NCBI GenBank assembly: GCA_051362555.1
Contig: CM120646.1
Span: 13,764,001-13,828,000 of the forward strand
DNA: 64,000 bases
Direction of reading: 5' to 3'
From: Lingula anatina
Taxonomy: Eukaryota > Animalia > Brachiopoda
Shown here: one piece after another, positions 1 through 64,000 of the stretch
Numbering within the stretch: position 1 is the stretch's first letter
Layout: the number at the start of each line of letters is the position of its first letter
Translations under genes and position numbers: made by a program
Notes under the pieces: model-generated
What the model was told of the DNA's origin: nothing
The model's input: the letters and a program-made list of their open reading frames with translations, nothing else
Databases searched by the model: none

Positions 1-153
1 CACACACACACACACGATAGTGCTGAATCACTGATGAATAAAATATAACATTTACCATGTTCAACTTAGTAGTTTGTTAAATGAACCGCCATCATGATAA
101 AAGCTCAAACACTATATGATCACTATCAGAAATATGAAATGTCCTAATTTCAG

Positions 154-3100
154 CCTGACTCAGACGAGAACACAGACAGCCGGAGAGCAGATCAACCAGT
201 CAAGAGACCAGTTACAAGTAGAAGTCGGGGATTCATCAACTTTGTTTCAGCCAAACAACGCCAGATCTCAGACAAGGCTGCGTCAAAGGCACGACGGCGT
301 GGCCAAGAGTTGCTGCAGCTTATTGAGCTGGATGTGGCAAATTTTAGTCTGTTTGACCTCCCTCCAGTGAAAGAGTATGAACTGTATATGAGGAATTTTG
401 GGAGCATGAATACTAAACAGGTACCAGTGTGAAATGTGTGCCTTTTGTGTGGGTTAAAACAGTTATAAGTCTGTAGATTTATTACAGTCACATTTTTGTA
501 TCATTTCAACTGATTCTTCTTCCTTCAAGTGGTTTTGTTTTTTAATTATTTCTGAATTCAGTTTTGACGAGACATACTTGATTTTTTTATTTTTATGGTT
601 TTCATAGAAGAGCACATTGCTTTCGGTATCAACTTATTATGCTCTCCCCCCCTTTTTTTTAAATTAAAGCCCCATAGACTTGACAGTAACGAGAATGAAG
701 ATTCATTAAATTTATTTGTTTAATAGTATTTAATTTATTTATCATTTCTAGTGTTTTAAAGTATTATTTATCATTTTGTCCAGGCCTACATACAGACCAA
801 TGAAGACAATATAGATCGTGACATTCAGACAGAAGAGATTGAAACCAAAGAAAAATGGTGCCAGCACCCACCAGAAGACCTAAAGGGATCAGGAGGTTTC
901 ACATTAACTCATTTCTCATTTATAAAAGAATAGACAGTTTAAGGAAAAATAGCTCAGTCGGAAATAATTATGAAACGAACTTTAAAACAAACTTTTTTAC
1001 CTAAAATTTAATTGAAACAGAAGGACAATAGTTATAATATCACCAAATAATAAATTCTTAGAGGGGTTAATAGAATATATATTTGAAAGAACTTTTAAAA
1101 TTAAAAGGGCAAACGCTTTACCTGCTGGTGCCCCAGTAATAGGGTTTCAATTATAATTGCATTACAGAACTCTCAGACAATTCAGTACTGTGAATTTTTT
1201 TTTCATAACTGTTTCTTTAACTATGACCCTTGTGTTATCCAGGTGATGATGAAGAAACTGAGAAAAGTGTGGATTCCAGTGGGAAAGTGGACTCTGTCAG
1301 GCTGACTAAGTTCTTGCAGCAGTCATTACAGGTGAGTAATACTAATTGATAGATTTATTTTATTATTTTTTTAAAGATATAAACATATAAATGGTAAGTC
1401 AGTGTGCTTACATCCTCGTGCATTGCTGGTTCTTTTTTAGGCTCAAGTGAAGCTTACTCTCTGAAATACTTCCTCTGGGAGCATCCAGTAATTTTTTCCA
1501 CATCTATCCAAATAGACAAAGTATTATATGCTGTTCTAGCTTGCAAAAACGTTTCAGAAGAACAGCCAGTATTTAAATTCATATTTATACATGTACATTA
1601 TTTGTTGCAGTGAACTCAGAAGACAGTCTAAATCTGCCCCTGTATAACCTATACTGTTTCCTATTCCAGGTGGTGGCAATCTTATTAGAAGAGGACCAGG
1701 CAGAGAGGAACCAGGCCGAGGTGTTGGCCAGTAGAAGTAACACGTCCTTCAGTGAAAGCACCATATCTCTGACACAGCCATCATTCTTAGCAGGTACTTG
1801 CCACTTAGCAAATACAGGCCTTATAAACGGATTAGGCATTATTTTAATAAGGGCACTGCATGTCAATAACTTTTAAATCCCAATAGAAAAATAGAACTAA
1901 GTTCTTAACTATTAATGTGCATATATGTTTTTTTTAATTGATAAATAAATGGTTATAGTTTCAGTGGTTCAGATAGTGTCAATGTTGAGAAGCAAATGTT
2001 TTATTGACTTTCCTCTTTAACTTTACAATTATATTTTTATTGTAGACCGTCCAGTGTTACAATGCCATTTCTCACCTGTCCAGAACAACTTACTGTTAGC
2101 TGTTCATGGACCTCCATCAGGGGTGAGTACGAGATGTGATCTACTGTGTTGCATCTTTGGTTGACTTAGAATATAGAACAATTTTGAATTTTGAGTGCAT
2201 GAATGCTTGCATGTGATGGCTGCATACAGGTGAATTATAGTGTTATCATTTAGAATGATATACTAGTTATTTTGATGAACTCTCTCTCTCTGATATGTAA
2301 CCTTTGCTGTTTCTTACAATCTTCTAGATCAGATACAAATACAGAAGAGTGAGAAGGGTAAACGTTTGGTTCATTAAGTTCCAGTTAAACTGATAAATTA
2401 TTTGACACCCAATTGAGATTTTATGTGTATGTTATTACTAAATTTTTAAATTATTATTCTTTTATTGGACTTAGAAAAATTACATCGAAATGCATTGTAG
2501 TACATCTAAGTCCAGTAAAGTTTTGATAAAAATTAAAATATTTGTTGGTCTGATACAACTACTGAATATTACATCAAGATCTGTAAACTAAACCTAGTCT
2601 AAAGTGCATGAAGCCACTATTTGTGACTTTGCTTATAGTCCATTTGTTGAAGAATTTTAAGCTGATGTGTTAGTACAAAATTGAAATTATTATAGAATGT
2701 CTACTAATAAAAATGTTTCTGGTTACTTTTGATTTTTTTTTTGGGTACTAACTTGCTATTTTATTAACTAGTATATTCCTTTACCTCATATCATTTCATG
2801 CAGTTTGATTAATACTGGATCTGAATGACATGTTATGTTGAAATTTTGGGGAAAATTTTTTTTTCCAAGGTCTTTTAAAAAAATTTTAAGATTACATAAT
2901 AATACAAACACTTTCAGAATTCTTTTCACTCTAGCATAACCACACACATGCACTACTTACAGCATCTGAAATACTACTGAAAAATACAAGTTGCGTCTAG
3001 AGGGATATTTCCTCATTTTCTCATCCTTTCAAATTCCTAGTGTACATAGAATCATATTGTGATATAATTATCATAAATTTAAGTTAATAATTAATTATGG

Positions 3101-6100
3101 AAGTGTTGCTTGTATTTGATAGGGCTCTCGTATGGAGTTAGCTAACAAGGGAATGATCTCTTTATGGAATACGAATGAACCGTCCAGACCTAAACAGTAA
3201 GTATAATGGTTATAACTGACTAAATTAAAAAAAATAATAACCATTTAATGTGTTCTTGAAACAGTGTTAAGACTTTGGTGCTGTAAATTTTGGCATAGGA
3301 AAGGTTATGTACTGAGTCTAAGAAATACTAATTAAATGTGATTTTTCTTTATTTCTGAAATGAGTAATTTAATGGTTAACATTTTTTTGTACTCATGACT
3401 ATTATTTTTATTTTAATTATTATTATTATTATTATTATTATTGTTTTATGTATTTTGTAGGATTGTCTAGTAATATGAAAGTGATGAATTTTGTTTTTTT
3501 TTTAACTATCCAGCATTTCCTGTATGTGGTATGATACATTTTCAGAATTCTCACCTGTGAGTCTCAGCCCACCTGTTGCTGTTTTAGTCCAGAAAAAGCC
3601 ACCTTGGCATTTGCAGGCATGGTGAGTTTGGTGCCCCTCCCCCTCCAACTTTTTCATCTCATTGACATATTCCAAGCTTGATTTAAATTATGCAAGTCCC
3701 TGCATAAATTATTCTCCCCCACCCAATCTTCAACTTCTTCATTTCTTCATCTTATTCTTACGTTGACTTGTTCCAGAGTGTCACTGATTGAAAATATCCA
3801 AACACCAGTCTCTGCATGAATTACCCCCACCTCTAACTTATTCTTTTCATTCCTATGTTGATATATTTCAAGCTTGATTGGAATTATCCAAACACCTGTC
3901 TCTGCACAAGTCTTTTTGCCTCCCCCCTTCCTCCATCAGGTTTTTCACATCATTAAAACCAATAGAGTCTGTTGTATTGGGTCATGTCCAGAACTTATCT
4001 CTGATTGATAACTTATCATTTGAAAGAGACTTCAGCTTCATGTTATACAATGATTGTTAATTTGGTTTTAAATGAGGTGAAAAAACATATTTGAATCTTG
4101 CCTGGTATTTACAATCTCCTCCTAAATTGACCCCCCTCCATTCCCCCCTAGTGTCTTCACCTCACCCCTATGTTGCTGTGTTTCAGACTGATGGTTCTCT
4201 GGTAGTATGGGACCTGAGGGAGCCAGCCTCCATGCACCATGTTTACAGAACAAGAGAGGAGGAGTGGCTGCTCAGGAAGCCAACATATTTTACAGGTATA
4301 GAACGGATATTATTATGAGATGTTATTCACCAAGCTGAGACAGATAATTAACTGAGAATTTGAATTGGACTTATATCAAAACTGGATTTTGTATAGTTAT
4401 TAATGACGTAATGAAATTTTTGCAGTAACTGTAGTTTTAGGTTAATTTCTCATTATTTACATTTTTTCTTTGGACAATTTCATTTAGATTTGGACTAGTA
4501 GTTTTTTAAAGTGATGTAAGGTCTGTAAAAAAAAAGGTACTGGCAGGAACATGTTTCATAGTTCCTATTCTATTTCTTGGTTGTATTTTGTTTTCAGCTG
4601 GAATTCTTGGTGAAGAAAATCACCACAGTCCTGTGACAACTGTGATACCTATAGTGTCTGCAGCTGATAGGTAAATAATGGGGAAAAAATTGTAAAACAG
4701 TAAAACTGAACCTTTTACCTACATACTTTTTCTTGCCATGGGTGAACTAGTTTGAAGAGACTGATGGATTTTTGTGAATACTGCCCAAAACATATGAGAT
4801 AAAGATATTTCAAATTGGTTATTTATTATTAATTAAAGTCTTAAATTAAGCCTTCCTCTGGCGCGAGTTGAAAAAAGAAATGCATTTGCTGTTGATATTT
4901 GCAGTGATTTTTTTCTTGCTATTTTTCAGTGCCAAAGCATCTGTGATGAGTGCAAAGGAAACTGATTTCGGGACAGGCCTGTCATTTCAGCTTGCCTCTG
5001 CAGAGGAGAATGCCTGGGTGCATTTATGGGTACGGACTCACAGACTTGTGGTGAACTGACAGCCTAAGACATTGACTGCCTAAAATATACTTATGATTAT
5101 TGAAGAAATGGAGCTAGAGGTTAAGGATTTTGGAATGTAACCGATGAATTAAAAAACAAAACAAATAGCATGATCCCTGGTTTTTTCCACAAAAGTCTGG
5201 GGAAAACTTAACCGTATCAGTTTTTTTGTTCTCTTTAGTATAAAACACATGAAGTATGATATGTATTTCTTATATATATGTATATTCCAGGTGGTTGCAG
5301 AGATCAGTAATCCTGACGAGGCTGGCTCAGAGTCAGATCTGGGACTGGCCCCTGGGGGCAGAGTTAAACTGTTGAAAAGTTCATCTTGCAAGTTGGAAAA
5401 CCCTACAAGGTAGGCACCGGGCTTTGATTTGACAATGATGATGGTGATATATAATTAACTTCAATCATTGCAAATTACACATCCACTTTATTTATTTATT
5501 TATTTGTTTATTTATTTATTTATTTTGTTTTTTTATTTGTTTGGTTTTTTGTTGTGCATATGTTTCTTTTAAAATTATCATTCTTTCAGTCAAGTGTTCT
5601 GTCACCTAAGCAATCAGATAAGCAGTCTCAGCTAAATTAATTTATCATTTTTCTTTTATTATTTATTATTATTAATTAATTAATTAATTGGTTTCAATTT
5701 TCTTTTCCAGAGATGTCAGGCTCAAGTCTAGTCTCCGTGCTCATGAACTGGCCCTCTCCCCAGCAAACCCGAGCAACTTTTATGTTGGAACTGACTCAGT
5801 AAGTTGTGGTTAGAGTTTCTTTCAGATAAGAACTACTTTAGACCAAAAATTTACCCAAAATCAGACCACCAGAGATTAATTGATTGATAAAGGATGGAGT
5901 AGAATGTATACTTCAGAAAGCAGAACTTATAATTTCAAAGTTCCTTGTGCTTATATATAACTTAACTTTGTGTGTGTGGTACATTGATTAAATTAAGTAG
6001 TTTTTAAAGTAGTTTTGCATTTAAGTTTTTAGTTTTTTAAGTAGTTTTGCATTTAATTGTATGATGATTTTTTTAAAAAGCACAATTTTTAGTTTTAAAT

Positions 6101-8343
6101 AAGAGTTATCCCTGGAAGTCTTAGATGTGTGTGTGTGCACTTGCATATCCACATTTTAGGCATTTTTATTTATCTTACATACACATAAACTTCACCTGAA
6201 TCCTTTTCGTTTTCATTTAGAGTAAATAAAACCGCAGCAGCAGTTTTTGTTTCCTTTTTAAAGGATTATTATATGTATATTATCTTTTTTCCAGGGTTAT
6301 GTGTATCATGGTGTGAGATCTGGTGGCAAAGCTGTGCCCAGAACATATAAGGGAGAAGTAGGTAAGGGCATGGTTGCTGTAGAGCATGAGCATACATTTA
6401 TTATTATTATTATTATTAATATTATTATTATTATGTAAGTTTTGCCTTATAAGTCAAGTTTACTACCCACGTCTATGTAATCAGGTGGCCCATTTCAGCA
6501 TCTACAGACTGATACTTTTTACCTGTTACTGTTGTCTGAAGCAAGCTACCACCCCCTTCTAGATAGAATAAAACTAGCATATAGGAGTTGACCTTCCAAC
6601 ACAAATTGTTGGTACCCATCTCTACACCAGGATGAAGAGGAGGCAATGGGTATAAAGTGATTACCTTAACCTCCATGCCATGAATCTCCTGACTCTATGT
6701 GTCCTGCACTTTAAATACCATGTAGACTTCTCTCATTTTTAGTACTTCTTCCTTTCTGTAGCTTTTTGATACAAACTATGCATTCTGTTATATTCCAGAT
6801 GCTCCTGTTCCAGTGACATGTTTAGACTTTCCTCCATTCAGTCACCAGTGTTTTCTGGTAAGACTCAGAACAGTGTATTGGTACAGTCACTGTGTTAGAC
6901 TTTTCTTTGCATAACTCATTTTGGGTGAAAGAGGTAGAAAAAGAAAGCTCTTAAGTAATAGTTTATGAAAAAGACATAGTTTTTTCTAATTTAGATTCAT
7001 GTCCCCAGTACATCATTCTACTCTTTGAATGAAAAAGTGGATGAATACAAATATATTCATTGTCTCAGTGAAGAAACTCGATTGAAGTAGGAAATAAGTT
7101 AACATAGTACATGAGTATTTTCTAACTGCACATTATGTTCTTTTGGTTGTATGGGTTTTAATTAAAAAAAAAAACTAATTTGACATGAGAAAAAAATTCA
7201 ATCTTCAGGCTGGATGTGCAGACGGCAGCATTAGACTTCACAACCTCCATTTGGAGACACCTTTGGTCACATGGTTAAATTCGACCAATGGGAATGCAGT
7301 TCAGGTGATACGGTGGTCAAGGAGTCGTCCTAGTGTGTTCTATGTCCTTGATGCAGCAGCCAAACTTCACGTCTGGGATCTACTGAAGGATGATGCTGCA
7401 CCTGTGAATACAGAGACCTTTAGTCAGGATAGGTCAGAGTCCTAAAAAGCCATTTTTTAATCTGTGAAATTGTAACAGTTTGTTGTGTCATGTCTACAAC
7501 TTTTCTCTGATTAATAACTTATCGTAAAAGGACTTCAGCTTTAGGTTGTACAATGTTTGTTATCACAATTGTATCCTCAGGAAATGAGCTTAAAGAACAT
7601 ATTTGAATCTTGTGTCTTGTGAATAATAGTTCCTATATGTTTAGCAATTTGTATTTTCTAATTGTTTTTCAGTTTGTGTACGTTTTCGCTGTCTAGTGAC
7701 CACAGTGCAACAGGAATGGGACTCCCAAACAGAAAAGCTCAGATGGTCAGTATGCCAGCACATTGATGTTATTATTATTATACAAGTCAGATATATACAA
7801 TAACAGTTTGCAATAATACCAATTTTAATTGCTATTATTTAAAACTGTTATTGTAGTTAAAATATGTAGTTAAAACTATATATGAAGATTTTTATTCATG
7901 TTAGGGAAAATTGATTTTTCTATTTATCTAATACTTCAAATCATGCAATAACTGTTATCATAAAAAAGTATTAGACATCTGAAATGTCTCAGTTCATTGT
8001 CTCAGTTGCTGATATGTCTCAGTTGCAAATGGCCATTTCTGCATGTTTACATTTGGTTTGTTGCCAATGGTTTGTTTTTGTCAAAAGCAACCTTAACCTT
8101 GGAAATGAGTATTATAATTTTTTTGTTATACTGAAATACAGTCCAATCAATTTACCACATAACTATAATTAATTATTATTTATCAAATTATATTTACCAT
8201 ATTAACAGTGTTTATATTATTTGGTGCAGGTGGTGAGTTTCAAGAGAGGAGGGATGGATGTTCACACTCTGAGTCAACACTTAGTAACACAGCAAGTAGG
8301 AGAGCTGGAGGAGTTCCTGAAATATGTGGATAAAGTACTTTAG
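154..8343 (+). CDS. DYNC2I1: Dynein-2 intermediate chain 1 (WDR60), 3' portion; 5' exons lie upstream of the window
   Basis: Approximate exons 154-420, 784-895, 1243-1331, 1670-1793, 2046-2122, 3123-3196, 3546-3621, 4187-4295, 4598-4670, 4930-5029, 5291-5409, 5711-5799, 6295-6361, 6800-6857, 7209-7432, 7672-7745, 8231-8343 (TAG). They encode [83 protein letters not shown] and [13 protein letters not shown], which match WDR60 motifs. Confidence 0.9.
6480..6670 (-). mobile_element. Probable degenerate tRNA-derived SINE remnant in a WDR60 intron
   Basis: The stretch AGGTGGCCCAT...GGTACCCATCTCTACACCAGGATGAAGAGGAGGCAATGGGTATAAAGTG resembles, from memory, the reverse complement of a conserved invertebrate SINE central domain. 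Boundaries are approximate. Confidence 0.4.
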
Positions 8344-9050
8344 ATTGACTCTAGAAATGTTGTATTTATTTATTTTATTTTATTTTAATGTTTATGCTCT
8401 TTTTATGTTCATGACCCATTTTTTAAATGAATATACAGCAAATGGCTTATAGAATCTGATGACAACTTCCGTCCAGATGCGATTTTTTTTTATTTCTTTA
8501 CATTTTCATTTAAGTTACTAAATGGGTCTAGAATGGTTGCTGGTGGAAGGAGACAGCTTTTGCATTTATTGGTTCAGGAATATATAGACAGGCAAACAGT
8601 TACATTAAGAATAGGAACTGTCAACAAAGTATGGTGTTGTAGCATGCATCTATACTCAACATTGTAGATGTTATAGTAACTATACAGTTATTTTTGTAAT
8701 TTATGGTTCCCCATTTGAAATTATATTAAGGTGTTTGAAACTTATTATTTGTCTATGATAATTTAAGCACTCACATTATAGAGATGGAAGTGTGAGGCAA
8801 ACTTTTTATTGAGGAATAAAGTTAACATGACCGAAGAAAAATTTGGTTTATGAGATGTCCTTAATAAAGCCCCCATATTGTGTTTACCCAAACAAGACTA
8901 CTGATCAGTTGCATTGAGTATTGTGATTGAATTCTGAATGAATAATCAATCATAATACTAGCCATTCTTCTTGTTTTACTAACATTGTTGTTAATAAGGC
9001 AAATCCTCTAGTGCAGGGGAGTGCACTACAGTGAAATTCTTCAAGTTCAC

Positions 9051-9206
9051 TGCCATGAATGGTTATGCCAGGGGACTCCTGAATTTCCCTGTCATGAATA
9101 GTCATGCTGGAGGACTCCTGGATTTTCCTGTCATGAATAGTCATGCTGGAGGACTCCTGGATTTTCCTGTCATGAATAGTCATGTTGGGGGATTTCTTGA
9201 GTTCAC
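9051..9206. repeat. 39-bp minisatellite, about 4 copies, downstream of the WDR60 stop
   Basis: Unit TGTCATGAATAGTCATGCTGGAGGACTCCTGGATTTTCC at 9090 and 9129, with degenerate copies at 9051 and 9168. Confidence 0.9.
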
Positions 9207-10950
9207 TATCCTCCACCAGGGTCACTGGTTGATTTTTCACTACAGTAGATATTCACAGGTATTTCTCTTGCTAATTCATGACACAATTCTCCTCTGTAAT
9301 TCTCTTGTGCAAAAAATTGTACAAGATAAATCAGTGGCCCTGGGAGAGGGTTGGATTTCTTCATAATGAATAAAAAAATAGGGTAATTCTTTAAATTCCC
9401 TTCCAGCAGAATTGGAAAGGAACTCTGAGGTTTGTTTTCATTTAGATCTGATTCCATTTCTTGTAGCTTTGAAATTTTATGTTTAATGTGTTCTTTATTC
9501 AGCATTATAAGCATATAAGTTTGAAGACAGAAAGTACTGTGAATTTGCAATAGTTTCTTATAACAAAAGTTTCTGTTGTGCATATTTCTTAAATGCCACA
9601 TTAAGTTGGAAATACTACCACAGGATTGGTTGGTGTTGATGTTATATCTGTTGTATATATTAATATATAATTATAAAGTATAAATGAAATGTGTATATAA
9701 GAATAAGATCAACTTGTTAACTTGAACTGGTCAGTCAGTCAATGTTTAAAGTGTTCATCGTAATGGATAATCTAATTATGGTACATGTATGACATTCCAA
9801 GAAGAGGAAGATACTGTGGAAAGTATCAATTTTTCATTGTTTGAATAAATCTATATGATAAAAACTTCAGACTTTGGTTTTCTTTAAGAGAAATACCAAC
9901 AATTATGATAAATATTTGGTTTATATACGGCCCTAGCTGGCACTTTCTTTACAGTATATGGTCATTTGATACGAAATGAATTAAATATTTCATTATTAAT
10001 TTCATTATTACGTACAAACACACAATATGCATTATTGTAATCAATCACAATTCAAAAATTACAAAAACATTTTGAGAGAAGATTATACTGGTATTATTTG
10101 CAAAAACTTAACATATTTTATTGACTTCAATTAAATGTGCCTGTTATGTATTAAATAAAGAAAAAATGGGTGTGTTTGAATAAAAATTCAGACTAAACAA
10201 AATGCTGCTGGTTCGATTACGAGATTCCCCCGCCCACCCGCCAGCTTCCTGTGTTTGTTCAACCATTAACCTCAGCAGAAATGCAGTAATAAATTTGAAT
10301 TTTGTGTACTTAAAAAAGAGCAAGCAACAGGAAAAAATATATACGCCCGAAGAAAATTTGCAGGTAATAACTAAGCAAAGGTATCACCCTGACCATAATT
10401 TTAAAATGTGTTAGTTGCGATCTAGTTGTGAACCCAAATGCATCCGTCTTCAAGTGTGAAAACTAGGTCAATCTTAAACCCTGTATCCGGTACCTTAATG
10501 CTCAGTCACGCTTCACCGAGCTTGAAGAGGGAGGGATTCCCTCGTAAGACTTGTAGATCGCAGCAGATTCGAAATCGTGAGTTATTTAAATACCCTTTAC
10601 TACCGGTTTTAGGTGTTAACTAAAGTAATTTTTGGCTCAGTTTACACACTTATATTGTACGCCAGTGCTTCTTTTAGCGCAATGACTCGATCCCACAACC
10701 ATATACCCTGTATTTCTGACAGTGTAGATAGATATTTAAAAAATATATGATATTGTACAACCCAGTATAGCAATACACCTACTTGTCTCGTACAAGTTTT
10801 ACGCTGACTACAGGTAGATCGAGTCAGTGCTTGAAATAGACGGCTTCTTCCGAAGAACTCCTGCATGCCCTGACATACTAGTACCTGTACCAGTACATGT
10901 ATTTGCATTACTTTTTAGAATGCTTGGATTGAGGAAGTTTTGAATCCAAC

Positions 10951-13900
10951 ATGGCAACGTCTGACCCTTTCTCTGATCCAGACCCTGAGACTGCAGCAGA
11001 ATCAGAGCCCAGGGCCATGGAAACAGAGGTAGATAGTGCTTTGTTGCAGGTGACATGCATGTGCAGAGTGCATGCAATTTAAAGAGGGTGCTGTGGAAAT
11101 TTCACAGCAGGTACACAATAATATTACAAAACTCAGTTGTTTTTATAGTAGATTTAATAAATTTGATAGCTTACTATATAGGGTACCAGTACCGGAATTT
11201 TCGTAACATATATTGGCATTTTAATTATAGCTACATGTTTTAAAGTCTTTAACTTATTCATATTCAGGGAAGAAGGAAAAGGAAAAAGAAGCCATCCTTT
11301 ATGGATTCTTTTGGTATGTTTGTTTATGAATTTGATAATATATTTCTGATGAAATATATTTATGCTTTTTAAATGTATTAAATTTTCATATTGTCATTTG
11401 AATTGAAATCTTTTCCCAAAAATATAGAATATTTAATTTTCTTTAAAGTTCACTTTAAGATTGAAAATTTTATGAAGAAAAAAACAGTATTAGAGAGAGA
11501 ATTCAGTATGTTTTTCATTGTACATTTCTCTAATTCTAATTTTTTGCCTAGTTGTCAATTAGAAAGTATATCATTCATGAACAAAATCAATATGATGCTT
11601 TTAAAATTATTGCTGAAGATGAATATAGTAACATGAAACATATCAAAGAAATTATATGAATAATAACCTGGTCTTCTTTTTTGTTCATTAAGGATCACTT
11701 TTATCCAGAGCAGGAAGAAGGCTTGGGTTAAAAGCTAGAAATTCTGATGATTCAGTGGAAGGAGAAGTCTCACCAGAATATGTAAGATATATGACAGAGT
11801 CAAGAATTGGCTGGTTAAAAATGATGCGGGAAAGGCTTCACACCCTTTTACAGATTGATAGGGAAAAACATCACAGTGATGAACAATTGAAAGAAATCCA
11901 AGAATGGCATGCGATTGATTATCTTATTCTTATAGATGACAACTTGCTTCCTCCTTCCATAGGTAAATGTCAGAATGTACGTTTGTTACATTTGGGATAT
12001 GGTGTTTATGGAATCTCAATACCTGAAGAAATTCAAAACTTGACACGGCTTTATAAACTGCATTTGCCTAAGGCTCAGCTTGAAAGTCTACCAGATGCTC
12101 TCTTCAATATTGCTGCACTAGAGGATGTCAACCTAGAGAACAACAGATTGACTGATATTCCTGATAGTATACAAAATCTGCCAAAACTGAAGTATTTGAA
12201 CATTACAAACAATAAGCTTACATCATTCCCTGTACAGCTCTGTAGCTTATCATCTTTGGAAAGTCTCCACCTTGGTTCAAATAAGCTTCATGGCATACCA
12301 AAAGAGATTAAGAATCTAAAGAATCTGGGAAGGATTTCTCTATCCAATGCAAATTTGACATCATTCAAGGAAATCTGCTGCAAAGAGATGAAGAAGCTTG
12401 AATTTTTATATCTTAATGGGAACCAAATTACAGAAATTCCACAAGATATAAAAGATCTCGTCAGTTTGAAAGAATTGGATTTGTCTGGCAACCAGATTAC
12501 TGCAATACCAGATGGAATTGTACATTTGGTGGCTTTATGCAAATTATACTTTGCCCATAATGCCATATGTGACATAATGCCAGTATGTCAAAGTGAACTT
12601 TCAAATATCGAAATTTTGTCTTTTCATGAAAATGCATTAAGAAGAATCCCTGGTGAGATCGGAAACTTGTTCAAACTACGAGAGTTGTATATGGGAGGGA
12701 ACAAACTGACAGAGTTACCAGATGAAGTTTGCCACCTGAGTCTACTCCGAACATTAGACCTATCGAAGAATAAACTAAGTCATCTTCCAGAGATGTTTGA
12801 CCAGCTGAAGCATCTGCTCGAGAAGGACATAATCAAACGGGGATTGTCACTTGATGAAAACCCCCTCATTCAGCCCCCAATGTCTGTTTGTGAGAGAGGC
12901 ATTGAAGCAATTCACCGCTACCTCAGAGATCTCCGAGCATCTCGTGCCATTAAGACTGCGCGATTACAACTCCACGTATTGGGTGAAACCACAGCTGGGA
13001 AAACCAGCCTGGTGAGAACCCTCACCTCGGGACAATCCAGTCTCACTGCAATGGCGGATAGGACAAGAGTGGTAGACCAGGTGACATATACCCCACAGGA
13101 GGAAGTCAGCCTCCATATCAATGATTTTGGAGGGCATGAAGTTTATAGAATAGTTCCCAATTTCTTCCTCACCCCAAGGGCTGTGGTGCTGTTGGTTTTA
13201 GACCTTAAAGTGTATGAGGAGAACTCCTTTGACATTTTGGTTGGTTCGTGGATCGAATGTGTTCTTGGGAAGGCACCAGAGGCACATCTCATCCCAGTGG
13301 CAACACATGCTGATATTTGCACTGACGAGGATATAGAAAGGAAGATTGCTCACCTTAATAACGCCATGGAAACACTGTTGACAAACCGACAAGGCAGCCT
13401 GCAGGCGCAAGCTCATAGTATAGCGACAAAGATACGCAGGGTAGAACAGCTACCAAATTTCCAAACTGAAGAAGGGGAGGCTTTGAAGATGGCATATGAA
13501 GAAAAGCAAGCCCAGGTGGAGACTCTGCTCACGAAGCTCCCTACAGTTGCACCCCAGCCCTATGTAATCAGCTCAAAGACTAAACAGGGCATTGATCAAC
13601 TTGACCAGTACCTTCAAGAATTGGCGCGAGACAGAGGGGTCATTCTACCAGAAACCTGGTTTGACATGGTTGATGCTGTACTTAGGGCTCAACTGGAGCC
13701 ACCTATTTACTTGGATGGTGCAATGCTGCAGCGACTGTGGACCACTGTAAATGCTGATGATGTCATGGCTTACATGAAAGAGGCAGGTCATGTGATGTGG
13801 TTTGAGGACAGCAACAGTCTTCGCCACACCATCTTCCACAAGAAAGAGATCGTGTTAGAACTCCTCAAGGCTGTTTTCCGTCATGATATGGCAGAGGTTG

Positions 13901-16154
13901 TGAACCCAAACACCCCACCTTACCAATTTCGGTTTACACCAGCCAAACTTAGAGAAGTGAAAGAAGATTTACTGCGGCGGGGGATCGTCAGTGAAGAACT
14001 TCTTCAGTGCCTTTGGGATGATTTCAAGATGAAGGACCAAGAGGTGGATACCATGCGTTGTCTGCTTACTCACCTGGAGCTATGCTATGAAGTACCTCCA
14101 GAGATTGAAGGTGGTAGCCTCAGCCTTCATTTCCCCTGGTTGTTGACATCTGACATCCCTGATACCTTGGCAACCCGCTGGCCAGACCAGGTGCCCCCTG
14201 AACAGACACAGCTGACCTTGGAAGTACACTTCAATGTGCCATGTCCCATTGGTTTCTTTGAGAGAACCTCCGTGGCACTTCACAAACATCTGGGCATCTT
14301 CAAGACAACTCGTGAAGATTGGCTGGATGGTATCGTCTCACAGGTGGCACACGACCACATCCTCCTGAGGCGCTCCAGCAACCGTATAGTGTTTGCCATC
14401 AGAGGGCCCCGACTTCCTCCAATGTGGACGTTCTTGATTAAGATGTCCGAGCAGATGGGCATGTTTGTGGACAGAGAATGGCCTGGTGTGATATGTGATA
14501 TGTACCTTGTGTGCCCTCACTGTGTTCAAACACAGGTGGCTGAAGACAGCTGCACTCGATTCCCAGCAGAAGTCCTGAAGCAATATGAAGTCTCAGCAGA
14601 AAACTTTCCGTGCCAGAATGCCCCTCCCTCCTGTTTGATTCCTGCCTTCCTGGTGACCCCATATGCACCAGGTAATTCTTATATGTCTTTGTTCGATATG
14701 AAGCATTTGCTGAATACTGAAAAAAAATTAAAATGGTGTTCCCAACTATACAGTGTGTCTGATTGTCTAAGACTAAAAGTTGTTAACGTACCCATGTCAA
14801 CAAGAACTAGCCCACAGTTTCACCTACTGAGAGTTTAAAGCTAAGATCAGCAAAATTACTTCTTGTAAGCAATTACTTAAGCCCCCTTTACAGTAGACGG
14901 CGTCGTTTCTGCGTCCAGCAGTACGGCCCCGTTTGAGAGTTTAAAAATTGTAATATTTTACGTGCCGACAACTGGCCGATCATTGAGCATTCATTCTGAT
15001 ACAAAATCAGTGCTCTTGCCTCCTTATTAAGACCACAGCGATGCCAAATTTCATGGTCGCAGAAAGGACGCTGTCCAGTGTAAAGGGGGTATTAATATTT
15101 ATTGTGTTTCAGACCTGGGGTTCATGACCAGAACCAACCGTGAAGCCTTGCGGAGAATGAGGCTGAACATTGTCCATGATACAACCGAACCAGCCGTAAA
15201 GAATATTTTAGATTGGCTCAACCAGGAAGGGGTAAGCCACATTACAATAATGTAGATCCTTATATTTGTGTATATAACATGTTCATATTTTATAGGTCCA
15301 TTAATATTGAAACTACCCATATGAATTCAAGAGTGGTATGATAAAATGGATATCAACTGAAATTGCTATTTTGATAAGATGAAATTTGTTTGAGATGATG
15401 CAATGAAAAAACTATGAGATGTATGGTACAAGCATAAATTTCATGAAGTTTAACAGAAAATTTATTACTTATATGTAATTTAAAATAAGTCCTTTTATGT
15501 CATGGGTAATGGTGAATTTCCCATATCCAGGTATTATCAGACAGAGAGATGGAGGATATCAGATGTATTGGTTCAACTGAAGACACCCCAGATATGGTGG
15601 CAAGACTTCTGGATATGTTGCCTGGGAAAGGTGACCGAGCTTTCCACCTTTTCTGTGAGGGCCTCAGAGACAATGGCTACCCTCACGTGTGCAATGCCTT
15701 GCTGTAAGTTAGGAGATATTATTTTTTGTAATTTATTTATTTATTTTTTTTTGTGTGACATGGTTTGGTGTCTGTTCCTTTACACTGTGCTTGAAAGAAA
15801 GAACTTCGAAAAGGGAAGCGGATTAGTTCAGTGAAGTTGTAAGTTTTTTTTTTTGAAAAATTTCATCCAAGGTGAAATGTAAGATGGAAAAGAAAATAAA
15901 TTGAAAGTTGGTCAGCACAGGATGATTGATGCTTAATTTCCTTGTTTTTTTTTGGTTTTGTTTTTTTTTGTGAACTGAAGGTTTTGGAAACTAGACTAAG
16001 TACTACATTGCCAGAACTGTTATTCCAGTACCTGTAGTTATATTGACTATATGAACAAAATGTGCCTCTTTATATCAAATGATATATTTTAATATCATTT
16101 CTGAGTAAAACCAAAATTCCACTTTTCTGTTCCAGGAACCCGCCTTCAACCTAA
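10951..16154 (+). CDS. MFHAS1-like ROCO protein: LRR-ROC-COR plus C-terminal CARD
   Basis: Exons 10951-11028 (MATSDPFSDP..), 11268-11313, 11693-14671, 15113-15231, 15531-15703, 16136-16154 (TAA) are phase-compatible. Contains many LxxLxLxxNxL repeats, P-loop GETTAGKTS, G3 DFGGH, G4-like ATHAD and COR-end EWPGV..LVCPHC. Exons 4-5 encode a CARD-like REALRRMRLNIVHD..ILDWLNQEGVLSDREMEDI..RLLDMLPGKGDRAFHLFCEGLRD. Confidence 0.88.
14880..15091. mobile_element. MITE, PIF/Harbinger-like (~212 bp), in the intron between the COR and CARD exons
   Basis: Imperfect ~32-bp terminal inverted repeats, CCCCCTTTACAGTAGACGGCGTCGTTTCTGCG and CGCAGAAAGGACGCTGTCCAGTGTAAAGGGGG, with TTA on both flanks (14877-79, 15092-94). 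Confidence 0.7.
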
Positions 16155-16452
16155 AAGATGAGGTTTGGAGAACAGAATGGTTACATCTGAAAGATTCATT
16201 CATAAAGTGGAATTCTGAAAATTGACAATTTTTTTAGTTTTTGTGTCCAAGTTATTAACTGAACAACTTGATAAGTCAGTGTCTGCCATCTTTTCCAGGA
16301 ACCCGCCTTCAACCTAAAAGATGAGGTTTGGAGAACAGAATGGTTACATCTGAAAGATTCATTCATAAAGTGGAATTCTGAAAATTGACAATTTTTTTAG
16401 TTTTTGTGTCCAAGTTATTAACTGAACAACTTGATAAGTCAGTGTCTGCCAT
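16130..16452 (+). repeat. Tandem direct duplication (~160 bp, period 163) of the ROCO terminal exon start
   Basis: TTCCAG|GAACCCGCCTTCAACCTAA...GTGTCTGCCAT occurs at 16130-16289 and again at 16293-16452. Confidence 0.92.
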
Positions 16453-17273
16453 TGATGGCACTGGTGACACACCTGTCACAATTATCATTGCCTTTATTTG
16501 ACACATTATTGGTGCTTTAAGCGTAAATATATATTTTTATGTGCAGCAGTAAATCAATCTATTCAAGCAGAGATCTCTATTTATATATAAGCAGAGATTG
16601 CTATTATGTGAAATATTTTATTATGTGAACTTAAACCTCGTGCAAGGTACGTGATAAATTAAGTTAATCCCAAAACTGTATTTCTGTCTGTGTCTTAGTA
16701 AATATGTCATGACTTATATTGCAAATATAAGTAATATTACAAATGATGATAAAGAAAAAAGTGGGATGGATGCTCACATTATTTTGGTTAAATGTATTTT
16801 TCTTGGATTGGTTTTTCTACTGAAATGCCAAATTAGTCAGTGTTATTTAGAAAAGTATCACAGTAAATAGTTTGCTTGTAAGTGGTTAGCTCATAATCAG
16901 TAAATTTGTTATGTAACAATAAAATGGCTTACAAAAGTCGGTGTTCAAATGTCTATTTATATATCATTAATAAAAATGTCTGCACTTTTTGATAGAAAAA
17001 ACATGCCATGACAAATCCATGAGCAATAAAATCAATTTGAAATAAACAAAGACGTGAGTTTTTCAAAATTGTTTAGTTAAGTAACAAACAGAAATAGTTA
17101 GTGTGCATATTGCATATTTTAAGTGAGTACAACCTACATAAAATGTCAGTCTGTATATGGCCTGCGAGAGCGCGTGGAGCTGCCTGCTGAAGCGGGGCCT
17201 CTTGAGGCACGTACGTTGTTTGGATGTTACCCGTACTTGTTGAAGTCGGTACTTCACGCCATCGATTGAAAAA

Positions 17274-24503
<7,230 letters not shown>

Positions 24504-27500
24504 CACATGTATTATGTAGTTATGAACCGTGATAATTTTTTACTGGCTTGGGTTAAATAAAGGACTATTAGATCAATGGAATAAAATCACGTACAGCAAC
24601 AATTCCATGACATTTTCTAGTGCACTGATCAAGCATAAAAGATGGCCATCTTGTTTTCTACATTGTTTAAAAAATTAAAATTCTGACAAAGCTGTTTGTG
24701 AACACAAAGGGCATGTTTCAGTGTGAATATGGGGTATGTAGTTCTTATGATCTTCATTCATTTATTCATTTGATTTTTAATTTTTTTTTTTGCTTTTGTA
24801 TTAAGGTTATTTTGAAAAAATGAAATAAATGCAATAATTGGTTATCAAACCTGGTACTTTGCCATCTCAAAAATACAAATTTTATTTTCTTTCTTTTTTT
24901 TATTTTACTCTATGATTATTTTACATATGTATTTATGATTAATCATATTTGTTGCTTTTGGTCTTATCATAGTTAAAAAAAGTCCTGTTTGTTGTAAAGA
25001 GAACGCAAAGAGTGTGGATGGGTATTTTCTAACCTTGTAGAACAAACGTAGCATAGAAAAATGGATGCACTGATATATGCACACAGTAATTGCTAAAGAT
25101 AGGTAGACCCAAATCGATTAAGTGTGTTTGTATTATAAACTTGCATTACTTCATCGATCTCTTTCTAGTGTCCTTAATATTGATCATTCTAACACTATTA
25201 TTTTAAAATGATTTTAAAGGAAATGGTACAAAGAAACCAGTTTCCTTTTCAGGTAGCAACCGGGCAGCGCCTCAATAAAATGAGAATGCGAAAGTTTTCA
25301 ATTCAAAGATAAAAAAGAAAAGAAGCATCGAACCTCTCTGTAAATCATTGACTGTATACAAACAAAATTCAAGACTTAAGTTCGCAGACTGGATTTTGCT
25401 TTAAAAAAAGTCTACAATACCCGATGAATAAATTATAAATGAAAAACTGCATCGGGCGCGAAAAGGTAGACAATCATACATTTGCACCAGTACTTCGTAA
25501 AGATAGTGACAGGGCGAACTGGTCCCTAAGGATAATATTAAAGATTAAAAAAATAATAAGGAATCAAAATCTTCAGGGTGGAAAACCCCATTTGTTACAT
25601 ATACATGTACTGTAAATCGCGCCCAGCCTGCCTCATTTCCCAACTATTTTATCTCTTAAGGTTCATTTCGTCTGGAGAAAACTGCTTTACGTTTTGGTAA
25701 ATCCTAAACGATATGCATCTATATAAATCATGCATATGTCATATAATATACCAACACAGTTTTATATATACACATAGAAGAAAGATTATTTATGTCCATC
25801 TAAAATTCGGTGCAAATTTAAATTGTCGAACAAAGAAAATATAAAATAAATGGATCCAGGTGACATCCTTACAATGTGAAGCTAATTTTCAGGCACAGTC
25901 TTAAAGGTAGAGCTTCATCATTCTGAACGCCTTAATAAAAGCAAACATACGCTTGGTCATAGTAAATTCACCCCCTCTGTGTGTGTGGTCTTTACAGTGT
26001 TATATATATTTATTTTTACAGACCAACCCCCCCCCCCCTTTCCAGTACAATTCAAATATCTATGTGAATCAACGCTATGGCGTTGGTCAATTCACTTCGA
26101 CCAATAAAGCGGCAAATGCAGCCCAACATATTAGTAGTGTTTTCTATGCACTGGCTTTACACAGGAGCAAATAACGCATTATGTGTAAAGCCGGCGGCTT
26201 GCTGAGCAAACAGGTGGTTGAATGAAGAGTGAATTAGCCGTGCGGTATTATTACCTACCTACAGCGTTGATGCTGGGGACGGTTTCACGAAGAGCTTTGG
26301 CTGGCCTAGACGTTTTTAAAAACTCGAATTTTTGGGTGTGATTAATTTAGGCTGTAGTCGACTTTACTGAGAATGTCGCGACTCTTTTAACAAAAGTGGC
26401 TAATGTTATAGTTACTTTATTTTTTAGTCTACTACTACAGATTTATCCTGGAATAAAATTGATTTTTTGCAAGCTGGGCATTACTTAATACGGCATTTCA
26501 AGAAAAAATAAATATTCTCTCACTCTCTCTCTCTCTGTTGCATGTGTGGCACATTAAATAATGTCTATGTCAAGGGACTTCTTTATTGTCATATTGTTAT
26601 GCCATTAGTACCAGTAGTGCTGTCTTGCCTCTGTATGCTGATATATGTATACGCTTTTGAAAAATAATGAAAAATCTCTGTACCTTACCTTTAGTTTGCT
26701 GATTATGGCGATTGGCGGTTTCGGTGACAACTATTTGGTGTGACGTCATTAGCCACAGTCGGTAAAGAGAGCAACTCCATGACAGTTGGCTATTATACAC
26801 TGTCCAAGAATGCTCTCTTCATCGCCGGACTTGGGTCAAGATGACCCTGATTGTCTCCATATTCTAGAAAGTTCTGCCCTTCAGATGAAATACGTTCTCG
26901 TTTTCATCAGTTCTGGGAATCTTCTGGCTGCCAAAATACAGATGGTCTGGCGCGGATATTCATCTAAATAACTAGCTAACTTTCTAACCTACTAACTATT
27001 AACTAACTAACTAACTAGAAAACTAACTAACATACTTCCCTTTTTGAAATATCATTATAGGTTCAATGCTTTTATAAAATTCATTATAAAGCTTTGAGTG
27101 TTAAATGCTCTACAATATCCCCAGCCACACAAAAAAATATACAATGTTCTCCCGTCGAATTTGGGGTCCTTTTCGAGCATATCTAACTTCTTGTCTTGTG
27201 CTTATACCTAATTATAACGCCGTGACCAAACTGAGACAAATTGATTACATTTGCTTATGAAACTCATGTTTGTGTAGCTACATTTCGGAACGCAAACAAA
27301 TTCGGGCATTAGTTTCACCTTAGCTTATTCTATAAACATGCTAATAATATTCGACAATTTAGTCCACGTGAAATGAAAACAATAAAGCAATTTTGTGAGC
27401 ATGCATATTCGAACATTATTATTGCAAGAAAAGGTGAGTATATTGATTACATGTGCATGTATATCCCCCATTAACTACATTGACTGTATGCATCAACAAG

Positions 27501-30161
27501 CTAAAGTGATCTGCGTCTGCTAATTTTAGGCGGGAAATAACGCGCGCCCACGCTACCTTCTAACGGCGTGATAAGAAGCTTACCATTCTTACAATTCTGA
27601 TATTAATAAAATGAGATAAAACTTTAGTCTCTCACTCAGCAGTGTACAGGCAATGCATTTTTTATCAACATCCCCACAAAATTTAGCTACACACTGATAC
27701 AATTTTAAGAAACATGGATAAAAACACGCAACTTTATCCAAGAACAACTACAATTCTTTTGCCCAATACCTCAAATCCACCCACCAAACCACACGCTTTC
27801 CTCGGTCAACAAGTGTCCGCCATCATATTGGTCACTTTGCTGCCGTTTGCTTCCTCAAATTGTCAAGTGCTCGAGTACTGGACGCCACCAAGTATCGCGT
27901 TCCTCTTGTCCACATGCCTCTTAATTTAGACATATATGAGTGGTAACACTTAAGAGGTTGAGTGACGCTAACAATGTATACATCACACCGTGTGCTCTGC
28001 AAGGCATGCGAGGGTGCCACTGGACTGAAGGGGGGGGGGGTTGCTTCGTTGTACCTTTGAATTCAAATTCTTTTTCTGTTGTATTATATTTGAACTTTGA
28101 CCCTACATAAGACGTACACTTTAGTAGTTCAAAATTCATCTCATTAAATGGCCTAGTTTCTCAAAGAAAATCAAAGCTTTGAGCAGAAAATTTAGACAGC
28201 AGACGACACCTTGTCTTCTAAAAAAAAAAAAAGCACGTCAATCGCGTAATGTCAATCACCACTCAATCGAACCTTATCAATTATTCATCACTTCATTCAA
28301 AGATAAAACTGTGAAAATACACAACTTAAAATTGTACCTGTTCGATGGGTAAGCCCCGAGAATCCGGACACGCTAAATCTATCTCCGCGTCTAGGTAATG
28401 GACCCTCATTAGCAAATGTGTATAACGGAACAACGCTTTCATAGTGTACTTAGCATTAGTAACGAACGAACGCGTTTCAATCGGTAAGAAAATAATGTAA
28501 AGTGATCGGTATTGTCCCCAAGTTTGTTGAGTTGACACTGGAGGTAGGTGTATAGGACATGGGTGGGGCGGGGAGGAGCGGTGACGTGACACGCTTAAGA
28601 ACAAGCTATCCAACTGGAATGTTGGAAAGGTACTGGTCAGCCACGTTAAAGTGTTTCAAAAAATAAATAAATAAATATATCTATAATAAATAAATAAATC
28701 TACCTCTTAACCCTCGAATCTCTTTGACTCGAACTTGTAAAATGATAAACTGTAAGATACTAATAGTCGAATACCCAGCGGTACACAGACAGACATAATT
28801 ACTTAAAAGTATGCTATGAGCGTTTGCAATTGTGCCATAGTTTGTCTACATGTGGCGTATATCGTACCCTATGCTTGACCAGAACTATATAGGAAATGCA
28901 ACTTACCGTAATTAGGATACAAGTTTGCCTCCTTAACATATAGTAATGTACAAAAAAAAGTATGAAGTGAAGTTTATTACTAGCTTAATCTGTATTTATG
29001 TAAGTTTAATTTGTTCATTTTTGACCTGGATGTTTTTCTATGTTTATTTTGAGAACTCTGATGTTGCAAAACCTGATCCTGAAACACTACGTACTACGAA
29101 GAAGATTGAGCTACTCCTAACTACGTCAATATTTTTAGTTCCTTTCGCATGCAAGACAATAATTGCATTCACCCTGACTCACTATAGGCTGTAAAAAGTC
29201 CTGTCACCTCCCTCAATTAAATGCAAAAATATAGAAAAATTGATTAATTTTCTTTAACTGTTGTCCTATTCAGGGGAACATAAGCGGCTGGTTATGTTTT
29301 AAAAGCGCGGTGACTGTTCGTCAGATTAATCCAGCTTTCGCCGTGTTTCTAACCTATTACTGTCAGTGGTTTTGATCTACCTTACAGTCTACCGGAGGAC
29401 TTCAATGAACTCCACGAACTCCTTGAAATTTGACCTGCATCTTGAGCTTGTACCCCTCCGATCCGGAACGTAGTCCCATGCTAAAATCACTGCCGAACTG
29501 CGGGGCTCTCCCTGGCGATCGGCAACACAAGCCAAAGTGATGAGATGTCCAATTTAAAGTGTGACATCGTTAAGTGCTACCGTGCGTTTTGATGGCCTTC
29601 GACGCCAAAGGCAACATGAGCGCTTAACGGACAATACTCCCTGTTTTCACTGCGGCTTAATCGAGAAGAAAGGCCAACAAAAATTACAGGCAACAAAATG
29701 CAGAAAATCAATCTAGCTTGTTGCTTTAGCGGAGCACGTTTTCATAACATACAACCCCGCTTGAAAGACAGAAACAGTGCCATTGGAGGTAATGACAACA
29801 TGAAAATGTGTCGTACAATGCAATTTCCTGGCCTTATTTGTAATGAAAACAACGCAGAATGTGGATAACGCGAGCGGAACGTTATTTACGCATACACAGG
29901 AGCCGTGTAACTAAAGGGCAAGTAGCCAGGAATCTGAGTGTGTAAACATGAGGGCTAAGTTGTTCTGCCATTGAACAACTATTGATGTACGTTTGAGGGC
30001 AATTAGGCAGTTTTGTAATGACACGTTTTGAAAGAAAACATGAGGCTTATTAGCCATGTAAGGCCGGGGTGAGAAAGGTACAGGTGTCATAGAAGTAGTG
30101 TAGGGCCTACTGCCATAAGACGCTATTTCATAGCATGCACTTAATCACAGATATGCTAGAC

Positions 30162-30162
<1 letters not shown>

Positions 30163-30224
<62 letters not shown>

Positions 30225-30229
30225 TAATA
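30163..30229. repeat. (AAT)n microsatellite
   Basis: Directly visible run. Confidence 0.95.
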
Positions 30230-32069
30230 AAGGAGTGGGGCTTTAGATGGAAATACATCCAGTGTTATATAATTTAGTAAATGAATTCATCGTTTTGCTT
30301 AGTATTCATTTTTTATTAAAAAATATGTTGCTTATCTCCCATACACATATTTAAACCTTTACGCTTGCAGCTACATAACCGTTATCGGTTCATATTTTGA
30401 AAGCATGCAGTGATTCCACTTCAAAAACCCTTCTGACAAACTATGCGTTAGTCTTTTATTCGGAAATACCTGCAATGAAACATAGTAGGGGTAAATATCA
30501 CCATTGCCCGAGGCTCAATAAGTCGACAATACAACATTTCTTAACCTCATTATATTCCGTATTTCAACATATTTGCACTTGTCATTTTCCGTATAGCCTT
30601 TTTTAAATGTAGGACTAAAGTAAAGCGTCACAGAAAGTCACTCACTACCCCAATGGAATTTGTCGATGTTCATATTGTCGATGTTGTGATATTTCTAGTA
30701 AATACGAGTTCCATGCCCGTGCCACAAAAAGAGTTTTTAGAAGACATTCACAGAATTTTCTCTGGCTAATTATGTGCATATTCTGTACCTGATGTTGTGC
30801 ATATCAAGCGATAATTTGTGCATAAAACTGAAGTCATCACTGAGCTTGCCTCTGGTAGAAAGCAAGCAGTGTACATACTTAGTGCCTTAAAATCCTTGTA
30901 TAATTAGTAAAATGAAGGGAAGCATAATTCAACTAAAACTTTTTAACAGATTGAAAAAGTGCGGTGTTTGATGATCGATAAATTCTAGCATGCAAACACG
31001 TGACTATCGTTTTGTATAAAATCAGCAAATAATAATAATTATTATTATTAAAAGTGACTTCGGTCTGATTTTTATAACCATTATTTACAGAGGTGAAGGT
31101 ATCCATCTTTATTATTATCATAAATATAAGAGCATAAAAAACAACGCATCTACGGGTTTAGGGAAGTGCATCTCTGGTTTGGAAGATAAATGCATTTGTT
31201 ATATTAATGTCTTGTTTTGACATTTGTTTGGCGTGTACAGATTGTGATTATGTTATAAGTTGTGATCAACTCCGGAACAGCTAACACATTCAACAACATT
31301 TTGCTTAGATTTGCGATGTTTTGAGCTGGGGCTTGTTTTACAAAAGGATTTTAGCCTGAAATATTGATGTTAACTTAAAACTAAAGAATAAAGGATAAGA
31401 CATAGATATACTGTATAGAAAGAACGTACGTGCAAGGGCAAAAGTAAGAGGAAAGAAAACAAATGACACTTAACTGTACATAATACAAATGAATAGATAA
31501 TTACAATGTACAATTAAAAACAATGTACTCGAATAACTCGAATTATTCTTCAAGCCGTTTCATCGACTTATTAGTAAACATTGGTTAAAAAATGCGCTGT
31601 AATTGCAAAATGCGTATTCACGCTTATCTTTGGTAACAAAATTCGGTCCTTAAGTCATGTTGCTTCTTGGTAATGTGTTTACACGGTAGATATCAAAGTG
31701 CATTGGCGTTCGGAAGGCTTGGCCGTTATCTCTACCGGTAAATCATTAGGTCCGTACTCGTATATTATTATCACTGTGTTCAATAGCTCATCAATCCTTT
31801 GTATTTGATTATATCTAACTGAAAAATGAGAACCAGGAAATTTTTCCATGTTGCAGATTTATCATCACATATAAATCATTAGGGACAAGCTTCCGTAGTG
31901 TTAAGTTCAGGACAAGGTTAGGCTGGGGCTCAGCTAAGGCGAGGTTTGATAACCACAGTGGAAACACGAAGAACTGCTCAAAAAGAAAGAAAGAAAGAAA
32001 TTCAAAAATAAATTGAGAAACAAAAGAAACATATATATATCCAGTGAAACCAGTGAACACAGAACGATG

Positions 32070-32070
<1 letters not shown>

Positions 32071-32131
<61 letters not shown>
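32071..32131. repeat. (TA)n microsatellite
   Basis: Directly visible run. Confidence 0.95.
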
Positions 32132-32133
<2 letters not shown>

Positions 32134-32815
32134 CGTTATTATAACGTTTATATAACAAAAAAAAAAAAAAAAAACGTTGTTGCAACGCTTTAAATCGTTC
32201 TGTGTTTGCTGGGTAGTACTGTACTTACATACAATATTTCCACTTGAATACCCTAATTGTACCTCCACATATAGTTGTCGAAGTTGTTTCAATCTTTTTT
32301 CACTATTTCAAAAATCTTCTCGAAGATATTGCAGTGGAAGGAGTCAACGAATAAAAAAAAAAAAAAACAAGAAAACACATGTACCACCGAGCAGACGTAT
32401 CTCAAATACAGTGCTCAGTACTATTCATTGCCGAACTGCACATAAAGGTAAACTAAGAGAAGTAATTGATGATAGTATTGTTCAGTAAGCATACAAAAAC
32501 TAAAACATTTATCTCACCATATTTGATGCTACTTTGCCGAAATAAGATAGATGGGGATGTTTTGTTATCAGGAAAATGTAGCAAAATGCTTCTCTTTAAT
32601 TAATGATCATTGGCGCATTCGAGGCTAATGAAACTTTATGGTTTTGTCGTTTCATCAAGACATATTGGCTAAACAAGGTCTGCATGAATTAGTAGGAGAT
32701 TTTCACGACGCAAGAGTACAAAACCAACGGACACGACAGAGAGTATCATTTCTTTGGCATTTGCTTTCACAGCGCTCCAAGCTCAAAGTTGCTTGTTCAC
32801 TTTAACTCTGTTGAC

Positions 32816-35431
32816 ATGGGTTTTAGAATAGGGAAAGTTTACGTTTTGATTCTTTTAATCTCAACAGCTGCTATTGGGCAAAGAAGAATAAGCTTAGGGC
32901 TTACCCCTGAACAAGCTTCTTGTCCAAAATACCCAGATGACGCTACAAAATTTCATTTGGAGAGCAAAAAGGAGAAAAGTAATGGTGAAATGAGACAAAA
33001 TTTCGTGGAAGACTTGGCAGCTACAAGAAAGGAAAAAGAAAGCAATATCTTGGTTGCGCCATGGAGAAGACGACGCAATCTCCCTGACGCTCCCCTCTCT
33101 GCTTTCTTTTCATCCACCACGCTACCGACTACAGATACAGTGAGCAGAACGGAAGACCCAACGCAAGCTATCACTCCCTCTGTTAGCCAAACACTCTCTA
33201 CTGACAATAACGGACAGTTCCAGACAACTGAAAGAACCATCGTATTTCCTCAACTATATGATAACCAATCAAAATACCTCATATTCCCTACGAACAGGCA
33301 AGTTTGCGTGTCGTTTCGGTCGTCAAGGCAACAGTTTCATATTGCCCGGATTAGTTGTTTCTGCGACGGTTACTGTGGGCTTTTTAGTGATTGCTGCTCA
33401 CCATTTTTACAGTGTCCCGATGCCTCAAACTCAAGCTCAACCCAAAACCCCTCAGCAGCAAGTAGCAAAATTAATATTTCATTGCACAGCATCGAATGCA
33501 AACCACAGGTTACAAAATTAGTAAGTAAAATGAAACCCAGCTACTACTGGATGATACGATCCTGTCCAGATGAGGGGTATAATTCACAGGTAAGAGAAAA
33601 ATGTGAAAATCCTATTAATTTTACCATCAACAATATTCAGCCTGTTTCTGACAAACGCACGAAGCTAACATTTAAGAACCGATATTGTGCCATGTGTCAT
33701 GGCATTACAAATCCCGCGCTGTGGTCGCCTTTTTTAATTTGTAGTGAGGATATTGACATGGAACACTTTCGGAATTTATCAAGCTTGGACGACATATTGG
33801 AGCTGGCACAAACACCTTTTTGCGCTATCCACTTTGAGCCACAATATGATAGTCCAGGAAGACTGTGTGTGGACAAAAATCGTGGCTTTGTTTCACATAG
33901 AGGATTCGTGGATGAATGGGCCTGCCCAAAGGACTCTCCGTTGACTGATTTGTGCAAGGCAAATTCCGTATCAGTTACACGTGTGATCACACACGGTGTA
34001 GAGTATCTAGTTAAAAATGTGTTCTGCTGGCTGTGTACCATGGTCCGGTCTGACACACCTGTCACAGTGAATGATTGTTCAACAAATGGTACGTATTTAT
34101 GTGAACATGTCTAATATCTGAGCATGGAAATTGATATTCGATGCGAGTGTATAAAACGTTAGGTATGAAATAAATAGAACAAATAATACATTTTCGTATT
34201 CATGATTTTGCTTAAGCGTAGGGGACGGAAAGGCATTTTTTCTTTTTATCTGAAATGTAGTCACCAGGATGGAAATTTGCTTTGTTTTGTTAGGCATGTA
34301 CTTTTCGCCTTATTCTTGTAATATTAATGACGTCCGTTTTTCAGATAATAAAGAACGTGGGTTCAATCCATTAGGATTAAGCGCATTCATCAATATATCG
34401 CACGGAAGCCAACAGTGTCGTCCATTGTCTAGTGCTGTAAGTCTATTATTTTCTTGTATTATATATTATACTATTTATTTTGAAAATAATATCTTTTCAG
34501 CGACATTATTCTTAACTCCATTTGCGTGGTTTCTATTTGAATCCCATATCGGGGGTGGGTCCGGGGGAGAACGAAAAACTTTGCACCCCCTATATCTTTG
34601 CTTCATGTCCTGGTTCCATCCGTGCCTTTCATTTCACACAAAAATATATACTAATGTAAAATCATGAGCAGACTGTTTAAAAATGCTTAACCATATTCGA
34701 GTCACCTTACCAGATATATCATCATCATCATCATTGTAAAATGCCCTGAAATGTAATCCCCCTCCCCCCCCCCCAAAAAAAAGAACAACATTATCTAAAA
34801 ATCATTCAAAGCGTATTTTTTTCAGATTCCATGCACAAATGACGTTGCACAAACCGGATGTTGGCTTCTGTCTGAGTTACACAACTTAGATTTCTATGTG
34901 GACTTCGACCTCGTATGTGTTAACAGCACAAGTATGAACCAGACCTGTGCAGAGTACAGAGCACTTAGTTCTCAACTCCAAAGTTTATTCATGAGGGGCA
35001 AGTTTCGTTCCGTTTTATCTACAGTAGGGACGGTCGTTTGGTTCTGGGTGTCTACGCCACACCGTTGTGTGACGTCGCCAGAGGCATCTCCCTTTGTTAA
35101 AGGTAAACGTGAGATTCGGATCTCAGAAAAAATTCTTTTGAGAAAACCTGTCAGCAGATACAGCGATGCTTTGAAGATGTTCACAGACTTCCAAGACAAG
35201 ATTGAGCGAGAGGTTCGTGACAAAAACATCGTATTTCAATATGGTGGGCTGGAATACGATTTACGAGTGATACATAATCAGCACACCATCTGTCCGCGCA
35301 GTACAAATGCACCAGAACCGAAACCGAAACCAAAAACGACTGCTAAGTCATCCAAAGATGCCCCTGGATTTAAGGTATCCCTGTTTATAACGGTTATTTT
35401 ATGTATACAGACAGTGGGGATACTGTTCTAA
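32816..35431 (+). CDS. Secreted or surface SMB-like Cys-rich protein, paralogue A
   Basis: Exons 32816-34088, 34345-34436, 34826-35431 join in frame. Signal peptide (VYVLILLISTAAIG), RRRR polybasic site, S/T-rich stalk, SMB-like CFCDGYCGLFSDCC, PVSDKRTKLTFKNRYCAMCHG, KNVFCWLC and a hydrophobic C-terminus (VSLFITVILCIQTVGILF*). Confidence 0.8.
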
Positions 35432-35888
35432 GCACTTCATAATAGAGAATACGTATTAGTATACTTCGACAATTAATTCAAGCAGTGACTTAACGTGTAC
35501 CTTGGCGTCCTGCATTACACTGCGCCAAGCCAATATAGAGACGTAACGGCAAACGGACAGAAGCTCTGAGAACTTTTAATGTTTTACAGTGGTACCGACT
35601 ATAAAATGTTCCAACAGCGTTCTTAAAAAAAAATAAAATCATCCAAAAGCTTAGCAATTTGCTGTCATCATACGTTGGAGTTGATTTTAAAAAGTTTACC
35701 ATCAATCGCTACAATGATATTGAGTTAAATACACAGCAACGATGTAGAACCCACCCTGCAACAATTCCCAAAAATGCTTGCAACACTAATCATATCGCAT
35801 AATGCAAGATAATACCCATGGCTAGTATTGGCCTCTTTGGGTTTAAGGCGCATTCAGATTCACACATTGCACTAGCTGCGTTGGTCAA

Positions 35889-36038
35889 ACTCTACAGGGG
35901 ATTCCTACTATAGTGCAATTAGTAGAATCAGCTTCATCAGCACGCGTTAGTTTATTACCCCCTAGATGCTCGAGGAGGCGTGTCAGACAATTAAGCTGAA
36001 TTCAATGATTGCACTTTAGCGAGATTGCCCTACAGAGT
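35889..36038. repeat. Degenerate inverted repeat (~46-bp arms), possibly an old MITE
   Basis: 35889-35934 (ACTCTACAGGGGATTCCTACTATAGTGCAATTAGTAGAATCAGCTT) aligns with the reverse complement of 35993-36038 (ACTCTGTAGGGCAATCTCGCTAAAGTGCAATCATTGAATTCAGCTT). Confidence 0.6.
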
Positions 36039-37531
36039 ACAGAGTACCAGATTTAATCCCACTGCCCAGTCACGGCTCACAACAGTGGGACCACACACTG
36101 ACATTTTTTCCAAGTAATATACTAAGAGTTAAAAAATAGAGCAACCACTTCCTTCCTTGAATAATCTTGTTATAAAATTGGAGAGGAAGACTAAATGTTC
36201 TCTATAGTATAAAGCTCCTGTGAAAAATCAAAATATTCGTCCTTTCTTCATTATGAAAAGTGCGGCTCTACAGTCACATGACATATTTGTAATTCGTTTA
36301 AGTAGATCCTCATAGCGTACGGCAAAGTGCATTGATACTTGGAAGTTTTGACCTTTAGCTTTGCCGATGAAATATTATTAGGTCCGTACTCGTACATGTA
36401 TTATTATCACTGCATTCAATAGTTCATTAATCTTTCCTATTTGATTAAATCTAACTGAAAAATGAGAAAGGAAATGGTTCATGTTGCAAATTCATCATTA
36501 CATATATATCATAGAGACAAGCTTCTGGTATGTCATTGTCAAGAAAGGATGTGTGCTTGCCCTAGTGCGCGGGGGGAGGGGGGGGAGTGATCACTTTGGA
36601 CCCATGGGGAATTGCTGAATAAGTGAATAAATAAATATGGCAGTATTCAACTAACAAACTAGTGACTAAATAAACGGAAAGATAAAAGAAAATAAAAAGA
36701 AATGAAAATGAACAGAAACATATCTAGTTATTTGGAAGGGGGTCTTTTCATTTATTTTTTTTTATGAAAAAATGGGCTTTTTACCACGAAACATACATGT
36801 ATATAGATCAAATTTTGTCTAGAGCGGACATTTTACTACGAGCCTGAAGAAGTATAAAAATTTTGCATTTTTACATTATCACGTCGGAGAGCGGCCAAAT
36901 CTCTTTGACGATCAGGCATTATCCACATACAGCTACCTTAGAACCCTCCCCGCCTCCACCTCCACATACAGCTGCCTGAGAAGTTTTCATATTTGGTACA
37001 TTAAAAAATGTCAAATTTGTAACTGGGTCCTTCAATGTAGATAAAGATAAGAAAGCAGGTGTACCACGTCTCACATGTATCACAAACGCAATGCTCTGCA
37101 CTGTCCAATACCAAATCACATTAAAGTTAACTAGAAGAAGTAAATGGATGGCGGTATAGTTAATAAAGCATACAAAAACACCATTACAATCAAAGAAAAA
37201 CGTAACGGCACATTTATCATATTCCTATGTATCTTTGCTGCTGGAACCAGGGAAGATAGATGATGTTTTGTAATCAGGAAAAGAGGCGAATCGCCCCTCG
37301 TAACTGATTCACATTGGATAATTTTAGATAATGAGACTTAATGGGCGCGTCAATTGTGTTTATTTTATCAAGATATATTGGCTAAATTAGGGTCTACCGT
37401 TCATTAGTAGGATATTTTCATAACGGAAGGGTACAAAAACAACGGACTCGACTGAGAGTGTCATTTCCTTGACATTCGCTTTCTAATGCGCTCCAAGCCC
37501 CGTGTTCCTTGTTGATTTTATCTCTGTTAAT

Positions 37532-38811
37532 ATGGGATTTAGAAAAGGAAAAGTTCATCTTTTAATTCTTTTAATCTTAACAGCTGCTATCGGAAAAAGA
37601 AGAATAAGCTTAGGGCTTACCCCTAAACTAGCTTCTGGTCCAAAACACCCAGATGACGCTACAAAATTTCAGTTCGAGAGAAAAAGGGAGAAAAGTAATG
37701 GTGAAATGAGACAAAATTTCGTGGAAAACTTGGCAGCTGCAAGAGAGAAAAAAGAAAGCAATATCTTGGTTGCGCCATGGAGAAGACGACGCAATCTACC
37801 CGACGCATCCCTCGCTGGTTTCCTTACATCCACCACGTCACCGACTACGGATGCAGTGAGCGGAACGGAAGCCACAACGCCCGGTATCGTTCCCTCTGCT
37901 AACCAAACAATCTCTATTGACACTAACGGACAGTTCCAGACTACAGAAAACCCCCTCTCCGTGTTTCCTCAACTAAATGATAACCAATCAAATTATCTCA
38001 AATTTCCTACTAACAGGCAAGTTTGCGTGTCGTTTGATTCAATAGTGCAACTGTTTCAAATGGTTTGGATAAACTGTTACTGCGACGATTATTGTGGTCT
38101 TTTCAGAGATTGCTGTTCACCATTTTTACAGTGCCCAAGCTCAAACTCAACCCAAAACCCCTCGGCAGCTAGTAGTAAAATTGATATTTCATTGAACAGC
38201 ATCGAATGCAAACCACAGGTTACAAAGTTAGTAAGTAAAATGAAACCCAACTACTACTGGATGATACGATCCTGTCCAGATGAGGGATATGATTCACAGG
38301 TTCGAGAAAAATGTGAAAATCCTGTTGATTTTTCCATCAATAATTTTCAGCCAGTTTCTGACAAACGCACAAAACTTACATTTAAGAACCGATATTGTGC
38401 CACGTGTCATGGCATTACAAATCCCGCGCTGTGGTCGCCTTTTTTAATTTGTAGTGAGGATATTGACATGGAATACTTAAAGAATTTATCAAGCTTGGAC
38501 GACATATTGGAGCTGGCTCAAACACCTTTTTGCGCTATCCACTTTGAGCCACAATATGATAGTCCAGGAAGACTGTGTGTGGACAAAAATCGTGGCTTTG
38601 TTTCACATAGAGGATTCGTGGATGAATGGGCTTGTCCAAAGGACTCTCCGTTGACTGATTTGTGCAAGTCAAATTCCGTATCAGTTACACGTGTGATCAC
38701 ACACGGTGGAGAGTATCTAGTTAAAAATGTGTTCTGCTGGCTGTGCACCATGGTCCGGACTGAGACGCCTATCACAGTTGAAGACTGCTCGTCAAATGGT
38801 AAGAGAGTGTG

Positions 38812-38864
<53 letters not shown>

Positions 38865-40211
38865 TACTTCTATGTGAGAATATAAAATATTTGGTGTGCT
38901 ATAAATACAACAAATAATAGTATCTCTGGTTTTGCTTGAGCGTAGGGGACAAAAAGGCATTTTTTTTCTTTTTTAAACATAACTACAGAATAGACGAGTT
39001 TTTACTGAAATGCACGGTAGTCACCGGGATAGAAAGTTGCTTTATTTTGTAAAGCATGTTATGCTTTTTGCTTTATTCCTAATTCTTATAAATTCACTGA
39101 CGTTAATTTTTCAGATCACAAGGAACGTGTGTTCAATCCATTAGGATTAAGCGCATTAATCAATATATCGCACGGAAGCCAACAGTGTCGTCCATTTTTG
39201 AGTACTGTAAGTGTCTGCTTTTCTTTTATTTTACATTATTCGACATAATGGCTTCGTTTCACGAAGCATAAAATGCTACATTTACATTTAATGGGAATGA
39301 GATGCTTCACGAATCACACTAAATAAAATGGCCGTTTCACGCATATCGGGAAATAAAGCTGCTTAATCTAAAACGAAAATACCCAATGGGACTTTCTTAT
39401 ACAGGGGTGCTTACGTAAAGGCATTTGTATTAAATTTGACGGCAATGAGCAGATAATTAAAAGAGGCTTAACCATATTCATGTTACCTTATCTCAGAAAT
39501 ACATTATCATTGTGAAATGCCATGAAATGCACACATTTCCAAAATATATATATAGATAAATAAACATTATCTAAGAAAGAATTCAAGAGCGTGTTTAAAT
39601 TTCAGATTCCATGCACAAATGACGATGCACAAACCGGATGTTGGCTCCTGTCTGAGTTATACAACTTAGATTTCTATGTTGATTTCGACCTCGTGTGTGA
39701 TAACAGCACAAGTATTAACCAGACCTGTGCAGAGTACACATCACTTAGTTCTCAAGTCCAAAGTTTGTTCCGGAAGGGCAAGTTCCGTTCCGCTTTATCT
39801 ACAGTGGAATCGGTCGTTTGGGTCTGGGTGTTTACGTCACACCGTTGTGTGACGTCGCCAGAGGCATCTCCCTTTAAGAAAGGTACACGTAAAATTCGGA
39901 TCACAGAAAAATTTCTATTAAGAAAAACTGTCGGCAGATACAGCGATGCTTTGAAGATATTTACAGACTTGCAAGACAAGATTGAGCGAGAGGTTCGTGA
40001 CAGAAACATCGTACTTAAATATGATGGGTTGGAATACGATATACGAGTGATACGTAAGCAGCAAACTAGCTGCCCCGATAATTCAAATGCAGCGGATCCG
40101 AAACCGAAACCCTCAATGACTGCTAAATCTTCCGCAGCTACTCCTGGCTTTCAAGCACATCTGCTTTTAACGATAATTTCATGTATAGGGGAGATAAAAG
40201 AACTGTTTTAG
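37532..40211 (+). CDS. Secreted or surface SMB-like Cys-rich protein, paralogue B
   Basis: Exons 37532-38798, 39115-39206, 39606-40211. Same exon structure and phases as paralogue A, and highly similar protein (CYCDDYCGLFRDCC, KNRYCATCHG). Confidence 0.8.
38816..38861. repeat. (TA)n microsatellite in intron 1 of paralogue B
   Basis: Directly visible run; it produces the YIYIYI tail of the ORF-track entry. Confidence 0.95.
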
Positions 40212-41069
40212 GTATGCATGCTTCGCGCTGCAAGTCAAAACTCACCAAAACAATGAGATGCACGTGCAAACTGTCCTTATGATAACATAAGTATTTATAT
40301 TAGCGCATGTTGCCAAAAGGTAAATCTTCCATCATCAATATAAAACATTTCATTAACTTTGAAGAATTGACTTTACCATGTTGTCTAACATTACAGTTTA
40401 CCAAGTCAACATAAACCGAAGCATTCTGATACAATTAAATTGCAGACAAAAGTGCAAACGCTTTTAGGAAGTTACGTTTAATCATATACAGTTCTACTGA
40501 CAATAAAAATGTTTAAATAACGTTCGTGTAAGAACCAAGTAATTTAAAAGATCAGAGGTGTATACTGACGTCACAAATTGGATTTAATCTCATTAATAAA
40601 TATCTACCGTGAATGAGTTCCAGTGATCTAAAAAAATAGCCCAGCCATAACATGGAATCCAGCATACCACATACCACGTCATACCAGATCCTTCCGACGT
40701 TAAGGCAACTTTACCTAGACCTTTTAAAAAGATATTGGTTTAGATTATTTTGTAAACTTCCATCGTTGTATTTAGATAATTGTTCTTTCCCCATGTGAAA
40801 AACTTGACACAAGCCTTTCCAATACTCCTACATATATAGGAAAGAAATAAGAGGAAACGAAAGTATAATACCTGTTGAATGCCAATGGTAAATAGTTAAG
40901 TAATGTTGTGCACGTGTGTCCACACCGTGTAGCAAAGATGTAATGTCGTAAAAAAGATCATTTTGAACAGGAATGTTTGGTTAATTGTAGTTTTAACATA
41001 TAGATAGTTTCATAACACTGTTCTTCCGTGTTTGGGTTGTCGGTATTATTTCCTCATGATTTCAAAATC

Positions 41070-41939
41070 TCAGCCAATCAGCGGACCGTGAAGGTGTCCT
41101 GCGCTACTCGTAGCAGCTGGCGGAGAGACAGTCAGACTTTTCTGTATGCTCAAAGAACAAGTGAGAGGATCTTGCAACCGGCAGCTGATGGCTAAGTCGT
41201 AGGTCGAGTGTGGCGACATCTGGATGCCGTATATGGGCGTGGGTTCATTCAAAGCATCAGAGTCTTCAAACGCATGCGCAGCAGAAATAAGTTCCGGACA
41301 AAGAACATCCGGGAACTTGTTGCTAAACTCCTCAATGTGCTGGGAGGGTATTGTGACCCCTGTTTTGATAGCAACAACGTACAGCATGGCACCAGATTTC
41401 TGGTAGAGAACCTCCACGTCGAAGTTGGCCACTTTATCTGGAGTTTTTGCCCTGTATATTTTTCGAATGTCGTTAATGTTTGAGACGCTTCTAGAACATT
41501 CGACGCTGAAGCTATGCTTAGGCTTCAGTACGTTTTGGGCAGTGATATTTGCTAGAAAAGACGAAAAAATCAATACTGTATTAGTATGATATTTTAGCCC
41601 TAAACCTTTCCAAGAAAATCATATCTAATGTTTTTTTTACCATAAACCTTTATAGACGGAATTAATGCTACAATTAGCGGTCAGAGTCAGTTTCAGATTC
41701 TTTATTAACACACACCTTTACACAAAAGTACAACCATAGCAGCACAGCTAACTATCACAGAGCACAAATAAATAGATAAGCATATAAATGAACAAGACTG
41801 ATCTACACGCCCAGTCTCTGCTGACTGCGCATAGCGGATCGCACTTTGGCATTATGATTTGATTTGGAAATACGCTAACTACATCATTATTCGTAATACT
41901 TCAGATCAAAAACATAAATTAAACGTCCTTGATCAAATA

Positions 41940-41977
<38 letters not shown>

Positions 41978-44900
41978 GTTTTATACTTAAGAAATTCGTG
42001 AACTCTTTAGACCATATCACCATACAGATTACTTCGTAAGGTAACAGATAGGGAAGTTCACCTTTTCCAGCCAGCTGGATTTCAATGGGATAATGGTCAC
42101 TGACGGCGAGGGCATCGGCCTTGCTCATGCCTTTGTCAAACTCGTATATTCCTGCACTGTTGTGGACCACGGCGGACAGCAATTTTATCCCAGCTCCGAC
42201 GAACCTAGAATAAGACACGAGAACAAAGAAAATCCATTTTATTTCTACTTTAATGGCATGACCCTGGAAAGAGGATTAAGTTAACAAGAAGCAGGTTTGT
42301 GAATAAAATATCAGTGTGAAAGATCTGGATACCTGTGTACTCGAAGCCACTTTAATCGTTATGTTATAAATTCAGTCTTGAAGTTCCAACGGTATGATCT
42401 ACGCTGAGTACACGTTAGAAAAGGAATCGAAATGTATTTCGAATGATACTTAGTAGTAAAGCGGTGGTTATAAACATCATTCAATGATGTTGTCATGTTA
42501 AAAAAAATTTAAGTGGTTTTGTACAGATGTGTGCGTGTGTACGTATGCACATGCGTGTGTACGTAAGAATCTGATTAGGACTCAAAAGTGAGATTATAAT
42601 CGTAATTATGTTAACAGATTTAAATAGTATATAACCGAGTGGTTACGGAAGCATTTTAAAATTTTAGGGAAATTACCAATATTTTCCTAAAGAAAGGTAT
42701 AATGCGCATGTATGAAATTACACACGTCGTTAGACATATATTTATATACATGTATGTGATATGGTGACTTTAACTATTTATTTAAGCAGTTGGTAGAGTC
42801 ACAAAAAAAAACTTGAAACCAAACTCCAAATAAGGTAGAAAAATTATGATATAAAATTTCTGAATGTATTTAGCCTTGGCTCCCAGACTAGAATGTGTCA
42901 AAGAGTGTGCGGTACGGTCCACACGTACCTGTCATAAGCGCAGTCTGTAGCAGTAACAGTGGTGTCAAAACAGTTAGAGATAAGCCACTTAAACCGGGGG
43001 TCGGTCCAGAGACTGATGTGATCCCACTCATCGCCATTGACGTAATTGCAATCTGCGTTGAAGTCCCCAGCGATCAAAATATCCTGTGAGAAAAATTAGT
43101 TTTACACATATTATGTCTTTGTAAACATGAATTATTCAGATGATTCTACACTTGCTACATACCTCCAACAGAATGGACAATAGAACTTATTTCGAGAATT
43201 ATTGGGTGATCCGGATTCAGTCACAACCGTGATCATATCGTTCCCCTTTGAATATATGTTAAGCCCACAAATATCGTCAAAATGTTTGGAGAATTTGATA
43301 AAATGTTTTGTCCACTAATAAACTAATGACGATATATATAGAAACTAAACATCCTTCCTTGGCGGAGGAAACAAATATACGTCAAGCCATGTCAAAACTG
43401 GAAACGTCTTTTTCAGGATGAACAAAAATAAAACACTTCAGAATGAAATTTGGGATAACATGTACATAAAACTTGTCAGTGAGGTTTAACAAAGGTTTGC
43501 TGAAAGTCGAGAGTCCAGTGAATGGCTCGGAATGAAATAATTTGAAAATTAAATCCGTATTTAGGAAAATCTGTGTACCTCAAGGGCCCAGTGTTGTTTC
43601 ACAGCGTCGTATACCCGGGTCAAATTTCCAATTTCGCTCACTGCCTCCTGCGGGTCCGTGTGGATAGCGATGATAGCAAAATCAGTCACTTCTAAAAGAA
43701 ATAGACCACATTTTATTGTTTATTTGTTATTCATTTTTATAATGCAATTTGATTTACACACTGTTTGTATCCCTCAATACTAGTGAAAATTCCACTTACT
43801 TTCAGAAGAATAACCATCCTTAAAATATCTCACAATCTCAATAAAACAGACGGCAAGACGGTTGAGAAAGTTTACCGGTGTCTTTGGCGTGGAAGCGCAC
43901 CACATAGGGTTCTCTCTGAAACGGGTCTGTGCCGCTGTCGACGCCGTCATCGTATTGGTATGTGCCTGTTACTTTGACTTTGGCGGGCCTTAAGACGGGG
44001 AAAAAGTGGTTAATTTTACTAAATAATCATGGCTGGCGATAGAACAGTACTAATCTAATCAAATGAAATAGGACCACGAAAAACAAAAGGCTAGTGTTAA
44101 GGTTCAAAACTTACCTGCTGTAATTAGATTATTGTGGGAGGTATCGTGAATTGACATGACCTTTGAAAATTGTGGTGAAAGTTAAAACAATTGTTAAGTT
44201 TAATTTATTTCATAAAGCCAGTGCTAGGCCAGATGTGATTGTTTTTTGTTTTTTTCCTGAGGTTTGCAAAGGTCAATAATATTATAATACTGATGGTAAA
44301 ATATGTTTGCCCACAAAGATTTAAATTAATAAAAATAAGACCAAAAGTGGGCTAGTACGCCCCAAAAAATTAACTGCAGTAAAATCTTCTAATTATCCTG
44401 ACCAGATCAGACAAGAAGCTATGCTATATGTATATAAAATATAAAAAAAATTAGAACTAAAACTGATTTTCTCAGCATACATGTATGCCCTCTTTTTGCG
44501 ATAATAATTCGTACACTAAAATTCAAAGCAATACTATGTTAATAAATATACATTCACTAATCTGCATAAACAATACCGAAATACCTGTACAAGAAGGCAT
44601 ACTGTTCCTTGCTTGCAGTTCTTCCTAGCCGGTCACTCACTTGTTTCTGGTATGCATTGGAGCCAACCAGACTGAAAACATAACACGAAATAATCTTTTC
44701 GATCAAAGTTCCATTTTTATTTATTATTATTATTTTTTTTTTTTGGGGGGGGGGGTGTGCATTAAAAGTTTAAGTTATTTGATTACAGTTATTAATTTCG
44801 AAGTCGTGTTGGACAGCAATTAATTGATACATTCATCTGAATGACATACTGTAAGACAGTGGGAGAGAGGGAGCGAAAAGAAGAGAGAGCATACCTATTT

Positions 44901-46281
44901 ACTTCTAGCAGCAGTTTGTCCACGACAGTTTCACTGGAGTCACGGACTTCTTGGATCAAAATGATGTCGTAACGGGCAACTACCTAATTGAGTAAATGGA
45001 ATATTTTATATACAGTATAAAGTTATTCCACAAAAAAAGTGAAAATTTTGGTCGCATCAGTGACGAACACTTCATGTTATACCGCATTCACACAACTGTG
45101 TTGTACATGTATATCACTTTTTAGCTATCGATTTCTTTCCATATCGAAGGGTACTTTACTATTAACAGCGAAAATGATATATAGAGCAGGTCAAAACCAT
45201 ACAAAGGTCCATTTATCTGTGAAATGACCCAAAGCACGTAATGAATACATTGCTAACTGACTATAAAAGAGGGATAATTGAAAGATTTCATATATTGTTG
45301 TCTAAACTTTAGAAACCTTCCAGAAACACTTGCATTGTGCTTTTAATCAGTCGGATTCTGCTACTGCGCCTTCATTTTCAAAGACAAAGTTTTATTTTTC
45401 ATTAATGTGGAAAAGTAGTACCACGCAACCATTTTGAAAGCAATGAAAATATATCTAAATACACATTTTATAATAGAATAGTTAAAAAAAACAACAAATA
45501 ACTAGGACAAAGAATTAACTGCAAGTTTATATGAATGACCTCATGATGACAGTAAGGAAGAAGAGCGGAAATTTCTTCGTTCGCCTTGTACGGCCGTTAC
45601 CCATTCGGTTATGAATTCATCACTTGTCTAATTACCAAGAGGCGTCATTTCCTGACCTGAATCATGTGTAATGAATTGTGCCTTTTCATCATTTCCTAAA
45701 TACCCCTTCAAAAGCTTCAAATGTACTGAAAGCGACAGGTTCGATTTCCACCTCCTACGAACGGTATCTTTTGTCCTATGCTTACACAATAAACGAATCA
45801 ATAATTAACATGCCAACTTTTTTAGTTTTAAGGAAAATGACCCGTACTGCACAAATCACGAAGGTACATGTCACTACTTAAACTTTGCACAGCAACAGAA
45901 TCACATGGATTTAAAACGGAACCTACCGTCATTTTAATATTTTTACTCAGCTGTGTCGGAACGTGCTTGTTAAACTCATTTTCTGTCATTTTGAAAACCG
46001 TGTATTTAGTATATACATGTACATGTACTAGTATGTCAGAAAGAAAGAACACAGGGACGCATGCATTCATGCGCCCACACGCTCGTCATTTTACTCACCT
46101 TAGCAATAGTGTTCATTACAGCCGGAATGCTAGCCTTGGTTGGACCAAACACACGGACGTTGAAGGCACCTATCTTCAGTGGAGGGGCTGCTAGTTCTGG
46201 AGCCGGAAAGACGTCGGTGGTGGACCCCAGTGCTATAGCCAGGGCAGCAAAAATGATGCCACTCACAACGCCCTGCTTCAT
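41070..46281 (-). CDS. Secreted DNase I-family endonuclease with C-terminal extension
   Basis: Minus-strand exons 46281-46099, 44983-44895, 44671-44585, 43988-43876, 43691-43579, 43083-42929, 42204-42062, 41551-41070. Signal peptide, then LKIGAFNVRVFG, RYDIILIQEVRD, SDRLGRTASKEQYAFLYR, DPFQREPY, AIHTDP, GDFNADCNYV, DTTVTATDCAYDR and SDHYPIE; both catalytic His motifs are present. Confidence 0.93.
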
Positions 46282-49200
46282 CTTTCAGTATTTTGTTCCT
46301 CGTGATATTTTACAGACCAGGTCCAGTTCCTAAAATATTCAGATATGTGTGAGTCATGTACACTTATTTAGCGGTCAGGTACTTATCTCCTTTGTTCCTA
46401 TTCGCGCTAACACTTCTAACAAGCGCCTCGTTTTGCCTTCTTTAATTTCATTGGTTTTATGTACAATTATTAAGTCGAAGTTGAGGCTTCTTCTTGGAGA
46501 ATGATATTTAACCCGTCGATAGCCTGTGCAGTAGACATCAAGTGAATTATCATCTGTTCATCGATAACCTCTTTAGCCAGAGGGCAGAGATAAGTGACAT
46601 ACTAAGATGAAAATTAGACTTGAAGACCGACATAAGATTTTATATCTAACTCGGATAACATTAAAGTCCCTGTTAAACTGGAGTCTGAGACTGTTTGGGG
46701 AAAGGTTTTTGACCCCTTCAAAGTTGTGCCTTTGACAGTTTTTGACATTAAACTTCGACAGTAGCCATATTTAAAAGAATGAGATAGACGGCGTATTTAA
46801 ACATGTGGACTAGTTTTCTGAACGCATCTTTTTTTCTAGCAATTATAAAATATATTGCATTACCATAGTGTATAAAAATTGCGATGTCTTGCAAAGATGT
46901 TTCAGCTCCCTTCCAAAGCGCTAACTGAGAACACGTGCTCTTGACCCTCAAACTAGAGCGCATTTTTTCACCGCTTAGTTAAACATAAATAACGAAAAAA
47001 AGGTGTTGACAAAAATGAATAAAGAAACTCAAATTGTGAATAATGCCATGTTAACCAACTGTTTAATAGGGCAGCAATGCGTTTCTCTTGTTCAAAGAAC
47101 TTTAAGATTGAATTGTACTCCCAGCACTAGTGTTATAGATGTGCATCTGTATGTAAAGTGTATGCATGGATTACCTGTAAATGGCAGTTGCCATGTACAC
47201 ATTTTAGTAAACTATAATCTCTACAGCTGACTTGATGTGTGGACTGACTGCACGTGTACATACCATTCGTGAGTGCAGAAAGGTCTAAAAGGACCCCGGC
47301 CCAAATACAAAACGGTTGATTTATTATATACATAAACGTAGTCCCATAGCAAGGGGACTTAATTGTGTTAATTGTGATGATCTGCAATGATGTATAGATA
47401 CTCTGATTCTCAATGCTTAACAGCAAGGGTCTGATAGTGTATTACAAGTACATTGAGGACATTGGAAGTAGGAGGGGGGACGATATGATGAACTACATAT
47501 ACCCTGTACCACTTTTAGTAGCTATAGTAGTGTTACATTTACAACATATAAAGAAATGTTACCTTTGTGTAGGTTCAAGGACAACAAGAGTGTATGTATA
47601 CGTGAATGCTATGAAAAGGATACGTGCAACTGTATTAACCTGAGACTAAAATACAAAGGTGTAAATGTCGATCTTCGGTCAAAGCTTACTTGTACGTACC
47701 TATTTATCAAGTGTAGTACAGATGTAGTACCTGCCGTACGATTCTCTGCTTTAGCACTGCCTCTCCCAAATGTGTCCTCAGCTATACAATTATACCATTC
47801 AGTACGGGGCAAAATCAGCCACCCGTCCAGTATAACCTTATATCAAACCAATCAACATACTTGTGAGTCGAGCAGTGTGGTATTTACATTTTAAAGCAGC
47901 GTGACTCAAGGCGCAAGGGAAGGCCACCCGCTATAAGTGGCCGCAGAGTAGCGTATAAATTAAGTAATTCATAGCTATTATTGTGATTTGCGGCGCACTA
48001 CGGTCTCGCTGACCAATATATGCCTATTATAGTTATGTCCACCGAGCGAGCCCTTGCGTTCGTATTGTTGACACGCATTTTGTTGGTCTACATGCTTGAC
48101 TGAATGTAAACGCACGCTGCGCAAAATTTAGCGTAGTCTTTTGTGTCGCTTTCAGTTGTTGATCCACTGTTATGAAAATGTGAGCCTTATTTATTTTATT
48201 TTTATTTTTCTTGTACTCTGTTGGTAAAAGGGAGTGACTGCACGAAACTCGTACGCTTGTTGTACTAGGATCCAAAAACAATATGTTGGATCTTAGAGTT
48301 GTATGTATTACGAATTGGTGATAACCACAGGGCCAATGTGACAGGGATGATAGTCCTTGGAATGGGAGCTCGAGATTTTAGTTCGGTGGCGAATTTGGGT
48401 CACTAGGTGGGGCGAATGTCATCTGTACAAAATGACGGGTAACGTTCTATGGTTCCTAGCGGACCACGGTTCCTGGCTCGCCGGTTTTACAAAAGAGCTG
48501 TAACCCAAAAATATAGATAAACTTTTAAACCCCCCCCCCCCCAAAAAAAAAATAAAATAAATAAATAAAATAATAAAAATAAACAAATAAAAAAATAATA
48601 ATAATTCAAGATAAATCCTTAGTCAAGTTGAATAAAGTCCATATTGATCTGAAAAATTTGACGTGTATTCTCTGATATACTGTAAAAGCAGACGCAGTAT
48701 CTCATTTAATGGGACTTTTACTGAGTACTCTTGGGTCGAAGTAGATTAACATAATGGTTTGAAAGCGTAAACAGGTTGTGAAGCTATAGATTTCCTTAAA
48801 ATCGACTCCTTGGGTAGAATAAATATTCCTTTTGACCCTGTTTCGCTCCATGTTAATGTATGAAACATTATCGGCATTTCGTACATTTAACGACGGGCCC
48901 AACTAAAAATAATGATCATAACGAGACTTAAAGTTGCATTAAAAGAAAACAATTTGAATACTCTTTCAACTTGCGTAGAAATAGTTTTCTCCTATATTTT
49001 GTCTTTATTGGACTTTATGCTAGCATTCTAGATATGCCGGCGAGCACCCCAGTTACACATACAGTATAAATATTCATTGAATAGAACATCCTCGATTACT
49101 ATTGTGTCTATTATATCAACTTACTGGATAAGTGTGGCTTCTCTTTTTTAGTGAAACAGCAGTACAGTTTAGGGACCACTTCCACCTGTTGCAAGCTCTA

Positions 49201-50990
49201 AATAAACCTTATGAGAAAGGTTTCTTCTACTCAGTCAAGTCAAAAATGTGTGTTAGAGCAGATGTGTCGTGATCTCTCGGTGGCGACCCCTATAGTGCAG
49301 GAGATGAAGCCTATGTCAGAAAATTTTCCCGCTTCAATTTCATCAAGTGCACGTGCCAGCTTGTACGCCTAGCGTTTGGTACCTCTATCACATTTTCCTC
49401 TTTTTTTCTGATGCAGGGAAAACATTGGGTGTCTTCAAGCATAAGCAAATAAAGCCACAATTTTTAGTCGCGTTATCAGATAGTGTCAGAATATCAGTTA
49501 TAGTTCTAGGCGTTTTCATTGTTATTTTTATCGTTTTTTCCTTCATCAATTATTCATTTATTTTGCTAGTTAGCGCATTACGGACGTTTCTATATGCATA
49601 CGGTTATGTGTGGATACATATTAGTTCATATATATATTTATATAACAAATACTAGTTTGTATATTTACATATCATACAATTTGTACGGTTAAAGCGGTGT
49701 ATAAACCTAAAGACTGTTTAAACCCTATTATTTTAGTCATTATTCAGGTTTGTGGAAATTAACTTAACTGACTGCATGTATCTACTGCTAATTAACGGCT
49801 CTGTAGATGGGTAAATTGGTGGGCTTTTCAGGAGAGTGCAAGATGAAATAAAAAAGATTTGAGAGTTCCTGCATTGCGGGAAAATGCCATTTACCTCGGA
49901 TAAATTCGTAAAACATGAGTTAATCCGCAGGAGTATCCAAGCCTGGAACATTTTAACAGGTCACACGCTTTCTGCAATTTAACCCATTTGAATGTTTCAC
50001 CTTTTCTTAAGGATATTGTAACCCTTTATTATCATCTAGATCCTGAATATGAGTCTCTTCCTGCATCTAATTATTCAAAAATGCATCTATTTTGTGCTGA
50101 TTTAAAACAACGAAAAAAACCTCGAAAAAATATTTTTTTGTTGCAATGTACAAGCATAGGCAACTCAAAACGTTATGGTCAATTTAACACATTTCTATTT
50201 TGAGGTGAGATAGCAAGCGTGTGGGGCGTAACTTCATCTCTGAAGAAGATTTTAACACGAAAATTGGCAAAGTTGACCAGGAGTGTGTAGGCTACAATCT
50301 CGTGCCACCAATTTGGTTAAAATGTTTTGGTTATGGAGTTAGGGGCCCCTAATTACCTATTTTGATTAAACAAAGCAATTTGCTTTATCAACGATAAAAT
50401 CTGGACTAAGACTTTTAAGAAAAACCGCTGGCATGGTTTTGGAGTACCTAATGATGCCATTAAATCGGCGCTGAAACGGTGATCGTGGGTACTCAGATAA
50501 AAAAGAAATTTGAAAAACCGATTTTTCAGTTTTTACCCCAAAATCGCAATTATGACGTCACGTAAGATAACACATGTGTAAATGTTAATTTAATTTAGTT
50601 ACTGTACACTTAAGATTTATTTATTACCCAAAATAATACAGTATATATAAGGCAGTCGATTAGGAGTTTTGGGCGAAGGCTGACAATAACCTTAACACCC
50701 TGTATATCGCCTTTATCCATCCTTGGACATAATGTCCAAGATCCATCCATTACACCTGATCAGTCAAATAAAAGAAGATCCTCATCTTCTCCCTTGACCA
50801 TTGACGTTCATCATGCAGGGGTCGCGCCGGATCAATTCTACTCAAAGAAAGTGTTTGATTGAAATCAACTTTCCCTGCAGTCTTGCAAGTGGACATGTTT
50901 GCATTTCGTGTATCCTGGACAATGCCTCTCTAATTGGATACTGTCAGATGATGTAGCCCTAACTTTTGTGGAGTGTCTAGTATTTCACGG

Positions 50991-50997
50991 TATAAAG
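50991..50997 (+). promoter_or_regulatory. Candidate TATA box of LPMO-chitinase gene 1
   Basis: TATAAAG about 160 bp upstream of the ATG at 51151; positional inference only. Confidence 0.3.
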
Positions 50998-51150
50998 GAG
51001 ACGTCCGTGCCCCACACTAGGCATAAGCTTTCTGTGTAAGGCTGATATGTTCATGTAGCTTTATCAGTGTAGGAGAAAAACTATCAATCTAAACTTCAAG
51101 AACTTCGTTTCAAAAAGTTATTTGATCATATCGGTGTCTTTGAAATTAAA

Positions 51151-54100
51151 ATGCAACTGTGCACAGGTTCGTCGCTATGGTGGCTGTGTATTGCAATACT
51201 GCAGTTTTTTCATCGTGTTAACAGTCACGGCAAGATGACGTCACCAGAGCAGAGAGATCCCAGGAACACTGGTGTCAACTGCGGGGGGCTATATGTAAGT
51301 TATGGAGCAATATTTTCAATGCAAATTTATTAAATTTTCAGTATATTGTCAAATTAATGTTCTGTCGGTTATATATTTATCGTTTCTGGCATGCTGTACT
51401 TAAAACTTTCAGTGATGTTGGTCTTGAAAAACCAGTAGTTTCGTAAAATCATATTCATTTAATTTCCCAGTATCAGACGCAGAATGGTGGTAGGTGTGGA
51501 GTGTGCGGTGACCCAGTGGGAGGGCCTTTCAAACACGAAATTCCAGGACAGAATGTGAAAACGTACAAACAGGTAGGAATTAGTCAAAAATTCCAGCGAA
51601 CGTCTCTCTTTTGTACAGTATGGCCATTGTAGGTGGTTTGTTCTCTTAAAACCTCTGTCAAGTAAAAAAAATTGGTACATAGCTCAAGACGTATTAAAGG
51701 CGATAAAAGTTAGCCTTTTGAAAGTATATGAAAAGTTTGCTTTTTCCCCTTTATTGTTTTGAACCTGATCATCACGACTAAGACTAAAGAGAAATCACAT
51801 CAACGATGATTTAATTGATAGTAGTGATGATTTACTGGATTTTTTTCCAGGGCGAGACAATCAACGTCAAACTAGTCATAACGGCCAAACACATGGGCTG
51901 GCACGAGTTTCGCATCTGCAAAAACGACGACAAGACCAGGGTGACGCACGAGTGTATGGATAAGAACCTCCTAGTTATACCACTGAAGGATGGAACGACC
52001 GTCACTCGCATATTTGAACCAGATGATGGACGGTAACTATGTGAAAAACATATTTCAAAAACGCTATAATTTTTTTTATCGAATCTCCAAAGCTATACAT
52101 CTAAGATTCAGTGGCGAGATCAAGGTCATTTGATAAAGGGGAAAAACGCCATCCTTATGAAATTGTAAACGATTTAATGTACTCTTCTCATATATCTGTT
52201 CTTGTCCGTTTCACATTTGGTGCTTTTTGAAGCAGTTAATTTGCATGAAACGTTATACTTACAGTTGTAAATGTCAAATGGGGCAAAAACTTCTTTTTCG
52301 ATTCAGCTGCTTATAGGCCTCCCACATATGCACTTCTGCGTGTATATATATAGGCCTATTGTACAGTTTAGTTCCCAGAATTTATTGAATTTAATTATCC
52401 TTTTTCTTGTCACAATACTTAAAAAAATAACCACTAAGAATATCGGCAGACAAAAAAAAATTGAAATGCTATCATCAATATATCGCATAATGACTCTGAT
52501 CTTATCATTTACATTCAGTATGATAGTGACCAATAAACAGATATATGCTTACTCGTAAGTTAGGTGGGATTCATTATTTATTTTCAGTTTCGTCAGCTCG
52601 ACTATGTACCCGTTCGTGGGCAGTGGGTCCACTTTAGTGGTACCGGTCAAGTTACCGCCAGATCTGACCTGTGACCATTGTGTGTTCCAGTGGAAGTGGC
52701 ACTGTGGTGAGATGGCATCTTTTATTAATCTTGATAAATTTGTGTGTATCAATCACAGAATTTGAATTTTTCCGATATGGAATTTGCAGCTTTTTTAGTT
52801 GAAATAATTTGAAAAGCGCATGTATTAAAGTGAAAGCTTGTATATAAACGATGGAGCTATAACACTGTATACACGTAAAAAACATGTATGCACGGGCTCA
52901 ATAATGTGCATATTTCGAATTCAGGATCTTTCTTTCAACAGGTAACAACTGGGGCCCGGGAGGCAAAGGGACGGGACCACAGGAGGAGTTTTTTGGTTGC
53001 GCCGACATTGCAATAGAGGGCACTGCAGCTCCACCGACCACGACAACCCTGCTTCCTCCTCTGCCAACTCTGCAACAACCTGCAGACCAGGGACGTAAGT
53101 TTACTACTTCGACTTAAGTTTTCCAAGTCATGATTTCAAAACATGATTTTTTTTAACTTCGTGTTTGCATTTTATAAAATGAAAGTGAGCGTTTTAACAA
53201 TTAAAACTGTCTGATTCATAAACTATTTGCACCTCCATGCCTCATGATACATCATCTGTGGATGACAAAATGCACACCTTTAAAATACAAAAGCAGCAGT
53301 ATTTAACTACTGCTATAGTGTACTTCATACAGCAACACGCGTTACCACGCCGTCTATCTTTCTGTATATAGACACCGTGCACGAAGTCATGAGGATGAAG
53401 ATAGACAGAAGAAACACACAACATATGTTTTATCATGCATAATATTAAGAAATTAATAAATGTTAACTTTTTCCCAGATCAAATGAAGATGGGGTGTTGG
53501 TTCACCAGCTGGGCACAGCACAGACCAGAAAGGGGGCAGTTCCTTCCAGCCGATATTGACCCCAACCTCTGCACCCATATATACTATGCATTCGCCAAGA
53601 TAAATTTTGACGGAACTAGTTACGAGCTGAAAACTGTGGAATCGAATGACCAAGGTCTGTGGTTGATTAATGTTATGAAAATGTGCTCATTAAGATTGGT
53701 TATTTATTCTAAATTTTAATACACGTGTGAACAACAATTCTGATGCTTGTTTGAACCGTACATTTTATTATATAGTTTGCTATGTTTGCTATATAGTATC
53801 CTGTGTGGTCAGAATATGCTTAAGTTGAGAGAGCAAAACCCAGGCAACATAATGTTGAAGTCCAATATGATTTAAGTCGTTGATACAGTGTATTATCCGT
53901 TATGTCGCTGAGCTTAAATCACGAAACTATTACTAGGCCCAAGAATTCACTGCTTTTTTTGCACTCGCTATCAACACATATATATATGACGCAAATTTCA
54001 TCTCCCCGAAAGACCACATGGAGCAAGTTGTGAAGCTGAAAACCCGCAACCCAGCTCTGAAGGTTCTGCTGGCGGTGGGCGGCTGGAGCCATCCCTTGGA

Positions 54101-56440
54101 GATCTTCAATGAGCTGTCAAAAACCACCGAATCCAGGAGAGATTTCATAAGCAACGCAATTCGCTTTTTAAGAATGTACGGGTTCGATGGACTGGATTAT
54201 GACTGGGAGTACCCGGGGGATGTTGACCGTGGAAGTCCCCCAGAAACAAAGCAGTCTTTCTCAGATCTGGTCAAGGTATTGTGTTTATAGAATAATGCGA
54301 TGTAGAAATACACATATGTATCATTGATACTTTTTAAAATAAGAACTCGTCTAAAATCTGTACTCGTACAGTTCGATTATTGTGCTTTGGACAACCTTAT
54401 TTATAGAATATCTAAGAAACATATTTCATATTTAGGAAACAAGGCTTCGTTTCCAACAAGAGGCCGAAGTTAAAGGCAAGAGACGATTACTAGTTACAGC
54501 ATCGGTAGGAGTAACAGATGAGAAAATTAACGACGGTTACAATATAGCAGTGATGAACAAGTAAGTTATATGCCTGTGAAACCGTCTTTTTATTTCCAAA
54601 GATGTCTCATGAATTGAAAAAGTTTTAGTAGATCAAATATATATGAAGTTGTTATGTTTAGCGACATTTAAAAGAAAAATGATATAAAATAAATCTTCCT
54701 TTATGCAACTGTTAATGTTAGACTCCATGATATAAATCGACAAATTGACCATGTAATGGGATATTGACAGAACTGATTTTATCCAGTGACCCGCAGAATG
54801 CAAATTGAAGATGTCAATCAATATTTCAGATACCTTGATTGGACGAACCTGATGACCTATGACCTTCACGGGGCGTGGGATGGCTATCTAGGTCACCACG
54901 CTGCCTTGTTTGCCAGATCAGATAATTCAGGGAGCCAGGATACTCTCAACATTGTGCGTCCTTCATTTTTGTCTATCTCCATTAGCATAGCTGTGTGTTC
55001 TTAATATTAAAACATAATAGATTTCAAGTTAAGGATACAAACTCTGTACATTTTCTGCGAGACATTCTGCCATACTATGAAATACATCCGATACTGCAGT
55101 GGCGAACTGACAGCCCAACAAAAACGGAGCGTTTTTTAACTTTACCATATCGTTACAAAAACGATTTTTCGGCAGATAAACGTTATGGAAACGTTCTATA
55201 ATAACGTTCTGCGTTTGCTGAGAGTAAGCGATTCATTTTTTCCCTTTTTTCCAGGACTATATCGTCCGGAATTGGATAAAGAAAGGCTACGATCCCAGCA
55301 GGCTTGTTCTTGGGGCCGTTTCTTACGCGCGCACCTTCACCATGACTGACAGTAATGCCTACTCGCCGGGAGATAGAGCAACTGGTGCGGGAATCGCTGG
55401 ACCCTATACCAAACATGCAGGATTTCTTGGTTACAATGAGGTGCGTGCTGCACAATTGTGCTCACCATACGTTTTTGACTAAGATACAAATATACCGATG
55501 TATCCATTTATCAAACCTTTTGCTGAATCATCAGTAGTAGAGCAAATACATTTTGACTCGTCAGAACATGCAACACGAAACAAAACAAACCGCTATATAT
55601 GCGCTTCAGACCCTTCATAACAGATTAAAATTAATACACAAATATGCACGTAAAATTTTGTTGTCAGATTTGCGAGCAGAGTGGCTGGGACGAAGTCTTT
55701 GACCCGCAGATGAGGGTACCATATGCATATAAACCAGACACGAAACAGTGGGTGGGATATGACGACCCCAAGAGCATGGACTTGAAGGTACCGCAAATCC
55801 ACCGATCTGAAATCAAATCGCCGCTGTTTGTAAAACCCTAGCTTATTATAGCTCATAACTAGAGTTTTCAGTTGTTCTAATTTTATCTATAGGTTCTTCC
55901 ATAATCCAAATATGAGTCATGATACTGATCTTAAAATCCAGAAATAGGAGTAATTTAAGCTTATAAATATGTCACACCTGACGTGGTAGTAACTCTCAAG
56001 ATTATCCATACAAATTTAACTTAGAAATGAATTCACGATATGAAGAGCGTTATCCCCCTGGGCCCAAAGTATCTGACACATATATCATATAGATAAACAA
56101 AATCAGGTATTTGTGTAGAAAAAGAAAGACATTCACGTCGTTTCTCCTATAGGCCGACTACGTTTGCAAGATGGGTCTTGGAGGGCTCCACGTGTGGGCG
56201 ATGGACATGGACGACTTCACAGGGAGGTCTTGCAACGAGGGGAGATATCCTCTCCTCACTGCTGCCAAGGAGGGTCTAAAGAAATGTTCCACTGCCGGAA
56301 ATCCGGGACCCGGCACGAGACCGCCTTCAGCCAATAGCATGAACTTCCGGTGCGGACCAATAGCTGTGTGGTGCGAGGCTGGGAAAAGATGTCTAAAGCC
56401 TCGCCAATGTCTGTACTTGACACGATCAAGAGGGAAATAA
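51151..56440 (+). CDS. AA15-type LPMO-GH18 chitinase fusion, copy 1 (ends in a partial CBM14)
   Basis: Exons 51151-51294, 51471-51572, 51851-52032, 52588-52706, 52942-53094, 53478-53654, 54013-54275, 54436-54560, 54830-54953, 55255-55440, 55668-55787, 56153-56440 are all phase-compatible. Signal peptide then HGKMTSP..NCGG..GRCGVCGDP..TAKHMGWHEFRIC..LPPDLTCDHCVFQWKW..GNNWG..PQEEFFGCADI (LPMO), a P/T linker, and GH18 motifs LCTHIYYAFA, KVLLAVGGW, FDGLDYDWEYPG, MTYDLHGAW, WVGYDD, WAMDMDDF. Confidence 0.9.
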
Positions 56441-58693
56441 ATTTTGATTATTTGATTTTCAATATCCGGATCTTAATACAATACATCTTTCTAACACTTT
56501 TTTCCATGTGTTATAAATAATATTATTATCGGATATACATGTATCTGAATACGTACTGACAAGACCCAAAATTATTGAAGTTACTACAACTGTAGTACAG
56601 GTAGAATAACTGTTCAGGTTTAAGTCATCGACTATTGCCATATGCGTCTTAAAAGAGTTTTTCTTCAACAATCACCTTCTATCATGTAAATGTGAACGTT
56701 TCATATTCACTCTTTTACATTTATACATGTAACTTGGGCCTATGCAGGTATTTTAAGCGGAAAATAAACTGCTATTATTTGCATTAAATTGTCATTGTTA
56801 AAATTGTGTATTTAGCCTATTTCAGAGTGGCTGGATATCGTAGCAGGCCACTGTCCAAGACAGTCATAATTTGTAATCTAAGGTACATATGTACATGTCA
56901 ATTACATCGCGTCACTTGCAAGTAAAGCAGATTGGCATATGGAGTCGACGTTTAAATAGATTTTAATCTAAAGCCATTTAGTCCAATATATACACGACTT
57001 TGGTTGGAAAAAATGTTAATTAACGAAGGTTTCGAAAGGGAATCGGGTCCTTAGGGGCTCAACACATTATAACAGTTTTCCACTGGAAGTCACCTATTGC
57101 AAAGATTTGGCATTTTTTTCAAAACTTTAACAAGTAGTTAAAATCTTATGGTGCAACACTGATGGGCACAGAACGTCGGTCATCATAAACACAGCAATGC
57201 AACCCATGCCCGAATAGTCTTTATTCTGAAGCTATTGTTGTAGAATCACGAAGACGATGAACCAAAGGACCTCCGTCTCCGCTAGCGTGTAACTATCAAA
57301 ATAGGGCGCTTTTTTCTGAAAAGGCAGGCTTGCAGGTAACAATTTCAAATGGGCGAAGTTCTTTCTCTGAAACATGGATTTATAAGACCCCAAGCATTGG
57401 ATTTATCTGACGCATTATGAAAAACCTTTGATGAATAACGCACTTTTTTCGGACAAAAGGTTCTTTCGACGCCCCCTCTCCGAACCCCTTTCCCTGCCTA
57501 CAGGCCTGACAACGATTTAAATGTACATGTATTGTAGTTATATCCCTTCTCGCGTAGCAAAGAATGTGCTAATTGAATTTTATGCCCTTCAGCCATCTCT
57601 CTCTATGTTTGGCTTAGCAATGGAAAGACTTTGTGTCTATACACTGAATCGAACCCAGCTGAAACGGTGGCTTCATTTTTCAGTTGGCAAATTAGATATC
57701 TTTTGAAAGTAAGGGCCAGTGAATTGTAAAGAGATTAAGTTATGTCGACATGCTTCTAATAAACAAGCGCACTGATGCAGTGAATATGAATCTGATGGTG
57801 ACAATATATTTGGTATGTGGCGACAAGTTCTGTATATTGAAGAGGCGTTGAAATTCGGGACCAGTACTTTCTAAGTCAAGTGATGAATTGGAATGGGTCA
57901 TTGGTTTTGTATGTGTCTTATGCCAAGAAAAGTCATGTAAACTAATATCCAGGGCGGTCAGTGACCTTCTTCAAACAGGTTACGAGGAGTTTTACCTCTA
58001 AGCAAAGGTCAAAGCCGTGTTACAGGTATGGTGAAGATGAGCAATAATACGATCCCATCTCCAATATTTCGCACTGAGCACCACCTTTAAAAAGTACACG
58101 ATGCAACATTCTGTACATTTACAATACCATTTCATTGTTTCACAATTTCACGAATAATCTTTGGGTATAAAGGACAATCCTATATAAAAGATATAAAGAA
58201 GATATGATAGTAAATCATCCATGGTAGTTTTATTGCTCAAAAATAATCTCAATTGTTGATTGCCTTAAAATGTTTCATTTTTTAAAACAGTAAGCCTGAA
58301 TGAAAAATTTCAAAGTAGTTGGTTTTACTCAAAGTGACAAGTTTAAAGCCTGTTGAAATACTAATTTCTCATGGATTAAGTAATCGTAGAAGGGTATAAA
58401 ACTTTGATTAGTTTTCCATTCCCCTTAAGCAGTCTCAACTGAGTCCAAACAATCAATTTACTTTCTAAAAAGCGGGACCGATACTCTTACGGTATTTATA
58501 CAGAACCAGATGCATGGATTAAAGAGCATGATAAAACCAGTTAAAACATTATTTATTTATTTTTATATTCCCCATATTTAGCAAATGATGTTGAGTATAA
58601 CGTCGTTCTTTAAAAAATTGTGGACTTGACGTTTTCCTCCGGGCATTGTGTCGTATATACTTTACAGATTTTACACGGGATGGCCTGGATTGT

Positions 58694-59334
58694 TCAACGG
58701 CCCACCACCCCTGGGCAACTCCACGACCATCCACAGTATCGGCCACACCACACGGTCCCTGGGCCACACCGCTTTAATATGGCATTCCCCCAGTTACACT
58801 GATAGAACTTGTTGGGGTCGGTCGGGTGAGAATAGTAGCCCCACTGGGTTTTACAGATTTTCCCTGAAAAAAAAAAGACGACATCTTTAAGTGCATTTTC
58901 TAAAAACGGATAATATGGATTGCTTGTCACTTTATAAGTTCAATTAATTTATATCTGAACAAAATAGCAGACTACTGAGTCCTTTCCTATTGCTACACGT
59001 ATAATATCTCAGCACCTAAATAATACACAGCTATGTACCTGTAGGTTTTTTCGTGGTTGCCTTTGTCGTGGTCGTAGTCATAGTCGTAGTGGTCGTAGTC
59101 GTAGTCGTAGTGGTAGGTACAGGAGTTGTGGTCGTAGTTGTAATCGTAGTCGTAGTAGCTGGTCTTGGAGTTGTGGTAGTGGTAGGCTCGGGTCGCTTGC
59201 ATTTCAAGGCGTTGAAGGCGGTGGTCAGAAGAGGGTACTTTCCACCCCTGCAAGAGGCGCCGTTGAAGTCGTCCATGTCCAGGGCCCATATGTGCATCCC
59301 CCCGAGACCCATGTTACAAGCGTATTGAGCCTTA

Positions 59335-59379
<45 letters not shown>

Positions 59380-62300
59380 CAACAACAACAACACTCAGTG
59401 ACACCCGGATAAATCAAATCATATGATTGTTCATACACTGAAAATAAAACAGCATTTTGATTAGTCAGATTACCGGTACTCTTGTATGCAATTTCGTTTA
59501 ACTAATGAAATCAAGGGTGCATTATCGTATAATATAACTCAAATGTACTGCTCGTTGTTTGATATTGACCCCATACCTTAAGTGCGATGCTTTCTTGGTT
59601 ATCGTAGCCAACCCACTGCCTCGTGTCAGGGTTGTAGGCGTGGGGAACCATGGTTTCATAGTCAAATGACTCGTCCCAGCCGCCCACCACACAAATCTGG
59701 AACGACCAACGGATTAAGCGTACGGTATTTCGTAGTTTCAGTACTATAGTAGTTAACGCCTGATTTGACGTTTGTTGGTGTTAATATTGGAATGTTGTAA
59801 ACGTATCTGTGGGAATGTTACAGCAATTTTTGTGACTTTTAAAAAATGAAAACGATACGATAATTTGACACCTACTGCTTGAAGGGCGAAATGTCAACGT
59901 GCAGTTTCCTTTCCTAACAATGCTCTTACCTCATTGTATCCGAGTATCCCACGGATGTTGGTGTACGGCCCCGCGGCCCCGGGGGCAATGGCCAAGTCCC
60001 CAGGGTGGTGTGAGTTAGGTTGAGACATGGTGAAGGTTCGGCCGTATGTGGCGACGCCAAGGAGCAGTCGGCTAGGCTCGTAGCCTCTCCCTATCCAGTT
60101 CTTGACGATAGAGTCCTGGCAAAGAGAACCGATTCAAGTTGTGTTTGATCTGTCGACCTTGAACTACGCTTTGAAATCAAGTTCCTCAGAAAATATGGCT
60201 TTTCATCTGAATTTTTGCAAATAGTGAATCATATCATCAATTCAATCAATAGTTCGACATTGGTGGTATTCGCTCCTTCTACACATGACTTCTCTGACCT
60301 GTTTTCCACAATGTATAGATACTAGCAAATCCAAAAAGTTTGGTGAAAGGAGGCACAGGGGGGCTATCTGGTTTTTTTATGGTAAAATTGATTTGAGCCA
60401 ATGAGAGTACACGCCCATCCCCCCCCCTCCCCACTGCCAGGTGTCGGGTATGGTGTAACCAATACAGAACGCTAAATACCTTAAAACTTCATAAACCTTA
60501 ACCCATTAGCAGCCAAAACAATTCTTGTACTGATAACGAGAAAATATGCAGCACCCTCTCCCCCCTCCCTCGTACACTCACAATGTTAAGAGTAGCCAGG
60601 CGGCCTGACTTGGAGAACAAAGCTGAGTGGTGTCCCAGGATACCATCCCACGCCCCATGCAGGTCAAAGGTCATCAGGTTTGTCCAATCAAGGTATCTGA
60701 AAATATTGACTGGCAGCTTTAGCGTGTACTTTACCGGTCACTGAATAAGAATTATTCTATTGTATTCTACTGCACGGATATATTGCCGATTTGTTTCATT
60801 TAGGCACAAACAAAATCTAATATTTACAACGTATAACGGTTGTATACCTGCTCATCACTGGAATGTCGTAGCCCTCTGCAATAACTTCGTCAGTCACTCC
60901 AACAGAAGCTGTGACAAGTAACCTTTCCTTGCCCGTATTAGCGGCCTCCTCTTGGAAACGCAATCTTGTTTCCTGGATTTCAAAGAAAAATGTCTCTAGA
61001 GCGAGCTTTAGATATGACCTCGACAAAGCTCTGACTAACATGAGGTTAATATAACCAAGATAAGGTGTTATAGTTTTATTTTATTTTATTTTATTTTATT
61101 TTATTTTATTTATTTATTTATTCATGTATTTATTTATTTTATTTATTTATTTATCTCTTTTGAAGAGGGAAGATCTAGGACTTTTCATTTTACCTTGACC
61201 AAATCAGCAAAATATTGCTTTGTCTCCGGAGGACTTCCGCGATCGACGTCTCCGGGGTACTCCCAGTCGTAATCCAATCCATCGAAGCCATACTGGCGTA
61301 GAAATGCGATCGCGTTGGTCAAGAAGTTTCTTCTGGTTTCAAATGTTTTTGACATTTCGTTAAAGACCTTTAACGAATGGCTCCAACCACCGACTGCCAG
61401 AAGAACCTTCAGGTCTTTGTTACGGAGTTTTAGTTTCACGACCTGCTCCATGTTGTCTACAAATATACATGCAGTATATTCTACAATAATTTCACAGATT
61501 GGACGATGTACCAGTAAATACAGGATTTAATTGAATGACAATATGCATCGTCTTCTTGGTGAAACATGCACATTTACTGTATATGAAAATAATCTCCCAT
61601 GAGAAGACCATTAGACAACTCTATTGGGCTGTCGACACAGGAAAAGGCAAAAAAGTAAAAAAAAAAAACATTCTTGGTCAGCATAACTTAGACCAAATTA
61701 AACACATTTGCCTCTCCTCCTCCCCCCCCCCCCCCACCCCCCACCCCCACCCCACCCCATGTCCTTGCTTTTGCAGTTTTACTTACCTGGGTCGTTCGGT
61801 TCTGTCTGCCTTAATGTGAAAGCTCTGCCGTCCCATTGCACCTTGGCGAAAGCATAAAATATATGCGTACACACATAAGGATTTATGTCCTGTGGTCCAA
61901 ATCGTCCGCCCCCTGCTCTATACTGTGCCCAATTGGTGAACCAACAGCCAACCTTCATGGTACCTGCGGTGATTGATAACGAGGATATATGCCTAGGACA
62001 ACTGCATTAACCCTTGAACATTAGCTTATGGCAATGCCATTGTGACATGCTTTCATATTAGTAAATCTCCTTTTTTATATTTTCAAAGTTTACGAGAGAG
62101 AGCAAAACAAAAAGCAGTTGTACGTCACGGCAAATACATGTATCTTGAAGCGAATAGGGTCAAATAGACGTGCCAAAATTTCGAGAAAAAAAATAGCTGA
62201 AGGGATATAATGTAGTGGAATTTCCCGTTTATCATAATGCGAATATTCATTAACTCAACTAATTCTGTGATACAAGGTAGTGTTTTGTAATACATTTCTT

Positions 62301-63710
62301 TTCCTTGATGCATACTTGTTTAGGATATCGTATATTTCTAAATTTAATGAAATTAATTCATCACAAATTGCCATGAGACGTCCAATGCCTTGAACCGCGT
62401 TTTAGGCCTAAAGATTTTCTAAATTCATTTGACCGATTCCGACAAAAATCCAGCACTTTTACATCTCTATTAATTAACAATTATCATACCGGGTACATCT
62501 TATTATATTCCGGGTACAACCACAAAGTACCTGGTTTTGGTTCCCCTGGTTGAAGAGTTGGTAAAGGTGGAGGTGGGGTCGACGAAGGCCGTAAGGTGGT
62601 CGCAGGGCCCTCTATTCTGATATCGGCGCAACCGAAAAACTCCTCCTGGGGTACATTGTCTATGTCTCTCCAGAAGTTATTACCTGTGGTAAAATATGTC
62701 GTGCGTACTGAATTTCAACGTCATTAACTTATATTTGACAATATGCATGTGTACATAATGAATCGTTTCAGCACATATTGTATGTACTTAATATAATTAA
62801 AAAACAAACGTTCCATTATTACTTGCAATAAAATACATATTTACGTTTGAATACAAATTATGCCTCGTTTGGTGATTAATACATGTAGGACATTATCAAT
62901 TTTTTTCAAAAAAACAACCGGTCGATAAACTTTCTTAGAAGACGCCAACTCACCGCAGTGCCACTTCCACTGGAACACACAATGGCCACAGGTCAGATCT
63001 GGCGGTAACTTGACCGGTATCACTAAAGTGGCCCTACTGTCCTCGAACGGGTACATAGTTGAGCTGACGAAACTGAAATTAAATAACATCCCACCTAACT
63101 TCAAGAATATGCGTGTAAGACAGTATGCATCGTATTGAAGTAGCATTTTATAATTTTTTGTCTGCCTTTATTCATTGTGTAATAATAGCCGACCCTACTT
63201 AACGAATAAGTGCATATATGTTTTATGTTTATAATTTATGTTATGTATGCTTAGTTGTAAATGCCTGGGTCACGTGTCGCTGGTATCTTTTATCAAATAA
63301 TGTGCATTTTGCACATTCTGCCATTCGAACTGCTTTTATTGTCTTCGTTTTTATTAGACTATTAAATGATCAACGATAAATCCCGCGGTTCACGAAACTA
63401 CACTGTATGGCATATAAAATCTTTCCTTGGTGGGTCACTGTTTAAAGGGCACATACCGATCATGTACTCGAACTTTAAATTGAATACTATATAAAAATAC
63501 ACGCTTTTGGCGGATAATACATCAGCAAGCTAACCGTCTGTCATCTGGCTCAAAGATGCGAGTGACTAACGTGTCATCTTTTAGTGGTATTTGTAAAAGG
63601 TTTTTATTCATGCACTCGTGGGTCACCCTGAACTTGTTATCACAGATCCGAAACTCGTGCCAGCCTTTGTGCTTTGCCGTTATAACAAGTGTAACGTTGA
63701 ATGTCTCTCC
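58694..63710 (-). CDS. AA15-type LPMO-GH18 chitinase-Thr linker-CBM14 fusion, copy 2 (first two exons presumably beyond the window end)
   Basis: Minus-strand exons 63710-63535, 63072-62954, 62683-62531, 61963-61787, 61456-61194, 60972-60848, 60696-60582, 60115-59930, 59696-59577, 59330-59039, 58863-58694. Intron positions match copy 1. Motifs TAKHKGWHEFRIC, PQEEFFGCADI, FDGLDYDWEYPG, a poly-Thr linker, and CKTQWGYYSHPTDPNKFYQC..RCGPGTVW..C (CBM14/ChtBD2). Confidence 0.9.
59336..59393. repeat. (AAT)n(AAC)n microsatellite next to a splice acceptor of copy 2
   Basis: Directly visible. On the coding strand it reads (GTT)n(ATT)n just before CTAAG|GCT. Confidence 0.9.
61075..61153. repeat. (TTTTA)n/(TTTA)n low-complexity repeat
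   Basis: Directly visible intronic run. Confidence 0.85.
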
Positions 63711-64000
63711 CTGAAGAATACAAGAAGCAAGTGATGTTAACATCAATATAGCCACCTCTGCTCATGTCTTTTTAATGTATAACCGGATCGTTAGACATAT
63801 GATCCATAACGTCAGTTCAATGAAATGCCATGCAACATAACAAAAGGTTTCTTTTTATTTCCACACTAATGTTTCGATTGAAGACCTATTTCACTGCATT
63901 TATGGGCCTTTCATTACAAAAAACAATCTTTCAATATAAAATACCTAGATTAGGAGAGCTTAGTTCTCCCTGGAATCATGGAATCTAGGTATACTAGCTG

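What the first reader, a model, noticed from the sequence alone, without database searches (positions are those of the whole stretch)
10951..16154. LRR-ROC-COR-CARD: a ROCO GTPase built like an innate immune or cell-death receptor
Seen: the 1027-aa ORF runs into an intron at 14672. The next two exons (15113-15231, 15531-15703) continue in frame and encode about 95 aa with CARD hallmarks (EALRRMRLNIV; ILDWLNQEGVLSDREMEDI; ARLLDMLPGKGDRAFHLFCEGL), close to the caspase-2/RAIDD/caspase-9 type. Established: vertebrate MFHAS1 is LRR-ROC-COR with no CARD, and CARDs recruit caspases or adaptors through homotypic contacts. Inference: an NLR-like sensor-switch-effector protein using a ROC-COR GTPase switch instead of NACHT, with the effector exon-shuffled onto the C-terminus through a phase-1 intron.
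Basis: partly seen in the sequence, partly recalled or inferred. Interest (0 to 1): 0.78.

Follow-up and report, generated by a model that had tools for sequence, protein, structure and literature searches.

The report
Brachiopod LRR-Roco GTPase with CARD tail
This is a real, spliced and expressed gene of a lamp shell (brachiopod) that joins sensor-type repeats, an LRRK2-like GTP switch and a caspase-recruitment domain in one protein, one of about thirty such proteins in this animal, and it likely works as an inside-the-cell alarm that switches on cell-death enzymes, a job not yet tested.

Summary
Observation confirmed. Six coding exons (10951-16154) give a 1137-aa LRR-ROC-COR-CARD protein, near-identical to two RefSeq 'MFHAS1 homolog' proteins of Lingula anatina. 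The COR/CARD junction is spliced in 8 of 8 RNA runs. The tail scores as Pfam CARD (E 4.6e-13), and all GTP-binding motifs are intact. It sits in one Lingula clade of 40 records, 31 with a CARD-like tail. Within Lingula the CARD follows the GTPase core, so tails are not swapped there. In more distant relatives the same slot holds Death, CARD, GT4, OTU, TIR, trypsin or a caspase, which supports a sensor-switch-effector design. It is not an NLR (no NACHT, reversed order). The idea is partly in print: Trichoplax ROCO with CARD, bacterial LRR-GTPase-COR-effector defence proteins, brown algal ROCO receptors. This scan has also noted LRR-less ROC-COR-CARD genes on other DNA. I found no description of the Lingula expansion, but could not read Gerdol 2018. 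Against a fast-evolving sensor: this copy's variants are mostly synonymous and not enriched in the LRRs. Partner and function are untested. New variant of a known kind; interest 0.5.

The parts
10403..10576 (+). 5' untranslated exon (start approximate), spliced to 10919
   Evidence: joint 10576/10919 GT..AG, 11 reads in 2 of 4 runs; depth in bin 10403-10703
10951..11028 (+). coding exon 1 (ATG at 10951), low-confidence N-terminus
   Evidence: matches P0001/P0002; joint near 11025/11265 in 2 of 4 runs
11268..11313 (+). coding exon 2, basic stretch
   Evidence: matches P0001/P0002
11693..14671 (+). coding exon 3 (2979 nt): all LRRs, ROC and COR in one exon
   Evidence: RNA depth throughout
11968..12879 (+). 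LRR solenoid, about 12-13 repeats in the model (9 by strict pattern)
   Evidence: Pfam LRR_8 4.9e-37
12970..13581 (+). ROC GTPase: P-loop 12982-13008, switch I Thr 13057-13074, DFGG 13123-13134, G4 13300-13314, helical insertion, G5 13567-13581
   Evidence: PF08477 1.1e-10; motif positions; conservation
13726..14616 (+). COR-A (13726-14103) and COR-B (14209-14616), ending in a conserved CPHC...C cysteine cluster (14512-14523)
   Evidence: Pfam hits below cut-off; whole-model match to LRRK1, LRRK2 and C. tepidum Roco
14672..15112 (+). phase-1 intron between COR and CARD; holds a MITE-like repeat at 14871-15100
   Evidence: spliced in 8 of 8 runs; inverted arms
15113..15231 (+). coding exon 4: linker and CARD helices 1-2
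15531..15703 (+). coding exon 5: CARD helices 3-6
   Evidence: PF00619 1.7e-8 alone
16136..16154 (+). coding exon 6: last five codons and stop; lies in a 163-nt tandem duplication (16126-16288, 16289-16451)
   Evidence: RefSeq ends match; 9 joined reads in 1 of 4 runs

Best explanation
The gene encodes an LRR-ROC-COR-CARD protein that likely acts as a cytosolic, GTP-gated signalling receptor which recruits a CARD caspase or CARD adaptor. Shown: architecture, splicing, expression, intact GTP-binding motifs, family expansion. Inferred from other Roco proteins: the ROC-COR unit cycles between monomer and dimer with its nucleotide state, dimerising through the C-terminal half of COR. Inferred from position: the CARD hangs about 15 residues behind COR, so dimers or higher oligomers would bring CARDs together. 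Inferred from CARD biology: clustered CARDs would seed CARD-CARD assembly with a Lingula CARD caspase (caspase-Y group) or CRADD, giving apoptosis or gasdermin-E cleavage. The LRRs would gate this by binding a microbial or altered-self ligand. This copy is a conserved, deep-branching member and may be a helper or guard for the fast-duplicating paralogues rather than a variable sensor.
For: Splicing and expression in 8 of 8 runs. CARD by Pfam and by structure: 19 of the top 21 rows are named CARD proteins, best Z 9.7, rmsd 2.8, 81 aligned. Model with 74 sequences pLDDT 85.6, pTM 0.78, best matches LRRK1 and C. tepidum Roco. G1 Lys in 66 of 66 rows with a residue there, of 74. 40 Lingula records, 31 with a CARD-like tail, LRR counts from 4 to 27 in those with an LRR array; one clade, SH-aLRT 99. 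Of 46 relatives picked for having a tail, 28 carry a known effector: Death 14, GT4 7, CARD 3, OTU 3, TIR 2, caspase 1, trypsin 1, FIIND 1. P0090 is LRR-ROC-COR fused to a QACRG caspase. Lingula is reported to lack APAF-1, PIDD and caspase-2 but to have six caspase-Y and CRADD (bioRxiv 10.1101/2023.12.11.571055, passages), and to have GSDME (PMC11508797, passages).
Against: No ligand, partner or activity is shown. Of 36 coding variants listed in exon 3, 26 are synonymous; non-synonymous are 4 of 16 in the LRRs and 6 of 20 in ROC-COR, so no sign of diversifying LRRs in this copy (only 40 of 224 variant rows were shown). No CARD, caspase or other immune gene among 118 other ORFs of the window; neighbours are WDR36-like and TTL-family genes. 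A Roco dimer gives two CARDs, whereas apoptosomes and inflammasomes use rings of seven or more (own knowledge). Lingula also has ordinary CARD-NACHT-LRR proteins, so it does not need a substitute. The VIA Z of 9.7 came from a low-confidence model and is within the range the tool calls common for helical bundles.
Confidence: 0.5

Rival explanations
1. A non-lethal signalling scaffold, like MFHAS1 or SHOC2: the LRRs bind a host protein and the CARD links to a kinase or adaptor pathway (NF-kB or MAPK) without activating caspases.
For: Conserved LRRs with mostly synonymous variation; steady low expression in all 8 runs; human MASL1 acts in ERK signalling (PMC4104024 passage); SHOC2 among LRR structural matches.
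Against: Lineage-specific expansion with variable LRR number; conflict-type effectors and a caspase in the same slot of relatives.
Confidence: 0.27
2. A brake or decoy: the CARD sequesters caspases or adaptors (as ARC does) and the GTPase controls their release.
For: ARC CARD is among the tied structural matches, 29% identity; a dimer may be too small to nucleate a CARD filament (own knowledge).
Against: Decoys are usually short; direct caspase fusion in P0090 implies activation, not inhibition, in at least one relative.
Confidence: 0.15
3. The CARD exons belong to another gene or are an annotation artefact, and the protein is a plain LRR-ROC-COR.
For: The large exon has an open read-through to a stop at 14838; 9 of 40 Lingula records lack a CARD tail.
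Against: 57 junction reads in 8 of 8 runs and no depth in the read-through part of the intron; two RefSeq proteins with the same join; CARD kept in the same place across the clade.
Confidence: 0.02

Closest known systems
MFHAS1/MASL1-type (group 1) Roco proteins
   Same: N-terminal LRRs, ROC, COR, no kinase; NCBI names the protein an MFHAS1 homolog
   Different: C-terminal CARD; about 40 records in one species against a single vertebrate gene; orthology to vertebrate MFHAS1 not tested
Trichoplax adhaerens ROCO repertoire (Civiero et al. 2014, PMC4104024, passages)
   Same: Lineage-specific expansion (17 or more genes) of ROC-COR proteins with CARD, death, TIR, LRR and TPR domains
   Different: Mixed architectures; I could not see the figure, so whether LRR-ROC-COR-CARD in this order occurs there is unknown. 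The Lingula clade is uniform
Bacterial LRR + AP-GTPase + COR + variable effector counter-invader proteins (Kaur et al. 2021, PMC8195603, section 15 and supplement searches)
   Same: Same order and same proposed logic: LRR sensor, GTPase switch, C-terminal effector slot (24 or more domains, including TIR, caspase, trypsin, GT4)
   Different: Prokaryotic. In the supplements held as text (one file cut) 'COR+CARD' had 0 hits, while animal APGTPase+COR+Death and +DED+TRADD-N+caspase rows occur
Brown algal LRR-ROCO candidate immune receptors (PMC11378527, passages)
   Same: Expanded LRR-ROC-COR family proposed as immune receptors
   Different: There each LRR is its own exon under diversifying selection; here all LRRs, ROC and COR share one 2979-nt exon, and there is a CARD
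NLRs with CARD (NOD1, NLRC4) and APAF-1
   Same: Repeat sensor, nucleotide switch, CARD effector
   Different: No NACHT/NB-ARC STAND ATPase; order reversed; Roco cores are known as dimers, not rings
DAPK1; Aplysia ROCO-TIR/Death proteins (PMC9334734, passages)
   Same: A death-fold or TIR signalling domain on a ROC-COR core
   Different: DAPK1 has kinase and ankyrin repeats, no LRR, and a death domain; the Aplysia proteins carry TIR/Death, not CARD

Membership tests
Roco (ROC-COR) GTPases | ROC domain with G1-G5 motifs | tested here: met
   PF08477 41.9 bits, cut-off 27; motifs located and conserved
Roco (ROC-COR) GTPases | COR domain directly after ROC | tested here: met
   COR-A and COR-B hit in order but below Pfam cut-off; model matches LRRK1 E 7e-32 and C. 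tepidum Roco E 2.5e-30 over LRR-ROC-COR, MbRoco2 Z 25.0, rmsd 3.7, 302 aligned
Roco (ROC-COR) GTPases | GTP binding/hydrolysis and nucleotide-dependent dimer cycle | not testable with these tools
   needs biochemistry
CARD (death-fold) domains | CARD profile score above cut-off | tested here: met
   PF00619 49.4 bits, cut-off 23.9
CARD (death-fold) domains | six-helix bundle closest to CARDs | tested here: met
   helices at 1043-1134 in both models, block pLDDT 79-95 in the second; CARD rows Z 8.0-9.7 above DD, DED and PYD rows Z 6.8-7.2
CARD (death-fold) domains | homotypic binding to a CARD caspase or adaptor | not testable with these tools
   no Lingula caspase or CRADD sequence was obtained (blank)
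Caspase-2/RAIDD/caspase-9 CARD subtype | closer to these CARDs than to others | tested here: inconclusive
   caspase-1, BinCARD, NLRC4, Apaf-1, ASC, caspase-9 complex and ARC rows tie within about 1 Z
NLR / STAND receptors | NACHT or NB-ARC ATPase | tested here: not met
   no such Pfam hit at E 0.01; the central domain is ROC
NLR / STAND receptors | N-terminal effector, C-terminal repeats | tested here: not met
   order is LRR-ROC-COR-CARD
MFHAS1 orthologues | LRR-ROC-COR without kinase | tested here: met
MFHAS1 orthologues | groups with vertebrate MFHAS1 in a tree | not tested
   no named vertebrate MFHAS1 among the sequences held; most relatives are unnamed
Diversifying LRR immune receptors (brown algal ROCO type) | one exon per LRR | tested here: not met
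   single 2979-nt exon
Diversifying LRR immune receptors (brown algal ROCO type) | excess amino-acid change in LRRs | tested here: inconclusive
   no excess among 36 variants of this copy; no codon test across paralogues was possible

The most novel reading that the evidence does not exclude
Marine invertebrates have a second, unrecognised class of intracellular immune receptors built on a Roco GTPase instead of a STAND ATPase, with an exchangeable C-terminal effector; in Lingula, which lacks APAF-1 and PIDD, about thirty LRR-ROC-COR-CARD proteins are main activators of the CARD caspases, a GTP-switched apoptosome or inflammasome.
Probability: 0.25. Interest if true: 0.85.

Novelty: new variant of a known kind. 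Interest (0 to 1): 0.5.

Why it matters
It names concrete candidates for an open question: what activates CARD caspases in brachiopods, molluscs and annelids that lack APAF-1. It extends the bacterial LRR-GTPase-COR-effector defence design to an animal gene family. It also offers a kinase-free Roco protein with a proximity-driven output, so one could read directly which nucleotide or oligomer state of ROC-COR is 'on', a debated point for LRRK2 and MFHAS1.

Tried and rejected
No whole genome was held, so paralogue gene structures and true gene number could not be checked; P0001 and P0002 differ at 23 positions and may be alleles or haplotigs, so 40 records overstates the gene count. The sequencing-run index listed no RNA holder; the runs laid were same-species additions. 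A search with the CARD alone among proteins under 626 aa found nothing at E 10 among 94 candidates, so no partner sequence was available. The single-sequence fold was poor (pLDDT 35.7) and was used only for the CARD region. Co-folding two copies of residues 690-1139 gave no verdict (score 0.00, alignment not used); it is not counted either way. Organism names for the unnamed relatives could not be obtained; Atlas clusters near the ROC-COR-CARD part are mostly Mollusca (Roc/COR/Death) and Porifera (CARD in 26% of members), score 0.93; the Atlas search with P0090 gave only leads under 0.9. PDB sequence search with the family profile gave Roco and Rab chains and no CARD in the 60 rows shown of 81. 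Interchangeable tails within Lingula: rejected, CARD and ROC-COR identities correlate (Spearman 0.88, 0 of 2000 permutations, 28 proteins), though this mostly reflects subfamily structure. NLR membership rejected. Gerdol et al. 2018 is not held. A search of earlier scan findings by sequence found nothing.
Full report
Observation. The window holds a long frame at 11791-14838 (1015 aa from its first ATG) with LRR, Roc and weak COR hits, and the exon at 15531-15704 scores as CARD on its own (E 1.7e-8). Joining six GT..AG-bounded exons (10951-11028, 11268-11313, 11693-14671, 15113-15231, 15531-15703, 16136-16154) gives 1137 aa with one terminal stop. This differs at 11 and 20 positions from two database proteins named 'MFHAS1 homolog [Lingula anatina]' (P0001, P0002), so the source is this brachiopod.

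Splicing. Eight of the nine listed RNA runs were laid, each read in part (6-30% of the run). The junction 14671/15113 has 57 reads in 8 of 8 runs and 15231/15531 has 48 reads in 7 of 8. In one search the intron bins 14708-14861 have no depth, so read-through to the stop at 14838 was not seen. Stranded libraries place the RNA on the + strand. The last exon is supported by 9 reads in one run and by both RefSeq ends. The intron before the CARD is phase 1, the one inside it phase 0, the last phase 2.

Domains. P0001 scores LRR_8 1e-37, Roc 1.4e-10, COR-A 7.5e-6, COR-B 0.0036 and CARD 4.6e-13; the two COR scores are below Pfam's cut-off. A model built with 74 sequences has pLDDT 85.6 and pTM 0.78 and matches LRRK1, C. 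tepidum Roco and LRRK2 over LRR-ROC-COR. The C-terminal helical bundle of the earlier, poor single-sequence model matched CARDs in 19 of the top 21 rows, best Z 9.7, rmsd 2.8, 81 residues; death domains, DED and PYD scored 6.8-7.2. The subtype cannot be called. P-loop, switch I threonine, DxxG, G4 and G5 are present and conserved across the 74 rows.

Family in Lingula. Two searches gave 40 Lingula-named records. 26 of 40 carry a precomputed PF00619 hit, and 31 of 40 match a profile built from the family's own tails, which is partly circular. One subgroup has two CARD-like units in tandem. Of the 9 without a tail, three stop before COR ends, one is labelled partial, and three leave their CARD-bearing sisters right after COR with residues that a read-through phase-1 donor would give. 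That is inference from proteins only, and the position differs by some residues between subfamilies. LRR counts by a strict pattern run from 4 to 27 in records that have an array. On ROC-COR alone the Lingula rows form one clade: FastTree 0.997 on the rows that passed a coverage filter, SH-aLRT 99 with 17 chosen Lingula rows among 62. This gene is a long, deep branch, at most 37% identical to any paralogue apart from its own near-copy. CARD identity tracks ROC-COR identity (Spearman 0.88), so tails were inherited with the core, although deep nodes of the CARD tree are weak.

Wider family. A profile search gave 277 representatives at E 1e-30; the best 150 were listed, 136 of them not recognised as Lingula. 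I scanned the 46 that had a tail or extra length and left 90 unscanned. 28 of 46 carry a known signalling or effector domain: Death 14, GT4 7, CARD 3, OTU 3, TIR 2, caspase 1, trypsin 1, FIIND 1, with overlaps; 18 had no hit at E 1e-5. A few lack LRRs or are fragments. One clade (SH-aLRT 100) holds Death, OTU, GT4 and caspase tails on closely related cores, which is real effector exchange. P0090 is LRR-ROC-COR joined to a caspase with QACRG. The three other CARD-tailed proteins lie on three separate branches: repeated gain, or old gain with losses. Their organisms are unknown; Atlas neighbours are mostly molluscan and sponge clusters.

Evidence against a fast-evolving sensor. Among 36 listed coding variants in exon 3, 26 are synonymous, and amino-acid changes are no more frequent in LRRs (4 of 16) than in ROC-COR (6 of 20). 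Only the 40 best-supported of 224 rows were shown, and reads from near-identical copies may be mixed in. The gene is single in the window, between a WDR36-like and a TTL-family gene, with no death-fold or caspase hit among 118 other ORFs of 75 aa or more.

Mechanism. The best reading (0.5) is an LRR-gated GTP switch whose dimer or oligomer cycle clusters the CARD and recruits a CARD caspase or CRADD. The dimer cycle is taken from C. tepidum Roco (PMC5714945, abstract; PMC6337361, passages: dimerisation through the C-terminal half of COR). Partners are taken from a preprint reporting loss of APAF-1, PIDD and caspase-2 and six caspase-Y in Lingula (10.1101/2023.12.11.571055, passages; supplements not seen) and from PMC11508797 (passages: NLRC, CARD caspase and GSDME in brachiopods). 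None of these steps was tested here. Rivals are a non-lethal scaffold (0.27), a decoy (0.15) and artefact (0.02).

What is known. ROCO proteins with CARD and death domains in Trichoplax (PMC4104024, passages; figure not seen). LRR + AP-GTPase + COR + variable effector as bacterial counter-invader systems (PMC8195603, section 15 read whole; supplements searched, one file cut: no 'COR+CARD', but animal GTPase+COR+Death and caspase fusions). Brown algal ROCO receptors (PMC11378527, passages). Aplysia ROCO-TIR/Death (PMC9334734, passages). An Owenia caspase with a ROC pro-domain. PMC8662601 and PMC6321704 (passages) and the Lingula genome paper PMC4595640 (supplement search only) gave nothing on this family. 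Nine library searches listed no paper on an LRR-ROC-COR-CARD family in Lingula, but the library lacks most subscription papers, including Gerdol et al. 2018 on Lingula immunity. The scan's own notes record LRR-less ROC-COR-CARD genes in two other genomes. Ring sizes of apoptosomes and the inhibitory role of ARC are recalled, not from a call.

Verdict. Real, expressed and correctly read by the first stage. It is a Roco protein with a true CARD, not an NLR. The design is a known kind; the uniform CARD-tailed expansion in an animal without APAF-1 appears undescribed and is testable. Interest 0.5.

Noticed in passing
window 14871-15100: MITE-like element in the COR/CARD intron: 47-nt arms, 79% complementary; hundreds of RNA reads from other copies lay on it, so it is a dispersed repeat.
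   Followed up: partly
window 16126-16451: 163-nt tandem duplication (99%) that copies the last exon and its acceptor; reads fit either copy.
   Followed up: partly
window 14512-14523 and about 14610: CPHC plus a third cysteine, kept in 74, 73 and 72 of 74 aligned relatives, just before the effector slot; possibly a zinc site.
   Followed up: no
window 13330-13540: Long two-helix insertion between G4 and G5 of ROC (residues about 588-657), predicted as a hairpin; a possible binding or dimer arm.
   Followed up: no
P0090, P0070, P0083, P0086, P0092, P0095, P0096, P0098 (unnamed relatives): One well-supported clade of LRR-ROC-COR proteins with caspase, GT4, OTU or Death tails: the clearest case of effector exchange, worth its own study.
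   Followed up: partly
window 17272-22100: Spliced TTL-family (tubulin glutamylase-like) gene directly downstream; junction 17300/18139 in 2 of 4 runs.
   Followed up: no
window 32816-34114 and 37532-38917: Two tandem, similar cysteine-rich secreted-type ORFs with weak Somatomedin B hits.
   Followed up: no
window 53405-63761: Two convergent GH18 chitinase genes, a CBM14 exon and an LPMO-like gene piece.
   Followed up: no
window 7179-7442: Exon of a WDR36/Utp21-like gene upstream.
   Followed up: no

Follow-up and report, generated by a model that had tools for sequence, protein, structure and literature searches.

The forward-strand gene at positions 51151-56440 of the window (the whole stretch of 64,000 nucleotides of Lingula anatina DNA that was analyzed), here called gene A, fuses an AA15 LPMO domain in frame to a GH18 chitinase. 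The reading that we favor, and consider reasonably probable, is that its product is a predicted secreted protein that would likely cut crystalline chitin oxidatively and then hydrolyze it, and that the fusion originated in the brachiopod line and was later duplicated. This pairing of domains is known already; what is new is its probably independent origin in brachiopods. The features of the locus are as follows.

50991-50996, + strand: candidate promoter box TATAAA (putative), 160 bases upstream of the gene A ATG.
51151-51225, + strand: predicted signal peptide, residues 1-25; the His26 that follows is also found in the public gene model P0001.
51151-51294, + strand: gene A exon 1, with the leader, His26, a shortened loop and the first Cys.
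51471-51572, + strand: gene A exon 2, LPMO, with the CGVCGD motif.
51851-52032, + strand: gene A exon 3, LPMO, with Ala94 and His96 (TAKH).
52588-52706, + strand: gene A exon 4, LPMO; together with its flanking intron, 91% identical to gene B.
52942-53094, + strand: gene A exon 5, with the final strands of the LPMO (Trp186, Glu197, Phe199) and the P/T linker.
53095-53477, + strand: fusion intron, 383 bases, GT-AG, at the same position and phase as in gene B.
53478-53654, + strand: gene A exon 6, where GH18 begins.
54013-54275, + strand: gene A exon 7, GH18, with Asp354-x-Asp356-x-Glu358.
54436-54560, 54830-54953, 55255-55440 and 55668-55787, + strand: gene A exons 8-11, GH18, including MTYD.
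56153-56440, + strand: gene A exon 12, which completes GH18 and adds the Cys-rich tail and the stop.
56330-56395, + strand: part of the gene A tail that likely remains from a CBM14, of which it resembles the second half, by similarity to the gene B CBM14.
58694-63710, - strand: gene B, inverted paralog, with 11 exons in the window and its first two exons beyond the window edge.

Gene A comprises 12 exons (1983 nt, 660 aa) with GT-AG borders at 11 of 11 introns and its sole stop at the end, so that the single frame proposed by the sequence-only reading stands with its coordinates unchanged. The frame runs through a signal-like leader, His26, the AA15 LPMO domain, a P/T linker of 27 residues and the GH18 chitinase. 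Because the exon borders were set by hand to match homology, the open frame taken alone is partly a matter of construction; independent checks of the borders came from gene B, with which 9 of 9 comparable introns, the fusion junction included, share both aligned residue and phase, and from P0001, which matches all 12 exons in order. The most hydrophobic 15-mer of the leader spans residues 3-17, small residues lie just before His26, and His26, encoded as earlier claimed by the codon at 51226-51228 (CAC), aligns with His1 of AA15 homologs. The claimed phase match across the 53094/53478 junction was likewise borne out, with phase 1 on each side.

Gene B keeps an open frame in the window, in the order LPMO (from the equivalent of exon 3), linker, GH18, Thr-rich linker and CBM14, and is identical to gene A at 364 of 532 aligned residues. 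The dN/dS ratio between the two genes is 0.09 in the GH18 part and 0.23 in the LPMO part; exon 4 has likely undergone gene conversion, which partly confounds the low LPMO value. P0001 is a public L. anatina model of 860 aa named 'chitotriosidase-1', which contains both Pfam domains in the same fusion and, in the best alignments, is identical to gene B at 605 of 631 residues (96%) and to gene A at 392 of 565. It also holds an exact internal repeat covering most of the LPMO domain, which may be an artifact of assembly or modeling.

The AA15 assignment, made originally from the letters of the sequence, is supported by the sequence and fold of the P0001 LPMO stretch, to which gene A aligns over the whole domain. 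TdAA15A (5MSZ) is the only PDB sequence match to this stretch (E = 9e-19), and a predicted model of P0001, not of gene A (residues 26-198, last strand missing; pLDDT 85.6), has 5MSZ as its best Foldseek match (E = 3.5e-12, TM 0.77). Pfam LPMO_10 scores 107 bits on whole P0001 against a cut-off of 23, and matches two of the five LPMO exon pieces of gene A, both under the cut-off. The named AA15 relatives that were retrieved belong to molluscs, an annelid and Lingula. The residues of the proposed copper site, His96, Ala94, Phe199 and Glu197, sit in conserved columns: among 96 complete homologous domains, which remained when 53 of 149 homologs were left out as incomplete, all 96 conserve the second His, 94 the Glu, 88 the axial Phe and 78 the Ala, and gene A has all four. 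Conservation of His1, Pro and Arg is no evidence, since the selection pattern forces all three. Eight core Cys residues are kept in gene A together with His1 and the other copper-site residues, and the same core residues are kept in P0001 and gene B wherever their sequence covers them.

The LPMO domain is, as judged from its residues, a divergent AA15. From His1 to the first Cys, gene A has 19 residues and no aromatic, compared with 28-41 residues and an aromatic in 92 of 92 homologs with that motif; 12 residues are deleted, the equivalent of Tyr24 of TdAA15A among them, and the equivalent of Tyr166 is retained as Trp186. The tongue is shortened and lacks its disulfide, and about 16 residues are inserted. 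The domain is nevertheless filed within AA15 because the founding paper presents Tyr24 and Tyr166 as possible substrate-binding residues and not as a family criterion (PMC5823890); the Tyr absent here is among the key residues listed for insect AA15s (PMC9156745). The deletion, the altered tongue, the insertion and the long branch of this LPMO in a tree (see below) would all suit a real fusion whose LPMO no longer cuts chitin but adds to an otherwise ordinary chitinase a copper- or chitin-binding appendage or a local supply of peroxide. We consider this unlikely, if worth weighing, in view of the retained His1, second His, Ala, Glu, Phe and eight core Cys; moreover, the tongue Cys pair is missing also in 14 of the 92 homologs, and the tongue is described in the founding paper as not conserved across the family (PMC5823890).

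In the chitinase part, the GH18 motif read earlier as intact is present as Asp354, Asp356 and Glu358, and is accompanied by Met430-Tyr432-Asp433 (MTYD) and a terminal Trp580, both motifs with a role in GH18 chitinases. Pfam GH18 matches six of the seven chitinase exons, in the order of the profile, at E ≤ 0.1, two of them above the curated cut-off, and scores 266 bits, above the cut-off, on whole P0001. Among solved structures, whole P0001 is matched best by animal chitinases (chitotriosidase at E = 4e-95), but the top PDB match of exon 7 alone is the two-domain chitinase 5GZU, ahead of mammalian enzymes. A complete six-Cys CBM14 (peritrophin-A) is absent from gene A, which gives no Pfam CBM14 match and resembles only the second half of the gene B module (8 of 15 residues identical, E = 3e-4; 2 of 5000 shuffles score equally high); the last exon of gene B matches Pfam CBM14 above the cut-off (E = 7e-7). 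The loss in the LPMO binding face, the inverted paralog and the CBM14 remnant were all missing from the sequence-only reading. Identity with the Lingula shell-matrix chitinases was considered and is unsupported, two of the three being 1089 and 2120 aa long compared with 660 aa for gene A.

AA15-GH18 fusions have already been stated for tunicates, Chlorophyta and Bacillariophyceae by Sabbadin et al. (2018; PMC5823890), in keeping with the earlier statement that GH18 fusions come from only a few lineages; of the five distinct Lingula AA15 accessions tabulated there, none could be matched to gene A. No description of an AA15-GH18 fusion in brachiopods was found in the literature searched, which mostly excludes subscription journals. 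None of the 180 AA15 relatives retrieved carries a GH18, and the tunicate and algal fusions are not among them. A profile search of long proteins gave 39 proteins, none with GH18, a weak result because the search also missed P0001 itself. Queried with exon 3 and with the LPMO region of P0001, a word index gave P0001 only. Residues 180-760 of P0001, searched against the ESM Atlas, gave only GH18 clusters among those shown (scores ≤ 0.81), and a phage search gave weak GH18 matches only. In a quick tree, the branch of the fused LPMO is long (1.14) and lacks a supported sister, so that an independent origin is not proven; 56 of the 116 inner branches are open. An old fusion, or one taken up intact, that has a common origin with the tunicate or algal forms and was lost or missed in other animals would fit the identical domain order in tunicates, Chlorophyta and diatoms (PMC5823890) and a survey that retrieved none of those fusions and in one search missed P0001. 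We regard it as quite improbable, given the lack of GH18 among the retrieved relatives, a GH18 whose nearest solved structures are animal enzymes of the chitotriosidase type, and the many introns of gene A. The fusion probably arose independently in the brachiopod line.

Six of nine RNA runs with the same label were compared with the locus: X1, X4, X7 and X8 with gene A, and X1, X2, X8 and X5 with the 5′ part of gene B. Run X1 places six reads on gene A, all aligned over their full length and with all pairs in sense orientation if a standard stranded library is assumed. Exon 5 ends in a covered piece of 47 bases that can only come from a split read, because with a maximum read length of 151 bases five reads are too few to fill the other 834; by this depth arithmetic, one X1 read appears to cross the fusion junction, which falls below the three reads needed for a call in the splice-junction table. 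X1 gives no coverage in the mid-intron bin 53228-53421 of the fusion intron, one X8 read pair covers some 47 bases of the bin 50900-51093 upstream of gene A, and runs X4 and X7 have no reads on gene A. The 5′ part of gene B has one partial read in one of the four runs, uninformative on the gene B junction; gene A is no more than a possible source of that read, as genes A and B are only 75-86% alike there. That the locus mainly yields separate products, with an LPMO-only form made by intron retention or intronic polyadenylation and the fused form rare, is very improbable: read-through of exon 5 meets a stop at 53115-53117, the fusion intron holds ATTAAA at 53200 and AATAAA at 53455, and read support for the fused form is minimal, but such hexamers are frequent in AT-rich introns, the GH18 exons lack a separate leader (a single in-frame ATG in the intron is open, and it leads into a short polar stretch), the junction keeps its position and phase in gene B, and X1 coverage is absent from mid-intron.

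A feasible model for the fused enzyme is that cleavage before His26 would free its amino group, that His26 and His96 would bind copper with Phe199 in the axial position, and that a reductant together with O2 or H2O2 would drive C1 oxidation, by analogy with other AA15s. The 27-residue linker would hold the chitinase at the newly made chain ends, and GH18 would then hydrolyze the loosened chains. With part of the flat LPMO binding face gone, GH18, plus CBM14 in gene B, would likely provide much of the grip on chitin. Combined oxidative and hydrolytic activity may fairly be expected from such a chain: AA15s boost GH18s in trans (PMC5823890; PMC9156745), and a covalent AA10-GH18 link outdoes the separate parts (review, PMC10154629). 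Likely sources of the fusion are AA15 and GH18-CBM14 genes of the animal itself; the fused gene was then likely duplicated, and gene A afterwards probably lost most of its CBM14.

The most likely single site of action, held at a little short of even confidence, is the gut, on dietary chitin or the peritrophic matrix, followed more tentatively by the chaetae, shell or pedicle cuticle. The radula, also suggested earlier, is excluded, as brachiopods have none. Lingula has 31 chitin synthases, and high expression of its chitin synthases is found in its gut and in the digestive caecum (PMC4595640). The fused genes would add an oxidative tool to this chitin biology. It is also tempting to speculate, as a doubtful extension, that brachiopods independently made a single-chain chitin cutter whose LPMO shed part of its binding face as the tethered chitinase docks it on the fiber. 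If so, protostomes would here have their first fusion of this kind, and the LPMO would be a natural example of one that is active only when borne by its own hydrolase; a 2023 review knows of one characterized LPMO-hydrolase fusion, which is bacterial (PMC10154629). As neighboring natural variants, gene B with a CBM14 and gene A with only its remnant would permit a direct test of tethering synergy and of rescue of the trimmed LPMO face by its partner.

Among known systems, the tunicate, Chlorophyta and Bacillariophyceae fusions likewise unite an AA15 LPMO and a GH18 in one chain; brachiopods are not among the groups for which that paper names the fusion (PMC5823890). Jd1381 (JdLPMO10A) of Jonesia denitrificans (AA10-CBM5-GH18) also has an N-terminal LPMO and a GH18 in one secreted chain, and at full length outperforms any mixture of its parts (review, PMC10154629). 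However, Jd1381 is a bacterial AA10 with its CBM between the domains, whereas the Lingula genes have an AA15 and a 27-residue linker, with the CBM14 placed after GH18 in gene B and reduced to a remnant in gene A. The Thermobia domestica AA15s TdAA15A and TdAA15B (PDB 5MSZ) have the fold, His brace and Ala in common with the Lingula LPMO, the axial Phe of which is as in the chitin-specific TdAA15B. By contrast, these are single-domain enzymes with five disulfides, and gene A lacks the Tyr24 loop and the tongue disulfide and carries the insertion. P0001 has the same fusion as genes A and B, yet is annotated as a chitinase only. Finally, animal GH18s of the chitotriosidase/AMCase type share the DxDxE motif, MTYD and the terminal Trp, and have the GH18-linker-CBM14 order of gene B; the Lingula fusion differs from them in having an LPMO domain between the signal peptide and the barrel.

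The fusion gene, rebuilt from the window sequence, comprises 12 exons and has an inverted second copy, absent from the sequence-only reading, beside it:

51151-56440, plus strand: gene A, an AA15 LPMO joined to a GH18 chitinase
63710-58694, minus strand: gene B, an LPMO-GH18 fusion with a Thr-rich linker and CBM14, its first two exons lying outside the window

The exon borders of gene A were placed by hand, and independent support was therefore sought. All 11 introns are GT-AG, and the coding length of 1983 nt gives the single frame that had been claimed, of 660 residues with its sole stop terminal. The claimed His codon at 51226-51228 is CAC (His26), and the intron that separates the linker from the chitinase (53095-53477) is, as proposed, phase-matched, being phase 1 on either side and likewise in gene B. 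The two genes are identical at 364 of 532 aligned residues, and 9/9 comparable intron positions, the fusion junction included, match in aligned residue and phase. Gene A is a real gene, correctly read from its sequence, and a member of a pair. Over exon 4 and 49 bases of adjoining intron the two copies share 91% identity (52557-52724 versus 63101-62936), compared with 69-80% for the other exons, a likeness that probably reflects local, recent gene conversion in the inverted pair. Between the paralogues the dN/dS ratio is 0.23 for the LPMO part, only approximate because of this likely conversion; for GH18 it is 0.09, with synonymous sites close to saturation. Gene B ends in the Thr-rich linker followed by CBM14, the second half of which resembles the Cys-rich tail of gene A (8/15 identical; 2 of 5000 shuffles score as high). 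The simplest history is an ancestral LPMO-GH18-CBM14 gene that was duplicated head-out, after which gene A lost the Thr linker and half of the CBM.

A search with exon 3 of gene A returned a single protein, P0001 (NCBI name Lingula anatina chitotriosidase-1), which carries PF03067 and PF00704 and is a gene prediction too; it is identical to gene B at 605/631 residues and to gene A at 392/565. Residues 45-198 of P0001, most of the LPMO domain, are repeated exactly at 199-352, the second copy being without His1; this is either a true partial duplication or an artefact of assembly or model.

In RNA run X1, six reads from 12.4 million records lie on gene A, each over its whole length, and the first mate of every pair is on the minus strand. 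Forty-seven bases fall in the bin where exon 5 ends, the adjacent bins being empty, and 834 fall in the chitinase exons; since 834 bases exceed the reach of five reads of at most 151, the 47-base piece must be part of a split read, and together with 254 bases on exon 6 it makes two full reads. By this depth arithmetic, one X1 read would cross the exon 5-6 junction. For the proposed RNA check across 53094-53478, a crossing read is implied and no splice joint is listed, joints being listed only from three reads up. One pair of run X8 lies on exons 1-2 (90-95% alike), runs X4 and X7 gave zero reads on gene A, and the 5' part of gene B drew one partial read among four runs (X1, X2, X5 and X8). Expression is low in the RNA samples examined; the fused protein is very probably made.

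Elsewhere, the window holds an unbroken 1048-codon frame (11692-14838, plus strand) for a ROCO-type protein with LRR, Roc and COR domains, and a tandem pair of alike two-exon-like genes (32696-35431 and 37487-40211, plus strand) encoding Cys-rich proteins that open with a leader-like stretch and close with a hydrophobic one. A minus-strand frame at 41919-42275 contains SDHYP, the C-terminal signature of DNase I-type nucleases. Neither the tandem pair nor this frame has a Pfam match at E<=0.01. Tandem repeats occur at 16126-16452 (period 163), 23205-23445 (period 50) and 9046-9192 (period 39 bases).

The chitinase domain of gene A has the intact DxDxE motif claimed for it (Asp354, Asp356, Glu358), together with MTYD and Trp580. 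Among solved structures, P0001 is matched best by human chitotriosidase and acidic mammalian chitinase; for exon 7 of gene A by itself, the two-domain chitinase 5GZU comes first. For the LPMO, database and structure searches used P0001 residues 26-198, and gene A was compared by script. The only match in a PDB sequence search was TdAA15A of Thermobia domestica (E 9e-19), whose structure is also the best match (E 3.5e-12, TM 0.77) of the AlphaFold model (pLDDT 85.6, pTM 0.84). The residues proposed for the copper site, His26, His96 and Phe199, are present, and as judged from sequence they would form it. Among the 96 complete domains from 149 relatives in the matches listed, His96 is kept in 96, Ala94 in 78, Glu197 in 94 and Phe199 in 88, and gene A retains all four and the eight core cysteines. 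The axial Phe is shared with chitin-specific TdAA15B, according to excerpts of PMC5823890.

The AA15 domain is nevertheless remodelled. The stretch from His1 to the first Cys has 19 residues and no aromatic in gene A, versus 28-41 residues and an aromatic in 92/92 motif-bearing relatives among the matches listed; the equivalent of Tyr24, one of two aromatics bounding the flat face of TdAA15A in the same excerpts (PMC5823890), is therefore gone from gene A. The tongue is short and without its Cys pair, which is also missing in 14/92 relatives among the matches listed. An insertion of ~16 residues follows the second helix, where a crude pattern gives 50 residues versus 32-37 in 70/89 relatives listed. 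The trimmed face might mean that LPMO activity has been lost, which we consider unlikely; it is fairly probable that both halves are active. The trimmed face suggests that binding is provided by the chitinase and CBM14.

By analogy with these families, the protein would be secreted and cleaved before His26, the His brace would hold copper, the LPMO would C1-oxidise crystalline chitin, and the tethered GH18 would hydrolyse the loosened chains. The gut is a first guess for its site of action, because Lingula expresses its chitin synthases strongly in gut and digestive caecum in the portions of PMC4595640 available, and two shell-matrix chitinases from its supplement, of 1089 and 2120 residues, are far longer than the fusion.

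An unindexed HMMER scan found 1309 relatives at E<=0.001; besides P0001, GH18 occurred in 0/149 relatives among the 150 matches listed. A profile search for proteins of 605-2000 residues gave 39, of which the named ones belong to molluscs, Lingula and the annelid Owenia; GH18 was absent from all 39, and P0001 itself was missed. GH18 was present in 0/180 AA15 relatives among the matches listed in both searches combined; the tunicate and algal fusions were not retrieved, so GH18 may occur in further relatives. A quick tree of 119 domains groups the three fused LPMO rows in a single clade (support 100). This clade sits on a long branch, lacks a supported sister and is separate from the other named Lingula AA15. 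The brachiopod fusion is probably of independent origin.

The AA15-GH18 design itself is already known. Excerpts of Sabbadin et al. (2018; PMC5823890) report that Chlorophyta, Bacillariophyceae and tunicates have some AA15s joined to GH18; its table includes Lingula AA15 accessions, and brachiopods are unnamed for fusion in those excerpts. A 2021 survey also mentions, in its accessible part, AA15s with GH18 or GH9 domains (PMC8615602), and our literature search directed at brachiopods and lophotrochozoans found no description of an AA15-GH18 fusion. What is new is that a brachiopod carries the fusion, that it probably arose independently there, and that the LPMO face is remodelled. AA15s enhance chitinases in trans, according to passages of PMC5823890 and PMC9156745, and the covalent LPMO-chitinase link matters in Jd1381, the AA10-CBM5-GH18 of the bacterium Jonesia denitrificans, as a review outlines in part (PMC10154629). 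As far as those excerpts of Sabbadin et al. (2018) describe them, the green algal, diatom-class and tunicate fusions have the LPMO-chitinase design in common with gene A.
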